Assembly: GCA_029776065.1 (NCBI GenBank)
Contig: JARVJP010000009.1
Location: 50,911-114,910, forward strand
DNA: 64,000 nt
Source: Nitrososphaeria archaeon
GTDB taxonomy: Archaea; Thermoproteota; Nitrososphaeria; JACIWG01
Reading direction: 5' to 3'
In this document: positions 1 to 64,000 of the stretch, piece by piece
How the letters are laid out: every line of letters starts with the position of its first letter
Numbering within the stretch: position 1 is the stretch's first letter
Notes under the pieces: generated by a model
What the model saw: the letters and a program-made list of their open reading frames with translations, nothing else
Database searches by the model: none
What the model was told of the DNA's origin: nothing
Made by a program: the position numbers and the translations under genes

Positions 1-870
1 ATCCAGGTGGGGAAGTATGTAAAGTAGGTTCACTTCAAGCGTGTTGGATGCTGTTGGCTTAAAGACTTCTCTATCCTCCTCTCCTGGAGTATATTTCGCC
101 TGAATTACCATTTTAGGTTTGTATAGGTATGGCACCTTGATATTTTGTTCAAACGTACCATCGTCTGAAGTCTTGACTTCGGAGACGACCTCGCCATCTA
201 ATAGTATGCTCACAGATCTGAGGGAGAGGTGTTCATTTATCGTATAAAGTTTGCCTCGGATTGTTAGGTTCGAGCCCACCCAAACGGTTTCAGGATACGT
301 TTCAACCTCTAAGAACGTTTCCTTTAGATTCCTCTGTTCTTCTATTAGGTTGAGTAGGCTAAGGAGCCTCTCTTGGATCTTTCTTAGGAGTTCTCCGAGT
401 GCGTCAAGCCTTTCGAAGACTTCATTTTCTGGGAGGCTAAGTGTTTTTGTAACCTCTTTCACCGAAGATTTTAGCGTGTTATATGTGATGTTAGCTGATG
501 ATATCTGATATGATGCTTGGTTTAAGAGTAACCTAGCATCCTCTCCTCTCCCAATGTTTATGAGGGACTCTGATTCGTCTAGAAGGCGCTCAACCTCCTC
601 CAACGTTGTAGTTAACGCTTCCATAAGCTGACCGAACCTGTCGAAGGCGAACCTTAAAGTAGGGGGTACGAATATGAGATTAAACTGTTTGAGTCTTGCT
701 AAAGTTCCTGTGAAGTTCCAATTTACTAGGTCATCGAATGCGAAGACCACCAGCATCGAGAGGAACCTCGGGTAGGGTGTCTGTTCAGCTTCCTTGCTAG
801 GATCAACATGCCTTCTGTATGCAATTGAAAGGCCTATTTGGATGCTGGAGATTAGAATGTAGGAAAGCAT
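1..870 (-). CDS. hypothetical membrane-anchored protein; the C-terminal part runs off the left window edge
   Basis: I checked every minus-strand codon from ATG 870..868 down to position 1 and found no stop. It is absent from the ORF track, presumably because no stop lies in the window. An alternative TTG start at 915 overlaps the TGA of the upstream gene (TTGA). The N-terminus is a hydrophobic helix (LTLAILATMLSYILISSIQIGLSIAY), followed by a helical region and then a beta-rich region. Confidence 0.55.
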   Translation of the reverse strand, partial: MLSYILISSIQIGLSIAYRRHVDPSKEAEQTPYPRFLSMLVVFAFDDLVNWNFTGTLARLKQFNLIFVPPTLRFAFDRFGQLMEALTTTLEEVERLLDESESLINIGRGEDARLLLNQASYQISSANITYNTLKSSVKEVTKTLSLPENEVFERLDALGELLRKIQERLLSLLNLIEEQRNLKETFLEVETYPETVWVGSNLTIRGKLYTINEHLSLRSVSILLDGEVVSEVKTSDDGTFEQNIKVPYLYKPKMVIQAKYTPGEEDREVFKPTASNTLEVNLLYILPHLD

Positions 871-911
871 CGTTGCTAGTATGGCTAATGTCAAGATCTG
901 CGCTTTATACT

Positions 912-1157
912 TCAAGGTGGAAACAGTATTTTGATGATTCTTAATGCAACAGTGTACAAGAAGACGATCAGCAGAGCTAAGGCGAGAAGGCCTCTAGCAC
1001 GCCCTCTAGGCCTAAATATCGCAGAGAGAGCGAAATATTCGAGTGTGAAGATGCTTGTGTAGACGTCAAGCCTTTCCTCCCCTAATGCTGCTAAAACTGG
1101 AACCGAGATTACGAAGAGTGTTGTTAGGGTGATTAGGTATATGGTGTGCTTGTCCAA
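912..1157 (-). CDS. small integral membrane protein (81 aa)
   Basis: The ORF has 2-3 hydrophobic segments. It overlaps both neighbours in a co-directional gene string. Confidence 0.45.
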   Translation of the reverse strand: MDKHTIYLITLTTLFVISVPVLAALGEERLDVYTSIFTLEYFALSAIFRPRGRARGLLALALLIVFLYTVALRIIKILFPP

Positions 1158-1894
1158 TCCAAAACCTTCAAACGCAGTAGAATTCGGCTTTTCTCAATTC
1201 TTTCATCCAATATTTGAACCGGCCTTGAAAAGGCTACTGCAGCAGCCTGGGCCACTATAGAGGATGGAAGGGAGCCCATTACGACCTTGAATCTTGGAAG
1301 GCCTACATCAACCCTAGGCCTATCGACTTCGACAACTATCTCAGAGCTTGATTCGACAACCTTGACGCCTTCAGCTACTTCGGAGAGGTCGACTAAGACA
1401 TTGCCGATTAAATCATCAAATCTTCTCTCACCCTCCTGTGTGGCGGACATGTTGACAAGCTCTGAAGCAGGGGGAATGATGAGCAGACCCAAGGACTTGC
1501 CAGCTTTGACAAGGAAGCTTCCAAAGCTTTTCGTCACTTGCTCGAGTTTAAACGTTGGTTCGGTTGAGAGTGGTATGTATGCGTAAGCCCTCTCAGCTGA
1601 TGGAATATAGATCGCCTTCTTTACTGCTCCAGTCGCTTCTAGAAGTACTTCTAAGTTTTCACATGAGGACTTGATAAACGAAGAAACCACCTCCTTTGGC
1701 ATAGGATGCATTGGTGTGGAAAGTACAGCCAAACCCAGGATCACTGCTCCAACACCGAGGGCTGTTAATGGTATGTTATTTAGGAGAAGGTAAGATCCAG
1801 CTGCAAGGAACACTCCAAAACATGTTAGGCTAACTCCAAAGAACGTCAACCTCTCATGCACTTGAAGAAACCACCGCCAACTTAAAGAAGCCAT
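1133..1894 (-). CDS. hypothetical 2-TM membrane protein, paralogue of 3395..4090
   Basis: 253 aa. An N-terminal TM hairpin (NNIPLTALGVGAVILGLAVLSTP) is followed by a soluble domain. It aligns along its whole length with the 231-aa ORF (NMPLTLLGLGFFAIGAFLIMTP; LLIIPPASE/LLLYPPTSF; C-terminal LRLKVL/VKLRLF). The start codon is uncertain. Confidence 0.55.
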   Translation of the reverse strand: MASLSWRWFLQVHERLTFFGVSLTCFGVFLAAGSYLLLNNIPLTALGVGAVILGLAVLSTPMHPMPKEVVSSFIKSSCENLEVLLEATGAVKKAIYIPSAERAYAYIPLSTEPTFKLEQVTKSFGSFLVKAGKSLGLLIIPPASELVNMSATQEGERRFDDLIGNVLVDLSEVAEGVKVVESSSEIVVEVDRPRVDVGLPRFKVVMGSLPSSIVAQAAAVAFSRPVQILDERIEKSRILLRLKVLDWTSTPYT

Positions 1895-3326
1895 ACTTCC
1901 TATACGAGGCTAAAAGTATCAGACACAATGTTAGGATGGATAACGAGAATACGATCGGATCCAACCTTATCCCCCAAGGAGTGTAATTCAATACTAATCC
2001 GACCAATGGAACAAGAGCTAAGCTTAATCCTATCGAGAGAGCGAGCCTTTCCAATGGGGAGAGGTCGCTTTCCTTCGGGTAAAGCGCTTGGATCAACGAG
2101 TATCCTGGTAGGAAGAGGACGAGTAGTGAGCCTAAAACGTATCTAGTGTATGTGATAATGGTTGTCTGAGGGGTGTAGATGGTTAATATGGTTGCTGCTA
2201 GTAGTGTTATGGTCATCGGAAAGGCTAGGTTCTGCTTAGAAAAGAGGTAACTAGGGAACGTGGTTGGAGGATTTAGGTCTTCGAGCTTTAATGCCTTGGA
2301 TTTAACCAGCTTAAACAGTTCCCGTGCCACGCTCCACTTCTCGTACTCAAGCTTGTCGCCTAACAATATGATGTTATTCACAGTAACTTTATTGTTTTTT
2401 GATAATAATGCCCTAACCTTTTTCCCAAAAGCGTTAGAGTCTAAACCCTCGTCTTTTGCTAATGTGACTTTCCATCCCTCGTAGAACCTAGACCATAGAA
2501 GCCAGATTCTACGTCTAAGGTACAGGGATGATCCTAAACCAATTGCTACAACAACACCTGAGGCAGAAACCATGTAAATAAACTGCGTATTTTTACGCTC
2601 TAAACCGGTTTGAGTGATCGTCGGCTCAAGCGAGAGCACTTGTCTCGCAAGCTTCTCTGCGCGCTCGTAGTCCCCTCCTTGAGCGTGTTCTACGGCCTGA
2701 TCCAACATCGCAACCACCTCTGTTACGTTCCCCCCAGCGTCCTCAGCCCTCCTAATGGAGAGAAGAGCCTCTATAAGGGTGGATTCTATGTAGGAAGGCA
2801 TCTTAGTTGGTAGCTGGGGTTGAGGCGCACCTACAGCTGGGTTTGTAACATTAAGCCAAAGCTGGTTCCAGCGTCCATAGTAGACGAAGTTTTGAGAGGC
2901 CTCATTGTAGACCCACATCTCGAAGACAAGCCTCAAGTTGTTCGCTTGCGAGTACAGGGTGACATTAAGAGGGATGATCGACGAGGAATTATGAGGGAGA
3001 ACCTTGTAGACCTCCATAAAGGGTTCTTCTGAGAGAGGCGTAGTTTCGTTAATGAAGGATCTGTTGGTTCCGGCCTTAACTAGAACTTTGTAGAACACTG
3101 TCTTTCCTTCGTGATTTCCTATGTAAAGGTGTAATATGAACACTGACCCAGCTACAACATCCTTTGGGTAATCACCTATCATCTTGTTCGACCCTAGTAA
3201 GCCCAGTTCTGAAAAGGGTTCTACGACCCTTCCAACGTTTACAGCTTGGACTATTGCGAAGACCGAGGCTACAACTATTATTGCCGTTATAACAGCTAAG
3301 ACTTCTTCGTCAAGCACCCAACTCAT
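1854..3326 (-). CDS. DUF1616-family archaeal membrane protein with a large extracytoplasmic domain
   Basis: The C-terminal block LFLPGYSLIQALYPKESDLSPLERLALSIGLSLALVPLVGLVLNYTPWGIRLDP matches my recollection of the DUF1616 signature. The protein has an N-terminal TM helix and several N-x-S/T sequons. Confidence 0.6.
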   Translation of the reverse strand: MSWVLDEEVLAVITAIIVVASVFAIVQAVNVGRVVEPFSELGLLGSNKMIGDYPKDVVAGSVFILHLYIGNHEGKTVFYKVLVKAGTNRSFINETTPLSEEPFMEVYKVLPHNSSSIIPLNVTLYSQANNLRLVFEMWVYNEASQNFVYYGRWNQLWLNVTNPAVGAPQPQLPTKMPSYIESTLIEALLSIRRAEDAGGNVTEVVAMLDQAVEHAQGGDYERAEKLARQVLSLEPTITQTGLERKNTQFIYMVSASGVVVAIGLGSSLYLRRRIWLLWSRFYEGWKVTLAKDEGLDSNAFGKKVRALLSKNNKVTVNNIILLGDKLEYEKWSVARELFKLVKSKALKLEDLNPPTTFPSYLFSKQNLAFPMTITLLAATILTIYTPQTTIITYTRYVLGSLLVLFLPGYSLIQALYPKESDLSPLERLALSIGLSLALVPLVGLVLNYTPWGIRLDPIVFSLSILTLCLILLASYRKYGFFKLAVVSSSA

Positions 3327-3394
3327 AGCGATCTTACTTTCGCATTCTCACTTTACATCTTCTTACTAAGCTCACGTCTTGAGCAATTGCACGC

Positions 3395-4090
3395 TTAGAA
3401 GAGGCGTAGTTTAACGAATTTAATGGTGTCGACGTCCTCTTCTGACTCAATCCAAACAGTCTTTTTCTTTGTTACAGCCAGGATGGTTGCGACCAAGCTC
3501 GCTTCAGTCGATCCTACAACCTTCTTAATAGTTTCTGACACGGGTTTCGCGTTCGGATTTATGATTTCAACCATTATCTTATTATCCTCGTATGTTACAT
3601 GCACGTCTTCTGCGAACTTGGTTGACTCTACCAAGTACTCTTGTAGTGATCCTTCAAAGTCTTCCCCTATATTGATTCCCGTGAACATAAAACTTGTTGG
3701 GGGGTACAGTAGGAGGTACGACCTGTTGTTTGCCCTGGCTATAAAGCCATCAACAGAGATTTGACCTGTTGGAGGAGACTCTTCTCCTCCCTCGAGTGGG
3801 GCATATACTAGGACGGTTCCATCTTCCTTTGGCACGAAATAACCCTTCTTTGATGCGCTTAACTGTTTTATGACCGATTCCACGTTTAGTATGCTTCCTT
3901 CCAGTAAAGCGCGTATTGTTTCTGTTTGCGCCCTCCGGACTGGGGTCATGATAAGGAAGGCTCCTATTGCAAAGAAGCCTAGGCCTAATAACGTGAGAGG
4001 CATGTTTTGAGCTAGAAAGAATGAGAAGACGGCCATAACTACCGCGTACGCTGCGAGTAGTATCCCGAAGGTGTGTATTCTATCGAACAT
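3395..4090 (-). CDS. hypothetical 2-TM membrane protein, paralogue of 1133..1894
   Basis: 231 aa, with the same architecture as the 253-aa ORF and conserved blocks shared with it. Confidence 0.55.
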   Translation of the reverse strand: MFDRIHTFGILLAAYAVVMAVFSFFLAQNMPLTLLGLGFFAIGAFLIMTPVRRAQTETIRALLEGSILNVESVIKQLSASKKGYFVPKEDGTVLVYAPLEGGEESPPTGQISVDGFIARANNRSYLLLYPPTSFMFTGINIGEDFEGSLQEYLVESTKFAEDVHVTYEDNKIMVEIINPNAKPVSETIKKVVGSTEASLVATILAVTKKKTVWIESEEDVDTIKFVKLRLF

Positions 4091-4142
4091 TCACACACCA
4101 CCACCTTATACACGGATCCAAATAAAAAGTTGGGGTTTAGCT

Positions 4143-4412
4143 TCATTGGCTCTTTTCTTCAGGCTTTTCCGATTCTTTACCCTCTGTTAATGCCCCTTCC
4201 TTTGTCAGCTCTTCTATCGGCTGTGGAGGGGGTGTTGTAGCTAAAGTGTACCCTATCCACCCTATTACCCCTAGCACACCTGCTATCATGAGGAAGATTG
4301 TTAGTTGTAAGATTAGTCTTGGATCCCAGAAGAATAGAAGCCAGCCGTAGATTACGATCCCAAATATGCTTCCGAGAAGGAGGGCGACTCCGATTAGTTG
4401 ATCTCTGGTCAA
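4143..4412 (-). CDS. small membrane protein (2 TM, acidic C-terminal tail)
   Basis: 89 aa with two hydrophobic helices and a KE-rich tail. I preferred it over the overlapping low-complexity frame 4177..4422. Confidence 0.45.
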   Translation of the reverse strand: MTRDQLIGVALLLGSIFGIVIYGWLLFFWDPRLILQLTIFLMIAGVLGVIGWIGYTLATTPPPQPIEELTKEGALTEGKESEKPEEKSQ

Positions 4413-4422
4413 ACTGTATCAC

Positions 4423-4818
4423 TTACCTCGTGTATGTGCTCGGGTTTAAAAATATTCCCCACCAGATCGCGTATATATCATCCTTTATCCAGTTTAAAGC
4501 CCCGATGTACCCTACATTCACCGCATATTTGACCAACTTCTGAGCGAGACCAACCCCTATCGAGTAGTTCCGACGCTCAAATGACGTCAGCTGCGCGATA
4601 TGCTTCATAACCTTTAATATGGACCTTAGCAGGTTGATGCTCTTGAATTTTATCTGCAGGTTTGTACTTAATGTAAGTATCGCTCTATCGACTCTCCCAA
4701 GACGTTTCCAGATCCCTGACCTTTTGGCCTTCACCATCGTCTTTATAATAGCGGACCTTATCTTGCTACTTGTGTCTAAAGTTGGATTAACATGTCTACC
4801 TGGTATTTTGTTCGACAC
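4423..4818 (-). CDS. hypothetical basic protein
   Basis: 131-aa ORF at the head of the co-directional string. I recognise no motif. Confidence 0.3.
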   Translation of the reverse strand: MSNKIPGRHVNPTLDTSSKIRSAIIKTMVKAKRSGIWKRLGRVDRAILTLSTNLQIKFKSINLLRSILKVMKHIAQLTSFERRNYSIGVGLAQKLVKYAVNVGYIGALNWIKDDIYAIWWGIFLNPSTYTR

Positions 4819-5143
4819 TTCAAATCCACCTTATACCAAAGTTGGAGCGGTGATTCGAAGGTTTGATGCTATTATTTGACAACTTTGACTTTACAGGGTT
4901 GCCCATGTATTTAAAAATGTAAGTCTTCCCAAATAAACCCATTTTCTGCATCAACGCCCTTGTGGTAGCTCCTCATCGTATATAAGATTTGTTTGAGACG
5001 TTGGTTGTAGGGTCAACTTTTATGTGTTGAACGTATTTTGTCATTAATTGACATATAATTCACTAAAAAGCATGATATTATTTCCCTCAGATGAGGCTAC
5101 TATAGGCCTTTACTACTAGTATCAAATTTTTAGGGGAGGGGTT

Positions 5144-7994
<2,851 letters not shown>

Positions 7995-8005
7995 CTACAA
8001 CCCTC

Positions 8006-8326
8006 CTAATCAGCGGTAGGGGATTCCTCGGCAGCGACGACGTCTATGTAAGGGTCTTGATAATAGATACATCCTACATGATCCTTAAATTCATTAGGAT
8101 GGTATATCGGCTTCCTACAGGAAAGACAGTACACCCACCCTCTCTCATGGATCTTATCGTGAAGATCTTTAGGGTTGACGGCTTTAAAGTCTTCACAGGG
8201 CACTTCGAAAGGGATAATGAGTTCTTCTTTTTTACCGCAGTAGCCTAGGTCATGGTGGATGTCATGGGGGGAGAAGTAAACGCACATATAACATATTTTC
8301 TTATGTTTACCTAGACTATTTTCCAA
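8006..8326 (-). CDS. small Cys/His-rich protein, co-oriented 11 nt upstream of the OFOR alpha subunit
   Basis: Has CxxC pairs (CYMC, CLSC) plus additional Cys/His. The start is either TTG 8326 or ATG 8287. Confidence 0.4.
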   Translation of the reverse strand: MENSLGKHKKICYMCVYFSPHDIHHDLGYCGKKEELIIPFEVPCEDFKAVNPKDLHDKIHERGWVYCLSCRKPIYHPNEFKDHVGCIYYQDPYIDVVAAEESPTAD

Positions 8327-8602
8327 TACAATCTATAGAAATTTCGTCATTGAAGATATATAAGTATTGTTTATTTTGGCGTGAATTAAAATAGGACAGT
8401 ATTATGAAAAAGAGGTCAATCGAAGATCAAAAGCCAGCCAAGTTCATTAGGCCTTAGTAAGGCGGGGTCCTAATCACTTCTCAAACAAGACATGGAACTT
8501 ATCTAGATTAGAACTACCAGCAAAAAAAGAAATAAGAGGTGGTAAGGTATTTGCCTCAGAAACACTTCTTTAGTTAGCTTCACATGGTCTTCAGAGCTAG
8601 TT

Positions 8603-9613
8603 TTATTGAGCTGTTAGGTCGAGGAATATTCTCCCATCTCTTTCTGGTGAGGACAGGGATTCGATCGCGGTCTTCGTCTCTTCCAGTTTAAACTTCTTCC
8701 AAGTCTTCACTTGAAGCCACTTGTATTGGTTAAGCAGATCTGTGAGCTCACGTCTACTTCCACCAGTTGTGCCGATTATACTCAACTGCTGATTATAAAT
8801 TTTGAAGATTGGAAGTTCTACTGTAGAGCCTGTCAGAACACCATATGTGACTAGTTTGCCATTGGGTTTGAGTAGTTCTAAGCTGTTCAGGAACGTTTCA
8901 GCACCTAGTGGATCGATCACTACATCTGCCATCTTCCCGTTAGTTACCTCTTTGATCTTCTCCAACGCATGTTCCTTTTCAACAACCATGAAGGCTCCGA
9001 ACCTTTCAACCCATTTCTTTCTAGACACGCCTATCACCTTCGCACTGAAGACCAGTCTTGCTAGTTGGGTAGCAAACATCCCTGTGTTCCCAGAAGCACC
9101 TACAACCACCACATAGTTGTTCAAGCTCAGCGAGGCAGAGTTTAGAGCGTGATAGGCTGTCAGGGCAGATACAGGCATGCTCGCAGCAAGCTCCCAGTCC
9201 ATTCCCTCATCGATCTTGAACACGTTATCTGATGGTACTTTAACGTATTCTGAGAAACCTCCATTACACGTTACACCGATTACGCCACCGTTTCTACAGA
9301 GCATCTCCTTAAAGACCAGGCACATATCGCATGTCCCATCGAACAACCTAGGGTATACCACGACTTTGTTACCTCTCTGGACATTCGTCACATTAGGCCC
9401 AACGCTCTCCACTATCCCAGCGAATTCAGCACCTGGTATGTGGGGGAGAGGTTTGGCTTCACGGGATCCTGTTACAACGAAGTAGTCTATCGGGTTAACC
9501 CCAGCCATCATAACTTTGATAAGTACCTCGCCTTCCTTCACCTCTGGAATTGGTACGTCTTCTACTACTCTTAAATTCTCTAAACCTGGCTTATCAAAGA
9601 TAACGGCTTTCAT
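8603..9613 (-). CDS. zinc-type alcohol dehydrogenase / MDR-family oxidoreductase
   Basis: N-terminus MKAVIFDKPG, a PGAEFAGIVESVG motif, a structural-zinc Cys cluster (GTCDMCLVFKEMLC) and a GASGNTG Rossmann motif. ATG 9613 is preceded by GGAGGT. Confidence 0.85.
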   Translation of the reverse strand: MKAVIFDKPGLENLRVVEDVPIPEVKEGEVLIKVMMAGVNPIDYFVVTGSREAKPLPHIPGAEFAGIVESVGPNVTNVQRGNKVVVYPRLFDGTCDMCLVFKEMLCRNGGVIGVTCNGGFSEYVKVPSDNVFKIDEGMDWELAASMPVSALTAYHALNSASLSLNNYVVVVGASGNTGMFATQLARLVFSAKVIGVSRKKWVERFGAFMVVEKEHALEKIKEVTNGKMADVVIDPLGAETFLNSLELLKPNGKLVTYGVLTGSTVELPIFKIYNQQLSIIGTTGGSRRELTDLLNQYKWLQVKTWKKFKLEETKTAIESLSSPERDGRIFLDLTAQ

Positions 9614-9805
9614 AAGCCTTTCTACCTCCTTTTGATATTTATATTTATTCTGCAAGTTTATCTAAATTAAATATTTTATAAAGGCGAACTTCGATCTAGG
9701 TCAAGACTCCAACCAAGGTCTATGAAATCTTGACAAGAAAACCTTACCTTGGAAATAAGTTTTTAAGCAGTACTTTAAGTTGATAAACAGATTAAGTGTA
9801 ACCAA

Positions 9806-11371
9806 ATGAATTCCTTTGTGTCAGACGTCTTGGTCATCGGTGGAGGGATATCAGGATGCGTAGCTGCGTTACGGGCAGCTTCAAAAGGCTTAGAAGTCAC
9901 GATGTTGATGAAAGGCGAAGGGGGAGAGAAGTCCAACACTTACTACGCTCAAGGTGGCATAGTCTACAAGGGGAGGAAAGGAGACCCCTCTCTACTGGTT
10001 AAAGATATTTTAACGGCAGGAGATGGAGTGAGCTACCCTCCAGCTGTCAAGATTTTGGCTAACGAGGGCCCAAGGCTTGTCAAAGAAGTGTTAATAGAGG
10101 AAGTTGGTGTCCCATTTGACAGAAACGTTAGAGGGGAACTTGACCTAGCGAACGAGGCAGCACATTCCACCCGGAGAATCGTCCATGTTGCGGACATGAC
10201 AGGAAAAGCGATAGAGACAAAGTTGATGGATGTGGTCAATAAAAAAGGGAATATTAAAGTTTACACGCAAAGAGTCGCTATAGACCTACTAACCGAGGAA
10301 CACCATACAGACAACCCTTTAGCAGTATACAAAAACCCCACTTGCTTGGGTGCCTACGTCTTCAACGCCGAGAAAGGTGAGGTTGACGTATTTTTAGCGA
10401 AGGTAACAGTCCTCGCGACAGGTGGGCTTGGGCGAATATACCTTTATACAACAAACCCCAGGGAAGCAACAGGCGATGGGTTTGCTATGGCCTATAGAGC
10501 GGGAGCCCAGCTTATAAACATGGAGTACGTGCAGTTCCATCCTACAGCGTTTTGTTACGGGGAGGGAGAGTGCTTTCTAATTACGGAAGCAGTAAGAGGG
10601 GAGGGAGGGGTATTGAAGACCCCTGATGGACGAACCTTTATGGAGAAGTACCATGAACTTGGCTCACTCGCCCCAAGAGATGTTGTTGCAAGGGCAATTT
10701 ACGAGGAGATGTTTGAGAACAAGTATCCCCATGTGATGCTTGATCTGGCATCTTATATTGAGCCAGATAAGATAAAAAGTCGGTTCCCAACCGTATACCA
10801 AACCTGCTTGGAACACGGGATAGACGTAACAGAGAAACCGATTCCTGTGGTTCCAGCAGCCCACTTTGAGTGTGGTGGTGTAAAGGTAGACCTTTGGGGA
10901 AGAACCAACATAGACCGACTTTTCGCTATTGGAGAGGTGTCTTGTACGGGTGTTCATGGAGCGAATCGATTAGCGAGCACATCTATGTTAGAGGGACTTG
11001 TTTGGGCTGATAGAGCGGTGAGGAAGATGGTTGAGAGAAGACAGTATTACTTTAATTATAGAGTTCCCCATGTGAGGGAGTGGATTTACACAGGCATTGA
11101 ATCACCAGATCCTGCGCTAATTCAACAAGACATGAATGTTTTAAGGCATACGATGTGGAATTACGTAGGCTTGGTTAGGACGAGGGATAGGTTGAAACGA
11201 TCTATCGTCGACCTCGTTCAACTTAAAGAAGATATAGAAAACTTTTACCGTTATTCAATATTGAACAAAGACCTGATAGAGCTGAGAAACGCGATTCAAA
11301 CAGGTTTGATCATAGCGCAGTCAGCTTGGAAGAATAGACAGAGCAGGGGATGCCATTATAGGAGGAGTTGA
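9806..11371 (+). CDS. nadB: L-aspartate oxidase
   Basis: FAD motif [14 protein letters not shown], the YAQGG and [10 protein letters not shown] blocks, and a position first in the nadB-nadA-nadC string. Confidence 0.92.
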
Positions 11372-11375
11372 TAAC

Positions 11376-12275
11376 ATGATAGTTGAAGAGATAGAACAAC
11401 TTAAAAAGGAATTAAATGCTTTGATAATGGCTCATAACTATCAACTCCCAGAAGTCCAAGATGTCGCAGACTTTGTAGGAGACTCCCTAGAACTCGCAAC
11501 AAAAAGTAAGAGCACAGACGCAGACTACATCGTTCTAGCTGGGGTAGACTTCATGGCTGAAACAGCAGCCATCTTAAACCCAGGGAAAACAGTACTGATC
11601 CCAAGCCACCTTGCAAGCTGCGAGATGGCGAGATACCTAGATCCTAAGACAATAGAAGAATATAAAAAGGCATACCCAGAGTCTAAGATCGTTCTATACA
11701 TCAATTCTACAGCGGAATGCAAAGCATTAGCAGACTCAATATGCACGTCAGCAAACGCAGCCAAAGTCGTTAAAGCGATAGAATCTGATATAGTGCTCTT
11801 CGGACCAGATGCAAACCTAGCGAAATATGTTTCAAAAAATACTAAGAAGAAGGTGATACCACTACCCCCTAATGGCCACTGCTACGTACACACCTACTTT
11901 GACCCAGAAGAAGTACTCAAAATAAAGAGGAAGGATGGTGGAGAGGTGATGGCCCACCCGGAATGTGTAGAAGAGGTACAGGCTGTAGCAGATGTGGTAG
12001 CGAGTACAGGGGGAATGATCAAGCATGTCGCAACCTCTAACTCGAAAAAGTTCATCGTGGTCACCGAATGCGATATGAGCTATAGGTTGAAGAAGCTTTA
12101 CCCAGACAGAGAGTTCATCCCAGCTTGGGATAACGCGATCTGCCTCGGCATGAGGCAGATAACACTTGAAAAAATATGGGAGTCTCTTAAGTACAAAAGA
12201 TATAAAGTACAGGTTGATAACAAAATTGCCCAAAAAGCGAGAATGGCAGTTGAGAGGATGTTTGAATTAACATGA
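11376..12275 (+). CDS. nadA: quinolinate synthase
   Basis: 299 aa with the typical NadA N-terminus (ILAHNYQ-like: IMAHNYQLPEVQDVADFVGDS). It lies between nadB and nadC. Confidence 0.92.
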   Translation: MIVEEIEQLKKELNALIMAHNYQLPEVQDVADFVGDSLELATKSKSTDADYIVLAGVDFMAETAAILNPGKTVLIPSHLASCEMARYLDPKTIEEYKKAYPESKIVLYINSTAECKALADSICTSANAAKVVKAIESDIVLFGPDANLAKYVSKNTKKKVIPLPPNGHCYVHTYFDPEEVLKIKRKDGGEVMAHPECVEEVQAVADVVASTGGMIKHVATSNSKKFIVVTECDMSYRLKKLYPDREFIPAWDNAICLGMRQITLEKIWESLKYKRYKVQVDNKIAQKARMAVERMFELT

Positions 12276-13102
12276 TCACTACCTTTGATATGTTATTGGA
12301 TGAAGATGCCGTCTTCGGGGATATAACCAGTGAAACCATTATCCCAGAAGGACTAGACGCGGAATCTAAGGTGATAGCTAAAGAAGAAGGCATAGTCGCA
12401 GGATTAAACTACCTGAAAGAAAATGTGGAAAAGATCGGTCTAAAGGTTACACTTCTAAAGAGGGATGGGGATTCAGTGAAAAGAGGGGATTCAGTTGCAG
12501 TGATTGAAGGCAACGCGAGAAAATTACTTCTCATAGAGAGAGTCTTCCTAAATATCCTTGGTCGTATGAGCGGCATAGCAACGGCGACGAAAAGGCTTGT
12601 TGATAGAGTTAAACGCGTCAACCCTAATGTGCGGATAGCAGCTACTAGGAAGACGCTTCTTGGGAAACTCGATAAGATAGCGGTTACAATAGGAGGAGGC
12701 GACCCTCACCGTTGGAGCCTATCAGACCACATCTTGATAAAAGACAACCACATAGCCCTTGTCGGCTTAGAAGAAGCAATAAAGAAGGCTAGGAGGAGTT
12801 CGTTTGTCAGGAAGATTGAGGTCGAGGTCGAAAGGGTTGAGGACGCTTTTAAAGCAGTAGATCTAGGCGCTGACATAATCATGTTCGACAACTTTAAACC
12901 AAATCAGATATCTGAAGTGGTTAAGCTATTCGAAGCCAGAGGCTTAAGGGATAGAGTTCTCCTCGAAGCATCAGGTGGCATAAGCGAGGAGAACATATCA
13001 GATTACGCAGAAAGTGGTGTTGACGTCATATCCATAGGAGCTCTAACACATTCAACCAGAAGCCTTGACTTTTCAATCGATACAACCCCGAAAAGAAACT
13101 GA
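12272..13102 (+). CDS. nadC: nicotinate-nucleotide pyrophosphorylase (carboxylating)
   Basis: 276 aa with QPRTase blocks (ATRKT, HRWSLSDHILIKDNH, EASGGI). There is a 4-nt overlap with nadA. Confidence 0.9.
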   Translation: MITTFDMLLDEDAVFGDITSETIIPEGLDAESKVIAKEEGIVAGLNYLKENVEKIGLKVTLLKRDGDSVKRGDSVAVIEGNARKLLLIERVFLNILGRMSGIATATKRLVDRVKRVNPNVRIAATRKTLLGKLDKIAVTIGGGDPHRWSLSDHILIKDNHIALVGLEEAIKKARRSSFVRKIEVEVERVEDAFKAVDLGADIIMFDNFKPNQISEVVKLFEARGLRDRVLLEASGGISEENISDYAESGVDVISIGALTHSTRSLDFSIDTTPKRN

Positions 13103-13187
13103 TGCATGAAATAATGTAAGCTAGTTAGTGTAAAACAAGAGCATTAACAATTTGGCATAAGCTCTATTCAAAACAGTTATGTGGGCA

Positions 13188-13763
13188 TTAAAAACGTCGA
13201 TTGAACTTTGTAGGGAAAACGCCTTCTAAACAGTAGACAGTCAACTTGCCTTCATGACCTTCATTATTACAGGTTTCTTCCATTTTACAGTAGGGGCATA
13301 GCTTACTTCTTAAATCGTTTTTATCAGTATTGAGAGTCCCATATTTTTCATGTAACTCGTATAATAGTTTCAGATACTTGCCTTCAGCTATTCTAGGCAC
13401 TTTATCCTTATTCCTTAACCCAACCCATTCATATAATCCTTTATTACCTTTTGATAAATTACATCTTTTACAAACTTTAATTATGTTATCTGGGGTATCT
13501 GGCCCACCACAGGATCTTGGTAGGATATGTTCAACAGTCAAGTCTTTTTCAGACCCACAATAAACACATTCATTTTGTTTTTCATGTTCTTTTACCCATT
13601 CACGTACCGTACTAGACCATTTTATCTTACCATCTCTTAACATGACAAACCTATTCATTTGGAAGGCCCTTTGCTTAATACCAAATCCAGCTGACTTAGA
13701 AATTAGTTTGGCATACTGCCAAAATATTAGGTCCCTAACAGTTCTTACAACAGGAGGGGGCAT
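13188..13763 (-). CDS. HNH endonuclease-domain protein
   Basis: HNH core CVYCGSEKDLTVEHILPRSCGGPDTPDNIIKVCKRCNLSKG plus a C-terminal Cys cluster. The gene is much more AT-rich than its flanks. Confidence 0.8.
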   Translation of the reverse strand: MPPPVVRTVRDLIFWQYAKLISKSAGFGIKQRAFQMNRFVMLRDGKIKWSSTVREWVKEHEKQNECVYCGSEKDLTVEHILPRSCGGPDTPDNIIKVCKRCNLSKGNKGLYEWVGLRNKDKVPRIAEGKYLKLLYELHEKYGTLNTDKNDLRSKLCPYCKMEETCNNEGHEGKLTVYCLEGVFPTKFNRRF

Positions 13764-13930
13764 TTACATATATTTCCTGCATCAAACCTATTTAAGTAAT
13801 TGTCAAGTGATTCAAACATGGAACAAGTTTAGATTCCTTATAGGGTTCAATTGTTCATGGTGTTAACTGTTAAAACCACTCCATCTTATAAACAAATACT
13901 TTTTATGAATTCCACAGCATAGGGGAAAGC

Positions 13931-15205
13931 GTGGATGCAAGAAAACCGTCACTGAAAAGAACTCTTGGCATAGTCGACGCCACTTCCATAGGCCTTGGAG
14001 CGATCATAGGAGCAGGGATATTCGTTGTCCTAGGAGTCGCTGCTGGAGCCAGTGGCCCTGGAGTAGTTATTTCGGTTATTCTCGCAGCAGTAGTTTCATC
14101 TTTCACTGCCATGAGCTTCGCTTCTCTTGGTTCAACGATTCCAAAGGAGGGAGGAGCCTACGAGTATGCATATGAACTGCTTTCACCTTCTCTAGGATTT
14201 CTCACCGGATGGATGTGGATATTCGGCCAACTTGTCGGAGGGGCTGCGGTAAGCCTTGGATTAGCGGAATATTTCTCCCTTTTCATACCAATCCCCATAA
14301 AGTTTACAGCTGTTGCTGCATGCCTCTTATTTACCATTCTCAATACCTTTGGTGTAAAGGAGTCGAGCTTCGCAAACAACGTTATGGTCGCATTCAAGGT
14401 TGGGGTACTATGTGTCTTCATAGTTGTAGGGATCCCTCACATTCAAATTGCTAACTTTTCAACCATTTTTGCAACCAAATTTCCAGCGATCATAAACGGT
14501 GCTGCCCTGATATTCTTCGCATTCCTCGGCTATGGGAGGATAACTACACTCTCAGAAGAGGTTAAGAACCCGAGGAAGGTTATACCCCTCTCAATACTCC
14601 TTGCACTCGGGATATCAGCCCTACTCTACCTTCTGGTAAGCTTTACAGCTCTAGGAATTGCTAGCTCAGAAGAGCTTTCGAATTCAGGTTCCCCGCTTGC
14701 AGATGTGATGAAAAAGACTGGCAACGATCTAGCAGTAGCTCTTGTTTCCTTAGGGGGAGTCATCGCGACCATAAGTGTGCTTCTTACAACGCTTTTAGGT
14801 GTCTCAAGAGTGGTCTTCGCTATGTCCAGAAACCGGCAGATACCTGAGCGTGTGAACGCGATCCACCCAAAGTTCTGCACACCATACATCTCAATATTGC
14901 TATCAGGCATCCTTATGGCTTTGATCGCGTTGCTTGGCGATTTAAAGCAGGTGCTCTCCTTGGCGACTTTCACAATAATATCAACCCATGTGCTTGTGAA
15001 CTACTCCGCGCTGAAGATCAAAGGGGGGACGTTTATAGTACCCTTTTCCCCGATTCCTCAGATCCTTGGTATTGTAAGCTGCTCCGCTTTAGCGCTCTCA
15101 CTCCTTTTAGAAGTTTGGCTTGAGGCGTTAATGGTAGTATCTGTTGGTACAACCTTTTACCTAGCCTACAATAGATTCGCAGGAAATAAGAGAGAAGGCA
15201 CATGA
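13931..15205 (+). CDS. APC-family amino acid permease
   Basis: About 12 predicted TM segments, the N-terminal motif SIGLGAIIGAGIFV, and a GTG start. Confidence 0.85.
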   Translation: MDARKPSLKRTLGIVDATSIGLGAIIGAGIFVVLGVAAGASGPGVVISVILAAVVSSFTAMSFASLGSTIPKEGGAYEYAYELLSPSLGFLTGWMWIFGQLVGGAAVSLGLAEYFSLFIPIPIKFTAVAACLLFTILNTFGVKESSFANNVMVAFKVGVLCVFIVVGIPHIQIANFSTIFATKFPAIINGAALIFFAFLGYGRITTLSEEVKNPRKVIPLSILLALGISALLYLLVSFTALGIASSEELSNSGSPLADVMKKTGNDLAVALVSLGGVIATISVLLTTLLGVSRVVFAMSRNRQIPERVNAIHPKFCTPYISILLSGILMALIALLGDLKQVLSLATFTIISTHVLVNYSALKIKGGTFIVPFSPIPQILGIVSCSALALSLLLEVWLEALMVVSVGTTFYLAYNRFAGNKREGT

Positions 15206-15607
15206 GTTTTATACGACATTTATACTGCCAAGGACTATAAAATCATACGCGTGTAAATTAAGTTCGCAATTTAGAGACCTGCCGATTTATTCTATTTCCT
15301 GCTGAGCAGAATTCGATTTACAAGGTTGAAATTTGATTCTAAGATATTATCATTATGGTATAAGGTCTTTCTAAAAAGTTTAGATCATAAATAACTCACA
15401 TTAAAAGCCAATAGATTATGCCATACCCAAAACAAATTCCATCATAAACAGTTCTAGTTGAGCTAATTTAACAAATATAAGTGACATGATGTAGATGAAT
15501 ATAGAGTATGATTCTCTTAGAATAGCTTAGTGTCTAAAATGGTGTATTAAAAATACATGAGAGCGTTTATTTTTTGTAAAATGAACTTCTCTAGAAATTG
15601 GAACAAG

Positions 15608-16111
15608 TCACACATTCACGTTCTTAACCATATCAATAACTTCTTGCCAGTTTTCGACATCACTTCCATACTTAATGAATGATACATACTCAAAGGTGTC
15701 CCTGACTTCCTTAAGATGAATATCTCTATCATCTATATACAAGATTTCTTCAGGATAAATTCTAATTCCTTTTTTTCTAAGGTTACTAACTATCTTCTGT
15801 ATCATATGACTTTTATTCGGATGCGGTTCAATGGTTGGGAAGGCGAAATAATGAATAATAGAAAACATAGACAGGAGCTCTAAAACATTTTCTGGTTGGT
15901 TCCAACTCGCTATGGATAGGATTATACCATTATCCCTTGAGAACTCCAAGAATTCGCGGAACCTCCCGTTTAATTTGATCTTAGAGCCATACCTATCTTC
16001 GATCAAGTCCTTTGAAAGAAGTTTAAAAGGAGGAATGAGGCTCGAAGCATTATGATGCGACCAGATTGTACAGTCTGCATCAATGATTATTAGCTTTATC
16101 AACTCCTTCAA
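15608..16111 (-). CDS. HAD-superfamily phosphatase (MDP-1-like)
   Basis: DxDxT motif IIIDADCTIW near the N-terminus, a later YIDDRD motif, and a TTG start. Confidence 0.6.
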   Translation of the reverse strand: MKELIKLIIIDADCTIWSHHNASSLIPPFKLLSKDLIEDRYGSKIKLNGRFREFLEFSRDNGIILSIASWNQPENVLELLSMFSIIHYFAFPTIEPHPNKSHMIQKIVSNLRKKGIRIYPEEILYIDDRDIHLKEVRDTFEYVSFIKYGSDVENWQEVIDMVKNVNV

Positions 16112-16231
16112 CGTAGTCTAGAAAATGGTCTTTTAAACTTTATTATATAATTGGGTTATAGCTCCGTACGACTTAAATACAGTTCAAATCGCAGTAATTA
16201 CTTCCACTGCAATAAACTAAAGTTGGTTAAA

Positions 16232-16909
16232 ATGATCAAAACAATAATGTTCGATTTTGGAGATACATTAGCTTACGAACGCAGACCAGAATACCTAACA
16301 TACTATAGAGTATTCAAAGAGGTAGGGTATGAAACAGAGTTAACTAGATTTAAGAAAGCATACTATGAGGCAAAGGAATGGTGGGGAATAGAAAAGAAAA
16401 ATGGTAAAATCTGGACAGAGCGGTCTAGAGCAATGTTCTTAGAACGAATCTTTTATTGTCTCGATATTCCAATTAATCAAGACATAATAGAAAAAATGAG
16501 GGAAATGTTTCCTCATTTAAGTGCTATGAGAGCTTACAAAGATGCTGAACCAACGCTTATTGAACTACAAAGAAGAGGGTTCAAGTTATCTATTTGTTCG
16601 AATGTCTCTTCTGATAAGAACCTTCTAATTTATCTTAAATCTGCGAACCTTGACAAGTACTTCGACTTGCTAATAGCATCAGGAACAGTGGGTTATGAAA
16701 AACCAAACCCAATGATATTCAAAATAGCATCTAAGCTTTTACAAACCCCACCAGAGGAGATGGCTCATATCGGAGACCGCTATGACTACGATTATCAAGG
16801 TGCTAAAGTAGTAGGTATCTTCCCTATCCTAATAGATAGAAAAGGCGTTTACAAAAACATAAATTGCACAAAAGTGAAGAGTTTAACCGAATTACTAAAT
16901 ATCCTATGA
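16232..16909 (+). CDS. HAD-superfamily hydrolase (subfamily IA-like)
   Basis: MIKTIMFDFGDTLAY (motif I), SNVS (motif II) and HIGDRYDYDYQGA (motif IV). The ATG at 16232 is preferred over the extended track start. Confidence 0.75.
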   Translation: MIKTIMFDFGDTLAYERRPEYLTYYRVFKEVGYETELTRFKKAYYEAKEWWGIEKKNGKIWTERSRAMFLERIFYCLDIPINQDIIEKMREMFPHLSAMRAYKDAEPTLIELQRRGFKLSICSNVSSDKNLLIYLKSANLDKYFDLLIASGTVGYEKPNPMIFKIASKLLQTPPEEMAHIGDRYDYDYQGAKVVGIFPILIDRKGVYKNINCTKVKSLTELLNIL

Positions 16910-17191
16910 GAAATGTTCAAGCTTATTTGAAGCCCTATTAGAATGCATCAATCTAAATTATAATGGATAAATCAAATAAACAAGGAGAGTTACCATATAA
17001 TGTTATTCTTAATCCAACATAATATTTACAATTACCCTACATTAGGGCAAGACAAACACGTAATAAAAGATAATATCTAAGATTGTCACATAGTATTAAT
17101 GCAGCTTGCACAATTAATTAGGGCTGCAGAAAGCGTATGATAAAGTAGGTAAAAACTAAGAAAAGAACACAATTCGCTCATACAAGCATAC

Positions 17192-18235
17192 ATGACCACT
17201 CTAAACAAAAAAATAAGAAATGTTTTAAACCAATGCCTAAAAGGCATAGATATGACATTACTAGAGTACTTCTCTTCGTTTAATCGAATACCTGTTGTCC
17301 CAATAGTTGGCTATCCTGCATTGGTATCTCTAAAAATGACGGCTCAAGAATGTCTTCTATATCCTGAAAAGCATGTTAAGCTAGTTGACTATATGAGAAG
17401 GAAATATTCTATTGACGCTTTACTCCCTCTTTTAGACCTTACTGTAGAAGCAGAAGCTCTAGGGGCTAAAATAAAGTACAGAGGAAAAGAAGCACCTCAA
17501 ATAGAAAAAAATGTTTCTATAAACGACATTAATATTGATTATTCAAAAAATAGGATTCCTATATTCGTTAAAACAGCCGAGATGATAAAAAAAGGATCTA
17601 ATGAACTACCAACAGGATTTTACATAACAGGCCCATTTACTATAGCAGGGCAGGTCATAGGAATAACCAACCTCCTCAGGTTCACCCTAACCAGCCCAGA
17701 GACTTTATATTCAATACTTGATAAGATAGCAGAAATTTCATTGTATTACTCAAGAGAACTGGAACGAGTTGGAATCAACTTTATTATAATAGCAGAGCCG
17801 TCTTCAAGCCTGATATCAGCAACTCAATTCAATGAATTTTCAAAACCATATTTAATTAAATTAGTCAAGAATTTAAAAACTGATGCCATACTCCATGTAT
17901 GCGGAAAGTCTAAACATCTTCTAAAAGAGATGATAGAAACAAAAGCCGCCGGCATTAGCATAGACCAGAACATATCATTAGAAGAAGCGGTCTCAACCCT
18001 TCCAAGTGATATGTTAGTCTTTGGTAATTACTCACCAGTCGATTTAATGCTCGAACAACCACTCACAATAAGGAAGAATGTTCTAAAGATGCTTACTCCA
18101 GTTAAAGATAAAAATAATATTGTATCTAGTACCGGGTGTGATATTCCAACTAATACACCTGAAGAAAACATCAAAACCTTCATAGAAACGTCTAAGAGTA
18201 TAAAAAGGAACAAAATTATATATTACAAGCTGTAA
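17192..18235 (+). CDS. uroporphyrinogen decarboxylase (URO-D)/MtaA-like family protein
   Basis: Size and layout fit the URO-D/methylcobamide methyltransferase fold (LLPLLDLTVEAEALGA, IIIAEPSSS). The assignment rests on recalled family features only. Confidence 0.55.
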   Translation: MTTLNKKIRNVLNQCLKGIDMTLLEYFSSFNRIPVVPIVGYPALVSLKMTAQECLLYPEKHVKLVDYMRRKYSIDALLPLLDLTVEAEALGAKIKYRGKEAPQIEKNVSINDINIDYSKNRIPIFVKTAEMIKKGSNELPTGFYITGPFTIAGQVIGITNLLRFTLTSPETLYSILDKIAEISLYYSRELERVGINFIIIAEPSSSLISATQFNEFSKPYLIKLVKNLKTDAILHVCGKSKHLLKEMIETKAAGISIDQNISLEEAVSTLPSDMLVFGNYSPVDLMLEQPLTIRKNVLKMLTPVKDKNNIVSSTGCDIPTNTPEENIKTFIETSKSIKRNKIIYYKL

Positions 18236-18256
18236 TTAATTTAAGGATGAAACTTT

Positions 18257-19384
18257 TTGAATCCTAAAGAGAGAATATTAACCTTATTGAACGGGGAAAT
18301 GCCAGATAGGGTACCCTTTGCCCATTGCGAACGCCACTTCCCACGTGGGGAGAAGGAGCGGTTAGCTAGAAACATGGGAATGGGGCTACTTTGCTACAGA
18401 CCAGCGCATATCGAATCAATAAAAAACACAGAAATTATAACAAAAAATGAAACCAATAAATTGGTCAAGACGTATAGAACGCCTTTAGGTGAACTGACAG
18501 AAGTAATTAGTTATGGTATTGGTTATGGTATAGCATCGTTTGGACGTGACTGGAAAGGAGTTCAACCAATAAGAACACAATTTCTAGTCAAAAAACCCGA
18601 TGACTACAGAGTTTTAAAGTATATCATTGAAAATATCAACTACAAGCCATATTACTACCCTGTTGAAGATCAGATAGAGCGTCTAGGAAACGATGGCATA
18701 GTGGTCACAACAATGCCTTATGAACCCATGCAAAGGTTATTGGTTGAATGGGTAGGTTCCAGAATATTTGTGGACCTTCTAAAGAATCGAGAACAAGTAG
18801 AAGAAGTGTATTATGCTCTTGAGAAGAAATATGAAGAAGAACTCTTCCCAATAGTTGCAGATTCCCCTTCAGAAGTTATACTCTACCTAGGAAACATCGA
18901 CAGTGTACTAGTTAACCCTACATTATTTGAGAAATACTATCTCCCAACATATGAGAAGTGTTCAAATATTCTACATTCAAAAGGAAAACTCTTAAATGTT
19001 CATATGGATGGAAAGCTTAGATCAATTTCCCAGCTCATATCAAAAGCCAAAATAGACATTATAGAAGCTTTTACTCCACCACCTGTAGGAGACTATCAAA
19101 TAGATGAAGCTTTGTCTTTATGGAAAGATAAAATCATCTGGATAAACTTCCCTTCAGCAATTTCAACTGCGTTAGGGCCTAGACCAAAGATTGTTAAACA
19201 ATATTTACTAGAACAATTAAAGAGGACAATCCCATCAAAAAGAGTAATGTTCATTGCATCCACAGAGAACTTTGTGCCAGAAGACAACGTCATGGCAATG
19301 GCTGAAATAATGGAAAAAGCGGAATTACCACTTACAGAAGATCTATTGCAAAAAATTCAAGAGCCCATATATAAACATCAATAA
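18257..19384 (+). CDS. URO-D-like family protein
   Basis: The N-terminus MNPKERILTLLNGEMPDRVPF is typical of URO-D-like proteins. It is adjacent to another family member and has a TTG start. Confidence 0.5.
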   Translation: MNPKERILTLLNGEMPDRVPFAHCERHFPRGEKERLARNMGMGLLCYRPAHIESIKNTEIITKNETNKLVKTYRTPLGELTEVISYGIGYGIASFGRDWKGVQPIRTQFLVKKPDDYRVLKYIIENINYKPYYYPVEDQIERLGNDGIVVTTMPYEPMQRLLVEWVGSRIFVDLLKNREQVEEVYYALEKKYEEELFPIVADSPSEVILYLGNIDSVLVNPTLFEKYYLPTYEKCSNILHSKGKLLNVHMDGKLRSISQLISKAKIDIIEAFTPPPVGDYQIDEALSLWKDKIIWINFPSAISTALGPRPKIVKQYLLEQLKRTIPSKRVMFIASTENFVPEDNVMAMAEIMEKAELPLTEDLLQKIQEPIYKHQ

Positions 19385-20355
19385 GGAAGAAGCACTCCAA
19401 GGTTTTTCTTTACAGCTTTTTCATAGATTTGACTCGCTACAGCTACATCTACAAGCGCTAATCCGAGGTTAACTACTGTTATTCTATGCGCTTCATTAAT
19501 TCTCCCTTTCTTTACACCCATTATTATCTCACTTAGCTCACCATGGATCCGTTTAATAGCTTTGAATCGCCCAATTTTCTTATAATATTTTAGCTGCATC
19601 ACATCATCGGTGAAAAGCCTATCAGGTTTGCTAAATGTATTAGAATCCCAGTAACTGTCAAATTCGATTGGACATACCAAAGAACCCTTTTTCACCCATT
19701 CGAACTTTGCTATAGGTTTAGGTTTGCTCAATATCGGTGTAGCAGTAATAATGATATCAGAACCACAAATAGCTTCCTTTGGATCAGTTGATTCAATCAC
19801 ATCGTAGTTGAAGTTAGACCTAACATAGTCAGCATAAAGGAATAATTTTTCTTTGACTATATCATAAGCTCTAACCTTCTTTATGCCTTTAAAGATAACA
19901 CTCAACGCCTCTAAATGACTCCTAGCTTGCACACCACAACCAACTATTCCTATTGATTCTAAGTCTTTTCGAGCCAAATGCTTTGCAGATAACGCAGTTA
20001 TGGCAGCAGTTCTTTTTGCAGTTATCCAAGAAGCGTCCATAACCGAAATTGGTAAACCTGTTTCTGGATCATTCAATACGAGGATACCGGAGATATAAGG
20101 TAGACCCTTTTCTGGATTTTGTAAGTATCCAGCTATCCATTTTATGCCAGCGATATCCATTCTAGGAATAAAAGCAGGCATGGCATGAATAAAAGCATCA
20201 CTTCTAGGATGTATTCCTGGTTTAGGAGGCATTTCTATTCTTTTGAAGTATTTCTCTTTCAGAATGTCTTCAACGGAAGAAATTATCTCTATCATGCTTA
20301 AGCCTGAATTCTCAACGTCTTTAGCTGACAGATACAAAATACCACTTTGTTTCAT
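19378..20355 (-). CDS. ornithine cyclodeaminase / mu-crystallin family NAD(P) enzyme
   Basis: TAKRTAAITALSAKHLA and the Rossmann motif GIVGCGVQARSHLEAL. ATG 20355 is preferred over TTG 20373. Confidence 0.8.
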   Translation of the reverse strand: MKQSGILYLSAKDVENSGLSMIEIISSVEDILKEKYFKRIEMPPKPGIHPRSDAFIHAMPAFIPRMDIAGIKWIAGYLQNPEKGLPYISGILVLNDPETGLPISVMDASWITAKRTAAITALSAKHLARKDLESIGIVGCGVQARSHLEALSVIFKGIKKVRAYDIVKEKLFLYADYVRSNFNYDVIESTDPKEAICGSDIIITATPILSKPKPIAKFEWVKKGSLVCPIEFDSYWDSNTFSKPDRLFTDDVMQLKYYKKIGRFKAIKRIHGELSEIIMGVKKGRINEAHRITVVNLGLALVDVAVASQIYEKAVKKNLGVLLPY

Positions 20356-20401
20356 TAATAGAGACTCCTCCAAACAAGTATCTTAAACTTTTCGTACATT
20401 A

Positions 20402-21421
20402 TTATTCTAAATTAAACTTCTTCTTTGAGAGAGCAATAGCTAACTTTATCGCTTCAAGTGTCGCGCTTTCGCTCCCAGTTCCTTTACCCGCCTTACCCCA
20501 GACAGTTCCATGATCGGGGGAAGTCCTAATTATTGGGAGACCGAGGCTTAGGTTAACACCTTCCATGAATCCAACCATCTTCATAGCAATATGACCTTGG
20601 TCGTGTAACATCGCGATCACTGCGTCAAATTGTTTATTATAATAAGTGCGATAGAAGATTGTGTCAGGTGGGTAAGGCCCTGAAGCGTCTATTCCTCTTG
20701 AATTCGCCTCTTTAATCGCAGGTATAATTTCATCAATTTCCTCTCTACCAAATAAGCCACTTTCACCTGCATGTGGATTTAACCCAGAAATAGCGATCCT
20801 TGGTTTTAGGATCCTAAACAAGTCCACAAGACTATCGTAAGTTACTTCAATTGTTTTTAGAACTCTTTCCTTTTTAATTAAATCCAGTGCATTTCTTAAT
20901 GACACATGTGTTGTTACATGAACGACTTTGAAAGCTCCTGCTACCAACATCATTTTAACATCTTTAACTCCAGTTAAGGCAGCTAAAAGCTCAGTGTGCC
21001 CGGGATAGTTGTAACCAGCTAAATTTAGGCTTTCTTTGCTTATTGGTGCAGTTACTATTGCATGAACTTCCTTTGACAAAGCATAATTTACAGACTTCAC
21101 AATTGATTCGTAAGCCGCCTTACCTCCAAGTGATGAAGCCTTCCCATACTGGAGTTTCTCTAATTCAACATTATCTAGATTGATTATATTCACTTTCTTT
21201 GGTTCATCAAATGCCTCAGATGGACGGTCAATTTCAACTAATTCAAGCTCTTCTGCTCTTATTATTTGCAAGGCTCTTTTAAAAACCTTTAGATCCCCTA
21301 TAATTAAGATCTTGGATTCGTCAAATACACTTTGATCCCTAAGAGCTTTAAGAGTGATTTCAGGACCAGAACCAGCTGGGTCACCCATTGTGATAGCGAT
21401 AACCGGTTTATTATGGCTCAA
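20402..21421 (-). CDS. PdxA-family 4-hydroxythreonine-4-phosphate-type dehydrogenase (PdxA2-like)
   Basis: IAITMGDPAGSGPEI, GYNYPGHTELLA and LHDQGHIAMK blocks. It overlaps the upstream kinase gene. Confidence 0.88.
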   Translation of the reverse strand: MSHNKPVIAITMGDPAGSGPEITLKALRDQSVFDESKILIIGDLKVFKRALQIIRAEELELVEIDRPSEAFDEPKKVNIINLDNVELEKLQYGKASSLGGKAAYESIVKSVNYALSKEVHAIVTAPISKESLNLAGYNYPGHTELLAALTGVKDVKMMLVAGAFKVVHVTTHVSLRNALDLIKKERVLKTIEVTYDSLVDLFRILKPRIAISGLNPHAGESGLFGREEIDEIIPAIKEANSRGIDASGPYPPDTIFYRTYYNKQFDAVIAMLHDQGHIAMKMVGFMEGVNLSLGLPIIRTSPDHGTVWGKAGKGTGSESATLEAIKLAIALSKKKFNLE

Positions 21422-22691
21422 TAGACTCGACCATAGATTTTAGTCTTGACGTTATTTTAATAAGGGTTTCTGAGGAACCGAAGCCACCTGCCTTGGTGAC
21501 CAAGTAATATTTTTTGTATTTTAAAATGGGAAGACCTGGTTCAACCTCACCTACGACCTCTAGGGAGCTGATCTGGAGGTTCTTAATAACGGACATAGCG
21601 ATATCACCACCTGTCATAAATAAACCACTAAAACTTTGCCATCCAAGGTTTTCTATTATTAAAGAAACTACCTTTCCTACCTTATCTGCTATAATGGATC
21701 CAAAATTGAGCATGTCTAAACCTAATGAGTTAGCTACTACTCTACCTTCAAAGATCTGTTTATTTGAATACGACGTCGTTAATATTATGTCAGCAGACAA
21801 GGTTAAGGCTTCTTTAACGTCACCAATCAATCTTTCAGCTTCCCTTTCAAAGTCGTTTATCAGCAAATTTATATCTATTTCGACAATAAAGGGTTCAAAT
21901 TGTGTACAAAAGGTCCTGATCTGCTCTCTAACAACCTTGTTAACAGATCCAACAACCATTAAGACGGGTCTACCTTTCCTTTCCCCAATTAGAATATTGT
22001 ATGCTAAATGTTCAGCTAGGCCAGCAGACCCAACCCAGATCGTTTTTAAATCCACTAACTTGTTTGAAAGTTGGGCAATAAACTTCAAGTCATCTTCTGA
22101 TTCTGCATCAAATGAAACAAATCTTCTATTTCTTAGTATTTCAAATACCTTCTCAGATCTTAACTCCTCAATAGATACATGGTAATAAAGAGTTTTATAT
22201 TCTAATTCAAAGCAATCAGATAACTTTGAGCTTTTAACAGGAGTCCTAATATCATCACCAAAGTAGGTCTCCGCTACAGGAACATTATTTAAAAGCTGAA
22301 TGCATTCCCTAGTTGTTCTCCCTTGCTTAGGGTATGCTGGCGCAAAAACTACTAGATCAGGGTCAAGTGATTCAAAAAGCCCTTTAATTTCGTAAGCTAT
22401 ATTCCCCCTTAATGTTGAATCAACCTTTTTGTATATTAAGACCTTATCAAAATAGGTCTTTATTTTACTCCCTAGTCGAACTAAACAAGCATGAGCTTCC
22501 TCTGCAGTTTTATGCCTAGTTTCTGTATCAACTGCAACAACGTCATAACACCTTAAGAGACGTTCTACACGTTCAAGATCTAATGTGGTTAAAGTTTTCC
22601 AGCCCAATTTTGCGAATTGGGCTGCAGTGTCATTCGCACCTGTAAAATCATCAGCTATTATCAGAACAGAATCGAAGATGTTTACTCCCAT
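21411..22691 (-). CDS. four-carbon acid sugar kinase family protein (DUF1537)
   Basis: The N-terminus LIIADDFTGANDTA is the DUF1537 signature, and the protein is 426 aa. It is translationally coupled to the PdxA-family gene. Confidence 0.8.
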   Translation of the reverse strand: MGVNIFDSVLIIADDFTGANDTAAQFAKLGWKTLTTLDLERVERLLRCYDVVAVDTETRHKTAEEAHACLVRLGSKIKTYFDKVLIYKKVDSTLRGNIAYEIKGLFESLDPDLVVFAPAYPKQGRTTRECIQLLNNVPVAETYFGDDIRTPVKSSKLSDCFELEYKTLYYHVSIEELRSEKVFEILRNRRFVSFDAESEDDLKFIAQLSNKLVDLKTIWVGSAGLAEHLAYNILIGERKGRPVLMVVGSVNKVVREQIRTFCTQFEPFIVEIDINLLINDFEREAERLIGDVKEALTLSADIILTTSYSNKQIFEGRVVANSLGLDMLNFGSIIADKVGKVVSLIIENLGWQSFSGLFMTGGDIAMSVIKNLQISSLEVVGEVEPGLPILKYKKYYLVTKAGGFGSSETLIKITSRLKSMVESIEP

Positions 22692-22767
22692 TAACGCTTT
22701 CCTCTTTCTTACCCGTTTAACTATATGACATTGATAAATATGTTTAACTCATATTAAGCGAGGGGCA

Positions 22768-23352
22768 TTAGACTGTAGCAATAATGTTCAAAAAGCCTTC
22801 TCTAATTATTGACACCGCATAAGCAGCCATTAGCATTGACATCATTTTATCTAGAACGAGGGTCCCATTTCGCCCTAATAACTTTAACATCGTTCCACCA
22901 GCCAACAAAATAACTAAAGTGATAAAAACACTAACAACTATGCTTAAAACTGCAACTAGAAAACCTAAAGTATACTTTATATAAATAACAAGAGTTAGTG
23001 CTCCTGGCCCTGCTAGGAGGGGTGTTGCCATCGGAACGATACTTATTTTTTCTACGTCTTTCTTTGGCATCAATGGTATTTCTAAAAGACCTAAAATTGA
23101 GTAGATAAGCAGTATCATTCCTCCCGCTATCCGGAAATCGTCCACTTTAATATCTAATGAAGTGAGAACTATGTCGCCAAAGACAGCAAATATGAGAAGT
23201 ATCAACGCAGCAACTACTACACTTTTCTTTATAATAGAAGAACGAGTGTCAGGATTAAGTTCCTTTGTTAGTGTATAAAAATAAGGCGCATTTGTAAAAG
23301 GATCAAGTACGATGAGGAGAAGTATTACAGCTTGAAGGATTAGAAGGATCAT
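22768..23352 (-). CDS. MarC-family (UPF0056) integral membrane protein
   Basis: 194 aa with about 6 TM segments. The N-terminal DPFTNAPYF motif is typical of MarC. Confidence 0.7.
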   Translation of the reverse strand: MILLILQAVILLLIVLDPFTNAPYFYTLTKELNPDTRSSIIKKSVVVAALILLIFAVFGDIVLTSLDIKVDDFRIAGGMILLIYSILGLLEIPLMPKKDVEKISIVPMATPLLAGPGALTLVIYIKYTLGFLVAVLSIVVSVFITLVILLAGGTMLKLLGRNGTLVLDKMMSMLMAAYAVSIIREGFLNIIATV

Positions 23353-23482
23353 CTAAACCCCATATGAACATTGGATAATTCACCCTAAAAACTTTATATG
23401 TAAATTTGGGCCTTGAAATTACAGATTACTAAAGAGATAAGTGGACATCATAATAGCAAAACATAAATAAGAGAGATCTACA

Positions 23483-24160
23483 TCAACCTTTTTTCGATTC
23501 ATCTAAAACTGTAGATGATATCCAAGGCTTCCTAGTCTTCATAACACTCTTCCTTAAAGATACAATCTTCAAAACACTATATGCCGGAAGACAAGAGATC
23601 AATGTATGAATAAGGTTAAAAATCGCTGTGAAAACCATTATCATTATTATAGCATCCATGCTACTACTAAATTTTAAACCTAATGCAGCCTCTAAACTTG
23701 CAGAAGCAAAACCAAAAAAATCAGGCATTAAGATGAGTAGTAATAAGTAATTCGATACCGACATTAATATGATTCTAAGTATAGCAGCAAGAGTAAGACA
23801 CAACCCTAAAGTATAGACTAAAGATAATTTTACACCTAACTTCTTCATAATCCAAACACCCATCCAAAGACCAACAATCATACCTAATACAGACAGGAAC
23901 TTCATAGCTGGACCAAAAGGCTGAAATTCACCTATAAAGTTTAGTATAATCCAATATGAAAAAGAGGAAACAATGCCAGGAATTGGGCCGTATAAAAATG
24001 TTGCAACCATGACAGGGAGCTCAGCGAGCTCAAATCTCAGGTAAGGTAGTAAAGGAAAGCGAAGAGCTGGAACAAAAGTTAAAATTGCTGATAAAGCACC
24101 AAAAATAGCAGAAACAGATATGACTTGAAGATCGTTATGAAGGTGACTATTTGAGTTCAC
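23483..24160 (-). CDS. membrane protein, possible solitary ECF-transporter S component
   Basis: Six hydrophobic helices. The segment RFELAELPVMVATFLYGPIPG resembles the RibU-type S-component motif. Confidence 0.4.
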   Translation of the reverse strand: MNSNSHLHNDLQVISVSAIFGALSAILTFVPALRFPLLPYLRFELAELPVMVATFLYGPIPGIVSSFSYWIILNFIGEFQPFGPAMKFLSVLGMIVGLWMGVWIMKKLGVKLSLVYTLGLCLTLAAILRIILMSVSNYLLLLILMPDFFGFASASLEAALGLKFSSSMDAIIMIMVFTAIFNLIHTLISCLPAYSVLKIVSLRKSVMKTRKPWISSTVLDESKKG

Positions 24161-24251
24161 ACTCAGTGACCACTTCTAGATTCTTTATATAATTTTTGTA
24201 ATTACTAATTTTTTAGTAGTAGATTTAGAGGTAATAATATTAAAGCCCTAT

Positions 24252-25940
24252 TCAGCTGATTACTTCCATTTTCTTCTTCTTGCTTATAGAGATCACTATG
24301 ACACAGATTATTGTAACAAACGCTAGTCCACCTAAAACTGTGTAAGGCACCAATGTTGGAACAACCAAAGGACTAATCACCAGATCAACTGGTTTTACTT
24401 CGATCTTTGAACCACTTATATTCACTTTTGCAACAATGGTTTCAGGTTTGATTTGAGTGGCAACTACGCCGACAGAAGGATCATGTTCTAGGGTAGCGTT
24501 TCCAAAGTATGGATATAATAAAGAGGCCCTAACTTGTCTTCCCGCTGGCCAGAAGTATCCTCTGACACTTACTATTTGTGAAGTTCCATTAGGGTAGGTG
24601 ATTGTAGCATTTGGTAGAAATCTGAAGAACCCTCCAACAGTTTCATTCTTTCCCAATATTAAACCAGGTAGGCTCTTAGCAACACCTCTGATAGGCATAT
24701 TTCGCAATTCTAAATCTAAGTCTTCCCTTTTATCACCTAGTTTAATTTTAAGACCGTCACCTCCTGTAAAAATTTCTAGCTCCTCGGTTTCTTCAACTTC
24801 TTCGCTTTCTGAAACTGTTCTCAGAGTTTCAAGAAGTTTTACACCTCTATTTATTGCTGTAAAATGTATATTTATAGATAAAAATGGTTTAGGGGAAAAG
24901 ATAGAGCTCATATCAGTCTTCACGTACTGAGTATTCTCATTAAGAATCCCTAAGAGGGTTTCATAGTTCCAATCCCATCTTCTGAGTATAATATCACTCT
25001 TTAACTCAGCCCGTGTCAAGTTCATAGTGGTACCATTAACATTTTCTTCAACCGTCTTAAAGTATAGTCTATTTCTAATCTCTAAGTTATCCTCTAAGAA
25101 AACCCATTTTTTGTCAGGAACCTTGTCTAACCTCCAAGTGAATGCCACACCTATTAAATCACCGTTATTAGTTATGTTAATCGGATCTTCAAGCACCCAA
25201 ACCCCCTTGCTAAATGGAAAGTAGAACGGATGATTTGGTTTGAACCCTTTGATTTTGAAAATTTTTGTCTTTAAGATTTGTTCATTAGCTTTTTTTGTTA
25301 TATTACCACTAAAGTTCATTATCTGCATCATAATCTTACGAAGTTCAGCCATATTATTTGGTCTTACATTGCTTATGGCATTCTTGAACTCTATTATCTT
25401 GTTTTCTAATGTTTTTAAGTCATTCAATAGCTCGTATTTAACTTCTGAGTCTTGCCATAAACTTACTTCTTTAGATAAATTGCCAATGATTTGAGATACT
25501 AAGTCTAGGTCTGATTTCCGCATTTCTTTAGAGAGATCCTTAATCTTATTATTTAAATCACCTAAATTTTTTATAACTTTATCTTGTGAGTTTTCAATTA
25601 AACTAGTGTTTTCAAACAGCTTTAAAATTTGTTCAGTATAATTCTTACTGTCATCTAGCATTAAAATATGTTTAAACTGACCAGTTAGCCACGACTCAGC
25701 CATCCCTTCATATTTCATATGGTATATAGTGGAGTTATTTTCATCACTCCACCAAAAAAACATTGGTTTAGTACCATTAGAAGGTACAGCTATATTAAGC
25801 ACGCCATTATATATAACCTTAAAGCCAGCCTTTTCTTCCATCCTCATAGAGTTAGACTCTTCCAATGCAAATACAATAGATAATGGTGAAGAAGCTAATA
25901 GAATAATCATTATTATAGACCAGAACTTCTTCGACATCAT
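24252..25940 (-). CDS. secreted surface protein with a C-terminal membrane anchor
   Basis: Has an N-terminal signal-like helix, many N-x-S/T sequons, and a C-terminal TM helix followed by KKKK. Confidence 0.5.
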   Translation of the reverse strand: MMSKKFWSIIMIILLASSPLSIVFALEESNSMRMEEKAGFKVIYNGVLNIAVPSNGTKPMFFWWSDENNSTIYHMKYEGMAESWLTGQFKHILMLDDSKNYTEQILKLFENTSLIENSQDKVIKNLGDLNNKIKDLSKEMRKSDLDLVSQIIGNLSKEVSLWQDSEVKYELLNDLKTLENKIIEFKNAISNVRPNNMAELRKIMMQIMNFSGNITKKANEQILKTKIFKIKGFKPNHPFYFPFSKGVWVLEDPINITNNGDLIGVAFTWRLDKVPDKKWVFLEDNLEIRNRLYFKTVEENVNGTTMNLTRAELKSDIILRRWDWNYETLLGILNENTQYVKTDMSSIFSPKPFLSINIHFTAINRGVKLLETLRTVSESEEVEETEELEIFTGGDGLKIKLGDKREDLDLELRNMPIRGVAKSLPGLILGKNETVGGFFRFLPNATITYPNGTSQIVSVRGYFWPAGRQVRASLLYPYFGNATLEHDPSVGVVATQIKPETIVAKVNISGSKIEVKPVDLVISPLVVPTLVPYTVLGGLAFVTIICVIVISISKKKKMEVIS

Positions 25941-26073
25941 TGGCTCACATAGGATAATCAGATTTAAGTTACAATATATAATCCTATGCTTCTAGAAAAG
26001 TTCTAGAATACTCATCTAAAGTACTGTACGCGATAAAACTTATAAAAGCACGAATCAATGAGACATTTGATAA

Positions 26074-26616
26074 ATGATGAACTTTGATGAAGTAATCAAT
26101 AACAGAGAAAGCATAAGATTATTTGAAGACAGAGAAGTAGAAAACAGTATCCTTAGTAAAATAGTTGAGCATGCCTCGAGAGCGCCCTCACCGGCCAATC
26201 TACAGCCATGGCAGTTCTTAATAGTGAAAAATAAGGACTTAATAGGGAAAATAGTAGACACTACATACTCAGGGCTCATTAAAGATAGCTCTCCACAGTC
26301 ATGGGTAAAGACAGCCCCTGCCCTTATCATAGTCTACTTTACACCACGATATCTTGTAGCTAGAGTTGGTGAAGATGGAAGAGATCAAGGGCTATTATGC
26401 ACGGGAGCGGCGGTAGAAAATCTTCTATTATCAGCAGTAAATTATGGGTTAGGTGCCTGTTGGGTCGGCAACTTTAGAAAAGAAGAGCTTAAGAAGGCCG
26501 TTAACCTTCATAGGGATGAAGAAGTTGTAGCAATAATTCCAATAGGATATCCAAAGGAACATCATAATTCACCACCTAAACTTCCATTAGAGGAACTCAT
26601 GACCGTGATAGAATGA
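26074..26616 (+). CDS. nitroreductase-family protein
   Basis: RESIRLFEDREV, SRAPSPANLQPWQFLIV and GACWVG blocks. Confidence 0.85.
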   Translation: MMNFDEVINNRESIRLFEDREVENSILSKIVEHASRAPSPANLQPWQFLIVKNKDLIGKIVDTTYSGLIKDSSPQSWVKTAPALIIVYFTPRYLVARVGEDGRDQGLLCTGAAVENLLLSAVNYGLGACWVGNFRKEELKKAVNLHRDEEVVAIIPIGYPKEHHNSPPKLPLEELMTVIE

Positions 26617-26668
26617 GAAGAAAATCTGAACATAAACCAAAGAGTCATTAAAGTAATGTTTACAGATT

Positions 26669-28015
26669 CTATAATTTTCTTAGAGTCTTTAAAAGACATT
26701 TTTGGATTCCACTACTATATTGCATCGCCTTCTTAGGATAGCAAAATACGTCTTTTGGTAAACCAAGGCTTTCTGCGACTGCCCTTAGAACAACCTTTCT
26801 ATTACCACCTGCTTTTTCTACTTTAAACCGTAAAGGTATTAAGGAAGAAACTTCTGCTATTTTCCGATTCAAATACGGCATTATTGGATCAGCAAACATG
26901 GAAATAGAAGTTTCGTCGCGCGATATCACCCTTGAGTGCAGGTCATAGAAATCCTTCCTAAGTGCATTATCGAGGGCCGATTCGCCTTTGTTAATCACAT
27001 CAACATATCTTCTGTACCCTCCAAATAATTCATCAGCACCTTGTCCTACAATCAAACCACCTAGACCTAATCGAGAAGCTTCTTCAGCAACCAAATTAAA
27101 TAAAATAGCAATCGACATGTTTATTATATTTTCTTTCTCAAAGATCGTCTTTAAAAAAGTAAACTTCTTTGCCAAAACATTCTCATCAATATCTAAAACA
27201 ACATGCTCTAAAGAAAACAACATTGAAACATCTTTTGAGCGAATTAAATCATGTGACGGCCCTACAGAAGCTGTAATCAAAGTTGGATTAGAATATTTCA
27301 TAGCAAGTTTAGCTAGAATAGCTGAATCTAGCCCCCCAGAAAAAGATAAGGCTACATCTTTTACACCTTCAAGATTCTTTCTAATAGAATATTCCGAAGC
27401 AGATTTAACAGCGTCAACAGCTTGGTCCAATTTCGAGAAACTTTCGCTCCTTGGAGGTGAATAGTAGCTTTGAACAAGCAGTTTTTTTGTATCATCTGAT
27501 CTAAAATAAAGGAAGGAACCGGACGGAATATAACTATGTTGAACGCCTATAAAGTTCAATACGTAAGGGTCGCTGGATAATAGAAAATTTTTGCTGGTTT
27601 TTGCAAAGAATAATGGTTTGGATGATATAGGTGAACGAAGAGCAAAAATATGGTCATCAGAAAAAAAGGTGACTGAGAAATCGCCATCTATATCAACCGA
27701 TGCGCTTCTTTCTTCTTTTTCAGTAACAAGCTTCTTCATCTTTAAAATTTTATGATAGTTTTTTTCAAAGTCAAATATTCGTCCATGCAATACTGAGGTA
27801 GAATCGTTGGTGTTTTGAAGAGGAAAAAAACACAGAATCTTCGATGCAGCTTTACCGCTTAATCTATCTGTAAATGTGGAACCTTCGAAGAAACGAACAT
27901 TTAATCTTTTTCTGTAGCTCAGGAAGTTGGCCGATCTTTCTGCTATTTTGGAAACACTTTCCGTACCACAAACGATAAAATATCCATTAGTTCTAGCTAG
28001 TGATCTACTTTCCAA
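26669..28015 (-). CDS. asparagine synthase (AsnB)-like ATP pyrophosphatase domain protein
   Basis: PP-loop SFSGGLDSAILA and GQGADELFGGY. There is no N-terminal Met-Cys nucleophile. Confidence 0.7.
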   Translation of the reverse strand: MESRSLARTNGYFIVCGTESVSKIAERSANFLSYRKRLNVRFFEGSTFTDRLSGKAASKILCFFPLQNTNDSTSVLHGRIFDFEKNYHKILKMKKLVTEKEERSASVDIDGDFSVTFFSDDHIFALRSPISSKPLFFAKTSKNFLLSSDPYVLNFIGVQHSYIPSGSFLYFRSDDTKKLLVQSYYSPPRSESFSKLDQAVDAVKSASEYSIRKNLEGVKDVALSFSGGLDSAILAKLAMKYSNPTLITASVGPSHDLIRSKDVSMLFSLEHVVLDIDENVLAKKFTFLKTIFEKENIINMSIAILFNLVAEEASRLGLGGLIVGQGADELFGGYRRYVDVINKGESALDNALRKDFYDLHSRVISRDETSISMFADPIMPYLNRKIAEVSSLIPLRFKVEKAGGNRKVVLRAVAESLGLPKDVFCYPKKAMQYSSGIQKCLLKTLRKL

Positions 28016-29369
28016 CTTCCTTCTTTATCCTTTCTAAAGTTCTCTCAACTATTTCCTTTGAACCGTCTAAATATTTCTTAGGGGTAAATATATCGTTAAG
28101 CTCATTTTCTGTAATAAGCCTAGCAACTTTAGTATCCTTTAAAAGCTCTTCTTTAAAATATGTACCATTCTGATGCACCTTAGAGGCGACTTCTCTTAAA
28201 ATCTTGTGAGCCTCAGATCTTGACACGCCCTTCTTTAATAGTACATCTAGTACGAATTCAGAGTATATTAATCCTCTTGTTCGCTCCATATTAATTTTTA
28301 TAAAATCTTCTTTTACTAACAAGGAGGAAAGGATATCGCATAAGGTACTAATCATCTCATCCAGAAGAATAGCTGATATTGATATTATAAATCGCTCATT
28401 TGCAGAGTTTGTAAGGTCACGCTCATGCCATAAGGGAATATTCTCCAATGCTACAAGCGGCATAGCGCGAACTAAACGAGCCAGACTTGTAACCTTCTCA
28501 TTTTTTATCGGATTTCTTTTAGAAGGGACAGCAGAGCTGCCTATTTGGTTTTTCAAAAATTCTTCTTCAACTTCACTAATTTCAGTTCTTGAAAGGTTTC
28601 TGAATTCTGTTGAAACTTTATCACAGGTAGATGCTACAAGCGCACACCACCAAACAAACTCTGCGTAATTTTCCCTTGATACTATTTGTGTGGCGGATCT
28701 AACAGGATACAGCCCAAGACTTGATGCTGTCTCTTTCATAACATCTAAAGCAGCTCGACCCATAACAGACCCACTTCCAACTACTCCTAGAGTTTTACAT
28801 GCAAGCACCCTGGGTTTAATTTCTTGGAGGCGATTTAAGTGATCAAGAAAATCATTAGCCCAGACAGCAAACTTCTGACCAAAAGAGATTATTGAAGCAT
28901 GTTGTCCGTGCGTTCTTCCTACAGATGGAACGCTAGAATACTTCTCAGCATATTTACCTAGTAATAATATCAAATTTTTTATTTTTGCTTGTATGATTAA
29001 TACATATTCTTTTAGTTGCAAAGACAACGCTGTATCCAAAATATCATTACTTGTAAGACCGTAATGAACCCATGGCTTAGCATCTTCAGAGACAACTGAG
29101 ACTAGTGCTTCAACCAGTGATGCGGTCTCATGTTTCGTAGATTGTTCGATCTTTTTCCATGTGCCATATGATACATACTCCAAGGTTGATTTTAAGCTAA
29201 TTTCCTTTGCCGCATTAGATGGAATTAATTTCGATGAGGCTTGGGCTTTAGCTATAGCTGATTCAACCATTAACATATACTTAAGCTTAGATTCTTCTGT
29301 AAATATCTTCTTTACTTCTGGAGAACCATATCTACCAGAATCTATTGGAAGTACAGATGAACTACACAT
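28005..29369 (-). CDS. purB: adenylosuccinate lyase
   Basis: 454 aa with fumarase/lyase family blocks (GLTSNDILDTA, GSSAVPSKRNP). Confidence 0.9.
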   Translation of the reverse strand: MCSSSVLPIDSGRYGSPEVKKIFTEESKLKYMLMVESAIAKAQASSKLIPSNAAKEISLKSTLEYVSYGTWKKIEQSTKHETASLVEALVSVVSEDAKPWVHYGLTSNDILDTALSLQLKEYVLIIQAKIKNLILLLGKYAEKYSSVPSVGRTHGQHASIISFGQKFAVWANDFLDHLNRLQEIKPRVLACKTLGVVGSGSVMGRAALDVMKETASSLGLYPVRSATQIVSRENYAEFVWWCALVASTCDKVSTEFRNLSRTEISEVEEEFLKNQIGSSAVPSKRNPIKNEKVTSLARLVRAMPLVALENIPLWHERDLTNSANERFIISISAILLDEMISTLCDILSSLLVKEDFIKINMERTRGLIYSEFVLDVLLKKGVSRSEAHKILREVASKVHQNGTYFKEELLKDTKVARLITENELNDIFTPKKYLDGSKEIVERTLERIKKEVGK

Positions 29370-29403
29370 ATATTGAATACCACATAAAGTTAGGTTTTAA
29401 ATC

Positions 29404-31581
29404 TTATGGACTAGCATGGGAAGAACTAACTTGTTCCTTTATTTTCTTTGCAATAGAGGGCCCAAACTTGGATATTTTAGCTATATCGGACTCCTTTGCT
29501 TTTCTAATGTCGTCTAGAGTACGTAATTGGTTAGAATAAAGGAGACGGGCTCTAACTCGACCAACTCCTACAAGTTGAGTCAGTTCGAGTAGTTCTCTCT
29601 TAACGCCATACTTTATCCTTTCTTCAAGAGAGGATGAAACTGTCTGCAAGTTTTTTTCACCGAAGAGTAACGCTATCCTGGAGAAAGCGTGCGCCAACCA
29701 TTCTGCAGCTTCAACTTGGCGATACAAATCACCTGGTTCTATAGAGTACTTTTCATATATTTCATTTTCTGATTTTTCATTAATCCAATCTTTCAGTGCA
29801 AGAAAACTTCTACCAACATCATTAAATTTCGTTTCAATAGTGATCATTCCTAAGTGAGGCTTGTGTGAAGATTCGATATGATAGTTCACTATTTCATTAC
29901 ATGCCTCAATATCAACTTTTCTTAATGGAAACTGCGGTTGAAAGTCGTCAGTTAGAACCACTGATAATAAAACAAAGTCTTCGTCGTCTAATAACTTAAC
30001 TTTCTGAGCACGATAATAATCAATCATTGTTTTATAATGTATTCCTGTAGAAGTGGATATGTAAAGAAAAGATATGTTCTTACCAAACTCTGTAGCAATG
30101 AATCGCCCATACTCTTCTTCTATCAAACCATTTATCTTCAAGTAGGCTAAGTTTGACTTGATCTTCGAATAAACAAACTGTGGCCTTCTTTGAAAACCCA
30201 AAAACGTATTAGAAAAAAAATTATTTAATTCTTTTTCTGTAATCGCAGGGAAGCTGACGATCATTGCCAATATATGGTTTCTGAGAATTTGATTATCAAT
30301 TAACTTCGAATATAATGGTTCAGGGGAACCTTTGACATAACGCTCAAAAAAGGAGTCTGGGCCTTCAGATCTTAGTATTGATATGACGAATCCGATGTCG
30401 TCGTATTTCGGTCTACCAGCCCTTCCACAAAACTGTTTGTAATCTAAAATACTGATTTCTTCACTTTGTCCCCATCTACTATTAAATCGTGAAAGACTAT
30501 TGATGATTACAGTTCGAGCAGGAAGGTTGACGCCAGCAGCTAAGGTAGGTGTTGCGCAAAGTATTTTGATAAGTCCTTCTTTAAAGGAGTCCTCGATAAG
30601 CCTTCTATGTGATGGAGGAAGACCTGCATGGTGGAAAGCAGAGCCCTTTATAACGCAGTTAGCTAGCTTTTTCCCAACTTCAGTGAATTCATCGGATGAG
30701 ATTATTTTTTCATAAATTAATTGGAGTCTTTGACTTTCTTCTGAGCTTAAAAAGTTAGGTGTTATTATAGTGGCCTTCTCTGCTAATGATACAGAGTTTC
30801 TTCGATTTTCTGTGAATATTAGGACCTGCCCACCTTGTTTTAACATTGAGAATGCGCAGTCAATTGCTGGACCGTAATTGCTTTGGAATGTTGGTATTTT
30901 CTGGCCATTGAAGAAGATTATCTGCCCTGATGAATAACATCCTTCTATTAACTTTACAGGACGCCATTTACTATTTACAACTTCTGCTTTAAGCCAAGAC
31001 GATACATCGTAATAGTTTGATACAGTAGCACTTAAGGCTATAATCTGAACCTTTGAAGTTGAAGAGAGAAAGCGTGATACCAACATTTCTACAACTGGGC
31101 CTCTATCGCCTTCGTTTAGAAGGTGAATTTCGTCAAAAACTACAAGCCCTATCTTTTCAATCCAACTCGGGTCTAGCCTAAGCATTGAGTCGAACTTTTC
31201 GTTGGTTAAAACAAGAAGGTCTTTGTTCTTTAGAAAGTCGCTTCTCTGATCAAAGTCTCCTGTAGATATTGCTATTGTAGGTCTAGTGCCATCAGATTTG
31301 ACGAGATTAGTAAGAGGTTTGAATTCTTCATATTTTTCACTTGCCAAAGCTCTCAATGGTGTCAGGTAGATTACTCTTTTCCCTTCAAGTATTGCTTTGG
31401 CAGCACAGATCATGGCGATAAATGTCTTCCCACTAGCAGTTGGGGTGGCGATCAACATGTTCTTTCCTTCTAAAACGCCTTTTTTAATGGCATCTTCTTG
31501 GGGGGGATAGAGAGTCTGATATCCGAGACCATTTAGAAGGTTCTTAATCTGATCATGCAGAGGCAACTCATGAACATACAT
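29404..31581 (-). CDS. hel308: Hel308/Hjm (Ski2-like) DNA helicase
   Basis: ATPTASGKT, DEIH, SAT, HHAGL and QFCGRAGR motifs. 725 aa. Confidence 0.9.
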   Translation of the reverse strand: MYVHELPLHDQIKNLLNGLGYQTLYPPQEDAIKKGVLEGKNMLIATPTASGKTFIAMICAAKAILEGKRVIYLTPLRALASEKYEEFKPLTNLVKSDGTRPTIAISTGDFDQRSDFLKNKDLLVLTNEKFDSMLRLDPSWIEKIGLVVFDEIHLLNEGDRGPVVEMLVSRFLSSTSKVQIIALSATVSNYYDVSSWLKAEVVNSKWRPVKLIEGCYSSGQIIFFNGQKIPTFQSNYGPAIDCAFSMLKQGGQVLIFTENRRNSVSLAEKATIITPNFLSSEESQRLQLIYEKIISSDEFTEVGKKLANCVIKGSAFHHAGLPPSHRRLIEDSFKEGLIKILCATPTLAAGVNLPARTVIINSLSRFNSRWGQSEEISILDYKQFCGRAGRPKYDDIGFVISILRSEGPDSFFERYVKGSPEPLYSKLIDNQILRNHILAMIVSFPAITEKELNNFFSNTFLGFQRRPQFVYSKIKSNLAYLKINGLIEEEYGRFIATEFGKNISFLYISTSTGIHYKTMIDYYRAQKVKLLDDEDFVLLSVVLTDDFQPQFPLRKVDIEACNEIVNYHIESSHKPHLGMITIETKFNDVGRSFLALKDWINEKSENEIYEKYSIEPGDLYRQVEAAEWLAHAFSRIALLFGEKNLQTVSSSLEERIKYGVKRELLELTQLVGVGRVRARLLYSNQLRTLDDIRKAKESDIAKISKFGPSIAKKIKEQVSSSHASP

Positions 31582-31583
31582 AT

Positions 31584-34500
31584 CTATGCCCTTCTATAGT
31601 AACCAGGCTTTACCATATAGAATACTCCTTTTTGTTCAAGCTGTGAGAAATATATCTTGGCTTCAACTTCATTAAATTTTCCAGTTTCAACAATACTTTT
31701 TATCAAAGTGTTCAACTCGACGGGTTCATTTGTTGGGCCAGCAAGTTCTTTATATTTCTGAAACACAATTTCTAACTTACTCCTCTCACTCGCTGTAACG
31801 CCTGTTATAGTTCCCATGTCGATCTTCCCTGTCTTCTTATCAATTGCAACTGTGTAAAGCATATTTTTTGTTAAAGTAATGGCTTCTGCCGCATCTTCTT
31901 TTGTAACTTCATTTCTAAGTAAGAGTCTAGCTCGTGCTATAGCGAGTCTAATCAAAGATTCAAGCTGTCTTGGAGTTACAGGTATTGCTTGGCTTTCTAC
32001 CTGACTACGCATTTCAAGATAAAAATCGATGAGCATCCTTTCAGCTTCTGGAGTAATAACTGGTTGAATATTTTTGCAGTAGAGAAGGTATTTTCTTAGA
32101 AATTCTATATTTAGAGGGGGTTTTTGAACGAATGTTCGAGAACGACGTATAGCCATTATATGTGAAGCTATCTGTTCATCGACAGCTCTCTCTGGAACAT
32201 CCCGTATCACAAAGATTAAGTCAAATCGGGTCAGCAATGGTGAAGGCAGATTAATGTTCTCAGCCAAGTTCTTATAAGGATCATACTTTCCAAGTAAAGG
32301 GTTTGCAGCAGACAATATAGATGTTCTAGCGTTTAGAGTTACCACAACCCCACCCTTTGCAACGGAAACCGTTTGTTGCTCCATAGCTTCATGAAGGGCT
32401 TGTCGATCCGTGCTACTCATTTTATCAAATTCGTCTATTGCACAAATTCCTTGATCTGCCAAAACAACAGCACCAGCCTCGAGCATCAACATACCACTTT
32501 TTTCTCTAACCATGGCGGCGGTAAGACCTGCAGCAGTTGATCCTTTTCCTGATGTATAAAGACCTCTTGGAGCAAGTCTAGCGGAATACTTTAAAAGTTC
32601 GCTTTTTGCAGTATTGTGCGATATAATTCCATTTGCTATAAACCTATGCTTACCAGGTACCTCTATGTCGTATACATCAGCAATTTCTCCTGCCTTGAGA
32701 ACTTTGACAACTTTCTCAGTTCTTTGTTTACGAAAGCGTTGGAGCTTTGGAGAATGCGAAGCCAACTGAATAATTGCATCTTTCTTTTTTCTCGAAACAA
32801 AATCTATATAGCGACCAAATCTGGCAATGTCCTCTTTTTGGTTAATGATTAAAGTATTTCTCACAATCTTTGAATAGATAGCGAAGCGAAGCAGAAGAAT
32901 TTGAACATCCCGCAATAGCTCAATATTTTTAGCCTTAAAGCAGATTGCACCATTGCTTCTTCCTTTTTTCAATATTATTCCATTTGATTCGTATAACCAT
33001 TTAAGGAAAAAGGCTACAACTTTGTTACCCGATGAAAGGATAAGTTCGGGAACTCTTTTTTCCCTTAGGAATTTAAGATTATAATTTGCATCCCTGCTAT
33101 AGTAGTAAACATAATGCACAGGCGCCTTTCTGCGTCGCCCTATTTGTGTCTTAATATGAGATCTTAATCCAAACAAGTTTTCCACCATACAACAAAGTTT
33201 TTGAAGAATTTCCTTCTCTGACCTAGTAACAGTGAACCCAAATCGATAGCCATCACTACTTACCCATCCACTTCCTAACATATACCCCAAAAATGAGGCA
33301 AGCTCAGGAGTGAGCAGTTTTGGAAACTTTCCTTTGAACTTTGGCCCGAACCGGTGTCTTTCTAACGGCTTGAACGTTGTAGGTAAATATTTTGTTATGG
33401 TACAAGGGATGCTTGTTACGACTACAAGTCTATCTCCGACCTTGATTTCGTCAAGCCTCTTCCATTCTTGAACTATCTTTCCCCCATCAAATCTTTGTGT
33501 TAGAAGCGGATGATTGAAGGTGCCTTTGATGCTCTTCCCAGACTCTGTTATTACTTCCATTACTGGTTGGCTGCGATAAACATGGTAAGTTGTCGCTGTA
33601 GCCTTCTTATCTCTTTCTTCCCCGGTAAGGACCTGAACTGACAGCCGTTGTAGATGGTTTTCCCCTATCCGTCCTATCTTTACTATTGAACCATTTCCAA
33701 GAATAACTCTCTCATCAAAAACGAGGCAGCCTGGATCCCCTATTAAGAGTATGTTTATGTCGCCCCTGAGTGTAGTACCATCAGGGAGGGTTGTCTGAGG
33801 GGCACCAACAATTAAAAGCAATATGGCTTCCTTTAGAAGGTCATGACCATATATTGATGGAGAAAACGAATTTATGAGCATCTTTATCCAATCAGGACGT
33901 TTAGCTAATTCTTTGAATTTGATTTCATCAGATTTGTCTATAACAATATCTTCTGGAGCTTTACCTAGGACCTCCACATAATTTCCTTCAAGTATAGCGT
34001 TAAAGGTTCTTAAACGACTTCCCCGTGAACTATATTCTTCTTCTGCTTTCAGAGTGCCTGTAACCGTTACTCTATCACCAGGACGTGCCATATCAACTAT
34101 GTCGCCATAAAGTCTAATGTCTAATTGGCGTGGAAGTTGCCCAGGAGGTAATTCTTCAGGTAATTCTTGTATACGCAAAACTTGGAAGTTTATGTAGATG
34201 CTCTTTAGGCTATCAAAGGTAAAGAACTCTGTTTCATCGCATTCATTACATTTTTCTGGCTTTTTAATTATGCGTTCATCTTTTTGAACAACATAGTTTA
34301 CATGGCCTTTGGAACATTTCCAAGCCGCTTCAATTAGGAAAGGTTTGACTTCTGATACACGTACAACTACACCTGTGACAGCTACAAACTTAGATAGAAA
34401 GTTTACATCCAGTTTTCTAAGGGAACACTTCTCAGGGAGATTTCTTAACCTAACAAGAAAGTATTTTTCAACTTTCTTTGCATATTCAGGATCCTCTTCC

Positions 34501-34751
34501 TTAAGAAACTCTAAAGCAACCTTATTGAACATATCTAGGTACTTAATCGGGTCTTTAAGAGTTATAACGGCAAGGTCACTATTATATCTAGAAAGGTCTG
34601 TATAATCAATAATAATAGAGTTAGCGTTCCTTTGTATTACATTATTTAATTGTATTCTATATTTAGGTTGCTTAAAGTCATCAAGCCATCCTTTAATAAA
34701 GATGGAAAATAGGTCTTTAATACGAGAATCAGATGAAACTTCCAATCCCAA
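31584..34751 (-). CDS. mcm: MCM replicative helicase, interrupted by an intein
   Basis: Zn-finger region, the Walker A motif split as GDPG|intein|TAKS, Walker B CAIDEFDKM, and the arginine-finger region SRFDLIF-like (TRFDLIF). The extein is 683 aa. Confidence 0.95.
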   Translation of the reverse strand: MGLEVSSDSRIKDLFSIFIKGWLDDFKQPKYRIQLNNVIQRNANSIIIDYTDLSRYNSDLAVITLKDPIKYLDMFNKVALEFLKEEDPEYAKKVEKYFLVRLRNLPEKCSLRKLDVNFLSKFVAVTGVVVRVSEVKPFLIEAAWKCSKGHVNYVVQKDERIIKKPEKCNECDETEFFTFDSLKSIYINFQVLRIQELPEELPPGQLPRQLDIRLYGDIVDMARPGDRVTVTGTLKAEEEYSSRGSRLRTFNAILEGNYVEVLGKAPEDIVIDKSDEIKFKELAKRPDWIKMLINSFSPSIYGHDLLKEAILLLIVGAPQTTLPDGTTLRGDINILLIGDPGCLVFDERVILGNGSIVKIGRIGENHLQRLSVQVLTGEERDKKATATTYHVYRSQPVMEVITESGKSIKGTFNHPLLTQRFDGGKIVQEWKRLDEIKVGDRLVVVTSIPCTITKYLPTTFKPLERHRFGPKFKGKFPKLLTPELASFLGYMLGSGWVSSDGYRFGFTVTRSEKEILQKLCCMVENLFGLRSHIKTQIGRRRKAPVHYVYYYSRDANYNLKFLREKRVPELILSSGNKVVAFFLKWLYESNGIILKKGRSNGAICFKAKNIELLRDVQILLLRFAIYSKIVRNTLIINQKEDIARFGRYIDFVSRKKKDAIIQLASHSPKLQRFRKQRTEKVVKVLKAGEIADVYDIEVPGKHRFIANGIISHNTAKSELLKYSARLAPRGLYTSGKGSTAAGLTAAMVREKSGMLMLEAGAVVLADQGICAIDEFDKMSSTDRQALHEAMEQQTVSVAKGGVVVTLNARTSILSAANPLLGKYDPYKNLAENINLPSPLLTRFDLIFVIRDVPERAVDEQIASHIMAIRRSRTFVQKPPLNIEFLRKYLLYCKNIQPVITPEAERMLIDFYLEMRSQVESQAIPVTPRQLESLIRLAIARARLLLRNEVTKEDAAEAITLTKNMLYTVAIDKKTGKIDMGTITGVTASERSKLEIVFQKYKELAGPTNEPVELNTLIKSIVETGKFNEVEAKIYFSQLEQKGVFYMVKPGYYRRA
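32613..33728 (-). mobile_element. intein (372 aa) in the MCM P-loop, with a degenerate LAGLIDADG endonuclease domain
   Basis: Begins with Cys (TGC, 33728..33726) right after GDPG. It has block B TFNHP, ends ...IISHN (AAT, 32615..32613), and the +1 residue is Thr of TAKS. The two LAGLIDADG-like helices are FLGYMLGSGW and FLKWLYESNG. Confidence 0.9.
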
Positions 34752-34753
34752 TT

Positions 34754-35308
34754 CTAGACGCCCTCTTTAAATATTGAAGAAGAAAATTCTCTTACATTTT
34801 TTTGAATCATTTGTAAAAGAATGCGCTCCTCCAAAGTAAGCTTAGGTAGGATTTCACTTGAATCGGAATAAGCACGTGAATAATGTAAGAGCTTCCTTAT
34901 CCTAATACTAACAAGGTCCAAGGCATCGTTTCTGATCTTAATCAAATCATTTCCTACTAAAAGGTCAGAAGGAGTTGAGGCTTTCTTATTAATATAATCA
35001 ACTAGATGTACATAAAAGTCATCTGGGAGTTGGGAAAGGTTAACTGAGTCCTTAAGAAGCTTTTCCTTTGCAACACTTCTAAAGAAATCCTCGTCAAATC
35101 GTTCCTCTTGAACTTCGACAAACCCATGTTTTTCGAGAACGTTAGCAACCCAAAATGGTATTGACAAAGTCGAACCCTCAATTACATTATCAAGTTCAAA
35201 GGATCCGAGTTTTATGTTAGATAATGAAGATTTAAAGACTACTTTAACATACTTTATCGAATGTCCTAAACGCCTAATTTCAAACAATTCCTTTATCGAC
35301 ATCGACAC
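34754..35308 (-). CDS. gins23: GINS subunit, Gins23-type
   Basis: The gene is immediately upstream of mcm. An N-terminal beta-domain motif IPFWVANVLEKHG (cf. the VPLWLA motif of Psf2/3) is followed by a C-terminal helical domain (LTLEERILLQ), which is the B-A order of Gins23. Confidence 0.6.
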   Translation of the reverse strand: MSMSIKELFEIRRLGHSIKYVKVVFKSSLSNIKLGSFELDNVIEGSTLSIPFWVANVLEKHGFVEVQEERFDEDFFRSVAKEKLLKDSVNLSQLPDDFYVHLVDYINKKASTPSDLLVGNDLIKIRNDALDLVSIRIRKLLHYSRAYSDSSEILPKLTLEERILLQMIQKNVREFSSSIFKEGV

Positions 35309-35440
35309 CTTAATCGCAACATTATGATTTATACAGAATTAAAAGCTTTAATAAAACATATGTGAAACAGCATAAGAGTAGGTTTTATTGGAAAAACTCT
35401 TTGAGACTTACACTTATATCTGTTAACTTTTATTGGTAAA

Positions 35441-36409
35441 GTGAGAAAGGGAATGAGCCTAGAAGAACTAATGTGGGTTGAAAAATACAGGCCTAAAGAA
35501 CTCCGTGAAGTTGTTAATCAACAAGATGTAATAGAGAGAATCAGACCGTTAATAGAGAAACCAACAGAGATGCCTCATCTTCTTTTCGCAGGACCACCTG
35601 GAACAGGAAAGACAACTGTAGCATTAATTCTAGCTAAAACACTATTGGGCCCAGTTTGGAGAGATTATACATTAGAACTTAACGCATCTGATGAGAGAGG
35701 GATAAAGATTGTAAGAGAGAGGATAAAGACATTTGCCGGTTATGTGGACAGAAGCGTAAACATTCCTTTTAGGCTTATAATTTTAGATGAAGCAGATGAA
35801 ATGACACATGATGCTCAAACTGCACTAAGAAGGATTATGGAAGAAAGTTCAAAACACACTAGATTCATTTTGATCTGTAACTATTCATCTCAAATAATTG
35901 AACCCTTACAAAGCCGTTGCGCTATCTTCAGATTTCGAAGGCTTGAAAAAGAAGAAGTTCTTCAACATTTATCTGAAATCTGTAAAAAGGAAGGAGTTGA
36001 ATTTGAGGAAGGAAGTCTTGAACTTTTATATGAGATAACAGAAGGAGACCTAAGACATACGATAAACCTACTTCAATCGGCAGTTACAGGTGGAGTTATC
36101 ACCAAAGAAAGTGTCAAAAAACAGGCTGGAACAATGGGCATAGAAAATGTCCGAAAGATGGTTGATTACGCCATAAAAGGGAAGTTTAACGAGGCTCGAA
36201 AAATTCTTGTCGAACTACTTAACATAAATGGAGTTTCTGAAACAGAAATAATTAAGATGACTAGTGAAGTCCTTATGCGCGATGATAGAGTAGACCATGG
36301 GAAGGCGGCAGAGATTATTGCAGAATATGATTATCGACTCGCTATGGGAGCACATCCTGAAATACAACTTACCGCTTTACTTTCAGAAATTGAAGACTTT
36401 TTAAAGTGA
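35441..36409 (+). CDS. rfcS: replication factor C small subunit
   Basis: WVEKYRPK, FAGPPGTGKTT, ILDEADEMT and SRC motifs. The probable start is ATG 35453. Confidence 0.93.
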   Translation: MRKGMSLEELMWVEKYRPKELREVVNQQDVIERIRPLIEKPTEMPHLLFAGPPGTGKTTVALILAKTLLGPVWRDYTLELNASDERGIKIVRERIKTFAGYVDRSVNIPFRLIILDEADEMTHDAQTALRRIMEESSKHTRFILICNYSSQIIEPLQSRCAIFRFRRLEKEEVLQHLSEICKKEGVEFEEGSLELLYEITEGDLRHTINLLQSAVTGGVITKESVKKQAGTMGIENVRKMVDYAIKGKFNEARKILVELLNINGVSETEIIKMTSEVLMRDDRVDHGKAAEIIAEYDYRLAMGAHPEIQLTALLSEIEDFLK

Positions 36410-37695
36410 TAAAATTGAAATTGGAACCTCCTAGAGGCTTAAGGGACATAGAACCAAAGGAATTCGAGAAGATAGAATGGTTAAGAGAGAAGTTTATGAA
36501 CACTTTAGATCTTTTTGGCTTTAAAAAAATGGAGCCTTCACCAATAGAAAACTTGGAGACTTTAGAAGCTAAAAGTGGGCCTTCAATAGTGAATGAGATA
36601 TATTATTTCAAAGATAAATCTCAGAGAGACTTAGGACTTAGGTTCGATTTAACTGTCGGAATAAGTAGATATGTATCATCTAGAAGGGATCTTGAGCTAC
36701 CGATAAAGATTGGCTCCTTTTCAGGGGTTTGGAGATATGATGAACCTCAATATGGGCGTTACAGGTGGTTCTTTCAATGGGATACTGAAATATTTGGAAG
36801 ACCATGTGTGAGGTCGGATGCAGAAGTTATCGAATTTTCAAAGGTATATTTTGATAAGGTTGGACTAAGGCAAGTAAATATTGAGATAAACGATAGAGAA
36901 GTAGTAGAAGAATATATAACAAAAATTTTAGGTGTAAAAGATGAAGAAGGTAAAAGTGAACTCTTAAGGATGCTTGACAAGACTACAAAAAAGACAGAAG
37001 GTCAAATAATTGATGAATATTTAAAAAAAGGTTTCAGTAAAGAGAAGGTGGAAAAGGTACTTTCAGTAGGAAAGATCGTTGGTGAACCAACATCTGTACT
37101 TTCTGAACTGGAAAGACTAGGCCTTAAAAAAACGGAAAGTCTTAGATCGATTGTGGAGGAGCTTGAAGCTCGTGAAATAAGTAATTTTAGGATAAATCTA
37201 GGTATAGTTAGAGGAATTGATTATTATAGTGGAATAGTCTATGAATTCTATGACGAGCCGCTTAGTAAACTCGCAGTAGCAGGCGGTGGAAGGTATGATA
37301 AACTTATGCAAAGCTTTGGTAGAAACGACATTTCAGCCACAGGAGTAGCAGGAGGTGTTGAAAGATTAATTATGGCTTTAGAACGAAGGAATGTCTCACC
37401 AAGTATTAGCCAAAAAAGGGTCTTCGTTGCATATACAACAGAACGATTAAAGTTCAAAGCACAAAAGATCACTGCCAAGTTACGAGAAAACGATTATCCT
37501 GCTGAAACCGATCTTTATTCCAGAGACTTTAGGAAACAGTTAGCTTACGCCTTGAAACATAGTCGATATCTAGTGATTATTGCTCCAGAAGAAGATAAAA
37601 AACAGAAGTGCATATTAAGAGATCTACAAAGTGGAGAAGAAGAAACAGTTGAATATGATAAATTGTTGGAGAAGGTTATTGGCTTTAAACATTAA
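36406..37695 (+). CDS. hisS: histidine--tRNA ligase
   Basis: Class II motifs (GLRFDLTV, WRYDEPQYGRYRWFFQWDTEIFG, AGGGRYD). The GTG start overlaps the rfcS stop. Confidence 0.9.
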   Translation: MIKLKLEPPRGLRDIEPKEFEKIEWLREKFMNTLDLFGFKKMEPSPIENLETLEAKSGPSIVNEIYYFKDKSQRDLGLRFDLTVGISRYVSSRRDLELPIKIGSFSGVWRYDEPQYGRYRWFFQWDTEIFGRPCVRSDAEVIEFSKVYFDKVGLRQVNIEINDREVVEEYITKILGVKDEEGKSELLRMLDKTTKKTEGQIIDEYLKKGFSKEKVEKVLSVGKIVGEPTSVLSELERLGLKKTESLRSIVEELEAREISNFRINLGIVRGIDYYSGIVYEFYDEPLSKLAVAGGGRYDKLMQSFGRNDISATGVAGGVERLIMALERRNVSPSISQKRVFVAYTTERLKFKAQKITAKLRENDYPAETDLYSRDFRKQLAYALKHSRYLVIIAPEEDKKQKCILRDLQSGEEETVEYDKLLEKVIGFKH

Positions 37696-37765
37696 ATTCT
37701 GCAATAGAAGAGCGTTATGTATTATAACTTAAAGTTCATTAACTACTTTACCTTCTTTCTACCAT

Positions 37766-38731
37766 ATGGAAGTTCGAAAAGTTCAAGAAACTGGAAATGG
37801 AACCCTGTTCACCACCTTACCAAAGGAATGGTGCAAGAAGCATGCTATAAATAAAGGAAGCATGCTAAGTATTGAGTTAAAAGAAGATGGACTTTTACTA
37901 ATTTACCCCTTTACAAAGGAAGATACCCGAAGTGAGATAACCTTCTCCTACGAACACAACGAACTTTACAAAATTATTGATAACATAATAGGATCCTATT
38001 TACTAGGGTATACTATAATAGAGGTAATTTCAAAAAATGCACTTAACATAGAGGAAAGAGATAAGATCCGTGATATTATTTCAAAACTAGTAGGCTTAGA
38101 GATTGTGGAAGAGACCTTTAATAGAATAAGGATAAAATTTATTCTAGACCCTAATGAGTTATCTCCAGATACTATATTTTCTAGGATGAGTTTTATTTCG
38201 GAGAGCATGATGACAGATATAATTAAGGCAATAGAACACAATTTTGACAGCAAAATTCTAGAAAGTGTTGTAAAAAGGGAGAACGAGCTAGATAGGCAAT
38301 ACTTTCTTCTTATAAGACTTTTGAGGACAATATTAATGCGTCCAAAGCTTTCAGTGCAATATAATATATCACCTATAGAGGTTATGGATAGAAGAATGGC
38401 GGCTTACTTTTTAGAACTAGTAGGTGATTTAACGGCAAGCTTCTCTGAAGAACTTAAAGAAAAAGCACCGATCTTTCTAAAAGAAATTAATATAGCCCAT
38501 TTCAAGGAACTTATGCTAAACGTCATAGAAATATATCATAAATCAATAACCGCAGTTTTGAAGAAAAACAGACATTACGCAGAAGGGGTAAATGATGAAT
38601 ATGAAAAAATTAGTGAAATTTTATCTCAAACACCGAAGGAAAACATACACCTAATCAACCTTTTGGATTATTTATTAAAAGTATCAAAAGCAACGGTGGA
38701 CATCACAGACCTAGCTGCTGCGCTCTATTAA
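37766..38731 (+). CDS. AbrB/SpoVT-domain plus PhoU-like regulator
   Basis: The N-terminus VRKVQETGNGTLFTTLPKEWCKKHAINKGSML is an AbrB-type swapped hairpin. The helical remainder looks like an archaeal PhoU-domain protein. Confidence 0.6.
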   Translation: MEVRKVQETGNGTLFTTLPKEWCKKHAINKGSMLSIELKEDGLLLIYPFTKEDTRSEITFSYEHNELYKIIDNIIGSYLLGYTIIEVISKNALNIEERDKIRDIISKLVGLEIVEETFNRIRIKFILDPNELSPDTIFSRMSFISESMMTDIIKAIEHNFDSKILESVVKRENELDRQYFLLIRLLRTILMRPKLSVQYNISPIEVMDRRMAAYFLELVGDLTASFSEELKEKAPIFLKEINIAHFKELMLNVIEIYHKSITAVLKKNRHYAEGVNDEYEKISEILSQTPKENIHLINLLDYLLKVSKATVDITDLAAALY

Positions 38732-38874
38732 AAAAGACAGTAAAAGAAAATTTTTCAGATAAAGCATATCTTTAGGTACTAAAGACTCTAAATTTTGTTC
38801 TAACCCAATATCTAGTGCATATACTCTGATTTAATATGTAGATACAATTTTTATGATAGCACATAACTTTGCAA

Positions 38875-39465
38875 TTAAAACCCAACCGTTGTTCCTAAGA
38901 CAAACATTTCTATGAAGGTTAAAGTTATAAAAACCACAAAAACGAGTATTGCTCTATTTTCTTTCGCTTTATAAAGGGTCATAGGACCAAGATAAAATTG
39001 GATTGCAAAAGAGTAAAAGCCTGCAAATAAAGAGATATATGGCAAAAAACCCCCAAGCAAACATGGACCTGCACCATAACATGCAGCCTTCCAAGCATTC
39101 AAAATAGTTCCTTGCCCACCAATAAGTCTATAAATCAAATGTAAAAAAAAGGCTAGAAAAACGATGAACGGGATGGAGAATGCAAATATTAAAACCATCT
39201 CAAATAGATATACATAGATACCATAGCTAAAAAGGTTCTTTAAAAAGTTGTATGCCAAAATTTGTGCTTGGTAAGATGACGAAAAATCTGTACTTTCTAT
39301 ACCTAAATAATTAACGAATGAAGTAGCAATAGAAATGACTAATGTAACTTGTAAGAAGAAAAGGAATGAGGGTAACCAGCCTTCATTTTGCACATCAACA
39401 AAAAATTTGATTGGATTAGTTAGTAGATTTACAAGCTTCCTTGTAAAGTTGGTCACAACCATCAT
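38875..39465 (-). CDS. Yip1-like integral membrane protein
   Basis: 196 aa with five hydrophobic helices after a short cytoplasmic N-terminus. The family call is tentative. Confidence 0.4.
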   Translation of the reverse strand: MMVVTNFTRKLVNLLTNPIKFFVDVQNEGWLPSFLFFLQVTLVISIATSFVNYLGIESTDFSSSYQAQILAYNFLKNLFSYGIYVYLFEMVLIFAFSIPFIVFLAFFLHLIYRLIGGQGTILNAWKAACYGAGPCLLGGFLPYISLFAGFYSFAIQFYLGPMTLYKAKENRAILVFVVFITLTFIEMFVLGTTVGF

Positions 39466-39586
39466 TGTGCTAACTTGTTAATGATAAATATAAATCTTGG
39501 CATTCCTTTAAACCAAAAAATAAAGAAATGATTTAAAAGAAAAAATATTCAATAACATTTTTATAACATAACACTAAAAAATTATT

Positions 39587-40018
39587 ATGCCTTCGGTCAA
39601 AAACATGATTTTGGTTTGGCAGGGGAACTATCGTTTCTTAGCCAAAAATGAGAAGGGGCTTTCTGTTAATTTTGATGCGCCTATACCAAATGGGGGGGAA
39701 GAAACAGCACTATCGCCAATGGAGAATGTTCTAGCAAGTTTAGCTGCATGTAGTAGTTATCATGTCATCTCAATATTAAGAAAGAAGAGGCAAAACTTCT
39801 CAGATTATTCAGTAGAGATGGTGGCGGATAGAAGAGATGAGCCACCAAGAGTATTCCTAAGTATTCATCTAAAATATATTATAAAAGGAAAGAATGTTAG
39901 TGAAGAAGCTGTCAAATCAGCAATAAGACTCTCTGAAGAAAAATACTGCTCAGTTGGCGGGATGTTAAAAAACTCAGTTAAAATAACATCTTCATATAAA
40001 ATATTAAAAGAACAGTGA
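39587..40018 (+). CDS. OsmC/Ohr-family protein
   Basis: SPMENVLASLAACSSYHV and EKYCSVGGMLK contain the two conserved Cys blocks. Confidence 0.8.
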   Translation: MPSVKNMILVWQGNYRFLAKNEKGLSVNFDAPIPNGGEETALSPMENVLASLAACSSYHVISILRKKRQNFSDYSVEMVADRRDEPPRVFLSIHLKYIIKGKNVSEEAVKSAIRLSEEKYCSVGGMLKNSVKITSSYKILKEQ

Positions 40019-40202
40019 TAGAACTGATTTGTCTAGACCTTGTCAACTAAAGATTTGATGGCTAAAAGTTTTCATATAGAAGTAATTGTACTTAAACATC
40101 TCATTTAAAGCTTAATCTTAGCATAATCTATAAGTGTATCTGTTCAAAGACTTATAATAAATGGAAAGATTATTTGATTCATGGCATATAAGAGTTTGAT
40201 GA

Positions 40203-40298
40203 TAGCCCGGACCAGAGTTTCGGTCTTATCTTTAAGACTTTCGAACTGGTGTCAACGGGTCCAAAGCCCGCTATGCTTGACCACTACACCACCGGGCT
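40203..40298 (-). tRNA. tRNA-Gln(UUG) with a 23-nt intron at position 59/60 (T-loop)
   Basis: I folded this cloverleaf by hand. Acceptor AGCCCGG/CCGGGCU with A73; D-arm GUGU..GCAU; anticodon arm GCGGG-CUUUGGA-CCCGU (anticodon at 40262..40264); T-stem ACCAG/CUGGU. The T-loop is 30 nt unless 23 nt are removed. No CCA is encoded. Confidence 0.88.
40217..40239 (-). other. BHB intron of tRNA-Gln (non-canonical 59/60 position)
   Basis: The central 4-bp helix is UUCG(54-57)/CGAA, the 3-nt bulges are AAA and ACU, and the inner hairpin is GUCUUA-AAGA-UAAGAC. Cutting after the 2nd nt of each bulge leaves the canonical T-loop UUCGAAU. Confidence 0.8.
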
Positions 40299-40326
40299 AT
40301 ATGCTCACTATTCATATAGTGATGCT

Positions 40327-41385
40327 TTAAACTTTTTTCCCAATTTCATTAAGCTTCGACGCAATGAGGTCTCTTGGGTCATGCATCAAATTCCACAGCA
40401 TACTCGATCTTTTTTTATAAGTCTCTCTGAGATTTTTATTAAAAAGCAAACAAGCAAGAAGTTTCATACACCGATTAAGATTGCTCGGTCTATATATCAA
40501 CTTTTTATTAATTAAAAATTTTTCTACTATAGTTGGTTGTCCTGGATAAGCAGATATCGTTGGAACACCCAGTAGAGCTGCTTCATGATTCATCGTACCA
40601 CCTAAACCGATAAACACATCAGAAGATTTAATTAGACTTGGCCCATCTACTGTAAAGTCTAAGAAGATTACTCGACCATCGATTTCTGCAGCCAGTTTAG
40701 AATGTTGGTTTTTATACCTCAATAATATTATGATATTAGTTTCTTCTTGATAATTCCTAACAACCTCTTTGATAAGCTCGAATATGTAGCCTTTCATGCC
40801 GAATAGGTAAGATGCGTATTCTTCATGCATCCTTATTGTAATTGTAGGCTTGTTTTGAAGATTTAGTTCTTTCTTCATATCTTTAAACCTCCAATCTTTT
40901 ATCCAAAAAGCTGCGTCTATTGCTTTATATCTAACAATATTAGTTCCAGATATTCCGTAACATAGCCAAGCTTTTTTAGGAATCACCCATGGAGAGAATA
41001 ACTTAACAGATAAAGGTATAGTTAGCTTTGAAGCTTGAACAGCGTGAGGACTGTCACTAAAGTTTACATGGGGTATCCCAAGACCGTAGGAGACTCTTGC
41101 ACATTCTGGAGACGAAAACGATAGTGCAAGATTGAAGCCCTTTCCATTAATTACCCTAGCAAGAGCTTCTGTTCTTTTAGAACTCTCAATTAATTTATCG
41201 TACCTGGTCATTCCATGGCAACCAACTACATTAAGGTCATAGTTTATTATAGAACCAAGCTCATATCCACCATATCCTGCTCTAGTAGTAGAAAAAACTT
41301 CATGGCCATCTTTAATTAGCCATTTTCTGATCACGTTAAAAAAAAGCGCTTGTTTGGGTGTTAAAGCATCTATCCAAATTTTCAT
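40327..41385 (-). CDS. DUF354-family protein (glycosyltransferase/epimerase-like fold)
   Basis: The N-terminus MKIWIDALTPKQALFFNVIRKWLIKDGHEV matches the DUF354 N-terminal signature as I recall it. 352 aa. Confidence 0.6.
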   Translation of the reverse strand: MKIWIDALTPKQALFFNVIRKWLIKDGHEVFSTTRAGYGGYELGSIINYDLNVVGCHGMTRYDKLIESSKRTEALARVINGKGFNLALSFSSPECARVSYGLGIPHVNFSDSPHAVQASKLTIPLSVKLFSPWVIPKKAWLCYGISGTNIVRYKAIDAAFWIKDWRFKDMKKELNLQNKPTITIRMHEEYASYLFGMKGYIFELIKEVVRNYQEETNIIILLRYKNQHSKLAAEIDGRVIFLDFTVDGPSLIKSSDVFIGLGGTMNHEAALLGVPTISAYPGQPTIVEKFLINKKLIYRPSNLNRCMKLLACLLFNKNLRETYKKRSSMLWNLMHDPRDLIASKLNEIGKKV

Positions 41386-41424
41386 TTTTTAGCACAAAAC
41401 TATATAATAGTTTAGGTTTTAAAT

Positions 41425-42564
41425 TTGTTGATGGCGTGGAATAAAAAACATCTTGCAGTTTACGGCTTAAGTACTGAAGGATATCAAATAGCAATGAAAT
41501 TCTCAGAAAGAGGATACGAGACTACAATAGTTGACGAAAGACTTAATTCCCCGATTAAGCTTGAAAGAAGAAGCTTTTCCAGAAACAAGACCGTTGACGA
41601 ATTCTTCGAAGAAGATAATCTAGCAGAAATCACATCACTGCAAGATAGTATTTCCTGCGCCAACTTTATAATATACTGCCCGAAGATAAGGTGTGATACA
41701 TCTGAGATTTATTATCAATACGATCGCTCATTAAAAGAAATTGTACCATTATTATCCAAAAACACAATTTTAGTTTTTTGGATTCCATTAGGTTTGGATG
41801 GACAAAGCCAGATAATAAGTATGGTTCAAAAATATACAAATTTAAAAGATAATCAATATGGATTAGTGTTTTTGCCTCCTTTTTTTGATGAGAAACTTAA
41901 TGTGGTAGGGTCTTTTGGTAACACAAGCAATAGCTTAGAAATTCTTAGTGAAGTTATTGGTAGAAAAATACTGACATCAACGGTTGAAGAGGCAGAAAGG
42001 GTGTTCTGTAACAAAATACTTGACAAGTTTTCGAACTTTACTTCTAAGTTCATAACTCTTTCTGGGTTAAATTATGCTTCTGAAGAACTGTTCTACTACA
42101 ACGACCTATTCTATTACTATACAGACCTAAAAATGATTTATAACACCAGTAAAAGGAGTAGCCAAATAAAAAGTTTTTCAAGTTCTCTGATGAGGATCGT
42201 TGAGAGTTATCCAAAAAGTCTTTTGAACTATATCAAGGACACAACAAAGGAAATGAACGTAAAGCCTAGCAGAGCAAAGATTACAATATTATGGAGCAAA
42301 AGTAATTATCATGTAAGACCTGATCTAGAAAGAGCCGCCTCAGATTTTTTGTCATTAATTCAAGACGTATTTGTTGACGTTAAAATATTTTCTTTTAGAG
42401 AATTGGTCGAGCAAAAGATACTTTCAACAACTTTGAGTCGAGACCCAAACTTTCTAATAACATGTTCAGAAACAGATTTCAACAATATAAAAGACAAGGC
42501 AAAAGAAAAAGAACAGACAATTATAGTTATTAAAGCCACTTTACCTCCTTCAAGGTTGACTTAG
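41425..42564 (+). CDS. hypothetical protein with a degenerate N-terminal Rossmann-like segment
   Basis: 379 aa. VYGLSTEGYQIAMKFSERGYETTIVDE resembles a degraded dinucleotide-binding motif. The gene sits in the sugar-modification cluster. Confidence 0.3.
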   Translation: MLMAWNKKHLAVYGLSTEGYQIAMKFSERGYETTIVDERLNSPIKLERRSFSRNKTVDEFFEEDNLAEITSLQDSISCANFIIYCPKIRCDTSEIYYQYDRSLKEIVPLLSKNTILVFWIPLGLDGQSQIISMVQKYTNLKDNQYGLVFLPPFFDEKLNVVGSFGNTSNSLEILSEVIGRKILTSTVEEAERVFCNKILDKFSNFTSKFITLSGLNYASEELFYYNDLFYYYTDLKMIYNTSKRSSQIKSFSSSLMRIVESYPKSLLNYIKDTTKEMNVKPSRAKITILWSKSNYHVRPDLERAASDFLSLIQDVFVDVKIFSFRELVEQKILSTTLSRDPNFLITCSETDFNNIKDKAKEKEQTIIVIKATLPPSRLT

Positions 42565-43503
42565 ATGGCTGACATAAAGATAGGTGTTATAGGTGTAGGA
42601 GGCTGGGGAAAGAATCACTTACGAGTTTTAAACGAGCTAAAAGTGTTAAACGCTTTATGTGACGTAGACGAAGATAAAACCAGGGAATATTCAAGGAAGT
42701 ACGGTGTTGAAGGATTCACCGATGTAGAGCGTTTTCTGAGAATAGACCTTGATGGGGTAATAATTAGCACACCAACAAAAACACATTTTGAAGTGGCTTC
42801 AAAGGTTATCCAAAACAGAAAGAATCTTCTAGTAGAAAAGCCTTTTACATATCAAGCTGAAGAGGGAGAAACTTTAATCAAAAAAGTAAAAGAAAATGGA
42901 GTAATTTTAACCGTAGGATTCATTGAAAGATTTAATCCAGCAATGAGGGAGGCAAAAAAGTTTGTGGAGCAAGGAATTATCGGAGAGCCACTTTATCTAG
43001 TTTTTATCAGAGAAAATAGATGGCCAGCACATATATTTGATGTAGGAGTTATTTTAGATACTACAATACATGATATTGACCTGTCTAGATGGTTCTTTGG
43101 AAAAGAACCTACAATGGTCTTTGCAAGAGCAGGAAGGTTCGGAATCGAAAGGGAAAGGGTTTCAGCTTTGATTTTAGGATTTCCAGAAGAGAGATCCTCG
43201 CTGATAATATCTAATTGGATTACACCAAAGAGGGTTAGACAACTTGAAATTGTAGGAGAAAACGGAGAAATTACTTTAGACTTCATAACGCAAGAGATCA
43301 AGGTCGATCTCGAAGATAGAACAACCATCCCAAGGATCAAATATGAGGAACCACTCGCTTTGGAGTTGAAGCATTTCATTGAATGCGTAAAAGAGCACAA
43401 ACAGCCAATGGTAACAGGAGAAGATGGTGTTAAAGCGACAAAGATAGCTCAAACAGCCTTAGCTTCAAACAAACTTGGCTCTGCAATTTTTATTGATCTC
43501 TGA
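42565..43503 (+). CDS. Gfo/Idh/MocA-family NAD-dependent sugar dehydrogenase (WbpB-like)
   Basis: IKIGVIGVGGWGKNHLR, LVEKP and the GFIERFNP block. Confidence 0.8.
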   Translation: MADIKIGVIGVGGWGKNHLRVLNELKVLNALCDVDEDKTREYSRKYGVEGFTDVERFLRIDLDGVIISTPTKTHFEVASKVIQNRKNLLVEKPFTYQAEEGETLIKKVKENGVILTVGFIERFNPAMREAKKFVEQGIIGEPLYLVFIRENRWPAHIFDVGVILDTTIHDIDLSRWFFGKEPTMVFARAGRFGIERERVSALILGFPEERSSLIISNWITPKRVRQLEIVGENGEITLDFITQEIKVDLEDRTTIPRIKYEEPLALELKHFIECVKEHKQPMVTGEDGVKATKIAQTALASNKLGSAIFIDL

Positions 43504-43554
43504 AAGAAAATAGTAAAATAGGAGAAAAATAAGACCATAAATTTAAGAGAAAAT

Positions 43555-44076
43555 ATGAGTCAAATTATCAATTACATAGGGCAGAATGTTAGTATAGGAA
43601 AGAATGTCAAAATTTGGCACTTTACCTATGTTGGAGATAATGCAATAATTGGAGACAACGTTATGATAGGGTCGCTCTGCCATATAGACTATAATGTAAA
43701 AATAGGAAACAACGTCAAAATAGAGGGCGGCACATACATTCCTCCACTAACAATTATAGGAAATAATGTGTTCATAGGACCGGCTACGACTTTTACTAAC
43801 GATCCTTATCCACCAAGTAAAAAGATGATCGGTGTCGTCGTGGAAGATGATGTGATAATATGTGCAAGATCTGTTATTAAAGCAGGTGTTAGACTTGGAA
43901 GAGGGTGTGTTGTCGCAATGGGCTCTGTTGTAACTAAAGATGTCCAACCAAATACAGTTGTTATAGGCACACCAGCTAAACCTGCCTACGATAGAACAAC
44001 GTATAACAAAAAGAAGATTTCGTGGGAGAGCTCAAGTTCTATTTTAGAACGCTCTTCTTCGCAACATAATCTCTGA
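43555..44076 (+). CDS. hexapeptide-repeat (LbH) acetyltransferase (WbpD-like)
   Basis: Has tandem [LIV]-G-x4 repeats throughout (IGKNVKI, IGDNAII, IGDNVMI, IGNNVKI, ...). Confidence 0.8.
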   Translation: MSQIINYIGQNVSIGKNVKIWHFTYVGDNAIIGDNVMIGSLCHIDYNVKIGNNVKIEGGTYIPPLTIIGNNVFIGPATTFTNDPYPPSKKMIGVVVEDDVIICARSVIKAGVRLGRGCVVAMGSVVTKDVQPNTVVIGTPAKPAYDRTTYNKKKISWESSSSILERSSSQHNL

Positions 44077-44284
44077 ATATGATCAAAGATCCAAGCCAAG
44101 TAGCAAACAGTATAAAGGATAAGAAGACTTTCATGATGCTATTTATTATATGACCCAACAAGTCATTTATGAAGGGTGGAAGTGGCACAATTAGAATTAA
44201 TATTAAATAAGACAACAACAATAAACTCGCCCATGAGTAGGTTACCAGTAAAATTAGATAGGTAAAGTTCTTCAATTTCATCAC
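44039..44284 (-). CDS. small membrane protein (81 aa)
   Basis: Three hydrophobic helices. The start overlaps the stop of the upstream GT4 gene by 4 nt. Confidence 0.4.
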   Translation of the reverse strand: MMKLKNFTYLILLVTYSWASLLLLSYLILILIVPLPPFINDLLGHIINSIMKVFLSFILFATWLGSLIIFRDYVAKKSVLK

Positions 44285-45261
44285 CTTATCAAAAAGGAAG
44301 TCAAAATCGCTAATGAAACACTATAAACAAATAGCAAAATTATTTTAGATGCAGCCTCCTTTTCTGACATTGGACCGTCAGCAATAATTAATCGGGCAAG
44401 AGTCATAGGCGCTTCTTTTTGCTTTGATGCAACCAATAAACCATTTTTATTTAACTGAACAGGCCTCTCCTTTATAGACCTGTGCTCAATAAACTTCTTT
44501 ATGCTTGCAAGTATATAAAACCCATTCAAGATGGCGGGAACGAAAGCGATAAGAGAAGGAATTTCAACTCTAGAGACTATTGCTGTGACTCCAAATAAAG
44601 AACCTAAGAGAAGACTACCAGAGTCCCCTGCAAAAATTCTTGAAGGATATCTATTGAACAGGTAGAAGGCAAATGAAGAAGACATCAACAAGAGAGGAAA
44701 GATGATATCTCCTTGTTTACCATATAAAAGTATGGGAACCAGTTGAGAAAAGGAGAGAACGAATGTTGTACCACTTATCGTTCCATTATATACGTCGATC
44801 ATGTTCACCGCATTAACTATGATAGGAATAGCCAAAAGGACGATCAGAGGATAAACGATAGTTAACCTAGTTGGGCCTAATATAGGAAACAATAAGTGTG
44901 GTTCATAAACTCCAAAAATAAGTATTGGTAGTGCGCCTAACACCGTCAACCCTGTTTTTATATTTCCACTCAAAATTTTGAAGTCATCAATAACTCCTAT
45001 TAAGAAGACAATAAAAACAGATAGTAGAACAGCGAAGTATTTAACCTCTGATGTGTAAAAGAAAAGGAAAATTAGAGGAAAGGCAATTCCAATGAAGATA
45101 GCAGGACCAGCCGGCTTTGGCACAAGCCTTTTATCCAATTTATGATAATCAACTACAACAAGATTCTTTTTTTTAAAGATTCTAATAGATAACATAATTA
45201 AAATTAAAGTTGTTATAAAACATACTCCAGAAAGAAGTATAGAAAGATACAGTAGCTCCAA
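44281..45261 (-). CDS. glycosyltransferase family 4, dolichyl-phosphate HexNAc-1-phosphate transferase (AglH/WecA-like)
   Basis: VIDDFK, NMIDVYNG and FAGDSGSL motifs of the MraY/WecA family. About 10 TM segments. Confidence 0.85.
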   Translation of the reverse strand: MELLYLSILLSGVCFITTLILIMLSIRIFKKKNLVVVDYHKLDKRLVPKPAGPAIFIGIAFPLIFLFFYTSEVKYFAVLLSVFIVFLIGVIDDFKILSGNIKTGLTVLGALPILIFGVYEPHLLFPILGPTRLTIVYPLIVLLAIPIIVNAVNMIDVYNGTISGTTFVLSFSQLVPILLYGKQGDIIFPLLLMSSSFAFYLFNRYPSRIFAGDSGSLLLGSLFGVTAIVSRVEIPSLIAFVPAILNGFYILASIKKFIEHRSIKERPVQLNKNGLLVASKQKEAPMTLARLIIADGPMSEKEAASKIILLFVYSVSLAILTSFLIR

Positions 45262-45319
45262 CTTTTTTCAAACTCTAGGTTTAAATTTTAAACTTATTAA
45301 AGATACGCTTAGAAAAATA

Positions 45320-46351
45320 ATGAACCATATAGAGTGGACAGGAAAAGAGCTTAGAATATTGGATCAAAGAGCACTCCCAGGGCAAATAAAGTTCGTCAAT
45401 TTAAGATCCATAGAAGACTGCTATCAAGCAATTTCATCAATGCAAATACGTGGAGCACCTCTAATAGGGGTTGTAGGAGCATTTGGCCTCGCCCTTCTTG
45501 CTTATAACGCCAAAGCAAAATCAAAAGAAGAGTTCTTAAAAAAAATAATGGAAGGGGTAGAATATATTTCGAACGCTAGACCCACAGCATATAACTTAAA
45601 ACATTGCGTCCAATTAGTCTTCAAAGCCTTACAGTCTAAAGAAAACGTTGATTTAATGAGATCTGAAGCGATTAAAAAGGCTATAGAAATTATGAACAAA
45701 GAAGAAGAGTTTAGCAGAAAAATCGGAGAGAATGGGGAGACACTTCTAGAAGATGGTGACACAATCCTTACACATTGTAATGCAGGAGAATTAGCCACCA
45801 TCAAATATGGGACGGCACTCGCTCCAATAAGAATAGCGATTGAGAGAGGTAAATGCATTTATGTGGTAGCAACAGAAACGAGGCCTGCACAACAAGGAGC
45901 AAGACTAACTGCTTGGGAACTAAAACAATACGGTGTTCCTACCACTGTAGTGACCGACACAGCGGTTGGATATTTAATGAGAAGAAGGCTCATCGACAAA
46001 GTCATTGTGGGAGCGGATAGGATTACACTGGATGGTTACGTCTTTAACAAAATAGGAACTTATCAAGTTGCAGTTTTAGCTAAGGAACATAACATAAAGT
46101 TCTATGTTGCTGCACCAACTTCAACATTTGATCCCCATTTAACTCATGACGCTGTTGTAATAGAGGAAAGGAAGGCGGAGGAAATTACAATGATTGGCAG
46201 AAAGAGAATAGTTCCGAAAGGTGTACGCGTATATAATCCAGTCTTTGATATAACACCACCAACATTAATTAGCGCAATAATATCTGAAAAGGGAATACTA
46301 AACCTGCCATTCGATAAAAACATAAGTAGGATACTTGATAATGGGAACTAA
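45320..46351 (+). CDS. mtnA: S-methyl-5-thioribose-1-phosphate isomerase (eIF-2B alpha/beta/delta family)
   Basis: LRILDQRALPGQ, MQIRGAPLIGVVGAFGLAL, THCNAG and ETRPAQQGARLTAWEL blocks. Confidence 0.8.
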   Translation: MNHIEWTGKELRILDQRALPGQIKFVNLRSIEDCYQAISSMQIRGAPLIGVVGAFGLALLAYNAKAKSKEEFLKKIMEGVEYISNARPTAYNLKHCVQLVFKALQSKENVDLMRSEAIKKAIEIMNKEEEFSRKIGENGETLLEDGDTILTHCNAGELATIKYGTALAPIRIAIERGKCIYVVATETRPAQQGARLTAWELKQYGVPTTVVTDTAVGYLMRRRLIDKVIVGADRITLDGYVFNKIGTYQVAVLAKEHNIKFYVAAPTSTFDPHLTHDAVVIEERKAEEITMIGRKRIVPKGVRVYNPVFDITPPTLISAIISEKGILNLPFDKNISRILDNGN

Positions 46352-46370
46352 ATAAGACTATGTGAAGGTT

Positions 46371-46445
46371 GGGCTCGTGGCCCAGTACGGATAAGGCATT
46401 GGCCTTCGGAGCCAAGGATCGTGGGTTCAAATCCCACCGGGCCCA
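46371..46445 (+). tRNA. tRNA-Arg(UCG)
   Basis: I folded this cloverleaf by hand. Acceptor GGGCUCG/CGGGCCC with A73; anticodon arm UUGGC-CUUCGGA-GCCAA (anticodon at 46406..46408); T-arm GUGGG-UUCAAAU-CCCAC. Confidence 0.9.
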
Positions 46446-46672
46446 CTTGAATCAAAAAAATGCATAGCAGGGTAGATTAAATATTCACCCTCTTTTATCT
46501 TCTTCTTGAACCCCAAGTTCACCCTTACGCCTTTAACAGTCAGAAACTCGGCGACTATAACCTTAATCACCGTTATCTTATTTACCAAGCAATTAATGAA
46601 CTAATTTAAAGTGCAGACGCAAAATAAAATGGATAGGAACGCCAGATTTAATACTTCTATGTACAGATGGTT

Positions 46673-47551
46673 TTAAAAGGAACCTTCTTCCTTTAGTAGT
46701 GAACCCCATATCTTGAAACCACCCACTGTTTCTGGACGTTCAACAGGATTATACCACCTTTTCTTGGTTCCGACCTTAGCCCTAATCTTCCACCCTAAGG
46801 GTTTAGGCTCCTTATCTATTCTTTCCAAGAGAGCGTCGATCTTCCTTATTATTTCGTTTCTATCCTCTTTTTCGATCTGTTCAGGTTTTATTTGAATTTC
46901 TGGGCCTAGCTCATCTATTTCAGACATAAACTTCTTCAATTTCTTTAGGTTCGTGGTAAAAGTGTACCAAAATCCCCAGTCCTGGGCCAACTGTCCCGCT
47001 ATATATGAAGAATCTATAGTTTCCTTTTCATTGCCTTCTTTGACCTCATGAGCTTTCAATAGAAGTATACAGTCCTTTAGGTCCTTTACACCGAAAGCCT
47101 CCCATATTTGTAACTTCTCCATCAGCATATCTGTTACTGAGATCGTTGGATAATCAAGTCTCCCTTTAAAGTTGATAGGATGGTTCGCTACAAGCAACTT
47201 GTCAAAAAATACATCCACATAGAACCACCCCTTCGGATGAAAATATATCTGTCTTTCGGACGCTGCTGTGGAAAGAGTTGCCTTCCTTTTTGCATAACCC
47301 ATCCTATTGAAAAGTTCAATAACTTTGTCTCTGAAGTTACGGTAGGAAACATAGTCTATGTCGCTGTATTCTTGACCTTCAATAACACCTGTCCCAATTC
47401 TGCCCAACGTTCTCGCGAAATTTTTATAGCCTTGACAGTGTATTGCTACACCCAGTCCACCTAAGATTCTTAGGATTATGTTCTCTTCCCTAGCTTTCTT
47501 GACAGTTTCTTGGGCTTCATGGATAAAAACTTCTGATGGAACTATATCCAT
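46673..47551 (-). CDS. hypothetical protein with a nucleotidyltransferase-fold-like N-terminus
   Basis: ILRILGGLGVAIHC ... YSDIDYVS resembles the GG..(x)n..DxD minimal NTase motif. The rest is helical. Confidence 0.4.
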   Translation of the reverse strand: MDIVPSEVFIHEAQETVKKAREENIILRILGGLGVAIHCQGYKNFARTLGRIGTGVIEGQEYSDIDYVSYRNFRDKVIELFNRMGYAKRKATLSTAASERQIYFHPKGWFYVDVFFDKLLVANHPINFKGRLDYPTISVTDMLMEKLQIWEAFGVKDLKDCILLLKAHEVKEGNEKETIDSSYIAGQLAQDWGFWYTFTTNLKKLKKFMSEIDELGPEIQIKPEQIEKEDRNEIIRKIDALLERIDKEPKPLGWKIRAKVGTKKRWYNPVERPETVGGFKIWGSLLKEEGSF

Positions 47552-47999
47552 TCATTTGGTAGATCTCGGCGGACTTCCTTATCCAAAAGCCAAGCCATTT
47601 CTATCCATCAACTCTTTATCATTTGAGCTTAATTATTTGGTTACCTTTAAGTTTTATCGAACAACAGGAGCCTTGAAGCATATACCTTTTATCCACTGGC
47701 CTATAGGTATCCACATCTCAACAATTTATGATATAGATTAGCGTCCCACAAGTGTTCTTAGGCTTTTATAGTAGATCATCAGATTTAGACCAGAATTGGC
47801 TAAGATTCATAATTTAGACGTAGAATTTTCCACTTTACGCAACAGGTTATTTGATGGCAATCATGGTTCCATGCGAATTATAATGTTTCTAATCTAATCT
47901 TATCTTAAATGTATTCAATTCACTATTTATCGAATATACCAGTATTTAATAAAAATTGTGGTGCTAGAATGACTTAAATTTTTTATTATAGATGGAAAA

Positions 48000-48075
48000 T
48001 GGGGTCGGTGGGATTTGAACCCACGTCCGCGTGGGCCCAAGCCACGCAGCGTAGACCAGACTGGCCCACGACCCC
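48000..48075 (-). tRNA. tRNA-Pro(UGG)
   Basis: I folded this cloverleaf by hand. Acceptor GGGGUCG/CGACCCC with A73; anticodon arm CGUGG-CUUGGGC-CCACG (anticodon at 48037..48039); T-arm GUGGG-UUCAAAU-CCCAC. Confidence 0.88.
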
Positions 48076-48171
48076 TTTGGTCAGACTTACAAATTACTGA
48101 GTATATAATTTTTGATTTACTCTTAAACATTTTTTAGTTGTCATACCGTATCTTTAGAGTGGTAGGGGAAA

Positions 48172-50250
48172 ATGTCAGACGACTTCTTTAACTTAGAGAG
48201 TGTTTATTCGGCACTTGGTTCTAATGAACGCTTGACGATTTTAAGGGAGTTAAGTAAAAGTGGCTCACTTTCTTATACCGAACTTAAGAACAATTGTGGA
48301 TTTATTAAGAAAAGGGAATCTGGAAGGTTTGCTTACCATTTAAGACTTCTTTCCTCTGTAAATTTAATTTTGTTAAATAAGAATACAAGGAAGTACTCTT
48401 TAACACCCTTTGGAAGGAACGTTTTAACTGTCACTAACGAGTTAAAGGACGCAGCACTTCAGTCTTCTGGAAAAATTTATGTCAGAACTTCTAGGCACAA
48501 AATTGAGGAGTTTGACAGTAATAAGATATATCAATCCCTAATAAGAGAAGCAAATGTTCCTAGAGATTTGGCGTCAAAGATCACAGCTGAAGCCGAATCA
48601 AGAATAAGTAAGTTGGAGAACGTTCATTTGACGGCACCACTTCTTCGTGAATTAGTAAATTCGATTTTAGTCGAAAAAGGATTAGATGAATATAGGAACA
48701 AGCTTACTAGATTAGGGTTACCAGTAAAGGATGTTACAGATAAAATTTACCAAATAGGACATTCTGAAGGCGACGTGTTATCATTAAGACTTTCAGCTGC
48801 AGATGCTGTGTTTACAGATTATCTCTTACTTACACAAATCGGCTCAGAATCCTTAGATATGCATCTTTCAGGGGACATTAGCATTGTCAATACAGGATGT
48901 TGGGGGATAATGCCAGATAGCATTTTCTTTGACGCGCTCTCAGTTTCTTCTTTTGACATGAAGTTTGGGATAAAAAGCCCTTCAATACCAAGAATAAGGG
49001 CTGGGAAGGATTTTGATACTACTCTAGCTAACATGGGTTTGATAATTAAAAGGATGTTGGATGAAGTTTCTGATGAAATTACAATAGAAAATTTTGTCGA
49101 ACTTGTTACTTTAACCAAGAATGGTAAAGATTGTAAAGAGATAGTTGACAAATTATTCTATAACTTGTTCCTCGATTGCGTATCAAAAATTGATCCTCTC
49201 TCAAAGAAAGTTTTGAGTTTTCAAATAAACTTGAAGAATGACACTGAATTAGAGACCTTGGAGGAAGTACTTGGGGCTTATCTTTTGTATCTTAAAACTA
49301 GTTTAAGGCCTAAAATAAAACTTGTAGTCAATATTTTTGATAAGTCGAAGTTTAAAGAACAAATAAAACTTTTTTTGGAGTCCATAACCTCCGGTGGAAA
49401 TTTGATGATAGTCACAAAACCGGAAAGATCGATTTCCTACCAAGGAATAAAAAAAGGATTTAGCAAAGACGACATTCTACCAGTTGGGACGATAAATTTA
49501 CATTCTTTAGCAATAAACCTCCCACGCTTGTCTTATAGTGGTGCAGAGGAATCATATCTTAAGAGTTTACTGAAAATTAGATTACAAAAAGCTTCTGGGA
49601 CTATGAAGACAAGAAAAGACATCTTAATAAGCTTGATAGAGAGAAAATTACTCTACTTTTATGAATACAATAGTGATTTGTTTTCAAAAAAAGGTATAGA
49701 CATCGTTTTAAATATGGTAGGACTCGACGACCTAGCTAGATACTTAGTTCCCCAAGACTTAGAAGAACAGAATAAGATGTGGCTCAAAATGATGGAGTTT
49801 TCCCAAAAAATATTGGAAGAGGAGGGGGAGAGAATGGAATTGAAGATCGCTCCCTCTATCTATACAGATACCTCTGCAGAAAGATTCTACGAACTTGATA
49901 AAGAACTTTTTCCCAAAACCCCGCAAGGAAAAGCCATCATAACAGCAGGGAGATACACACAAATTCCGGTTTTAGACGCTAAGTCGATCAAAGATGAAAG
50001 TGTCATCAGAATGATACAAACTAGAATGGATATAACAAAGGGAGGATATCACACAGTTTTGGATTTATCAACAATGGATGATATAAATCAAATTCAGGAT
50101 ATTATTGAGCAAGCCATTCCAAAACTTGGTGCTTTTAAAATACGAAGAGACCTTATATCTTGTGGGACATGTAACTCTAAAAGCCCACCAGCACCCCGAT
50201 GTCCTAAATGTGGTTCCGCAGAAATATTAAGTCTACAAACAGATAACTAA
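48172..50250 (+). CDS. wHTH (ArsR-like) + ATP-cone + class III ribonucleotide reductase (NrdD)-like domain protein lacking the radical residues
   Basis: The N-terminus LTILRELSKSGSLSYTELKN is a wHTH. The ATP-cone is IYVRTSRHKIEEFDSNKIYQSLIREANVP.... NrdD-like blocks are MHLSGDISI and GTINLHSLAINLPRLSY. The C-terminal zinc ribbon is CGTC-x11-CPKCG, and the protein stops 11 aa after it. Confidence 0.65.
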   Translation: MSDDFFNLESVYSALGSNERLTILRELSKSGSLSYTELKNNCGFIKKRESGRFAYHLRLLSSVNLILLNKNTRKYSLTPFGRNVLTVTNELKDAALQSSGKIYVRTSRHKIEEFDSNKIYQSLIREANVPRDLASKITAEAESRISKLENVHLTAPLLRELVNSILVEKGLDEYRNKLTRLGLPVKDVTDKIYQIGHSEGDVLSLRLSAADAVFTDYLLLTQIGSESLDMHLSGDISIVNTGCWGIMPDSIFFDALSVSSFDMKFGIKSPSIPRIRAGKDFDTTLANMGLIIKRMLDEVSDEITIENFVELVTLTKNGKDCKEIVDKLFYNLFLDCVSKIDPLSKKVLSFQINLKNDTELETLEEVLGAYLLYLKTSLRPKIKLVVNIFDKSKFKEQIKLFLESITSGGNLMIVTKPERSISYQGIKKGFSKDDILPVGTINLHSLAINLPRLSYSGAEESYLKSLLKIRLQKASGTMKTRKDILISLIERKLLYFYEYNSDLFSKKGIDIVLNMVGLDDLARYLVPQDLEEQNKMWLKMMEFSQKILEEEGERMELKIAPSIYTDTSAERFYELDKELFPKTPQGKAIITAGRYTQIPVLDAKSIKDESVIRMIQTRMDITKGGYHTVLDLSTMDDINQIQDIIEQAIPKLGAFKIRRDLISCGTCNSKSPPAPRCPKCGSAEILSLQTDN

Positions 50251-50257
50251 ATAGAGT

Positions 50258-50563
50258 TTATTCGCTTGGGAGAACCTCTATTTTTCCAAAGCGACCAACG
50301 TTTAAACGTATTTCCCCCCTAAAGCTGTTAACGTAACCATTTTCTATTCGGACAATGTCATTAACTTCAACCTTATCAATTTGTTCATCCCAAAGCGTCA
50401 ACTTTATCTTTCCAGTTTCGTCTTCAAGTGTCAAATCAGCTACGCGAGCCTTCTGACCTGTCTTTAATGTGACTTCTCTAGGCTCAGATTTTTCTACTAT
50501 TCTCCCACTAACTTCAACCCTTCTCATGTTATCTCTCAATTGTGAGATGTTCAAATCATCCAC
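50258..50563 (-). CDS. single OB-fold nucleic-acid-binding protein (RPA/SSB-like)
   Basis: 101 aa. VSGRIVEKSEPREV..KARVADLTLEDETGKIKLTLWDEQ is a typical OB-fold pattern. Confidence 0.6.
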   Translation of the reverse strand: MDDLNISQLRDNMRRVEVSGRIVEKSEPREVTLKTGQKARVADLTLEDETGKIKLTLWDEQIDKVEVNDIVRIENGYVNSFRGEIRLNVGRFGKIEVLPSE

Positions 50564-50661
50564 ATCTAATCTTGTTTACCACCATTTAAAAGCTTTAAGA
50601 TAACTAAAAGGTTAATATGATACAAAAAAATTAATTTAGAATTTAGAGGAAAGGAGCAATT

Positions 50662-51198
50662 ATGGCGCAAGAAGAGAAATTAGTTGCTGAATTGAAGGGC
50701 AAAAACATTATCGTAAAGAATTTTGAGGCAGCTCAACAGCTATATAAAAGTGGGTTTGGTGAAAAGGAAGGGCAAAAATTAGTTTTTACCCCTTGTGAGG
50801 GATTATACTTATGCGACGCCGGTAAAATTAAGATTCATGAGAAAGGGTATGAGATAACCTTTGACAAATTAATGGATAAAATATACAAAAATGACAAAAG
50901 TATATTGACCAGGTTCTTGGTTTATAGAGACTTGAGGACAAGAGGATTCGTAGTTAAGGAAGGCTTTGGTTTCGGTATCGACTTCAGGGTTTATGATAGA
51001 GGAGATTATAATAAAAAGGCATCCAAATATGTTATTTCTGCGTTGAACGAAGGAAACGATTACGCTTTTAGCAAAATCTTCCAAGATATAAGAGATATAA
51101 GAAAGATGGGGAAAGAATCTATAATTGCAGTAGTGGATAGAAGGGGGGAAATAATATATTACCAACTATCGGAGGAAACGTTTAATGCGAAAAGATAA
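50662..51198 (+). CDS. endA: tRNA-splicing endonuclease subunit (EndA family), catalytic His not conserved
   Basis: FLVYRDLRTRGFVVKEGFGFGIDFRVYDRG and SIIAVVDRRGEIIYYQL match the EndA C-terminal domain. Tyr (RVY) and Lys (GKES) are present, but the His position reads Ala (KKASKYVI). Confidence 0.85.
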   Translation: MAQEEKLVAELKGKNIIVKNFEAAQQLYKSGFGEKEGQKLVFTPCEGLYLCDAGKIKIHEKGYEITFDKLMDKIYKNDKSILTRFLVYRDLRTRGFVVKEGFGFGIDFRVYDRGDYNKKASKYVISALNEGNDYAFSKIFQDIRDIRKMGKESIIAVVDRRGEIIYYQLSEETFNAKR

Positions 51199-52066
51199 AG
51201 TGATGGCGTACATATCAATAATTAGACCTGCAAACAGTTTAATGGTTGGAACTGCGGTGATAATTGGAGTGATGCTTACTTCCTTGCAAATGGTTTTGTC
51301 GTGGAAAACGTTGTACGGCTTTCTAACTGGATTCTTCGTTTCAGCCTTTTCTATGGTAGTAAATGACATTTACGATGTTGAAGTTGATAAGAAGAACAAA
51401 CTTACCAGACCCTTAGTGGTAGGTATAATGAGAATTAAAGAAGCATGGATATACGCTTTTATATTACTTATAATCGGATTGGTTTTATCTTTTGCGACCA
51501 ATATCGAGGCATTTATGGTTGCAACACTCTTTGGATTTATTTCATGGTGGTATAACTTTACTTTAAAAAGACATGGGATAATTGGAAACATGACAGTCGC
51601 TCTTTCCACCTCTATACCCTACATTTATGGTAGCATGATATCTACAACTAAACTATCTTTAGCTAACATATTCCAAGAGGCTCCACTGGTACCTTGGTTT
51701 GTAGGCATATCTTTCTTAGCAGTTACAGGAAGAGAAGTAATAAAGACAATTTCAGATATAGAGGGGGACCAGATAAGGGAAGTTAGATCCATTGCTCTTT
51801 GGATAGGGAAAAGGAACGCAGCAAAGGTTGGGGTAACATTTTTTGTTTTGGCAATCTTATTTACATTTGGGCCTTATATTCTAGGCCAAGCAGGTATAGC
51901 TTACATGATAATGATACTGGTACCAGACGTTGTATTTATTTATATTTCCTATTTAATTTTAATAGACCAATCAGTTAAAAGTGTTCTTTATGTAAAAAAA
52001 CTAGCTTTATTTGGTATGTTATTGGGATTTGTTGCCTTCGTAGTCGGGAGGGTGTTGATGACATAG
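51185..52066 (+). CDS. UbiA-family prenyltransferase, probable digeranylgeranylglyceryl phosphate synthase
   Basis: NDIYDVEVDKKNK (NDxxDxxxD) and a second Asp-rich region (DIEGD). About 8 TM segments and an archaeal DGGGPS-like size. An alternative ATG lies at 51203. Confidence 0.7.
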   Translation: MRKDKVMAYISIIRPANSLMVGTAVIIGVMLTSLQMVLSWKTLYGFLTGFFVSAFSMVVNDIYDVEVDKKNKLTRPLVVGIMRIKEAWIYAFILLIIGLVLSFATNIEAFMVATLFGFISWWYNFTLKRHGIIGNMTVALSTSIPYIYGSMISTTKLSLANIFQEAPLVPWFVGISFLAVTGREVIKTISDIEGDQIREVRSIALWIGKRNAAKVGVTFFVLAILFTFGPYILGQAGIAYMIMILVPDVVFIYISYLILIDQSVKSVLYVKKLALFGMLLGFVAFVVGRVLMT

Positions 52067-52067
52067 T

Positions 52068-53273
52068 ATGGCTGGTGAGATGTGGTCAGAAAAATATAGG
52101 AAAATAAGCTTTAATCAAATCATAGGCAATGAGGGTGCAAGAAAGGCTTTTTACGAGTGGATTAAAAATTGGAAAGAGGGGGATAAAGCAGTACTTTTAG
52201 TTGGTCAAGCAGGAACAGGGAAAAACACTACGATTTATGCTGCAGCACGAGAATTAGGATACCATGTTGTTGAATTAAATGCTAGTGATACAAGAACAAA
52301 GGAGAAACTAATAAAAAAACTCGGTTTTTCATTATATACTGTGGGTCTTTTTGATGAGAAAAGGTTGGTACTTTTCGATGAGGTTGATGGAATTTATGGA
52401 AGAGATGATTATGGTGGAACTGAATACATTAATGAACTTTTAGAGAAGCCTCCAGTTCCAATTGTATTAACAGCAAATGATGAAAATAATGAGAACGTTA
52501 TAAAGCTTGAGAAGAAAACGATTAAGATTAGCTTTCAGAAAGTTCCATTAAAAATGATCATAATGTATTTGAAGCATATTGTTGAACTAGAAGGAAAAAA
52601 AGTAGATTTGAAGCTTTTAAACGAAATCGCGAAGAAAAGCGATGGTGACGTTAGAGCTGCGATTAACCTTCTTCAAAGCATGGTAGATGCTCCAAAGACG
52701 ATTGAGAGAATGGATCTTTTAAAGGACGCTATTATTTCTAAGCAAGACGCATTAATGGCGTTATTCAACGAAGAAAATCCTGAAACAGCGTATGAAAAAT
52801 TTTCGAAGATTGACTTTAATTCTAGAGATAAATTATACCTTCTATTTTACTCTATTCTGGCTTCTGGCTTAGATAAAAGTAAAAGAAAAGCAGCCTTAAG
52901 AGTTATATCTGAAATAGATATCTTTGAGACAAGGATAGAAAGTACTCAAGAATGGCGAATGTTGAAATGGTTTGATAGAATAATTGTCAATAAATTCTAT
53001 AACCAAAGCTTTAGACAAGGGATTAAGTATTATGAGGAGGAACCGTTATGGGAATTGAAAATTAAATATTGGACTGAATTACGATTATTCAAATCAATCA
53101 AAGAGAGAGTAAACCAACGATATCATACCTCAAACAGTGACTTTGTTCTTTATTACATACCTTGCTTAGTAAACCTAGCAAGAAAGGATAAAGAAAAAAC
53201 ATTTCGTTACCTACAATATCTAGGATTTAACGACAACTTTATCTCTTTAATTGATAAGAGGGTAAAAACATGA
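52068..53273 (+). CDS. rfcL: replication factor C large subunit
   Basis: MWSEKYR..., P-loop GQAGTGKNT, Walker B LFDEVDG, and sensor region GDVRAAIN. 401 aa. Confidence 0.8.
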   Translation: MAGEMWSEKYRKISFNQIIGNEGARKAFYEWIKNWKEGDKAVLLVGQAGTGKNTTIYAAARELGYHVVELNASDTRTKEKLIKKLGFSLYTVGLFDEKRLVLFDEVDGIYGRDDYGGTEYINELLEKPPVPIVLTANDENNENVIKLEKKTIKISFQKVPLKMIIMYLKHIVELEGKKVDLKLLNEIAKKSDGDVRAAINLLQSMVDAPKTIERMDLLKDAIISKQDALMALFNEENPETAYEKFSKIDFNSRDKLYLLFYSILASGLDKSKRKAALRVISEIDIFETRIESTQEWRMLKWFDRIIVNKFYNQSFRQGIKYYEEEPLWELKIKYWTELRLFKSIKERVNQRYHTSNSDFVLYYIPCLVNLARKDKEKTFRYLQYLGFNDNFISLIDKRVKT

Positions 53274-53608
53274 TAGAAATTGTTGAAGGGGAGTGGTTTA
53301 GACTTCCACGACTAGGGATAGATGATTTTAAAACGCTAATGTCCTTGGGTCTAAAATATGACAAGGTGAAAGGATTGTTAGTTAATAGTGAAACCAACAA
53401 AAATCTTTTTGTAATTTTTTTAACTCAAGTTCTAAAAGATGAGGTGATCATATATAAAAGGTGTGCTATATGCAAAGCTAGGATCGACTGTAAAACTTGT
53501 GAATATAGTTCTGAGTGTGACTTCCTTAAAGCCTCAGAGAACTGTTTATGTATTACATGTTTAGAAAAAGATGAAAGTTACGCCTATTATATCATGAGTT
53601 CACAATAG
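53270..53608 (+). CDS. small Cys-rich protein, translationally coupled to rfcL
   Basis: ATGA overlap with the rfcL stop. Eight Cys lie in the last 50 aa (CAIC, CKTC, C, CLC, C). Confidence 0.45.
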   Translation: MIEIVEGEWFRLPRLGIDDFKTLMSLGLKYDKVKGLLVNSETNKNLFVIFLTQVLKDEVIIYKRCAICKARIDCKTCEYSSECDFLKASENCLCITCLEKDESYAYYIMSSQ

Positions 53609-53620
53609 AAATACTATAAA

Positions 53621-54535
53621 TCAGCTAGTCCAAAAAGGTTTCCTTAAAAGAACAGATCGAAGAAAAGCGTTGCGTAACCCATCATAGTCTTTATTATCTA
53701 AATATTTGCTTACATCGACTTCGTTACCTGAGACCATCAAACACGGCTTTAGAAGGCCATCATATGTCACCCTAAGTCGATTACAGTGATAACAAAATTC
53801 AGTATTTTCTATAGGATGTACGACTTCAACTTTAGTAGAATCCAGTTGAAAGATCTTTCTTTTGTGCATATCATCTCTAAATTGAATTGACTTAGAAATT
53901 TTAGAAAGTTTCTCTTCAACGCCATCAATTGGTTTATGAAATTCTGAATAAAGATTTTTAGATATTCTTACCGGCTCGAGTTCAATTATTTGCAAAATGC
54001 AACCTGACTTGGCTGCATATTCTATCATAGAGTCAACCTCATCATCATTTATACCTTTCAAAAGAACCATGTTCAACTTGACAGGGTTAAGTCCACTCTT
54101 AACGGCTTCATTTATTCCTTCGAGGACTCTGTTGACTTCGCCTCCAGTTATTTTCTCGTACTTTTCACTGTCAAGGGATGGAAGGCTTACGTTGACCCTT
54201 TTTAATCCTGCATCTTTAAGTTGTTTGCTATACTCTTTTAAAAATTGTCCATTTGTAACCATAGAAACTTCGGTAAAGGATTTGATAGAGAAGATAGATT
54301 TGACAATTTCTATTATGTCTTTTCGATAAAGTGGTTCACCACCTGTAAGTTTAACAGTTTTAACACCATAAGACGCTGCTAACTTTGAAATCATAATTAT
54401 CCCATTAATGCTAATCTCTTTATTTTCCTTATTCAACGACCCCTCAGAGTGGCAGTAGAAACATTTTAAATTACATTTAGATGTCACAGATATCCTTAAG
54501 TTATATACTGGGCGGTTGTAAAGATCCAGAAGCAT
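53621..54535 (-). CDS. moaA: GTP 3',8-cyclase (radical SAM)
   Basis: CNLKCFYCH radical-SAM motif, LTGGEPL, and a C-terminal Cys cluster (CYHCNRLRVT..KPC). Confidence 0.9.
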   Translation of the reverse strand: MLLDLYNRPVYNLRISVTSKCNLKCFYCHSEGSLNKENKEISINGIIMISKLAASYGVKTVKLTGGEPLYRKDIIEIVKSIFSIKSFTEVSMVTNGQFLKEYSKQLKDAGLKRVNVSLPSLDSEKYEKITGGEVNRVLEGINEAVKSGLNPVKLNMVLLKGINDDEVDSMIEYAAKSGCILQIIELEPVRISKNLYSEFHKPIDGVEEKLSKISKSIQFRDDMHKRKIFQLDSTKVEVVHPIENTEFCYHCNRLRVTYDGLLKPCLMVSGNEVDVSKYLDNKDYDGLRNAFLRSVLLRKPFWTS

Positions 54536-54537
54536 CT

Positions 54538-55062
54538 TTATTCACAAGCATGCTTAACTATGTGTGGTAGTTCGTTGATTATGAGCTCTAAAGCGGTTTC
54601 AACAGCATCTGGAGAACCAGGCATACAAAACACAGCACATTTAGAGATAAGTCCAGCAGAGGCTCTTGACATTAATGCAACACTTTCAGCCTTTGAGAAA
54701 GTTTTATACCTAAATATTTCTCCAAAGCCAGGGAGCTCCTTATCAAATAATGGGAAGAGAGCTTCTATTGTAACATCAGAAGATGTTAGACCTGTTCCAC
54801 CAGTCAAAATAACAACATTACAGTTTTCTTCATAGACTGATCTGAGTGTTTCCTTTCGAATCATTTGTATGTTGTCAGATACGATCTTTTTCGATATTAT
54901 AGTGTAACCCTTTTCCATAAGTGCTTTAACAATCTGTGATCCAGAAACATCTTCGACTCGATGCCCCTTTAGAGCTTCTGAATATCTTGAAGTACTCACT
55001 GTTATAACTGAACATTTTATTTCGGAAGGGGCTGACACCCTATGTAGATCATAACTTTTCAT
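54538..55062 (-). CDS. moaB: molybdenum cofactor biosynthesis protein B (MoaB/MogA family)
   Basis: ILTGGTGLTSSDVT, GFGEIFR and MPGSPDAV blocks. Confidence 0.88.
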   Translation of the reverse strand: MKSYDLHRVSAPSEIKCSVITVSTSRYSEALKGHRVEDVSGSQIVKALMEKGYTIISKKIVSDNIQMIRKETLRSVYEENCNVVILTGGTGLTSSDVTIEALFPLFDKELPGFGEIFRYKTFSKAESVALMSRASAGLISKCAVFCMPGSPDAVETALELIINELPHIVKHACE

Positions 55063-55498
55063 TACCTTTCACCTTACTTAATACTCGAACGTCTGTTATC
55101 AAAGTAGTGGGGTATTGACCTGATTCATCTTTTTCATACTTTTTAACAACATCCCAAATATTTAAAAGGGCATTAAAAACTCCTGTAAGAGCTTCCATTT
55201 CAACGCCTGTTTTAGAATGAGATTTAACATAAACTCTTACTGTAATGATAGTTTCCGATAAATCAAATTTTATTTTAATATCTTCAATAGGAACTGGATG
55301 GCAAAAAGGAATCAATTCGGATGTCTTCTTGACTGTATTAATAGCTGAAATTATCGCGATTTGGATGGGGTCGCCCTTTTCTACCTTACCTTCCTTTATT
55401 ATCTTTATAGTTTCCTTTTTAAGAAAAATCTTTCCTTCGGCAATGGCTTCTCTCTTCGTAACCGGCTTCGTAGAAACATCGACTATCCCCAAGTTCAT
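55049..55498 (-). CDS. moaC: cyclic pyranopterin monophosphate synthase
   Basis: LIPFCHP and TGVEMEALTG blocks. ATG 55498 is preferred. The track extension to 55576 is in frame with the upstream helicase remnant. Confidence 0.88.
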   Translation of the reverse strand: MNLGIVDVSTKPVTKREAIAEGKIFLKKETIKIIKEGKVEKGDPIQIAIISAINTVKKTSELIPFCHPVPIEDIKIKFDLSETIITVRVYVKSHSKTGVEMEALTGVFNALLNIWDVVKKYEKDESGQYPTTLITDVRVLSKVKGNEKL

Positions 55499-55576
55499 TA
55501 CCCATTCCAAATTAACTATTATTCTAGTATAAAAAGAACTCGTTAAAGGTGTCAGACAAGCTATTTTTGCCTTCAA

Positions 55577-56140
55577 ATCGCCTTGCTTTATTTCAGCATC
55601 TCATAACTGTCTAAATCTAGGATGGTCTATTACCAAAAGTGTTTCCTCATTATTTGGTAGGTATGGTTGCATTTTTCTTAATCCTCTGCCCAGAGTTTGT
55701 TCAGGAAGAAGAGGCAAATCAAACGCTCTAAGTGGAACAATCACTACAACGTTTCCGACATCTCAGCCCTCTTTTAACATCATAACATTTACTATAGCCT
55801 CATATTCGTTTGTGTCTATTTCTCTCAGCTTTTCTTGGTATTGGAAGTTCCTTTTTGGTTATTTCTCCTGAAGAGTCTATACATATTAACAGAACCTTTC
55901 AGCCTCCTGTTCGGTGAGGCCGACTTCTTTAATAAGACGTTCTTTTAAAAGATTCTTTTCTATCTTAAAAGAATCGTATCCTTTTTAGGAACAGGAGAAC
56001 CAAAATAAGCTTGTAATCGACAGCAGTCCTTATCAAGTCTACAATCTGGTCAACAAAACTATACAATTCATCATGTGCAAACTTCTTGAGAAAAAGTGTG
56101 TTCTGACGCATCAGCTTGTAAATGTATGCGCTTCATATAC
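55577..56140 (-). pseudogene. decayed C-terminal fragment of an SF2 helicase (type III restriction res-subunit-like)
   Basis: The minus-strand pieces lie in at least 3 frames. They are KVLLICIDSSGE (motif IV-like), EAIVNVMMLKEG*DVGNVVVIVPLRAFDLPLLPEQTLGRGLRKM (motifs V and VI) and RFRQL*DAEIKQ. Two in-frame TGA codons fall where Trp fits. No N-terminal helicase half is present. Confidence 0.7.
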
Positions 56141-56345
56141 AAAATTTGGTTGTAAATTAGGCCAATCCCTTTGATTTTGTTGTATAGAATGGTTGGATTA
56201 CGTTTCTTTTTACTTCTGCCATTTCGATTATACCATCTGCTGAAGCAATAATGTCTTCCTTTAACAGGATAAGATTATCTTCAATACATTTCTTGAAATA
56301 GATTTCTAGGAGGCAAGCCGAAGTTTTCCATACTAGAGAAGGGTA

Positions 56346-56419
56346 TGCGGCGTCCGGGATTTGAACCCGGGCTATCCAGCTTGGGGGGCTGGCATCTTTG
56401 GCCACTGGATCAACGCCGC
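56346..56419 (-). tRNA. tRNA-Gly(CCC), with C instead of U at position 33
   Basis: I folded this cloverleaf by hand. Acceptor GCGGCGU/ACGCCGC with A73; anticodon arm CCAGC-CCCCCAA-GCUGG; T-arm CCGGG-UUCAAAU-CCCGG. 74 nt. Confidence 0.8.
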
Positions 56420-56429
56420 ACACTTTTTA

Positions 56430-56759
56430 CTATTCTGGGAGTTTAAATAACATTTTTTCTTTTTCGAACGTTAATTCGTATGTATCGTTTACGTTCATTG
56501 GTACTTGTAGTTGGTCAAACTCTTTTTCTGTTAGGAAGAGTACGACCTTTGGGTATGTTAATTCTTTTGCAATGGGAGGAAAAAGGCCCATTGACTGTAT
56601 CTGCGTTATTATGGAATGAGTTACCTTTGCTGTTTCATCTCCATATTGTTGGCTCGTTAGTGGTTGCCTTTTGAGTTCAACTAATTCTATTTGTTTACCA
56701 GGTTCGCCTGTATCTGGTGCAGTGAAGCTAGTGATTCTATACACTTTTACTAATACCAT
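56430..56759 (-). CDS. hypothetical protein (109 aa)
   Basis: ATG 56759 is preceded by GAGGTGG. I recognise no motif. Confidence 0.45.
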   Translation of the reverse strand: MVLVKVYRITSFTAPDTGEPGKQIELVELKRQPLTSQQYGDETAKVTHSIITQIQSMGLFPPIAKELTYPKVVLFLTEKEFDQLQVPMNVNDTYELTFEKEKMLFKLPE

Positions 56760-56935
56760 TTTCTTCCACCTCAAACGTTCTTTTAACAAAAGAATAAAGT
56801 TTCATATTTTATACCATATTAATTTATTTCTCTTTTAAATATTACTATTAAAGTTTTAGTACAATTAATCAACATATTTATTATGGTAAGATTAGATGAT
56901 AAAATTAATCTTCTACTATTAAATAGCTCCATAGG

Positions 56936-57907
56936 TTGAAAATACTAGTTAGACCGTTGAGTGCGGAAAGCTTAGGAGTGAGGTCAATATCAACATATGT
57001 AGAGACACCCGATCTTAGAGTCCTCATAGATGCTGGGGCAGCCCTTGCGCCAAGAGACGGTTTAATGCCCCATCCTTTAGAATATAAGGCATTAAATAAG
57101 GCAAGAGAGAGAATTAAGTATTATGCTGATAAGAGCGAAATAATTGTTGTGTCACATTACCATTTTGATCACTTCTCTCCATTTTTTAATACTATAGATG
57201 CAAGGTGGACTTGGTGTGACAAAAGAGTTGCCAGTGACATCTACTCTAACAAAATAGTATATTTAAAAAACACTGAGTCTTCAATAAACTTTAGTCAAAA
57301 AGAGAGAGGGTTTATGTTCAAAAAGCTATTAAGTAAAGTTACAAATAAAATTATAGAAGCTGATAATAAAGCCTTCTATTATGGAGGGACTACAATTCAA
57401 TTCAGTGAACCATTATATCATGGGGAAGAGGGGAGTAAACTTGGATATGTTTTGGCGACAATAATAAGAAGTAGAGGACTTACATTTATGCATGCCTCAG
57501 ATGTCCAGGGCCCTATGTCAGAAAGGACATTTAAATATATACAAGCAGAAAAACCAGATATCCTTGTGATCGGCGGCCCGCCCACTTATCTTAAGAGCGT
57601 ATATGAAAGAGATATAAATAATGCTAAGGAAAACCTTAATAGGTTAGTAGAGACCACTAAACTAGTCATTCTTGATCATCATCTCTTAAGGGATGTCAGG
57701 TCATTAGATTTCGTGAGAAAACTAAACACTAAAGCAAAAACTTTTAGGAACAAAGTACAGACCTTTGCAGAATATCGAGGAAAAAAGAACCTATTACTAG
57801 AGTCCAAACGTAAAGAACTATATATGAAAAAAGAACCAGACGAAGAGTTTCTAAAATGGATTAATCTCCCGCCTCAGATCCAAGCTGTGACGCTTCCCCC
57901 TGTTTAG
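56936..57907 (+). CDS. metallo-beta-lactamase-fold protein, archaeal UPF0282 family
   Basis: SAESLGVRSISTYVETPDLRVLIDAGAALAP and SHYHFDHF. TTG start. Confidence 0.75.
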   Translation: MKILVRPLSAESLGVRSISTYVETPDLRVLIDAGAALAPRDGLMPHPLEYKALNKARERIKYYADKSEIIVVSHYHFDHFSPFFNTIDARWTWCDKRVASDIYSNKIVYLKNTESSINFSQKERGFMFKKLLSKVTNKIIEADNKAFYYGGTTIQFSEPLYHGEEGSKLGYVLATIIRSRGLTFMHASDVQGPMSERTFKYIQAEKPDILVIGGPPTYLKSVYERDINNAKENLNRLVETTKLVILDHHLLRDVRSLDFVRKLNTKAKTFRNKVQTFAEYRGKKNLLLESKRKELYMKKEPDEEFLKWINLPPQIQAVTLPPV

Positions 57908-58280
57908 CAGCAATACTCTTTATATGGTTAACAGTTAGGATCCCTGCCTCAGCCAAGTTAACGATGGAATTAGTCGAAGCAATGCCAGTAAGCTTTCCAA
58001 TCTTTCCCTTTATTTGCCTCCATTTTAATTTGGTATTACCGCTTTTGGATACATATATTATGCCTAGAATGTCTTTCGCATTAACAAAAGTTATATCCTT
58101 AATCTTAGTTAAAGTTACTTTGTCAACCGCCTCAATATAGATCGATCCAGGGCCACTTTCTTTTTCAGGAAAAACTTCAGGGTCTTTATAATAACTTAAT
58201 GGCATGAAAGAACGGCATGTACTGTTGATGAGAAAGTGTCTAACTTTTTCTACTGGTATAGTCAAATCTATTTTTACCAT
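57861..58280 (-). CDS. hypothetical protein (139 aa)
   Basis: ORF only. Its 3' end overlaps the convergent 56936..57907 gene by 47 nt. Confidence 0.35.
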   Translation of the reverse strand: MVKIDLTIPVEKVRHFLINSTCRSFMPLSYYKDPEVFPEKESGPGSIYIEAVDKVTLTKIKDITFVNAKDILGIIYVSKSGNTKLKWRQIKGKIGKLTGIASTNSIVNLAEAGILTVNHIKSIAAKQGEASQLGSEAGD

Positions 58281-58503
58281 ATATTTCCCTTATCGGTTTG
58301 CATCCAATACAAACTCCTATAAATGACTTTTTAAATATGTTTTTGTTAGGGCGATGAAGAAAAACGGTATCGAATTGATGAGAGGGATCTTGAGTGCTGA
58401 GCCTTTAGAGAAAGATATTTTCGGCTACCTCTCTACAACATATAGAACTTGATGTATGATTATAGTTAAATAATAGACTTTAGAAACTTAACTAAAGAAT
58501 AAA

Positions 58504-59670
58504 ATGGAAAAGCCAAAAATCTTTAAAGATGAAACTAAACTTTTCCCAGAATACATACCAAAAAAGACACCACATAGAGAGATGGAAGTAAATAAATTAA
58601 AATCTCTTTTCGATGTTGTTCTACAGAACCCAGCAGAGGCCAGTCAACAAGTCTTTATTTTAGGCCCTGTAGGTAGTGGGAAAACACTTGTCTCAAAGAA
58701 GTTTCTTCAATATATCGATGAACAATACCAAACGAATGCTATCAGAATTAAAACATACTACACTAATTGCAGAGTGAATAAGGTTTTCAGTAGCATTTTA
58801 AATAACATACTTGCTACGATAGGTCACTCTTTTCCTAATAGAGGTTTTTCTGTTGATGAAATAGTTCAATATTTTTTATCAGTAAGCTTAGAAGAGAATG
58901 TTCACATAATATCTGTTTTTGACGAATTCGACGCTCTAGTTGCTCATGAAGGTGTGGAACCACTTTACATAATAACTAGAATAAGAGAAATGGCGAAGGA
59001 CAGACAGATTCTCTCATCAATAATCATTAGTAAAACATTTTCATATTTGGATAAAGCAGATCGAGGTATATTAAGCTCGATACAAAAGAACATCATAAAG
59101 TTAGAAGCTTATAGTGAGACACAACTTAATGACATCCTCTTCGATCGAATCCTGATGGCTTTTAATGAAGGCACAGTAGGAAACGAGACAACAGAACTTA
59201 TAGCTAAGATTGCTTCAAGATATGGTGATGCTAGATATGCGATAGAACTGTTGCATCTTGCAGGCCGAATTGCAGACTTTAGGGGGGAAGACCGAGTAAG
59301 ACCGGATCATGTTAGAGAAGCAAAATTGCAGTTACCACCCCAAATAAGAAAAGAAGAAATCGGATACCTAGATGATCATGAGAAAATCCTCCTTTTATCT
59401 TTATCAAAGCTTCTAAAAGAAAATCTGGGGGAAAGAGTAACTTTAAAGGAACTACAGCAAGAGTATAACATGAGTTGTGAAGAGTATAATAAAACTCCCT
59501 TAAAGTACACTCAACTCTGGATTCGAATAAAGGACCTAGTGCAAAGAGACTTAATAAGTGCGGAAGTTTCAAGCAGAGGTCATAGAGGGAAAACGACTTT
59601 TATAAGCTTACTTAATGTCCCAGCAGAACAGATATACAATGAAACCAAGGAGAGACTAAAAAATGGTTGA
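58504..59670 (+). CDS. cdc6: Orc1/Cdc6 replication initiator
   Basis: PEYIPKKTPHRE, Walker A LGPVGSGKT, Walker B FDEFD, sensor region GDARYAIELL, and a C-terminal wHTH. Confidence 0.9.
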   Translation: MEKPKIFKDETKLFPEYIPKKTPHREMEVNKLKSLFDVVLQNPAEASQQVFILGPVGSGKTLVSKKFLQYIDEQYQTNAIRIKTYYTNCRVNKVFSSILNNILATIGHSFPNRGFSVDEIVQYFLSVSLEENVHIISVFDEFDALVAHEGVEPLYIITRIREMAKDRQILSSIIISKTFSYLDKADRGILSSIQKNIIKLEAYSETQLNDILFDRILMAFNEGTVGNETTELIAKIASRYGDARYAIELLHLAGRIADFRGEDRVRPDHVREAKLQLPPQIRKEEIGYLDDHEKILLLSLSKLLKENLGERVTLKELQQEYNMSCEEYNKTPLKYTQLWIRIKDLVQRDLISAEVSSRGHRGKTTFISLLNVPAEQIYNETKERLKNG

Positions 59671-59956
59671 TCTATCTACGATTTTTGGAAGTAAAGGAAA
59701 ATTCAAAATATTAAAGACTCTCTTAGAAGAGGAGGAAATAAACATTTCTTCGTTATTAAGGGAGGCTCGAATATCGTATCCTTTAGCGATCAAATACTTA
59801 TCTGAACTTGAGAAAAATGGGTTGATCAAGCAAAAGAGATTTGGTAGAATAAGGATAATCAGTTTAGAGAATAATAGGTCAACTAGAATACTAAAGAATT
59901 TCCTAATAGAATGGAAAAACAGTGAAGAAGAAAAAGTAGGAAAGGGGTTTGGATAG
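59663..59956 (+). CDS. small winged-helix (ArsR/MarR-like) DNA-binding protein
   Basis: FKILKTLLEEEEINISSLLREARISYPLAIKYLSELEKNGLI. There is an 8-nt overlap with cdc6. Confidence 0.55.
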   Translation: MVDLSTIFGSKGKFKILKTLLEEEEINISSLLREARISYPLAIKYLSELEKNGLIKQKRFGRIRIISLENNRSTRILKNFLIEWKNSEEEKVGKGFG

Positions 59957-59957
59957 T

Positions 59958-62180
59958 TTATTCTTTGTCTATGAATTCCTCAGGAGATGGAGGAATTTCG
60001 CTTAAACCCTTTCTTTTCCTTATTGACGCGATTAATTGCGTAAGGATGCTTGTTGGAACAACATTCCATTCTTTAAAGTGGGTGTTCCACATGGCTTTCC
60101 CAGCTGTTGCTCCTCTCATTGCTTCACTAAGATCGAAGGTTTCTGCTGCTGGAATAACACCTTCTACAATTGTAAGAATGCCTTTCTGCTCAACATTAAG
60201 CATCCTACCTCTTCTAGCCGAGATAACACTAGCGATTGGTCCTATCAACTCACTACTTGCTTTGACCTCGATACCCAGAATTGGCTCTAATAGAGTTGGG
60301 TTGGCTAATAGCAAAGCACCTAGAATAGCTCTTCTAGAAGCGGGTAAAAGTTGTGCATATGTCCTATGAGCTGGATCTTCGTGAAACTCCGCGTGATGAA
60401 GTATTACCTTAATACCTCTACACGACTCTTGAGCAAGAGGGCCATTCTCCATCACGTCTGAGAAACCAACTTTTATTGAATCAATTGACTCTTGCATGAA
60501 TTGAACACCTTTAGTTGAATCAATAAATATATTACCTCTTGGGTCAACAGAGATCACGTTTCTGGCTTCGTCCGCATCCCATCCGTGGTCCCTTAATATC
60601 TTAGCTACAGTCTTCTTATCACTTTGTTCATTAATTGTATTGTTTCTGATCAGTTCAATTATTTCAGATGCTAATGGTTCGACTTTCATAAATATACGGT
60701 TATGCTTATTCGGGGATTTGGACATAACAGGACCAGCAGAACCACGGATCGTTTCACGATAGTTGATTAGTGGAGGAGTAGTTACAATTTCAAGTCCTGC
60801 TTGAGCAATAAGTGTTGTAGCGATTTCTAGATGAAGTACACCCATTCCTGACATAAGCATTTCCCCTGTTTCTTCATTTATTTTGACAACAAGGTTAGGA
60901 TCTTCAATTGAAATTTTCCTTAAAGTGTCGATCAGCTTAGGAAGATCGCGTGGGTACTTAGGTTCAACAGCAATAGTTACAACTGGTTCAGAAACATACT
61001 TTATTTGTTCAAATGGCGTTATGTCCTTAATTGAGGAAATCGTTTCTCCAGCACGAGCTGCGTCTAGACCAAGTAAAGCTGGAATGTTACCTGAACCTAT
61101 GACCCCAATCAATTCTCTAAATGGCCCCATAAACATATTAACGGATTGGATTCTAGCTTGCGTCCTTGCGTTACTTAAAAAGACCGTATCCCCATCATGC
61201 ACAGTACCAGAAAATAGTCTACCTACTGCTACAACACCAGCTTGTGGATCAACTACAACATTTGTGACCATCATCACTATAGGTCCTTTCTCATCACAAT
61301 TTACTAGAGAAATTCCTATATCAGAGTTGAGGTCGCCTTTCCATATTTTCGGTATACGATACTTCTGTGCAACGTGCGGAGGAGGATGATGTCTAACAAC
61401 CATGGATAAAACAGCTTCATGAAGTGGAAAATTTTCAGACAAAACCTTTAGATTACCTTCTTCATATGCTTTATAAATATCACTAAATTTTACACCTTTT
61501 TTCTGAGCGATCATGAAATTGAATCCCCATCTATCCTTTGCTGAACCAAAGGCTACACTACTATCTTGTATGCTTACCTTCCACTTTTGCTTATATTCAG
61601 GTTCAGCATATATTTCAACTAAATCATTAAATTCATTTACAATGTTTGCAAGCCAAGCCTGCATTTTATCTGGTGTAAGTTTTAATTCTTTAATCAACCT
61701 ATCAATTTTGTTTATATAAAGCACAGGACGAACTCGCTCCTCTAACGCCTGTCTAGTTACAGTTTCAGTTTGTGTCATAATACCTTCAACCGAATCTGAA
61801 ACGACAACGACACCATCAATTGCTCTGAGGCTTCGAGTGACCCTCCCTGTAAAGTCGATATGCCCTGGAGTGTCGATCAAATTTATAACGTAAGGGACGT
61901 TTTCATATTCATAATATAACGTTACATTCGCTGCTTTTATAGTCATCTGCCTTTGTTGCTCTAGATCCATATAATCTAAGGCAAGTGCTTGCCCCGCAAC
62001 AGAGGGACTGAGCATTCCGCAAGCAGCAAGAAGACTATCACTCATAGTCGTTTTTCCATGGTCTACGTGGGCAACAACACCTAGATAATTCGGGTCAGAA
62101 GTGCCCTTCTAAACCTTTCGAATCTGGTCTTTGTTGCCTATAATCTTTAATGCCTCTGAGGTAGTTTTATATCTTGGCAT
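59958..62180 (-). CDS. fusA: translation elongation factor aEF-2, split by a 30-nt BHB intron (exons 62117..62180 and 59958..62086)
   Basis: The track ORF starts just after the P-loop. The same frame continues upstream to ATG 62180 ([44 protein letters not shown]) with a single TAG. Removing 62087..62116 gives a 730-aa protein whose first 35 residues match the length of the crenarchaeal aEF-2 N-terminus as I recall it. Confidence 0.85.
62087..62116 (-). other. candidate bulge-helix-bulge intron within the aEF-2 coding sequence
   Basis: RNA: AGA-UUCG-AAA-GGUU-U-AGAAG-GGCA-CUUCU-GACC-CGAA-UUA-UCU. The central 4-bp helix is UUCG/CGAA, flanked by the 3-nt bulges AAA and UUA, with inner and outer helices. 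The insert contains the in-frame TAG (62109..62111). Confidence 0.7.
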
Positions 62181-62234
62181 ATCAAATCATACACTAACCC
62201 ACTAAATGAAGACTTTTAAAATATTTTGGTATTC

Positions 62235-62837
62235 TTACTCTATGTTAGCGTGTCTTTTCCTCATATCTGCTTCTTCTACATTAAGTTGAATCATTAAAGT
62301 AGCTATCACTGAATCGAGTAAGAACATCGCACTATCTTCAAAGACTGTCCCAAGAGGGGCTAATGGCTCATGTAACCCTAAAATTTGTCTAGCAAAATAA
62401 TCTTTTGTTGAAATTTCTACACGCCCTTTAAGAAACACGGTATGAGTTGAGATCCGTCCAAGTGGGGATGAAGGATAAGATGTTATTGCAACGACTTCTG
62501 CATTAACTTGTTTAGCTGCTTCAGCTGCTGTAACAACTAGTTTAGTTGTACCAGACCCTGAAATTGCTATTACAAGATCTTCTTTTGATACAGAAGGTAC
62601 TATTGTATCTCCTAAGACATACGCATTAAATCCTAAATGCAGGAGACGCATTCCAAATGCTTTGCCGATTAAACCACTTCTACCAGCACCCATAATTAAG
62701 ATCTTGTTATTTCTATGGGACTTTAAGATTTCAATAAAGCGGATTAATTCGTCTTCATTAAGTTGCGATAAATTTTCCTTAACCAACTCTAATAGAACGA
62801 TCGCCCTTTCTTTAATTTGACTGCCATTATCGCTCAT
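62235..62837 (-). CDS. hxlB: 6-phospho-3-hexuloisomerase (SIS domain)
   Basis: [28 protein letters not shown], and a C-terminal [18 protein letters not shown]...RKRHANIE that resembles archaeal PHI. Confidence 0.8.
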
Positions 62838-62868
62838 AATTTTGGGTTAATTTATACAGTATAATAAG

Positions 62869-63534
62869 TTATTTGCTTATCTTTTCAAAGTAGTTTTCAT
62901 ATCGATTCCATGGCGTATCCAATAAAGATCTGATCGTTCTAGCCCTTTTAATACCTAAGCCTTTTACTGTTGAAAGTTCTTGGGTAGAGGCTAAGAAAAT
63001 GTTCTTAGGTGAACCAAATCTTTCAAGAAGTCTTATGGCAATTAGCCGTCCTACTTTAGGAAGGGAGGAGACAATGTAAACTTGTTGATCAAAAAATGCT
63101 TTTTTCTTTAAATGCTTGACTGGAGGAGAATACTTGTTAGGAATTTTATTGATTAGAGAAGAAATTACTAGCGCAGTTTCTTTTTCAGATAAAACGTTAA
63201 TTAGATTTACTTTAAAGTTTAGAAGCAAAGATATAATAGTTCCATATATTACCTTTGGATTATGGATATATTTTTCTAGGTCTTTATAATTGCCTTCGAC
63301 GATTAAAAAGGGAGAAGAATAGTTTGATGTTAGGTTATCAACTTGTACAAAAAGTCTGCCGTCGAAGAGGGAGGAGGCAAAGTCTGATAGAGTCTTTCGT
63401 TCAACAGCAACTTCTGGGCTTATTATATAGTCACCTATCTCTAAATGTTTAAAATGCACTTTAACACCCAATTCTTTTAGAAGTGAGGGCACAAGGGACT
63501 TTGATTCCCTATGATCAACAATAACGTAACTCAT
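62869..63534 (-). CDS. xpf: XPF/ERCC4-type structure-specific nuclease, short form (nuclease + HhH2)
   Basis: VDHRE, GDYII, ERKTLSDFASSLFDGRLFVQ, and a C-terminal HhH2 (LPKVGRLIAIRLLERFGS...VKGLGIKRA). 221 aa. Confidence 0.85.
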   Translation of the reverse strand: MSYVIVDHRESKSLVPSLLKELGVKVHFKHLEIGDYIISPEVAVERKTLSDFASSLFDGRLFVQVDNLTSNYSSPFLIVEGNYKDLEKYIHNPKVIYGTIISLLLNFKVNLINVLSEKETALVISSLINKIPNKYSPPVKHLKKKAFFDQQVYIVSSLPKVGRLIAIRLLERFGSPKNIFLASTQELSTVKGLGIKRARTIRSLLDTPWNRYENYFEKISK

Positions 63535-63542
63535 TTGAATCT

Positions 63543-64000
63543 CTATATATGGAGAAAGTAGATAGCATATATAAAAACGATCATAAAACAGATAGCAACA
63601 GTTGCAGCAAAGTAATCTCTTTTTCTTAGGTGTAAAGAATAATAGGAGGTCTTCTTTTTAGAGAAACCATAAGCGCGTGACTCCATTGCCTCTGCTAGTT
63701 CTTCGCTTCTAATAATAGCTTGTACAATTAATGGGATAAGAACGGGAATATAATTCTTAATCCTCTTTATAAAATTGCCTTTTTCGATTTCTAAACCTCT
63801 TGAACGTTGGGAGTCTAATATCTGAATTGCATCAAGCATTATTACAGGAACAAATCGAACAGCCGTTACAAACGCGAATATCAAGTCATATGGAAGGTAA
63901 AATGATTTCATGACCAGTTCTAATTCATCTGGTGAAGAAGTCAAAAAGAAGATCGAAGTGGAGGATACGACAGAGATGAACCTTAATGAGATAATTATTG
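63543..64000 (-). CDS. ECF/cobalt transporter transmembrane (T, CbiQ/EcfT) component; the N-terminus lies beyond the right window edge
   Basis: AVRFVPVIMLDAIQILDSQRSRGLE and AEAMESRAYG blocks. The frame stays open from 63944 to 64000. Confidence 0.7.
   Translation of the reverse strand, partial: IIISLRFISVVSSTSIFFLTSSPDELELVMKSFYLPYDLIFAFVTAVRFVPVIMLDAIQILDSQRSRGLEIEKGNFIKRIKNYIPVLIPLIVQAIIRSEELAEAMESRAYGFSKKKTSYYSLHLRKRDYFAATVAICFMIVFIYAIYFLHI

Follow-up and report, generated by a model that had tools for sequence, protein, structure and literature searches.

The question raised by the locus at 48172..50250 (plus strand) is what use an archaeon could have for an RNR that appears to have lost its chemistry and that carries a DNA-binding domain. 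The window, the 64-kb stretch of Nitrososphaeria archaeon DNA analysed here, has at this position a complete gene for a 692-aa protein made up of a winged helix-turn-helix (wHTH), an ATP-cone, a dead NrdD barrel and a zinc ribbon, as supported by the ORF, Pfam, homologs and structure. Replication fidelity depends on dNTP pools, which are set by the control of RNR. In bacteria the regulator is NrdR; the control of RNR transcription in archaea is largely unknown. NrdR is rare in archaea (PMC9110341), so that the original prediction, made from sequence alone, was too strong in stating that archaea lack it. Its statement that no characterized member of the family was known agrees with the searched literature, in which no description of a wHTH/ATP-cone/dead-NrdD fusion was found.

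Domain Organization and Fold

Full-length homologs of the ORF range from 87% down to 28% identity. The AlphaFold model of the protein has a pLDDT of 81, and its top 36 Foldseek matches are all class III RNRs, with E-values to 4e-20. A family profile matches phage T4 NrdD (1h78) at an E-value of 6e-26 over residues 211-689; PDB searches with the single whole-protein sequence gave chance matches only. The similarity to NrdD on which the prediction rested is confirmed by the T4 and Foldseek matches, and the predicted order of wHTH, ATP-cone, NrdD-like domain and C-terminal zinc ribbon is upheld by Pfam, profile and Foldseek.

The N-terminal domain (aa 10-92, 48199..48447, plus strand) is an ArsR/SmtB-like wHTH. 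The Pfam family DUF7347 covers aa 10-86 with an E-value of 1.5e-9, and in Foldseek searches the N-terminal model resembles CzrA, CadC, ArsR, NolR and AspA, with target-normalised TM values of 0.65-0.78. The NCBIfam HTH_metalloreg model matches the domain at 2.3e-4, under its cutoff, and homologs show Pfam matches to HTH_5 and HTH_20. The putative recognition helix carries an invariant G-[RK]-F-A-Y-H-L motif (aa 51-57). The invariant residues of the winged helix fall in this helix, away from the known metal sites of ArsR/SmtB proteins.

The second domain (aa 101-176, 48472..48699, plus strand) is a divergent ATP-cone, and no other globular domain of the family is so well conserved. Pfam PF03477 matches aa 102-174 with a score of 29.8 bits, above the cutoff of 25.8. 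The model shows a β-hairpin (E103-105 and E111-113) and helices (116-175), and the Foldseek matches are cones of NrdR and RNRs, with E-values of 3e-3 to 5e-2. In the PDB, a profile of the cone had no matches and a single cone sequence had chance matches only; the alignment of the cone profile with E. coli NrdR (hhalign) is insignificant. At the canonical K-R position of the hairpin the protein has R-T. Since there is no significant cone alignment, the canonical nucleotide-contact residues cannot be mapped. Pfam is also unable to separate functional from non-functional ATP-cones (PMC4390871). A nearly invariant linker, Y-R-x-K-L-T-R-L-G-L-P-V-x-D-V (aa 174-190, 48691..48741, plus strand), follows the cone.

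The NrdD-type barrel, which has no catalytic residues, extends over aa 191-655 (48742..50136, plus strand) and is identified by profile and Foldseek. The Pfam NRDD match is partial, covering aa 437-684 and profile positions 273-531 of 562 (E-value 1.4e-13). The blocks HLSGDISI, INLPR and CGTC...CPKCG, which had been proposed as NrdD-like, do align in the profile alignment with AHESGIIHVHD, LNLPRIA and the zinc-site cysteines of T4 NrdD. The four cysteines of the NrdD-type zinc ribbon (C664, C667, C677 and C680; 50161..50214, plus strand) are invariant.

Loss of the Radical Chemistry

The position of the thiyl-radical Cys (Cys290 in T4 NrdD) is occupied by Ile426, located in a degenerate finger loop, SYQGIKK (aa 422-428, 49435..49455, plus strand). 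The absence of this Cys had been predicted correctly, but the segment named was wrong: it is SYQGIKK, not KPERSIS, that aligns with PMGCRSF. In a census of members from Nitrososphaeria clades, this position is I, L, V, M, Y or F in 69 of 69 and never Cys. The second active-site Cys (Cys79 in T4 NrdD) is replaced by Ser250, within the segment MPDSIFFD (48910..48933, plus strand). Across the family this position is S, N, T, A, V or E, never Cys, while the adjoining true NrdD paralog has Cys. Since the protein ends 11 residues past CPKCG, as had been predicted, the glycyl-radical domain (R-V-x-G-[YF]) is absent; the tail after the ribbon is 6-14 aa long in 69 homologs. Relatives from Bathyarchaeia have a vestigial tail, mostly SRVSAK, in which the Gly is an Ala. 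Among a further ~150 cluster representatives, finger loop and tail have decayed idiosyncratically, and the catalytic positions decay differently by lineage; in these 50%-identity representatives the finger loop was read by its NLPR anchor, as the MAFFT columns misaligned that loop. With all radical residues gone, both from the 692-aa protein and from all 69 homologs of the Nitrososphaeria clades, the protein is a pseudoenzyme. This part of the original interpretation holds firmly, by residue mapping and by census.

The NCBIfam NrdD equivalog TIGR02487 scores 47.4 bits on the 692-aa protein, against a cutoff of 326.35. True NrdD neighbors in relatives reach 487-536 bits on Pfam NRDD, with full-length matches. 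No NrdG activase is present in the 64-kb window, as the prediction held for the vicinity of the gene. The sole ORF of the window with a radical-SAM CxxxCxxC motif (53621..54535, minus strand) was rejected as NrdG because its Mob_synth_C domain identifies it as MoaA.

Family Spread, Conservation and Origin

Relatives occur in at least 592 species genomes, forming 207 clusters at 50% identity. This phylogenetic profile spans Nitrososphaeria, including obligately aerobic ammonia oxidizers, and Bathyarchaeia. The obligately aerobic ammonia oxidizers have no use for an oxygen-sensitive enzyme, yet they carry a family member.

Conservation in the family is inverted relative to that of an enzyme, with the N-terminal module most constrained and the barrel least. 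Identity between clades is 75-88% in the linker, 59-61% in the cone and 35-46% in the wHTH, against only 13-32% in the barrel, and the first 190 aa hold 49 of the 72 positions that are at least 95% conserved. The conserved positions of the barrel are NLPR, R571/D576, Y595 and GG624-625, which align with conserved NrdD blocks.

The family descends from an NrdD bearing an ATP-cone; an ArsR-like winged helix was added, and both catalytic cysteines (the thiyl Cys and the second one) disappeared together with the glycyl-radical domain. In Bathyarchaeia, member P0074 aligns collinearly over 679 aa with its intact NrdD neighbor (34% identity, E-value 7e-112), in which the QCC loop and WSRITGYYQ are still present. 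Over the cone and linker, the 692-aa protein is 41% identical to a catalytic Bathyarchaeia NrdD, and the linker motif, as YTRLGLPLYDV, is also present in the true NrdD of locus L081. Intermediate stages are visible within the family: the Gly of the tail has become Ala, Cys is kept in some members, and the barrel is fading in others.

Linkage to RNR Genes

The family gene lies directly upstream of an RNR gene in most loci. In 73 of 80 Nitrososphaeria loci, all from species representatives, the family gene is followed immediately, on its own strand, by a Ribonuc_red_lgC (class I/II-type) RNR gene. In all three Bathyarchaeia loci, the family gene is upstream of an intact NrdD, either directly or with a glutaredoxin-like gene between them. 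The linkage persists across a switch of RNR class. In Conexivisphaerales, the RNR gene adjoins the family gene but is convergent with it.

No adjacent RNR gene is found in the window clade (the window, L001, L002 and L085), in Geocrenenecus or in L087. Searches by tblastn with two NrdJ queries detected no RNR gene in the window or in L001 and L002, and Pfam scans of the large ORFs of the window detected no RNR. The neighbors of the family gene in the window clade are SSB-like, RFC-like, EndA and UbiA genes. The window clade has lost RNR adjacency; here any action on an RNR gene would be in trans, at another place in the genome.

An ATP-cone is absent from the RNRs of soil Nitrososphaerales, L003, L010 and L043 but present in the Bathyarchaeia NrdDs and in about half of the partner RNRs. 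A model in which the family protein supplies a cone in trans to a downstream RNR that always lacks one was rejected, as the AOA and L005-type RNRs have a strong cone.

Promoter Arrays

In relatives, the promoter of the family gene and that of the RNR gene carry the same clade-specific, helically phased arrays of GATC or GTCAA. The density of GATC is 19.9 per kb upstream of the family gene and, in the spacer that precedes the RNR gene, 12.1 per kb, compared with 3.6 in other intergenic regions, and its spacing peaks at 10-11 and 20-21 bp. Of 54 GATC arrays in 586 kb, 33-35 fall in these two promoter regions; arrays are rare elsewhere. AOA promoters have up to nine GATC sites. In other Nitrososphaeria, GTCAA reaches 6.3 per kb in the family gene's own promoter and 9.8 in the spacer, against 2.3 per kb, while TGTCAA is enriched 11-fold in the spacer before the RNR gene and TTGAC-N5-GTCAA palindromes are present. 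Since the genomes are related, these motif statistics are not independent samples. That the family protein binds the arrays is an inference, for which there are no binding data. The enriched word varies by clade even though the recognition helix is invariant, which counts against the assignment of these sites.

The promoter region in the window (48076..48171, plus strand), defined by the tRNA and by an alignment of four upstream regions, is common to the gene and a divergent tRNA-Pro gene. It contains a conserved block, GTATATAATTnTTGATTT...AACATTTTTTAGTTGTC, common to the window and a 69%-identical relative. A footprint of this promoter with four relatives showed the block but no interpretable operator. 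TTGAC-N5-GTCAA and GTCAA-N6-TTGAC each have a single one-mismatch match in the window, below chance expectation. In the window itself, neither an RNR gene nor an operator was found.

Proposed Function

For a dead RNR that has a DNA-binding domain, keeps its cone and is usually encoded upstream of an RNR, the most probable role is that of a transcription factor which senses nucleotides and controls DNA-precursor synthesis. The reading preferred here, with a probability of about 0.6, is accordingly that the 692-aa protein is an NrdR-like, RNR-derived pseudoenzyme transcription factor that senses nucleotides; both nucleotide binding and DNA binding are inferred. The regulator part of the original interpretation was a guess based on architecture. 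It is now supported by the linkage to RNR genes, the common phased promoter arrays and the constraint on the N-terminal module, in the absence of any DNA or nucleotide binding data.

In the proposed mechanism, the NrdD-like barrel and zinc ribbon would be a scaffold for dimerization, on which a pair of winged helices is displayed. Binding of ATP or dATP by the cone would be conveyed through the invariant linker as a shift in oligomeric state or in the position of the winged helices. The protein would thereby tune transcription of its own gene and the RNR gene to dNTP/ATP status, as a functional analogue of NrdR built from different parts. If this is true, the family fills the gap in RNR control for Nitrososphaeria, which include globally abundant ammonia oxidizers, and for Bathyarchaeia, and it is a clear case of an enzyme paralog turned regulator of its parent pathway.

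A bolder version is conceivable, although not likely, in which the cone would read the ATP/dATP ratio and the barrel pockets the dNTP balance, and phased oligomers on the arrays would couple dNTP synthesis to the cell cycle. Since NLPR, R571/D576, Y595 and the GG are conserved, the effector pockets of NrdD, its substrate pockets or both may have been kept. If so, a fossil RNR would be the receptor through which the living RNR is controlled in most sampled ammonia-oxidizing archaea and in Bathyarchaeia.

Alternative Explanations

One alternative is a non-catalytic regulatory subunit that binds the active RNR protein and gives it its ATP/dATP control, the winged helix being used for protein contacts or being secondary. 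The tight gene linkage and the cone-less RNRs of soil Nitrososphaerales, L003, L010 and L043 favor it. However, such a subunit would have to switch between the unrelated surfaces of NrdD and a class I/II-type barrel, many partners (about half of the RNRs and the Bathyarchaeia NrdDs) already have a cone, the recognition helix of the wHTH is invariant, and in several lineages the gene persists even though the RNR gene has moved and is no longer next to it. This explanation is considered unlikely.

A second alternative, also doubtful, is a DNA-binding protein with another role, such as control of replication or cell-cycle genes or organization of the nucleoid through spreading on site arrays, for which the nrd linkage is historical, particularly in the window clade. 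In its favor are the window-clade neighbors (SSB-like, RFC-like, EndA and UbiA, with no RNR), the resemblance of the wHTH to AspA, which spreads along DNA, and the AOA promoters with as many as nine GATC sites. Against it, within 586 kb the GATC arrays cluster at the promoters of the gene itself and of nrd and are rare elsewhere, and the RNR linkage survives the class switch.

Retained enzyme activity, whether as a class III RNR with unconventional radical chemistry or as a nucleotide converter using the barrel pocket that has been kept, is very improbable. The conserved NLPR, R571/D576, Y595 and GG624-625, aligned with NrdD blocks, favor this explanation. However, there is no finger-loop Cys, no glycyl-radical domain and no activase in the window, the barrel evolves fast (13-32% identity) with lineage-specific decay of catalytic positions, and the family is present in obligate aerobes. 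A decaying pseudogene of an ancestral nrdD, suggested by the lost catalytic residues, is practically ruled out by the constrained N-terminal domains and by a full-length ORF that stays intact across 207 clusters and at least 592 species genomes.

Comparison with Known Systems

The transcription factor reading invites comparison first with NrdR. Both couple an ATP-cone to a DNA-binding domain, are linked to RNR genes and have phased repeated sites in RNR promoters and in their own promoter, and the best structural matches of the N-terminal model are NrdR cones. The DNA-binding domain of NrdR, however, is an N-terminal zinc ribbon, whereas that of the family is an ArsR-like winged helix; the only zinc ribbon of the family is the C-terminal one of NrdD, and a dead RNR barrel of 500 aa is attached. 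The family cone derives from an archaeal NrdD, its sequence shows no significant match to the cone of NrdR, and the candidate sites are not NrdR boxes. The ATP-cone/winged-helix regulator, as inferred here, is an invention independent of NrdR.

With the NrdDs of T4, T. maritima, P. copri and S. thermophilus (PF13597, TIGR02487), the family shares a homologous barrel, the zinc ribbon, the N-terminal ATP-cone and the linker, and in Bathyarchaeia it lies in tandem with an intact NrdD, its paralog. It differs in the missing thiyl Cys, second Cys, glycyl-radical domain and activase, and in the extra wHTH. The fold of residues 10-92 is that of the ArsR/SmtB repressors (CzrA, CadC, ArsR and NolR) and of archaeal AspA, but these repressors are standalone dimers of ~100 aa, while the family domain is fused to an RNR-derived body that would sense nucleotides.

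BirA and PutA are bifunctional enzyme-regulators. As in other enzyme-derived regulators, an enzyme fold appears to be reused in the family as a ligand-sensing or oligomerization module. The family differs from them in that catalysis is wholly lost and in that the gene apparently regulated is that of the parent enzyme itself. Many databases label family members 'anaerobic ribonucleoside-triphosphate reductase', a name that mistakenly credits aerobic archaea with class III RNR capacity and so with an anaerobic supply of dNTPs.

Domain architecture and fold

The window ORF 48172..50250 (+) encodes a protein of 692 aa. Pfam places a winged helix at aa 10-86 (DUF7347, E 1.5e-9), an ATP-cone at aa 102-174 (29.8 bits; cutoff 25.8) and an NRDD domain at aa 437-684 (E 1.4e-13), the last a partial match to positions 273-531 of the 562-position profile. 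The curated NrdD equivalog model gives 47 bits where the cutoff is 326. A PDB search with the window protein sequence alone returns no meaningful match. The profile of 11 family sequences matches T4 NrdD, a class III (anaerobic) RNR, in the PDB (E 6e-26, residues 211-689), and likewise the NrdDs of S. thermophilus, T. maritima and P. copri.

The AlphaFold model of the protein has a pLDDT of 81 and a pTM of 0.73. Its first 36 Foldseek matches are class III RNRs (E down to 4e-20, target-normalised TM up to 0.68), with class I R1 proteins and PflD far below them in the list. A separate model of residues 1-196 finds two groups of structures: NrdR, the bacterial ATP-cone RNR repressor, with RNR ATP-cones (E 3e-3 to 5e-2), and the ArsR/SmtB repressors CzrA, CadC, ArsR and NolR together with AspA (target-normalised TM 0.65-0.78). 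The four-part architecture of the original prediction, a winged helix (wHTH), an ATP-cone, an NrdD-like barrel and a zinc ribbon, is real, since the Pfam domains, the profile matches to NrdDs and the Foldseek matches of both models all support it.

Loss of catalytic residues

The family is very likely a catalytically dead NrdD paralog. In the profile alignment to T4 NrdD, PMGCRSF pairs with SYQGIKK of the window protein, so that Cys290 is replaced by Ile426, and FTNCCLVDL pairs with MPDSIFFDAL, replacing Cys79 by Ser250. All four zinc-ribbon cysteines are retained. The original prediction was right that the radical Cys is absent and that the chain terminates 11 residues past CPKCG, while its pairing of PMGCRSF with KPERSIS failed, being a few residues off. 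Its claim that no NrdG activase lies nearby holds in the window, where the sole radical-SAM-like ORF is MoaA (53621..54535, -).

The residue census covers 117 full-length homologs. Among the 69 from the window clade and the ammonia-oxidising, Nitrososphaerales and Conexivisphaerales clade, none has Cys at the Cys290 position (66 have I, L or V there, the other 3 M, Y or F), and the tail after the ribbon is just 6-14 aa long. In the 48 Bathyarchaeia-type members, this Cys survives in 31, the Cys79 position is E or Q, and a vestigial glycyl-radical tail of 41 aa mostly reads SRVSAK, with Ala in place of Gly; about four still have the Gly. Decay of the finger loop and tail takes many different forms among some 150 representatives of the 50%-identity clusters, the expected outcome of relaxed selection on a dead active site.

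Conservation and origin

The strongest constraint is on the winged helix, the cone and the linker. Between the three major clades, identity is 75-88% in the linker (YRxKLTRLGLPVxDV), 59-61% in the ATP-cone, 35-46% in the wHTH and 13-32% in the barrel, and 49 of the 72 positions conserved at ≥95% fall within the first 190 residues. This N-terminal concentration is the reverse of the pattern expected from a working RNR.

Three Bathyarchaeia loci have a second NRDD gene downstream on the same strand, directly in L081 and after a glutaredoxin-like gene in L082 and L083. The neighbours in L081 and L082 cover the full Pfam NRDD profile (487-536 bits), and in all three the finger loop reads QCC, the Cys79 position is Cys, and both a zinc ribbon and a WSR[IV]TGYYQ motif are present. 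These intact neighbours share the family's divergent cone and its TRLGLP.YDV linker. The homolog P0074 is 34% identical to its NRDD neighbour over 679 collinear residues (E 7e-112), and over the cone and linker the window protein shares 41% identity with that same neighbour. This shared cone, linker and collinear identity identify the family as a paralog of an archaeal NrdD with an ATP-cone, to which a winged helix was added; the side-by-side genes in Bathyarchaeia suggest that it arose by tandem duplication.

Distribution and annotation

Relatives occur in at least 592 genomes in a scan of one genome per species, the carriers being nearly all Nitrososphaeria (Nitrosopumilus, Nitrosarchaeum, Nitrosotenuis, Nitrosopelagicus and Nitrososphaera). 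An exhaustive search with the N-terminal-module profile gives 207 clusters at 50% identity (E ≤ 1e-30), among them a shorter clade of 565-660 aa, such as that of Candidatus Geocrenenecus arthurdayi, in which the NRDD match fades and the wHTH and cone stay. Source annotations of the homologs include "anaerobic ribonucleoside-triphosphate reductase", "ATP cone domain-containing protein", "helix-turn-helix domain-containing protein" and "ArsR family regulator". The first of these labels is publicly attached to many homologs from aerobic ammonia oxidisers (P0004, P0014, P0053 and others) and is a misannotation, since the radical residues are missing. The full-text literature searched holds no description of this wHTH/ATP-cone/dead-NrdD fusion. 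NrdR itself is reported to be rare in archaea (PMC9110341).

Gene neighbourhood

Gene context is the main new evidence. When ORFs were called and clustered in 80 species-representative loci, the same gene family was found immediately downstream on the same strand in 73, usually after a gap of 150-230 bp. It encodes a class I/II-type RNR catalytic subunit in two forms: Ribonuc_red_lgN, lgC and TSCPD without a cone (soil Nitrososphaerales; L003, L010, L043), and ATP-cone, lgN and lgC (Nitrosopumilaceae-like loci; L005). A Conexivisphaerales locus has the RNR gene adjacent but in convergent orientation. The neighbour is NrdD in the anaerobic Bathyarchaeia and class I/II-type in Nitrososphaeria; therefore, the dead paralog keeps its place beside the organism's RNR gene even though the class of that RNR changes.

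The exceptions are the window clade (the window, L001, L002 and L085), which has no RNR within reach and shares synteny of an SSB-like OB protein, EndA, UbiA and an RFC-like ATPase, and two further loci, L086 (Geocrenenecus) and L087. No RNR gene lies within the 64-kb window. The flanks in L086 and L087 (NAC/PUA/GTPase, or pyrBI/V-ATPase) match those of loci where the RNR gene sits between flanks and gene, an indication that the RNR gene has moved away. Retention of the gene without an RNR neighbour is consistent with a trans-acting factor.

Replication-related genes lie just downstream in the window, encoding the SSB-like OB-fold protein (50258-50563, -) and the RFC-like AAA+ ATPase (52068-53273), and RFC genes are also near the paralog/NrdD pair in L081. 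Another recurrent neighbour of the paralog/RNR pair, in Nitrososphaeria and Bathyarchaeia as well as at L087, is pyrB (aspartate carbamoyltransferase; cluster 21 or OTCace), which follows the RNR gene in L003-L080; its recurrence suggests an old nucleotide-metabolism neighbourhood.

Promoter motifs

The gene and the downstream RNR gene share phased site arrays in their upstream regions. In 35 Nitrosopumilaceae-like loci, GATCA tops the enriched pentamers both within 200 bp upstream of the gene (118 sites where the remaining intergenic DNA of those loci predicts 14; present in 32 of the 35 loci) and in the spacer ahead of the RNR gene (106 where 17 are expected). GATC density is 19.9 per kb upstream and 12.1 in the spacer, compared with 3.6 in other intergenic and 4.0 in coding DNA. 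Neighbouring sites are spaced with peaks at 10-11 and 20-21 bp, and 33-35 of the 54 arrays of ≥3 sites in 586 kb sit in these two regions.

The enriched word in 43 other Nitrososphaeria loci is GTCAA (6.3 per kb upstream, 9.8 in the spacer, 2.3 in other intergenic DNA); the longer TGTCAA reaches 11-fold enrichment in the spacer. TTGAC-N5-GTCAA(-N6-GTTCAC) palindromes come after the stop codon of the gene, and in L005 and L006 its upstream side carries GTCAA-N6-TTGAC palindromes. In our reading, TTGAC sites in GTCAA-type loci flank the gene's own TATA-like box but lie upstream of the box in the RNR promoter. Bathyarchaeia nrdD promoters have GTGTCAATT in two of three loci and a GATC triplet in one of three. 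These sites are putative operators of the dead-NrdD protein, inferred without binding data, and the counts come from related genomes and are not independent. The word switches between GATC and GTCAA among clades although the recognition helix is unchanged, which the operator assignment does not explain.

The window gene shares its 96-bp promoter region with a divergent tRNA-Pro gene. One block of it is conserved with a 69%-identical relative; comparison with relatives reveals no recognisable operator there, and neither palindrome type is above chance in the window.

An element of about 40 nt, TATACAGAATTTTATACAATTCTTA...TTTTAAGTA, is common to the three Bathyarchaeia nrdD promoters just before the gene (L081:9773-10170, L082:10313-10658, L083:8223-8463). 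It differs from both the GTCAA and the GATC sites and could be a promoter or operator element. In the Nitrosopumilaceae-like loci L036-L080, some 60-200 bp ahead of the paralog, a short zinc-ribbon ORF below the 80-aa ORF cutoff, ending ...KCPSCGQKLSTSEFSLDVQEN, terminates immediately before the GATC array.

Proposed mechanism

The barrel and zinc ribbon would dimerise as in NrdD, presenting two winged helices. Binding of ATP or dATP to the cone, for which there are no binding data, may then be relayed by the invariant linker to the oligomeric state or the wHTH geometry, and thereby change occupancy at the gene's own promoter and the RNR promoter. The proposed mode of action is like that of NrdR. 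The protein is no NrdR family member, since its DNA-binding domain differs and it arose independently; it would be an ATP-cone-based RNR regulator, but one built from a pseudoenzyme. Nucleotide binding by the cone is the weakest link: the cone has no sequence match in the PDB and does not align significantly with that of E. coli NrdR, and Pfam cannot separate functional from non-functional ATP-cones (PMC4390871). The observation behind the original prediction is confirmed; its interpretation as a regulator is backed by independent comparative evidence, still without biochemistry, and we lean towards the regulator mechanism with a probability of about 0.6.

Other features of the window

A 110-aa antisense ORF within the gene (48819-49151, -) recurs in 15 loci because it overlaps conserved coding sequence, and is most likely spurious. 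The MCM helicase gene (31584-34751, -) is interrupted by an intein, with Intein_splicing and LAGLIDADG_3 domains within the P-loop domain, and adjoins a Hel308-like helicase gene (29404-31581, -). The G+C content is 43-46% in the first 16 kb (1-16000) and 32-40% beyond. This G+C-rich part, possibly a compositionally distinct island, encodes 2-oxoacid:ferredoxin oxidoreductase subunits, a nadB-nadA-nadC operon, a zinc alcohol dehydrogenase and an amino-acid permease.

Follow-up and report, generated by a model that had tools for sequence, protein, structure and literature searches.

For more than 20 years, protein-gene introns cut by the tRNA-splicing machinery have been known from essentially one example, the pre-mRNA intron of cbf5 in Crenarchaeota (Watanabe 2002; Yoshinari 2006; Yokobori 2009, PMC2738675). 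This is a short intron of the bulge-helix-bulge (BHB) type in the gene for a pseudouridine synthase, it occurs in Sulfolobales and Desulfurococcales, and it is spliced in vivo (PMC2738675). An earlier sequence-only reading of the DNA studied here had cited cbf5 as essentially the only firmly documented BHB intron in a coding region, and this holds according to papers from 2020 (PMC7714728) and 2025 (PMC12397907), which know of only one further case, a BHB intron in a Haloferax 5' UTR. The 5' UTR intron of Haloferax volcanii HVO_1309 (PMC7714728) makes an mRNA the substrate of the archaeal splicing endonuclease, as proposed below for aEF-2, but it lies in the untranslated leader and leaves the reading frame uninterrupted.

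BHB boundaries are also found in crenarchaeal rRNA introns, including mini-introns that have no ORF, and at pre-rRNA processing sites. The rRNA introns lie where essential genes are most conserved, are sporadic among close relatives and co-occur with homing-endonuclease elements. The non-canonical tRNA introns of TACK archaea share a core that consists of an outer stem, UUCG, AA^A, a hairpin, CGAA, NN^N and the outer stem again (^ marks a cut or a junction throughout). A comparable arrangement is the splicing of HAC1/XBP1 in eukaryotes, in which a tiny mRNA intron (26 nt in XBP1) is excised by a structure-recognising endonuclease, IRE1, and a tRNA ligase or RtcB joins the exons, which changes the reading frame and leads to the active protein being made.

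Here we analyse a 64-kb stretch of DNA from a Nitrososphaeria archaeon (the window), whose aEF-2 gene very probably holds a 30-nt BHB intron in codon Asn23. It shares with the cbf5 introns the short BHB form in a protein gene, a hetero-oligomeric tRNA-splicing endonuclease as the putative enzyme, lineage-specific presence and loss, and the gene-prediction errors that it causes. It differs in its host gene, which encodes a translational GTPase and not a pseudouridine synthase, in its lineages, which are Nitrososphaeria and Bathyarchaeia, and in being a strict hBHBh' with an exonic helix of ~14 bp, while many cbf5 introns have been reported with relaxed motifs. Splicing has been shown experimentally for cbf5 and is proposed here for aEF-2. 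Membership of the cbf5 intron family was rejected, the host gene being aEF-2, while the way of working would be the same. The core and the cut rule agree with those of TACK tRNA introns, such as the tRNA-Gln 59/60 intron in the window, and the enzyme is presumably the same; unlike these, the aEF-2 intron has an mRNA host, no tRNA body to aid recognition, and an outer helix built of codons. Compared with the rRNA introns the host is protein-coding, while the BHB boundaries, the location in highly conserved stretches of an essential gene, the sporadic occurrence and the association with homing-endonuclease elements (for aEF-2, an intein at Lys33 in relatives) are common to both. HAC1/XBP1 splicing would work in the same manner, but IRE1 is unrelated to EndA, the substrate has twin stem-loops and the regulatory role is demonstrated. 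A full-text literature search for an aEF-2 intron found no report, and the aEF-2-specific work on mobile elements that it did find concerns only casposons integrating into ef-2 (PMC6563490), a matter unrelated to the intron.

The interrupted aEF-2 gene

The annotated aEF-2 ORF (59958..62045, reverse strand) begins with the residues MSDSLL, and the same frame continues upstream to ATG 62180 with a single TAG at 62111..62109, as re-reading and translation of the sequence confirmed. Removing 62116..62087 (AGGTTTAGAAGGGCACTTCTGACCCGAATT) gives an ORF of 2193 nt and 730 aa, the length that had been claimed. Intronless orthologues are likewise 730 aa, the alignment with them covers 100% of the spliced aEF-2, and they read DQIRN[ILF]G[IV][IV]AHVDHGKTT. 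The canonical cut gives this same product, and the RN(I/L)G motif is recreated at the junction as had been predicted. The boundaries were set by the canonical rule, in which each 3-nt bulge is cut after its second nucleotide, and the same boundaries are demanded by homology, independently of structure, from the sequence and length of the intronless orthologues. The intron would lie between bases 1 and 2 of codon Asn23, just upstream of the P-loop. The annotated ORF of 695 aa is the portion of exon 2 downstream of the P-loop; the precomputed Pfam matches on P0001 are GTP_EFTU, EF-G_D2, EFG_III, EFG_IV and EFG_C. Coordinates of all features are given in Table 1.

Exon 1 is intact in all 21 site-A sequences. 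Its start codon is ATG in 20 of them; the remaining one, L011, has ACG at this place and, three codons further upstream, GTG. In pairwise comparison dN is 0.12 and dS 1.2 (dN/dS ~0.1), and judged by these rates exon 1 is under purifying selection and evolves as coding sequence. The TATA-box-like motif ahead of exon 1, which is probably a promoter element, is found at equal distance in L001-L005 and L103, while there is no comparable TATA-like element ahead of Met36.

Table 1. Coordinates of the aEF-2 features and of the tRNA-Gln gene in the window
Feature	Position	Strand	Remarks
TATA-box-like motif, TTTAAAAG	62213..62220	(-)	~36 nt upstream of ATG 62180; read directly
aEF-2 exon 1	62117..62180	(-)	ATG 62180..62178, 21 codons, first base of Asn23
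Predicted BHB intron, 30 nt, AGGUUUAGAAGGGCACUUCUGACCCGAAUU	62087..62116	(-)	in-frame UAG 62111..62109
aEF-2 exon 2	59958..62086	(-)	from last two bases of Asn23 to stop codon
Whole hBHBh' element	62070..62138	(-)	outer exonic helix, central helix, two bulges, inner hairpin
Outer helix, 5' strand, GGCAACAAAGACCAGA	62123..62138	(-)	codons Gly14-Ile21
Central 4-bp helix, 5' strand, UUCG	62119..62122	(-)	exonic, codons ATT CGA
5' bulge, AAA	62116..62118	(-)	predicted cleavage between 62117 and 62116
Inner intron hairpin, GGUU-U-AGAAG GGCA CUUCU-GACC	62093..62115	(-)	9-bp
Central 4-bp helix, 3' strand, CGAA	62089..62092	(-)	intronic
3' bulge, UUA	62086..62088	(-)	predicted cleavage between 62087 and 62086
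Outer helix, 3' strand, UCUAGGUGUUGUUGCC	62070..62085	(-)	codons Asn23-Ala27
tRNA-Gln(UUG) with 23-nt BHB intron	40203..40298	(-)	T-loop position 59/60; BHB scan

The predicted BHB structure in the pre-mRNA

The sequence-only reading had drawn the RNA around the insert as an hBHBh' fold. This pairing can be drawn, while the outer helix proved longer than had been noted: AGA/UCU and ACC/GGU are followed by GGCAACAA/UUGUUGCC, giving ~14 bp in total. In the layout UUCG-AAA ... CGAA-UUA the two 3-nt bulges lie on opposite strands, each 3' of its strand of the central helix, and the flanking helices pair exon with exon (h) and the intron with itself (h'), as in a strict hBHBh' motif. The canonical structure has an energy of -27.5 kcal/mol compared with -28.4 for the minimum free energy structure of RNAfold, which is without the central helix, a difference of only 0.9 kcal/mol. 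The 71-nt region has a z of -5.0 against shuffles.

A BHB scan of both strands of the window (G-U pairs allowed, 12-110 nt) gave 316 BHB-like motifs, of which 52 would join ORFs. Since so many motifs arise by chance in an AT-rich window, the fold of a single sequence proves nothing alone. What is beyond chance is that the motif falls exactly at the only pair of cuts that repairs the gene, together with its recurrence in relatives. The most striking of them, a motif at 36386 that would fuse the RFC small subunit with HisRS and those at 11361 and 12266 that would fuse NadB/NadA/NadC, join complete and separate genes and were dismissed as chance. The scan combined with ORF joining found no further mRNA introns within the 64-kb window.

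The tRNA-Gln T-loop intron, to which the same cut rule had been applied earlier, is real. It occupies 40239..40217 and forms the element ACCAG UUCG AA^A GUCUUA AAGA UAAGAC CGAA AC^U CUGGU, in a tRNA-Gln(UUG) gene that was missed by both ARAGORN and Rfam. Its core of UUCG, AAA and CGAA is that of the aEF-2 insert, so the endonuclease activity that is required must exist in the organism. In 795 kb of loci, T-loop-type introns of the form UUCG...CGAA occurred only at the tRNA-Gln of the window and at the aEF-2 sites.

Probable introns at the same site in relatives

Alignment with close relatives, a check suggested along with the original claim, came out positive: their genes contain the insert, and the BHB pairing is kept by covariation. 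In independent assemblies of Nitrososphaeria and Bathyarchaeia, 29 loci have an insert at precisely the Asn23 site, made up of 20 of the 80 best related genome loci, 5 contigs of close relatives (protein identity 97% and 90%) and 4 Bathyarchaeia contigs. The insert takes 13 different lengths, 26, 29, 30, 31, 32, 34, 36, 37, 39, 42, 45, 49 and 63 nt. In 15 of the first 21 sequences the length is not a multiple of 3, and every insert that is in frame contains a stop. In silico, the canonical cut restores the frame and DQIRN[ILF]G for all 13 lengths. In the closest relative (97% protein identity), which has near-identical exons and the same gene neighbourhood, the insert is 29 nt instead of 30 and a C-G pair stands where the window has U-G. 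The bulge and helix layout is identical in 21 Nitrososphaeria sequences, the 5 close relatives and the 4 Bathyarchaeia contigs. From these comparisons the intron is widespread and not peculiar to the genome of the window, and it is probably old. The habitats of carriers include peat and hot springs, and carriers also occur in Nitrosocaldus enrichments, in which the intron measures 45-63 nt.

Some of the relatives are indel-prone long-read assemblies, but the pattern is the same in short-read assemblies, which come from many studies. Downstream truncations of aEF-2 in P0122, P0125 and P0142 were set aside as sequencing frameshifts, since they lie in long-read contigs in which neighbouring genes are fragmented too.

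In 17 distinct sequences the pairing of the central helix is complete (100%), and one of its columns switches from U-A to C-G. UUCG is invariant across the Nitrososphaeria carriers, and Bathyarchaeia have UCCG with CGGA or CGGG. Every carrier has AAA or AAU as its 5' bulge, while the 3' bulge is UNA in all those from Nitrososphaeria and AGA or AUA in those from Bathyarchaeia. The outer helix has 14 positions that are 88-92% paired, compared with 32-52% in controls with a slid partner strand, and contains compensatory columns (C-G<->U-A, G-C<->A-U). The inner hairpin closes at GG..CC in 20 of 20 distinct sequences and its stem levels 3-8 show 2-5 pair types each; the hairpin sequences are largely unrelated, yet all fold. 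In 18 of the 20 it is stabler than shuffles (fraction of shuffles as stable <= 0.02); the exceptions are L020, which is borderline at 0.053, and L011, which is no stabler than its shuffles.

The exons follow the same pattern. Outer-helix pairing averages 12.2 of 14 positions in the intron-bearing genes compared with 7.9 of 14 in 56 intronless orthologues. At the central helix the carriers use the codons ATT CGA A (Nitrososphaeria) or ATC CGA A (Bathyarchaeia), while intronless genes use many different Ile-Arg codons there. On this codon and pairing evidence, the exons of the carriers are adapted to the RNA structure.

Alternative readings, proposed splicing and significance

Gene callers give a start at Met36 in the window, as they do in 45 of its 120 best database relatives, which is what the annotated ORF would require if it were the real gene, starting there or at Met46, with the upstream 135 nt a decayed remnant or mini-ORF and the P-loop dispensable or supplied in trans. 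We regard this as very improbable. Its product would be without the G1/P-loop, which is present in 49 of 49 uninterrupted orthologous loci, and the model leaves the P-loop codons and exon 1 perfectly conserved upstream of the start, at a dN/dS of ~0.1 and with their own start codon retained. The promoter-like element, moreover, stands ahead of exon 1 and not of Met36, and the insert is free to vary in length while its flanks are constant. Translational recoding of the insert, by readthrough, frameshifting or a bypass of the gene-60 type, is equally improbable. The window taken by itself would allow it, for the 30-nt insert is in frame with a single UAG, readthrough would give a 740-aa protein, and one CGA stands at the take-off side, another close to the insert's 3' end. 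The relatives, however, have inserts of 26, 29, 31, 32, 34, 37 and 49 nt, and all three classes modulo 3 are represented, so no single recoding rule works. The peptides "encoded" by the in-frame inserts are wholly different, which shows that they are under no coding constraint, and a bypass that landed on the 3' CGA would in the window read AUU AUC UAG, an immediate stop. What is conserved is the base-paired BHB, neither a peptide nor a hop signal. That the 30 nt or the TAG is an assembly error, or that this is a dead copy alongside a working second one, has a negligible probability. A window of 64 kb covers only part of the genome, so an intact copy elsewhere is conceivable, and metagenome assemblies, above all those from long reads, do contain indels, but the structured insert recurs in ~29 loci from independent projects and platforms, with 9 contigs for the 97% relative alone. 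The rest of the gene, 709 codons, is intact and well conserved (86-97% identity), no uninterrupted database relative exceeds 78% identity, and every MAG is represented once among the 80 best loci.

A different kind of alternative accepts the BHB intron and concerns its function only, namely that it has been retained as a checkpoint tying aEF-2 synthesis to the capacity of the endonuclease and RtcB, to temperature or to folding. One site has been kept across Nitrososphaeria and Bathyarchaeia with co-adapted exonic flanks, and it lies only 64 nt from the start of a gene that is essential and highly expressed, which would suit such a role. We nevertheless consider it unlikely, for the intron has been precisely lost in many nested lineages with no visible consequence, its loop is unconstrained in sequence and length, and other lineages have different introns nearby or none. 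Losses, a free loop and shifting sites are what one would expect of mobile or selfish elements that the host tolerates, and the most economical reading of the role of the aEF-2 intron would be a selfish or neutral element, acquired long ago and tolerated since. Other classes of intervening sequence were also considered. Group I and group II introns need a ribozyme core of several hundred nucleotides, compared with 26-63 nt here, and an Rfam search of the window gave no intron family; an intein in the window was rejected, the insert being 10 codons long and containing a stop.

Splicing in vivo, the enzymes and the biological role are what we infer for the aEF-2 intron. In the primary transcript, codons 14-21 would pair with codons 23-27 to form a long exonic helix, which would present the UUCG/CGAA core, the bulges AAA and UUA and the 9-bp intronic hairpin. 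The tRNA-splicing endonuclease, presumably of (alpha-beta)2 type in this lineage, would cut after the second base of each bulge, and a ligase of the RtcB type would join the exons to give ...CAG AUU CGA A^AU CUA GGU... Only after joining would ribosomes reach the P-loop and make the 730-aa GTPase, while unspliced RNA would yield only a 23-residue peptide. The exonic flanks would have become co-adapted in keeping the motif foldable. The predicted spliced junction is GACCAGATTCGAA^ATCTAGGTGTTGTTGCC, and that of the circularised intron would be ...GACCCGAATT^AGGTTTAGAAG... Endonucleases of (alpha-beta)2 type that accept BHB sites outside the anticodon have been reported for Thaumarchaeota (PMC5829648), and the cbf5 pre-mRNA introns of Crenarchaeota provide a precedent for splicing in vivo (PMC2738675). 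No database protein was found in which exon 1 from an intron-bearing lineage is joined to the P-loop. When proteins were searched with the spliced N-terminus, no match exceeded 86% identity and none had the exon 1 of any such lineage. Scanning metagenome contigs for the spliced-junction DNA gave 13 genomic intronless aEF-2 genes from other lineages and no cDNAs.

Related genomes have introns at several further places in the P-loop region. Within ~11 codons the sites are Asn23 phase 1, after His28, Asp30 phase 1, Lys33 phase 1 and Lys33 phase 2, and one more aEF-2 intron lies at codon 125. Relatives also have an intein after Lys33 (GK^CVSG...VHN^TT), with LAGLIDADG among the Pfam matches in 2 of 3 cases. 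For some of these introns, near-identical Nitrososphaerales genes differ in whether they have them. The aEF-2 introns, of which the longest has 63 nt, showed no homing-endonuclease ORF. A possible but doubtful reading of this distribution is that the P-loop segment is a hotspot entered repeatedly and independently by mobile BHB mini-introns and an intein, in which case the intron at Asn23 would be older than the divergence of Nitrososphaeria and Bathyarchaeia and might be tRNA-derived. The junction CCAGA-UUCGAA^A-UCUGG imitates a T-arm, so the Asn23 intron may derive from a T-loop (59/60) intron of a tRNA. A hotspot, if real, would mean that active intron insertion in TACK archaea targets a conserved mRNA or DNA sequence, with decayed homing elements, or reverse splicing in which the endonuclease and the ligase take part, as the candidate routes.

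The aEF-2 protein is a widely used phylogenetic marker, and the intron has led to the mis-annotation of approximately half of its 120 closest entries in the database, 45 being without the P-loop and 12 having bogus N-termini that come from the intron or from an out-of-frame exon 1. A BHB-aware step is needed in archaeal gene callers. If confirmed, the intron would place a BHB-type element in a universal and essential translation GTPase, extend the phenomenon to Nitrososphaeria (the lineage of the ammonia oxidisers and their relatives) and to Bathyarchaeia, and show that several BHB introns can occupy different sites of one gene. It would then provide a natural system for studying how introns are gained, lost and tolerated in archaea, in which transcription and translation are coupled.

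Structure and coding context of the aEF-2 insert

Reading upstream of the called aEF-2 start in the same frame, as far as ATG 62180, recovers both the protein start and the G1 motif, with 10 extra codons, TAG among them, lying between the two. Removing the insert in silico yields a 730-aa aEF-2, which is exactly the length of uninterrupted orthologues, and the alignment covers 100% of the spliced product. This confirms the interrupted frame described in the sequence-only reading, which had proposed a bulge-helix-bulge (BHB) intron here. The gene is flanked upstream by a SIS-domain protein and an ERCC4/XPF nuclease and downstream by a winged-helix protein and Cdc6/Orc1, an order conserved in close relatives; the nearest relatives of the window (G+C 38%) are MAGs of uncultured Nitrososphaeria (formerly Thaumarchaeota).

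The 71-nt region that spans the insert has a strong fold (MFE -28.4 kcal/mol, z = -5.0), and the canonical hBHBh' structure, the strict form with an outer (exonic) helix h and an inner (intron) helix h', lies just 0.9 kcal/mol above the MFE. In the outer helix GGCAACAA..ACC.AGA pairs with UCU.GGU.UUGUUGCC, the central helix is UUCG/CGAA, the bulges are AAA and UUA, and the inner hairpin has 9 bp. The earlier structural argument was correct, but is insignificant when taken alone: a simple scanner run over both strands of the window picks up 316 BHB-like motifs, 52 of them implying reading-frame fusions, and the aEF-2 motif is outside the scanner's strongest by contiguous-pair counts. The most impressive frame-fusing motifs would join RFC to HisRS, or NadB, NadA and NadC, and were rejected as introns because these are obviously separate complete genes. 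The aEF-2 motif is significant because it lies exactly at what is, judged by homology, essentially the only admissible pair of cut sites. Directly upstream of the ERCC4/XPF start codon lies an AT-rich, BHB-like hairpin with a 10-bp stem; it was rejected as an intron fusing an upstream ORF to XPF, since the short-form XPF is complete without it, and we judge it to be chance or regulatory.

Features of the window and of aEF-2 genes in relatives (L-numbers, loci or contigs of relatives; ^, cut site)
Feature	Location	Strand	Length	Remarks
Called aEF-2 ORF	Met36 62045 to stop 59958	minus	695 aa	all aEF-2 domains present, P-loop absent
aEF-2 exon 1	62180..62117	minus		
aEF-2 insert (site A)	62116..62087	minus	30 nt	Asn23 codon, phase 1
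In-frame TAG	62111..62109	minus		within insert
aEF-2 exon 2	62086..59958	minus		
Val-Val-Ala codons	62070..62085			GTT GTT GCC
BHB-like hairpin	63536..63576	minus		
tRNA-Gln(UUG) gene	40298..40203	minus		
tRNA-Gln BHB intron	40239..40217	minus	23 nt	T-loop position 59/60
Bathyarchaeia intron, L094	1460..1495			
Bathyarchaeia intron, L098, L099, L100	~60 nt upstream of called start			
Intron, L078	after His28		30 nt	GCGC AC^A...GCGA TG^G, central helix 3/4 paired
Intron, L062	Asp30, phase 1		29 nt	ACGT AG^G...GCGT AG^A
Intron, L064, L068	Lys33, phase 1		31 nt	ACGG AA^G...CCGT TK^A
Intron, L065-L067	Lys33, phase 1		32 nt	ATGG TA^T...CCAT AG^A
Intron, L059, L060	Lys33, phase 2		23 nt	CGGG AA^A...CCCG AG^A
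Intron, L095/L096	codon 125, ~2973..3003		31 nt	AGGU AA^A...GCCC AG^U
Intein, L041	~2950..3010			between Lys33 and Thr34

Recurrence and covariation among relatives

Relatives were scanned at one genome per species, giving the 80 best-matching aEF-2 loci. While 49 of these are uninterrupted, 20 carry an insert at exactly the position of the window's (site A), nine have one elsewhere in the P-loop codons, one has an intein in the P-loop and one is truncated. A single pattern (TTCG, A[AT][AT], GG...CC, CGAA, TNA, T[CT]T) fits all 21 site-A sequences, that is the window and the 20 loci. With a cut placed 3' of the second nucleotide in each bulge, their introns measure 26, 30, 31, 32, 37, 42, 45, 49 or 63 nt; 15 would shift the reading frame, each of the six with a length divisible by three contains a stop codon, and the spliced product is DQIRN[LF]G in every case, with the frame open into the P-loop. 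A relative of 97% identity, represented by 9 contigs (JGI, ENA and Logan assemblies), has exons nearly identical to those of the window and an intron of 29 nt, a C-G pair standing in place of the window's U-G, and a relative of 90% identity has a 34-nt intron. The insert is untranslated, since genes that are almost identical differ in its length by single bases.

Four contigs of Bathyarchaeia, whose genes are annotated at NCBI as 'GTP-binding protein, partial', have introns of 36 or 39 nt that likewise interrupt the Asn23 codon in phase 1. In place of UUCG/CGAA the central helix is UCCG/CGGG or UCCG/CGGA, a compensatory change of an exonic base (in a synonymous Ile codon) and an intronic base. 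All four contigs stop inside aEF-2, 94-148 codons past the called start, and these assemblies may be broken by some feature further downstream in the gene, perhaps an intein or a polymorphic insertion.

Covariation was assessed on 17 distinct sequences, aligned without gaps over 62 columns that cover the exonic flanks and the BHB core but not the variable hairpin segment. The whole structure is 91.5% paired, compared with 32-51% when the partner strand is slid by 1-3 columns. The central helix is 100% paired, one column being U-A (15) or C-G (2), and the outer helix is 88% paired with compensatory columns C-G/U-A (6/8), G-C/A-U/G-U (6/4/5) and A-U/G-C (10/2); when only the 15 Nitrososphaeria sequences are counted, pairing rises to 94% for the structure as a whole and to 92% for the outer helix. 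The inner hairpins have unrelated sequences, yet their GG..CC closure is universal. Their stem levels 3-8 show 2-5 pair types each, with pairs taken from per-sequence folds and hence biased towards pairing, and 18 of 20 distinct hairpins are stabler than their own shuffles (L020 is borderline, L011 is not). The alignment with relatives, which had been put forward as a check, came out in favour of the intron, the insert recurring at site A with BHB pairing kept by covariation.

The exonic helix has 12.2/14 positions paired in carriers (genes with the site-A intron) against 7.9/14 in 56 distinct intronless orthologues. Ile-Arg-Asn is encoded by ATT CGA A in all Nitrososphaeria carriers and ATC CGA A in Bathyarchaeia carriers, whereas intronless genes have ATT AGG, ATA AGG, ATC CGC, ATA CGG and others at the same site; selection for RNA pairing has therefore acted on the intron-flanking codons. 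Where most intronless orthologues have Ile-Ile-Ala, members of the window's clade carry Val-Val-Ala. The Val-Val-Ala codons and those for Gly-Asn-Lys (GGC AAC AA) pair as the 8 distal bp of the exonic helix, and here the RNA structure seems to have influenced the amino-acid sequence.

Exon 1, ahead of the intron, keeps all 21 codons intact in 21/21 site-A sequences, with ATG as start in 20; in L011 the position is ACG, and a GTG lies three codons further upstream. Pairwise comparison gives a dN of 0.12 and a dS of 1.2, stops occur in the other two frames, and a TATA-like TTTAAAAG lies ~36 nt upstream of ATG 62180, at the same distance in relatives. The annotated Met36 start is ruled out by this element together with the intact, constrained exon 1, and a pseudogene is excluded because exon 1 is coding and the 709 downstream codons are intact and conserved. 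Readthrough, frameshifting and bypass are rejected since insert lengths span all three classes modulo 3 and a conserved peptide is absent, while a ribosomal hop to the 3' CGA would restart at AUU AUC UAG. Insert size and an Rfam scan rule out a group I or group II intron, and recurrence in ~29 independent loci rules out an assembly artefact. The window element shows every sequence-level characteristic of an archaeal BHB intron, and recurrence at site A, varying lengths, covariation and exon-1 constraint all support splicing, so that the insert is very probably a spliced BHB intron.

Frameshift artefacts were found among other sequences. The truncated N-terminal fragments of database proteins P0122, P0125 and P0142, from long-read contigs, were discarded as such, and in the long-read soil assemblies L097, L101 and L102 (ENA ERZ250395xx) frameshift errors, not introns, have fragmented aEF-2 and neighbouring genes into many small ORFs, which is a caution for automated intron surveys.

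Gain, loss and other intervening elements

In a neighbour-joining tree of aEF-2 itself, which serves as a rough guide only, site-A carriers form one large clade of the window's group, Nitrosocaldus and 'Nitrosomirales'-type sequences, within which intronless subclades (L006-L010, L014, L063; L012) are nested. Because of this nesting, and because Bathyarchaeia carriers exist, the distribution would fit an old gain with several precise losses since; the same distribution may also be due to repeated gain or horizontal transfer. Thirteen metagenomic intronless genes (L081-L093; Nitrososphaera-like and Nitrosopumilus-like) read CAR ATT CGA AAT TTY GG at the site, identical in form to the spliced junction. 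Precise loss of the intron would leave such a sequence, which may also be a target that existed beforehand or a chance outcome of codon choice.

For the inserts elsewhere in the P-loop codons, relaxed BHB criteria leave exactly one candidate per locus that restores AHVDHGKTT. These introns of related Nitrososphaerales genomes occupy four positions in the first ~130 nt of aEF-2, Lys33 phase 1 holding two unrelated intron sequences, and their outer helix is slight or absent (the relaxed HBh' form). Their scatter in the tree among near-identical intronless Nitrososphaerales genes suggests recent gain. In an unrelated lineage (L095, L096; 16 contigs, several samples) an intron with a relaxed BHB divides aEF-2 between two ORFs (142 and 604 aa); its removal gives DAVEEVMVQTET, and the product spliced by the bulge rule, DAVEEV-M-VQTET, agrees with the Bathyarchaeia fragments (IDAVEEVMVQTET). 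An intein of ~530-550 residues (GK^CVSG...VHN^TT) is found in L041 and in the database proteins P0069, P0091 and P0116, with a LAGLIDADG Pfam match in two of the three proteins (P0091, P0116). Two of the intron sites lie within one or two bases of its own, and the P-loop codons seem to be a hotspot of such intervening elements.

Splicing machinery and annotation

The tRNA-Gln(UUG) gene of the window was undetected by ARAGORN and by the Rfam tRNA model at gathering threshold. The region of its intron reads ACCAG UUCG AA^A GUCUUA-AAGA-UAAGAC CGAA AC^U CUGGU, and excision in silico gives the T-loop UUCGAAU; the intron deduced earlier from the canonical cut rule is real. Its core (ACCAG UUCG AA^A ... 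CGAA) is closely like that of aEF-2 (ACCAGA UUCG AA^A ... CGAA). The T-loop intron therefore means that the organism depends on an endonuclease cutting a UUCG-AAA/CGAA core outside the anticodon loop, and a broad-specificity (alpha-beta)2 endonuclease has been assigned to Thaumarchaeota and the remaining TACK group (PMC5829648). We infer that the aEF-2 intron is cleaved and ligated.

The aEF-2 intron would work like the cbf5 intron of Crenarchaeota (PMC2738675), but does not belong to that family because host gene and classes differ. Apart from its own 5'-UTR case, one study (PMC7714728, 2020) gives cbf5 as the only other BHB intron reported in archaeal mRNA, and a later one (PMC12397907, 2025) cites cbf5 papers only, both in agreement with the earlier view of cbf5 as essentially the sole documented protein-gene case. 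In the full-text literature, with subscription journals outside coverage, we found no report of an aEF-2 intron. Among the 120 closest database proteins (P0001-P0120), 45 entries lack the P-loop (695, 685 or 702 aa) and 12 have spurious N-termini translated from intron or out-of-frame exon 1, for example MARKTKFEWCKGKSLLPNNFGVIAH. These faulty entries are due to the aEF-2 intron and amount to a systematic mis-annotation of a common marker gene.

Follow-up and report, generated by a model that had tools for sequence, protein, structure and literature searches.

The window, meaning the whole 64,000-nt stretch of DNA analysed here, carries an aEF-2 gene on its minus strand in which gene callers report just a 695-aa ORF that begins at an internal Met at 62045 and has no P-loop. 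Removing 62087-62116 gives a 730-aa aEF-2 ORF on the same strand, whose spliced N-terminus matches the GTP_EFTU profile starting at profile position 2 and completes the GTP_EFTU domain. The host gene comprises GTP_EFTU and EFG domains and belongs to the lineage Nitrososphaeria. Its exons, the segment between them and the predicted pairing elements are as follows.

62213..62226, minus strand: TATA-like A/T-rich box AAATATTTTAAAAG, about 38 nt 5' of the ATG, recognised by sequence only
62117..62180, minus strand: aEF-2 exon 1, 64 nt, with the ATG at 62180, 21 codons and the first base of Asn22
62087..62116, minus strand: predicted BHB intron of aEF-2, AGGUUUAGAAGGGCACUUCUGACCCGAAUU, 30 nt, phase 1 in the Asn22 codon
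59958..62086, minus strand: aEF-2 exon 2, AU-CUA-GGU... through the stop
62079-62128, minus strand: whole hBHBh' motif, canonical in its sequence
62123..62128, minus strand: outer helix h, 5' strand ACCAGA, in the Asp-Gln-Ile codons
62079..62085, minus strand: outer helix h, 3' strand UCU(A)GGU, in the Asn-Leu-Gly codons, with one bulged A
62119..62122, minus strand: central 4-bp helix, exon strand UUCG, in the Ile/Arg codons AUU-CGA
62089..62092, minus strand: central 4-bp helix, intron strand CGAA
62116..62118, minus strand: 5' bulge AA|A, predicted cleavage between 62117 and 62116
62086..62088, minus strand: 3' bulge UU|A, predicted cleavage between 62087 and 62086
62093..62115, minus strand: inner helix h' and loop, GGU(U)UAGAAG-GGCA-CUUCUGACC, from folding
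62109..62111, minus strand: in-frame UAG, two codons inside the intron

The 30-nt segment has the anatomy of a BHB intron, with two 3-nt bulges on opposite strands (AAA and UUA) around a 4-bp helix (UUCG/CGAA), flanked in turn by an exon-exon helix h and an intron-intron helix h'. The cut in a BHB motif follows the second base of each bulge, and the cleavages predicted by this rule give the sole junction that restores the 730-aa ORF, which is colinear with intron-less orthologues. The BHB fold has a free energy of -15.7 kcal/mol in the window against a minimum of -16.6, and in several orthologues it is itself the minimum-free-energy fold. The box AAATATTTTAAAAG upstream of the ATG is a putative promoter that would include exon 1 in the transcript.

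A homologous insert is found at the identical codon position, here called site A, in 20 further Nitrososphaeria genomes (21 with the window). Its lengths are 26, 30, 31, 32, 37, 42, 45, 49 and 63 nt, mostly non-multiples of 3, and each of the 21 introns brings a stop in frame after 2-6 codons. The exon-1 peptide is conserved in 21/21 intron-bearing orthologues, the downstream gene is likewise conserved beside the insert in these assemblies, and the BHB motif recurs in every one of them. Across the 21 orthologues, the BHB pairing holds in 94.1% of cells, compared with 26-53% in slid controls. The outer helix is paired in 98.4% of cells, with pair 7-80 seen as GU, GC and AU, while the inner helix is paired in 87.9% and has six pairs with compensatory change. 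None of 500 shuffles reached the observed covariation score. The central helix UUCG/CGAA is invariant in all 21 sequences and therefore adds no covariation support. An explicit BHB test was used because the RNAalifold consensus preferred a shifted outer pairing over the 4-bp central helix, which makes its outer pairing slightly different from that of the BHB. Collectively, the pairing and covariation indicate that the BHB structure is more than chance. The restored reading frame, the 21 orthologues and the covariation thus bear out the proposal of the initial annotation that the 30-nt segment is a BHB intron.

We consider it likely that 62087-62116 is a canonical BHB intron of the aEF-2 pre-mRNA whose resemblance to a tRNA T-arm came about as a by-product. 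In the proposed mechanism, the last ten bases of exon 1 (ACCAGA-UUCG) would pair both with exon 2, forming the outer helix, and with CGAA at the 3' end of the intron, forming the central helix. The folded transcript would expose the two 3-nt bulges, and EndA, the presumed enzyme, would cut each of them after its second base. An RtcB-type ligase would presumably then join the exons, making Asn22 whole again and setting the P-loop AHVDHGKTT back in frame. Translation of unspliced mRNA would stop after 23 codons at the intronic UAG, so that the product would be a peptide of just 23 residues. EndA of Thaumarchaeota has been reported as the alpha2-beta2 type (PMC4090602). The data show the sequence anatomy, the restored frame, the conservation, the covariation and the phylogenetic distribution; that the segment is excised in living cells, by which enzymes, and how the intron was gained and lost, we infer.

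A further 58 orthologues have no site-A insert and are colinear across the junction, and no uninterrupted aEF-2 copy was seen in intron-bearing lineages among the orthologues compared. The site-A intron spans several orders and includes Nitrosocaldus and Nitrosomirales. Public aEF-2 annotations for the intron-bearing genes are 685-695 aa long and miss the P-loop. Searches of the protein collection with the spliced aEF-2 gave at best 78% identity over the full length and 86% for the N-terminus (97-aa query), and neither query found a junction-spanning protein from this clade.

BHB introns were also found at six further aEF-2 positions, all in the G-domain and none with a T-loop-like core (0/6). 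Of the resulting seven positions, five (CDS nt 64, 84, 88, 97 and 98) crowd into a 35-nt stretch around the P-loop, and the remaining two are DTPGH|IDF and EGVM|xQTETV. These introns were located by N-terminal searches, and the G-domain clustering could be a bias of such searches. The introns at sites other than A are recent and sporadic within Nitrososphaerales, where sites B, C and D show recent presence/absence polymorphism. Two of the candidate loci, L115 and L116, are real aEF-2 introns, while the N-terminal fragments L113 and L114 were rejected because they come from long-read assemblies with many frameshifted genes and are artefacts. The same gene receives other insertions as well. In one aEF-2 (L041) an intein interrupts the P-loop at GK|T, some homologues are 1256-1277 aa long with intein Pfam domains, and thaumarchaeal casposons insert at the EF-2 3' end (PMC6563490). 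Like the BHB introns, inteins and casposons are mobile or selfish insertions using this gene. However, they act on protein or DNA and encode their own enzymes, whereas the BHB introns are 23-63 nt long and encode nothing.

Within the window, a permissive BHB scan gave about 1000 chance hits. A scan for BHBs whose deletion fuses ORFs did pick up the aEF-2 intron; from it we claim no further mRNA introns in the window, as the other hits looked like intergenic spacers or chance matches. We put forward only tentatively that aEF-2 splicing by tRNA machinery may be widespread in Nitrososphaerota and their relatives, with repeated independent gains at seven conserved G-domain motif positions. If this is true, the clustering implies either intein-like targeted gain or retention, imprecise loss being lethal, or selection coupling aEF-2 output to EndA/RtcB.

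The second gene to be considered is a tRNA gene with an intron of its own in the T-loop, listed below.

40203..40298, minus strand: tRNA-Gln(UUG), called by ARAGORN as tRNA-Gln(ttg) only after 23 nt are deleted in silico
40217..40239, minus strand: predicted BHB intron of tRNA-Gln, AGUCUUAAAGAUAAGACCGAAAC, 23 nt, after position 59 (59/60)

The unspliced gene was missed by ARAGORN and Rfam, and the BHB is its minimum-free-energy fold. The 59/60 intron is present in the window and in one syntenic relative only, at about 81-83% nucleotide identity, and is absent in syntenic relatives at 67-72% identity. Two contigs with the site-A intron (L002 and L003) carry tRNA-Gln genes (L109 and L110) without the 59/60 intron. 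The T-stem of these genes is GAGAG and not ACCAG, hence the ACCAG match is local. This distribution indicates that the tRNA-Gln intron is young, lineage-restricted and polymorphic. Since the aEF-2 intron spans several orders and the tRNA-Gln intron is so confined, the latter cannot be the donor of the former. Its presence here lends indirect support to a putative host endonuclease able to cut at non-canonical positions.

The initial annotation had aligned the two intron-bearing RNAs directly, and the strings quoted for both were all found on the minus strand at the positions given. The 5' exon sides, ACCAG-UUCGAAAG and ACCAGAUUCGAAAG, match at 13/13 bases with one inserted A, and aEF-2 has the same UUCG/CGAA central helix and AA bulge as the 59/60 tRNA intron. 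More generally, the aEF-2 intron resembles 59/60 T-loop tRNA introns (Marck and Grosjean, 2003; Sugahara, 2008) in its UUCG/CGAA helix, AA| bulge and cleavage geometry, and the lengths are comparable (26-63 nt in aEF-2, 17-23 nt in tRNAs). It differs from them in its mRNA host, an outer helix made from codons, the A-U closing pair and the bulged A, and there is no interior sequence similarity. The suggestion that the spliced mRNA mimics a T-stem and T-loop holds for the loop and fails for the stem. The spliced loop UUCGAAA has the five conserved bases of a 7-nt T-loop (U54 U55 C56 R57 A58). The stem in the window consists of 3 bp, a bulged A and 3 bp with an A-U closing pair, where a T-stem would have five uninterrupted pairs ending in G53-C61. 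In some relatives, L001 among them, the five stem pairs are contiguous, but the closing pair is still A-U. ARAGORN and Rfam (at gathering thresholds and with E up to 5) found no tRNA or tRNA-like fold at 62.1 kb.

The mimic had also been attributed to the conserved residues DQIRNL, which our comparison did not confirm. Instead, particular synonymous codons are responsible: Arg is encoded here by CGA in just 8.3% of cases and Ile by AUU in 32.5%. ATT-CGA-AAT is found in all 21 genes with the intron, and intron-less genes reading ATTCGAAAC number 2/58. Just 2/58 orthologues without the intron read AUUCGAAAC. The loop UUCGAAA comes from AUU-CGA-AAU, the codons of the invariant Ile-Arg-Asn, which could no longer vary after the intron had come to depend on them. 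The stem with a 7-nt loop arises because the hBHBh' geometry supplies 4 central-helix bases, 2 bases and 1 bulge base, and the CGAA of the intron is forced by its pairing to exon UUCG. Where a BHB site looks like a T-arm, the resemblance is therefore largely geometric and is poor evidence for tRNA ancestry. We also considered a special T-loop function for the invariant UUCG/CGAA, an assumption that is not needed. The Ile and Arg residues dictate two of the four exon bases, and for another one, the C of CGA, a change to the A of AGA could not be compensated neutrally. Judged from geometry and codon choice, the T-arm likeness is a by-product of both. The UUCGAA hexamer and the ACCAG 5-mer common to aEF-2 and tRNA-Gln are a real coincidence, which we attribute to chance and coding constraint.

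The initial annotation had gone on to propose that a 59/60 T-loop tRNA intron was transposed or reverse-spliced into a T-arm-like mRNA site, so that the common core would reflect common descent. Such an intron, moved into an essential gene, would need immediate splicing and hence a target with the same four exon bases as its donor. UUCG-AA| precedes every 59/60 intron where the tRNA T-loop is UUCGAAU, and a target can pre-exist, as AUUCGAAAC occurs without an intron in the two orthologues mentioned above. The four 59/60 tRNA-Gln introns recovered also start and end like the aEF-2 intron, with A as first base and CGAA or CGAG plus 2 nt at the 3' end. For Thermoproteales, movement of BHB introns between BHB-forming sites has already been put forward (Fujishima, 2010, as cited in PMC4090602). 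However, the Thermoproteales case, as it is described there, concerns near-identical introns at different sites of one genome, and the aEF-2/tRNA-Gln pair has no such similarity. Alignment of the intron interiors of aEF-2 and the tRNA-Gln of the window gave a score of 1.0, where shuffled sequences averaged 1.72 (p = 0.90), and p was 0.56-0.92 for the three other 59/60 tRNA-Gln introns. Similarity to the four 59/60 introns compared is thus not significant beyond the forced positions. Neither interior similarity nor co-occurrence of donor and recipient places the two introns in one transposed family, as the polymorphic tRNA-Gln intron is missing from genomes in which one contig carries both tRNA-Gln and the intron-bearing aEF-2, and their GAGAG T-stem makes the ACCAG match a local one. 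Additionally, three other tRNAs in the window have UUCAAAU T-loops, the six other aEF-2 introns were gained without a T-loop-like target, and the geometry by itself forces the stem and 7-nt loop. We therefore regard a 59/60-type tRNA donor as distinctly unlikely, and descent from this tRNA-Gln intron in particular is contradicted by chance-level interiors, its youth and its absence beside the aEF-2 intron. An ancient 59/60-type donor other than this tRNA-Gln intron may have existed.

The remaining alternatives concern the fate and the history of the insert. It is very improbable that the insert is kept in the RNA, be it through a pseudogene, an assembly error, stop read-through, frameshifting or ribosomal bypass. 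Splicing is deduced from sequence, the protein collection offers no junction-spanning product of the clade, the window insert is in frame at 30 nt, and CGAA, which stands where exon 1 ends and again close to the 3' end of the intron, has a superficial likeness to the take-off and landing sites of a bypass. Yet the insert recurs in 21 independent assemblies with exon 1 and the downstream gene conserved, and lengths of 26, 31, 32, 37 and 49 nt exclude read-through as a general solution. The Met-initiated downstream ORF would lack the P-loop, and the covariation preserves an RNA helix and not a peptide. Translational bypass between the two CGA codons was rejected because the landing frame reads AUU-AUC-UAG and meets the stop. 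A real site-A intron could also have several independent gains or horizontal spread behind it, which would imply site-specific insertion recognising the UUCGAA hairpin; this we hold to be unlikely. Its distribution on the aEF-2 tree is patchy, with the clade of the window sister to an intron-less clade, at other sites the introns of Nitrososphaerales are clearly of recent date and scattered, and the interiors of distant site-A introns are often alike at chance level only (L013, L011 and L031 compared with the window). However, this is a neighbour-joining tree of one protein and not a species tree, precise intron loss is an easy event, and all site-A introns have in common the inner-helix base GG...CC, the phase, U as first base of the 3' bulge and the early stop. 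The site-A intron thus appears to be old, with repeated loss, as far as these sequences tell. Loss via replication slippage between the CGAA repeats was rejected as a route, since it would leave 2 extra nt, yet the absence in orthologues is precise.

The canonical BHB intron proposed here for aEF-2 has its closest counterpart in the cbf5 pre-mRNA of Crenarchaeota, for which splicing has been shown experimentally (Watanabe, 2002; Yokobori, 2009, PMC2738675). cbf5 was the only archaeal protein-coding gene with a documented BHB intron in the literature searched, and no BHB intron in aEF-2 or in any Thaumarchaeota mRNA was found there. Nitrososphaeria cbf5 genes were scored intron-less (PMC2738675). 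Both are short BHB introns in genes for translation or RNA-maturation proteins, both break an ORF that orthologues keep intact, and the hetero-oligomeric tRNA-splicing endonuclease is the presumed cutter of both. Their phylogenetic distributions are alike in being patchy, with gain and loss. The host here is aEF-2 of Nitrososphaeria and not cbf5 of Desulfurococcales or Sulfolobales, that is, another gene in another phylum-level group, and aEF-2 splicing is predicted from sequence. The aEF-2 intron further differs in lying 64 nt from the start codon, just 5' of the P-loop, and in the seven positions used. A more distant parallel is the splicing of HAC1/XBP1 by IRE1 and tRNA ligase, which is likewise a spliceosome-independent mRNA splicing by an endonuclease and a tRNA ligase that is required for a functional protein. 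However, it uses another endonuclease and RNA motif, is eukaryotic and is regulatory by design. The aEF-2 pre-mRNA BHB intron is apparently unreported so far and would join the cbf5-type class.

With a second host that is an essential and universally conserved marker gene, splicing of mRNA by the tRNA endonuclease would be more than a one-gene curiosity, and aEF-2 has several recent introns besides one apparently ancient one. The shortened aEF-2 annotations affect marker-gene phylogenies and completeness estimates. The recent polymorphisms, those of tRNA-Gln as well as those at aEF-2 sites B, C and D of Nitrososphaerales, are material for testing BHB intron gain.

The aEF-2 gene carries a 30-nt insert within the Asn22 codon, at a position we call site A. 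From the ATG, the reading frame passes through a 21-residue exon-1 peptide and terminates inside the insert, and the gene-caller ORF (59958-62045, 695 aa) starts only past the P-loop, at an internal Met. Deleting 62087-62116 in silico yields a 730-aa aEF-2 protein, whose N-terminus fits the GTP_EFTU profile from position 2 onward. On the minus strand the site reads GACCAGAUUCGAA|AGGUUUAGAAGGGCACUUCUGACCCGAAUU|AUCUAGGU, and the insert with its flanks is predicted to fold into a textbook hBHBh' motif, i.e., outer helix, bulge, 4-bp central helix, bulge and inner helix.

62180, minus strand: aEF-2 start ATG, opening the 21-residue exon-1 peptide; frame then KV-UAG
62116-62087, minus strand: site-A intron
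Outer helix: ACCAGA / UCU(A)GGU
Central helix: UUCG / CGAA
Bulges: AA|A and UU|A
Inner hairpin: GGU(U)UAGAAG-GGCA-CUUCUGACC

The fold has a free energy of -15.7 kcal/mol versus a minimum of -16.6 (z = -2.85 vs shuffles). A TATA-like box lies ~38 nt upstream of the ATG, which suggests a short transcript leader.

Among 80 aEF-2 loci fetched, one per species, 20 have an insert at exactly the window's position, while the other 58 orthologues readable across the junction are colinear there and have none. The exon context is invariably CA(G/A)A-UUCG-AA|, followed by (A/U)GG...CC-CGAA-U(N)|A-U(C/U)U(N)GG. The inserts measure 26, 30, 31, 32, 37, 42, 45, 49 and 63 nt, the majority frame-shifting, and the exon-1 peptide is kept in all intron-bearing orthologues. 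With the BHB as the imposed structure, pairing holds in 94.1% of alignment cells, compared with 26-53% in controls where the partners were shifted by 1-3 columns. Compensatory double changes are seen at six pairs of the inner helix (e.g., GGUUUAG/CUAAACC, GGCCUAG/CUAGCC, GGUAUGAAG/CUUCAUACC and GGUGUAAAG/CUUUACACC), and none of 500 shuffles matched the observed covariation score. In several orthologues the BHB is also the minimum-free-energy fold. Because the gene is essential, exon 1 is kept, the lengths break the frame and the helix covaries, removal at the RNA level appears to be the only sensible reading. All 21 introns contain an in-frame stop (UAG, UAA or UGA) 2-6 codons past the 5' splice site (62109-62111 in the window), and these stops persist although the surrounding helix sequence covaries. 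Selection to end translation of unspliced mRNA early may account for them.

From what is known of BHB processing, EndA would cut past the second base of each bulge, RtcB would join the exons, and the intron would probably be released as a circle. Translation of unspliced mRNA would stop after 23 codons. The EndA of Thaumarchaeota is reported to be the broad-specificity alpha2-beta2 form (PMC4090602), and the non-canonical tRNA intron in the same window needs a broad-specificity EndA.

The window organism belongs to the Nitrososphaeria and is AT-rich (37.9% GC). We mapped the intron on a neighbour-joining tree of the aEF-2 protein. It is present in the window's clade, L013, L011, a Nitrosomirales group and a Nitrosocaldus group (L027, of the same type as L013, was left off the tree). 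It is absent from the sister group of the window's clade (L006-10, L014, L063), Conexivisphaerales-like sequences, Nitrososphaerales and Nitrosopumilus. In the simplest history the intron was gained once, anciently, and then repeatedly lost with precision, though a single-gene tree leaves room for multiple gains or transfers. The proteins nearest to the window's come from Nitrososphaeria MAGs, strikingly many of them annotated at 685-695 aa. Public gene calls of intron-bearing aEF-2 (the window's, P0001-P0019 and others) start at an internal Met and lack exon 1 and the P-loop. The short calls are a systematic mis-annotation of a phylogenetic marker gene.

The initial annotation suggested that the aEF-2 intron arose from a T-loop tRNA intron that moved into a T-arm-like mRNA site, on the basis of a second intron in the window:

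40298-40203, minus strand: tRNA-Gln(UUG), with a 23-nt intron (40239-40217) at position 59/60

This tRNA is real; it is missed by ARAGORN and Rfam, and ARAGORN calls the intron-removed sequence. The two quoted 5' exon strings do differ by one inserted A only. The shared CGAA is, however, the forced complement of exon UUCG. With the first base, CGAA and 2-nt bulge left out, the intron interiors GGUUUAGAAGGGCACUUCUGACC (aEF-2) and GUCUUAAAGAUAAGAC (tRNA-Gln) score no higher than shuffled sequences when aligned (1.0 vs mean 1.72, p = 0.90), as is the case for three other 59/60 tRNA-Gln introns (p = 0.56-0.92), and the proposed common ancestry of the introns finds no support here. Metagenomes were scanned for tRNA-Gln(UUG) genes that share the window's anticodon arm and the 3' end ...CCAGUUCGAA; this gave 28 loci, and only L095 (17 nt; syntenic, ~81-83% nucleotide identity), L087/L091 (21 nt) and L106 (20 nt) have a 59/60 intron. 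An identical or near-identical mature tRNA, with no intron in the gene, is present in syntenic relatives at 67-72% identity (L081, L088, L090, L100, L104, L105). The tRNA-Gln intron is polymorphic among relatives. In L087/L091 the 5' half of the tRNA is apparently interrupted too. The decisive test came from the contigs of two site-A aEF-2 genes, where the DUF354 gene adjoining tRNA-Gln was used to find the tRNA. On JAOAKB010000003 (L002/L109) tRNA-Gln is intron-less with T-stem GAGAG/CUCUC, and on CALHLD010000024 (L003/L110) its intron is at the canonical 37/38 position and none is at 59/60. The 59/60 intron and ACCAG T-stem are thus features of the window's immediate lineage, and the aEF-2 intron with its GACCAGA exon is far older, which excludes the present tRNA-Gln intron as the donor.

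The likeness to a T-arm is itself largely geometric. Spliced aEF-2 RNA would indeed have a stem and 7-nt loop, but in the mature RNA of any hBHBh' intron the outer helix closes 4 + 2 + 1 = 7 bases, so that this shape is forced. The four are the exon strand of the central helix. The same geometry makes tRNA positions 37/38 and 59/60, both in 7-nt loops, equivalent. The aEF-2 loop is made up of the Ile-Arg-Asn codons, A-UU-CG-A-AA-U, in which the amino acids dictate U1 and G4 of the central helix, and the sole change at C3 (CGA to AGA) has no neutral compensatory route. The invariance of UUCG/CGAA is therefore explicable without T-loop function. Codon choice left free by the protein (AUU is 32.5% of Ile codons, CGA 8.3% of Arg codons) is ATT-CGA-AAT in 21/21 intron-bearing genes. 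Intron-less fusA orthologues generally do not carry the string that the initial annotation proposed to look for: ATTCGAAAC occurs in 2/58 (L030, L069), and the others use AGG, AGA, CGC or CGG. The window's hairpin also departs from a T-arm in its stem (3 bp, bulged A, 3 bp) and closing pair (A-U, not G53-C61), and the tRNA models of ARAGORN and Rfam have no match at the site. UUCGAA occurs 22 times in the window, one unrelated stem-UUCGAAN-stem hairpin arises by chance, and the T-loops of the window's other three tRNAs read UUCAAAU. The geometry, codon string and failed T-arm features reduce the weight of the resemblance.

Loci lacking an intact HVDHGKT motif have inserts at other aEF-2 positions, and in each case a central helix, 3-nt bulges and an inner helix fall exactly at the boundaries that restore the frame. 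An N-terminal protein query run afterwards added two introns outside the P-loop (L115, L116).

Further BHB introns in aEF-2 at other loci (L numbers, locus coordinates)
L059/L060: 23 nt, CGGG-AA|A...CCCG-AG|A, Lys codon, phase 2
L064/L068: 31 nt, ACGG-AA|G...CCGU, Lys codon, phase 1
L065-67: 32 nt, AUGG-UA|U...CCAU, Lys codon, phase 1
L062: 29 nt, ACGU-AG|G...GCGU-AG|A, Asp codon
L078: 30 nt, one central mismatch, GCGC-AC|A...GCGA-UG|G, between His and Val
L116 (Logan run SRR22388030): 2892-2921, 30 nt, GGGC-AU|A...GCCU-AG|A, inside DTPGH|IDF
L115 (JGI Ga0172362): 2974-3004, 31 nt, one central-helix mismatch, AGGU-AA|A...GCCC-AG|U, inside EEVM|VQTETV

The introns of L064/L068 and L065-67 share a site with a compensatory central-helix change (ACGG/CCGU vs AUGG/CCAU). 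The P-loop-region introns (23-32 nt, at ~1585-1630 in each locus) occupy four further positions in high-GC Nitrososphaerales and the Nitrososphaerota MAG L078, and look like recent gains or losses because closely related genomes are intron-less. With site A, the five positions around the P-loop are nt 64, 84, 88, 97 and 98 in window CDS numbering. Since the found inserts explain the excess over 2190 nt within a few codons, the 80 full-length loci have no insert elsewhere. The aEF-2 of L116 is 74.8% identical to the window's protein and lacks the site-A intron; that of L115 is 55% identical, its protein cluster occurring on 16 contigs. As the searches were biased to the aEF-2 N-terminus, the restriction to G-domain motifs may be only apparent. 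The cores of these other introns are unlike a T-loop, and T-arm likeness is thus unnecessary for BHB intron gain in aEF-2. In the long-read ENA assemblies L113 and L114, aEF-2 and its neighbours fall into many short ORFs, which we rejected as homopolymer or frameshift artefacts; such artefacts mimic interrupted genes and call for caution in automated intron surveys.

An intein in L041 (locus ~1440-1530) follows nt 99 at GK|T of the P-loop, adjoining the intron sites. The aEF-2 homologues P0069, P0091 and P0116 (1256-1277 aa) have intein or homing-endonuclease Pfam domains. Thaumarchaeal casposons are reported to favour the EF-2 gene's 3' end as their integration site (PMC6563490), and three kinds of insertion, i.e., casposons, inteins and BHB introns, are found in this gene.

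The nearest known parallel is the crenarchaeal cbf5 pre-mRNA intron (PMC2738675), still the sole case cited in recent papers. No description of a BHB intron in aEF-2 or in thaumarchaeal mRNA was found in the full-text literature searched, the coverage of which was partial, such that absence is not proof. Novelty is most likely in the multi-site pattern.

The aEF-2 neighbours encode Orc1/Cdc6, a winged-helix regulator, a SIS-domain protein and an XPF/ERCC4 nuclease, none of them splicing-related.

58504-59670, plus strand: Orc1/Cdc6 gene, converging on the aEF-2 3' end
59663-59956: small winged-helix gene, between Orc1/Cdc6 and aEF-2

A replication origin may lie near the Orc1/Cdc6 gene. Sub-threshold Rfam C/D-box sRNA matches at 58350-58402 (+) and 23219-23275 (-), with scores in the window of 21 bits for sR44 and sR17 and 26 bits for SNORD82, may represent C/D-box guide RNAs.
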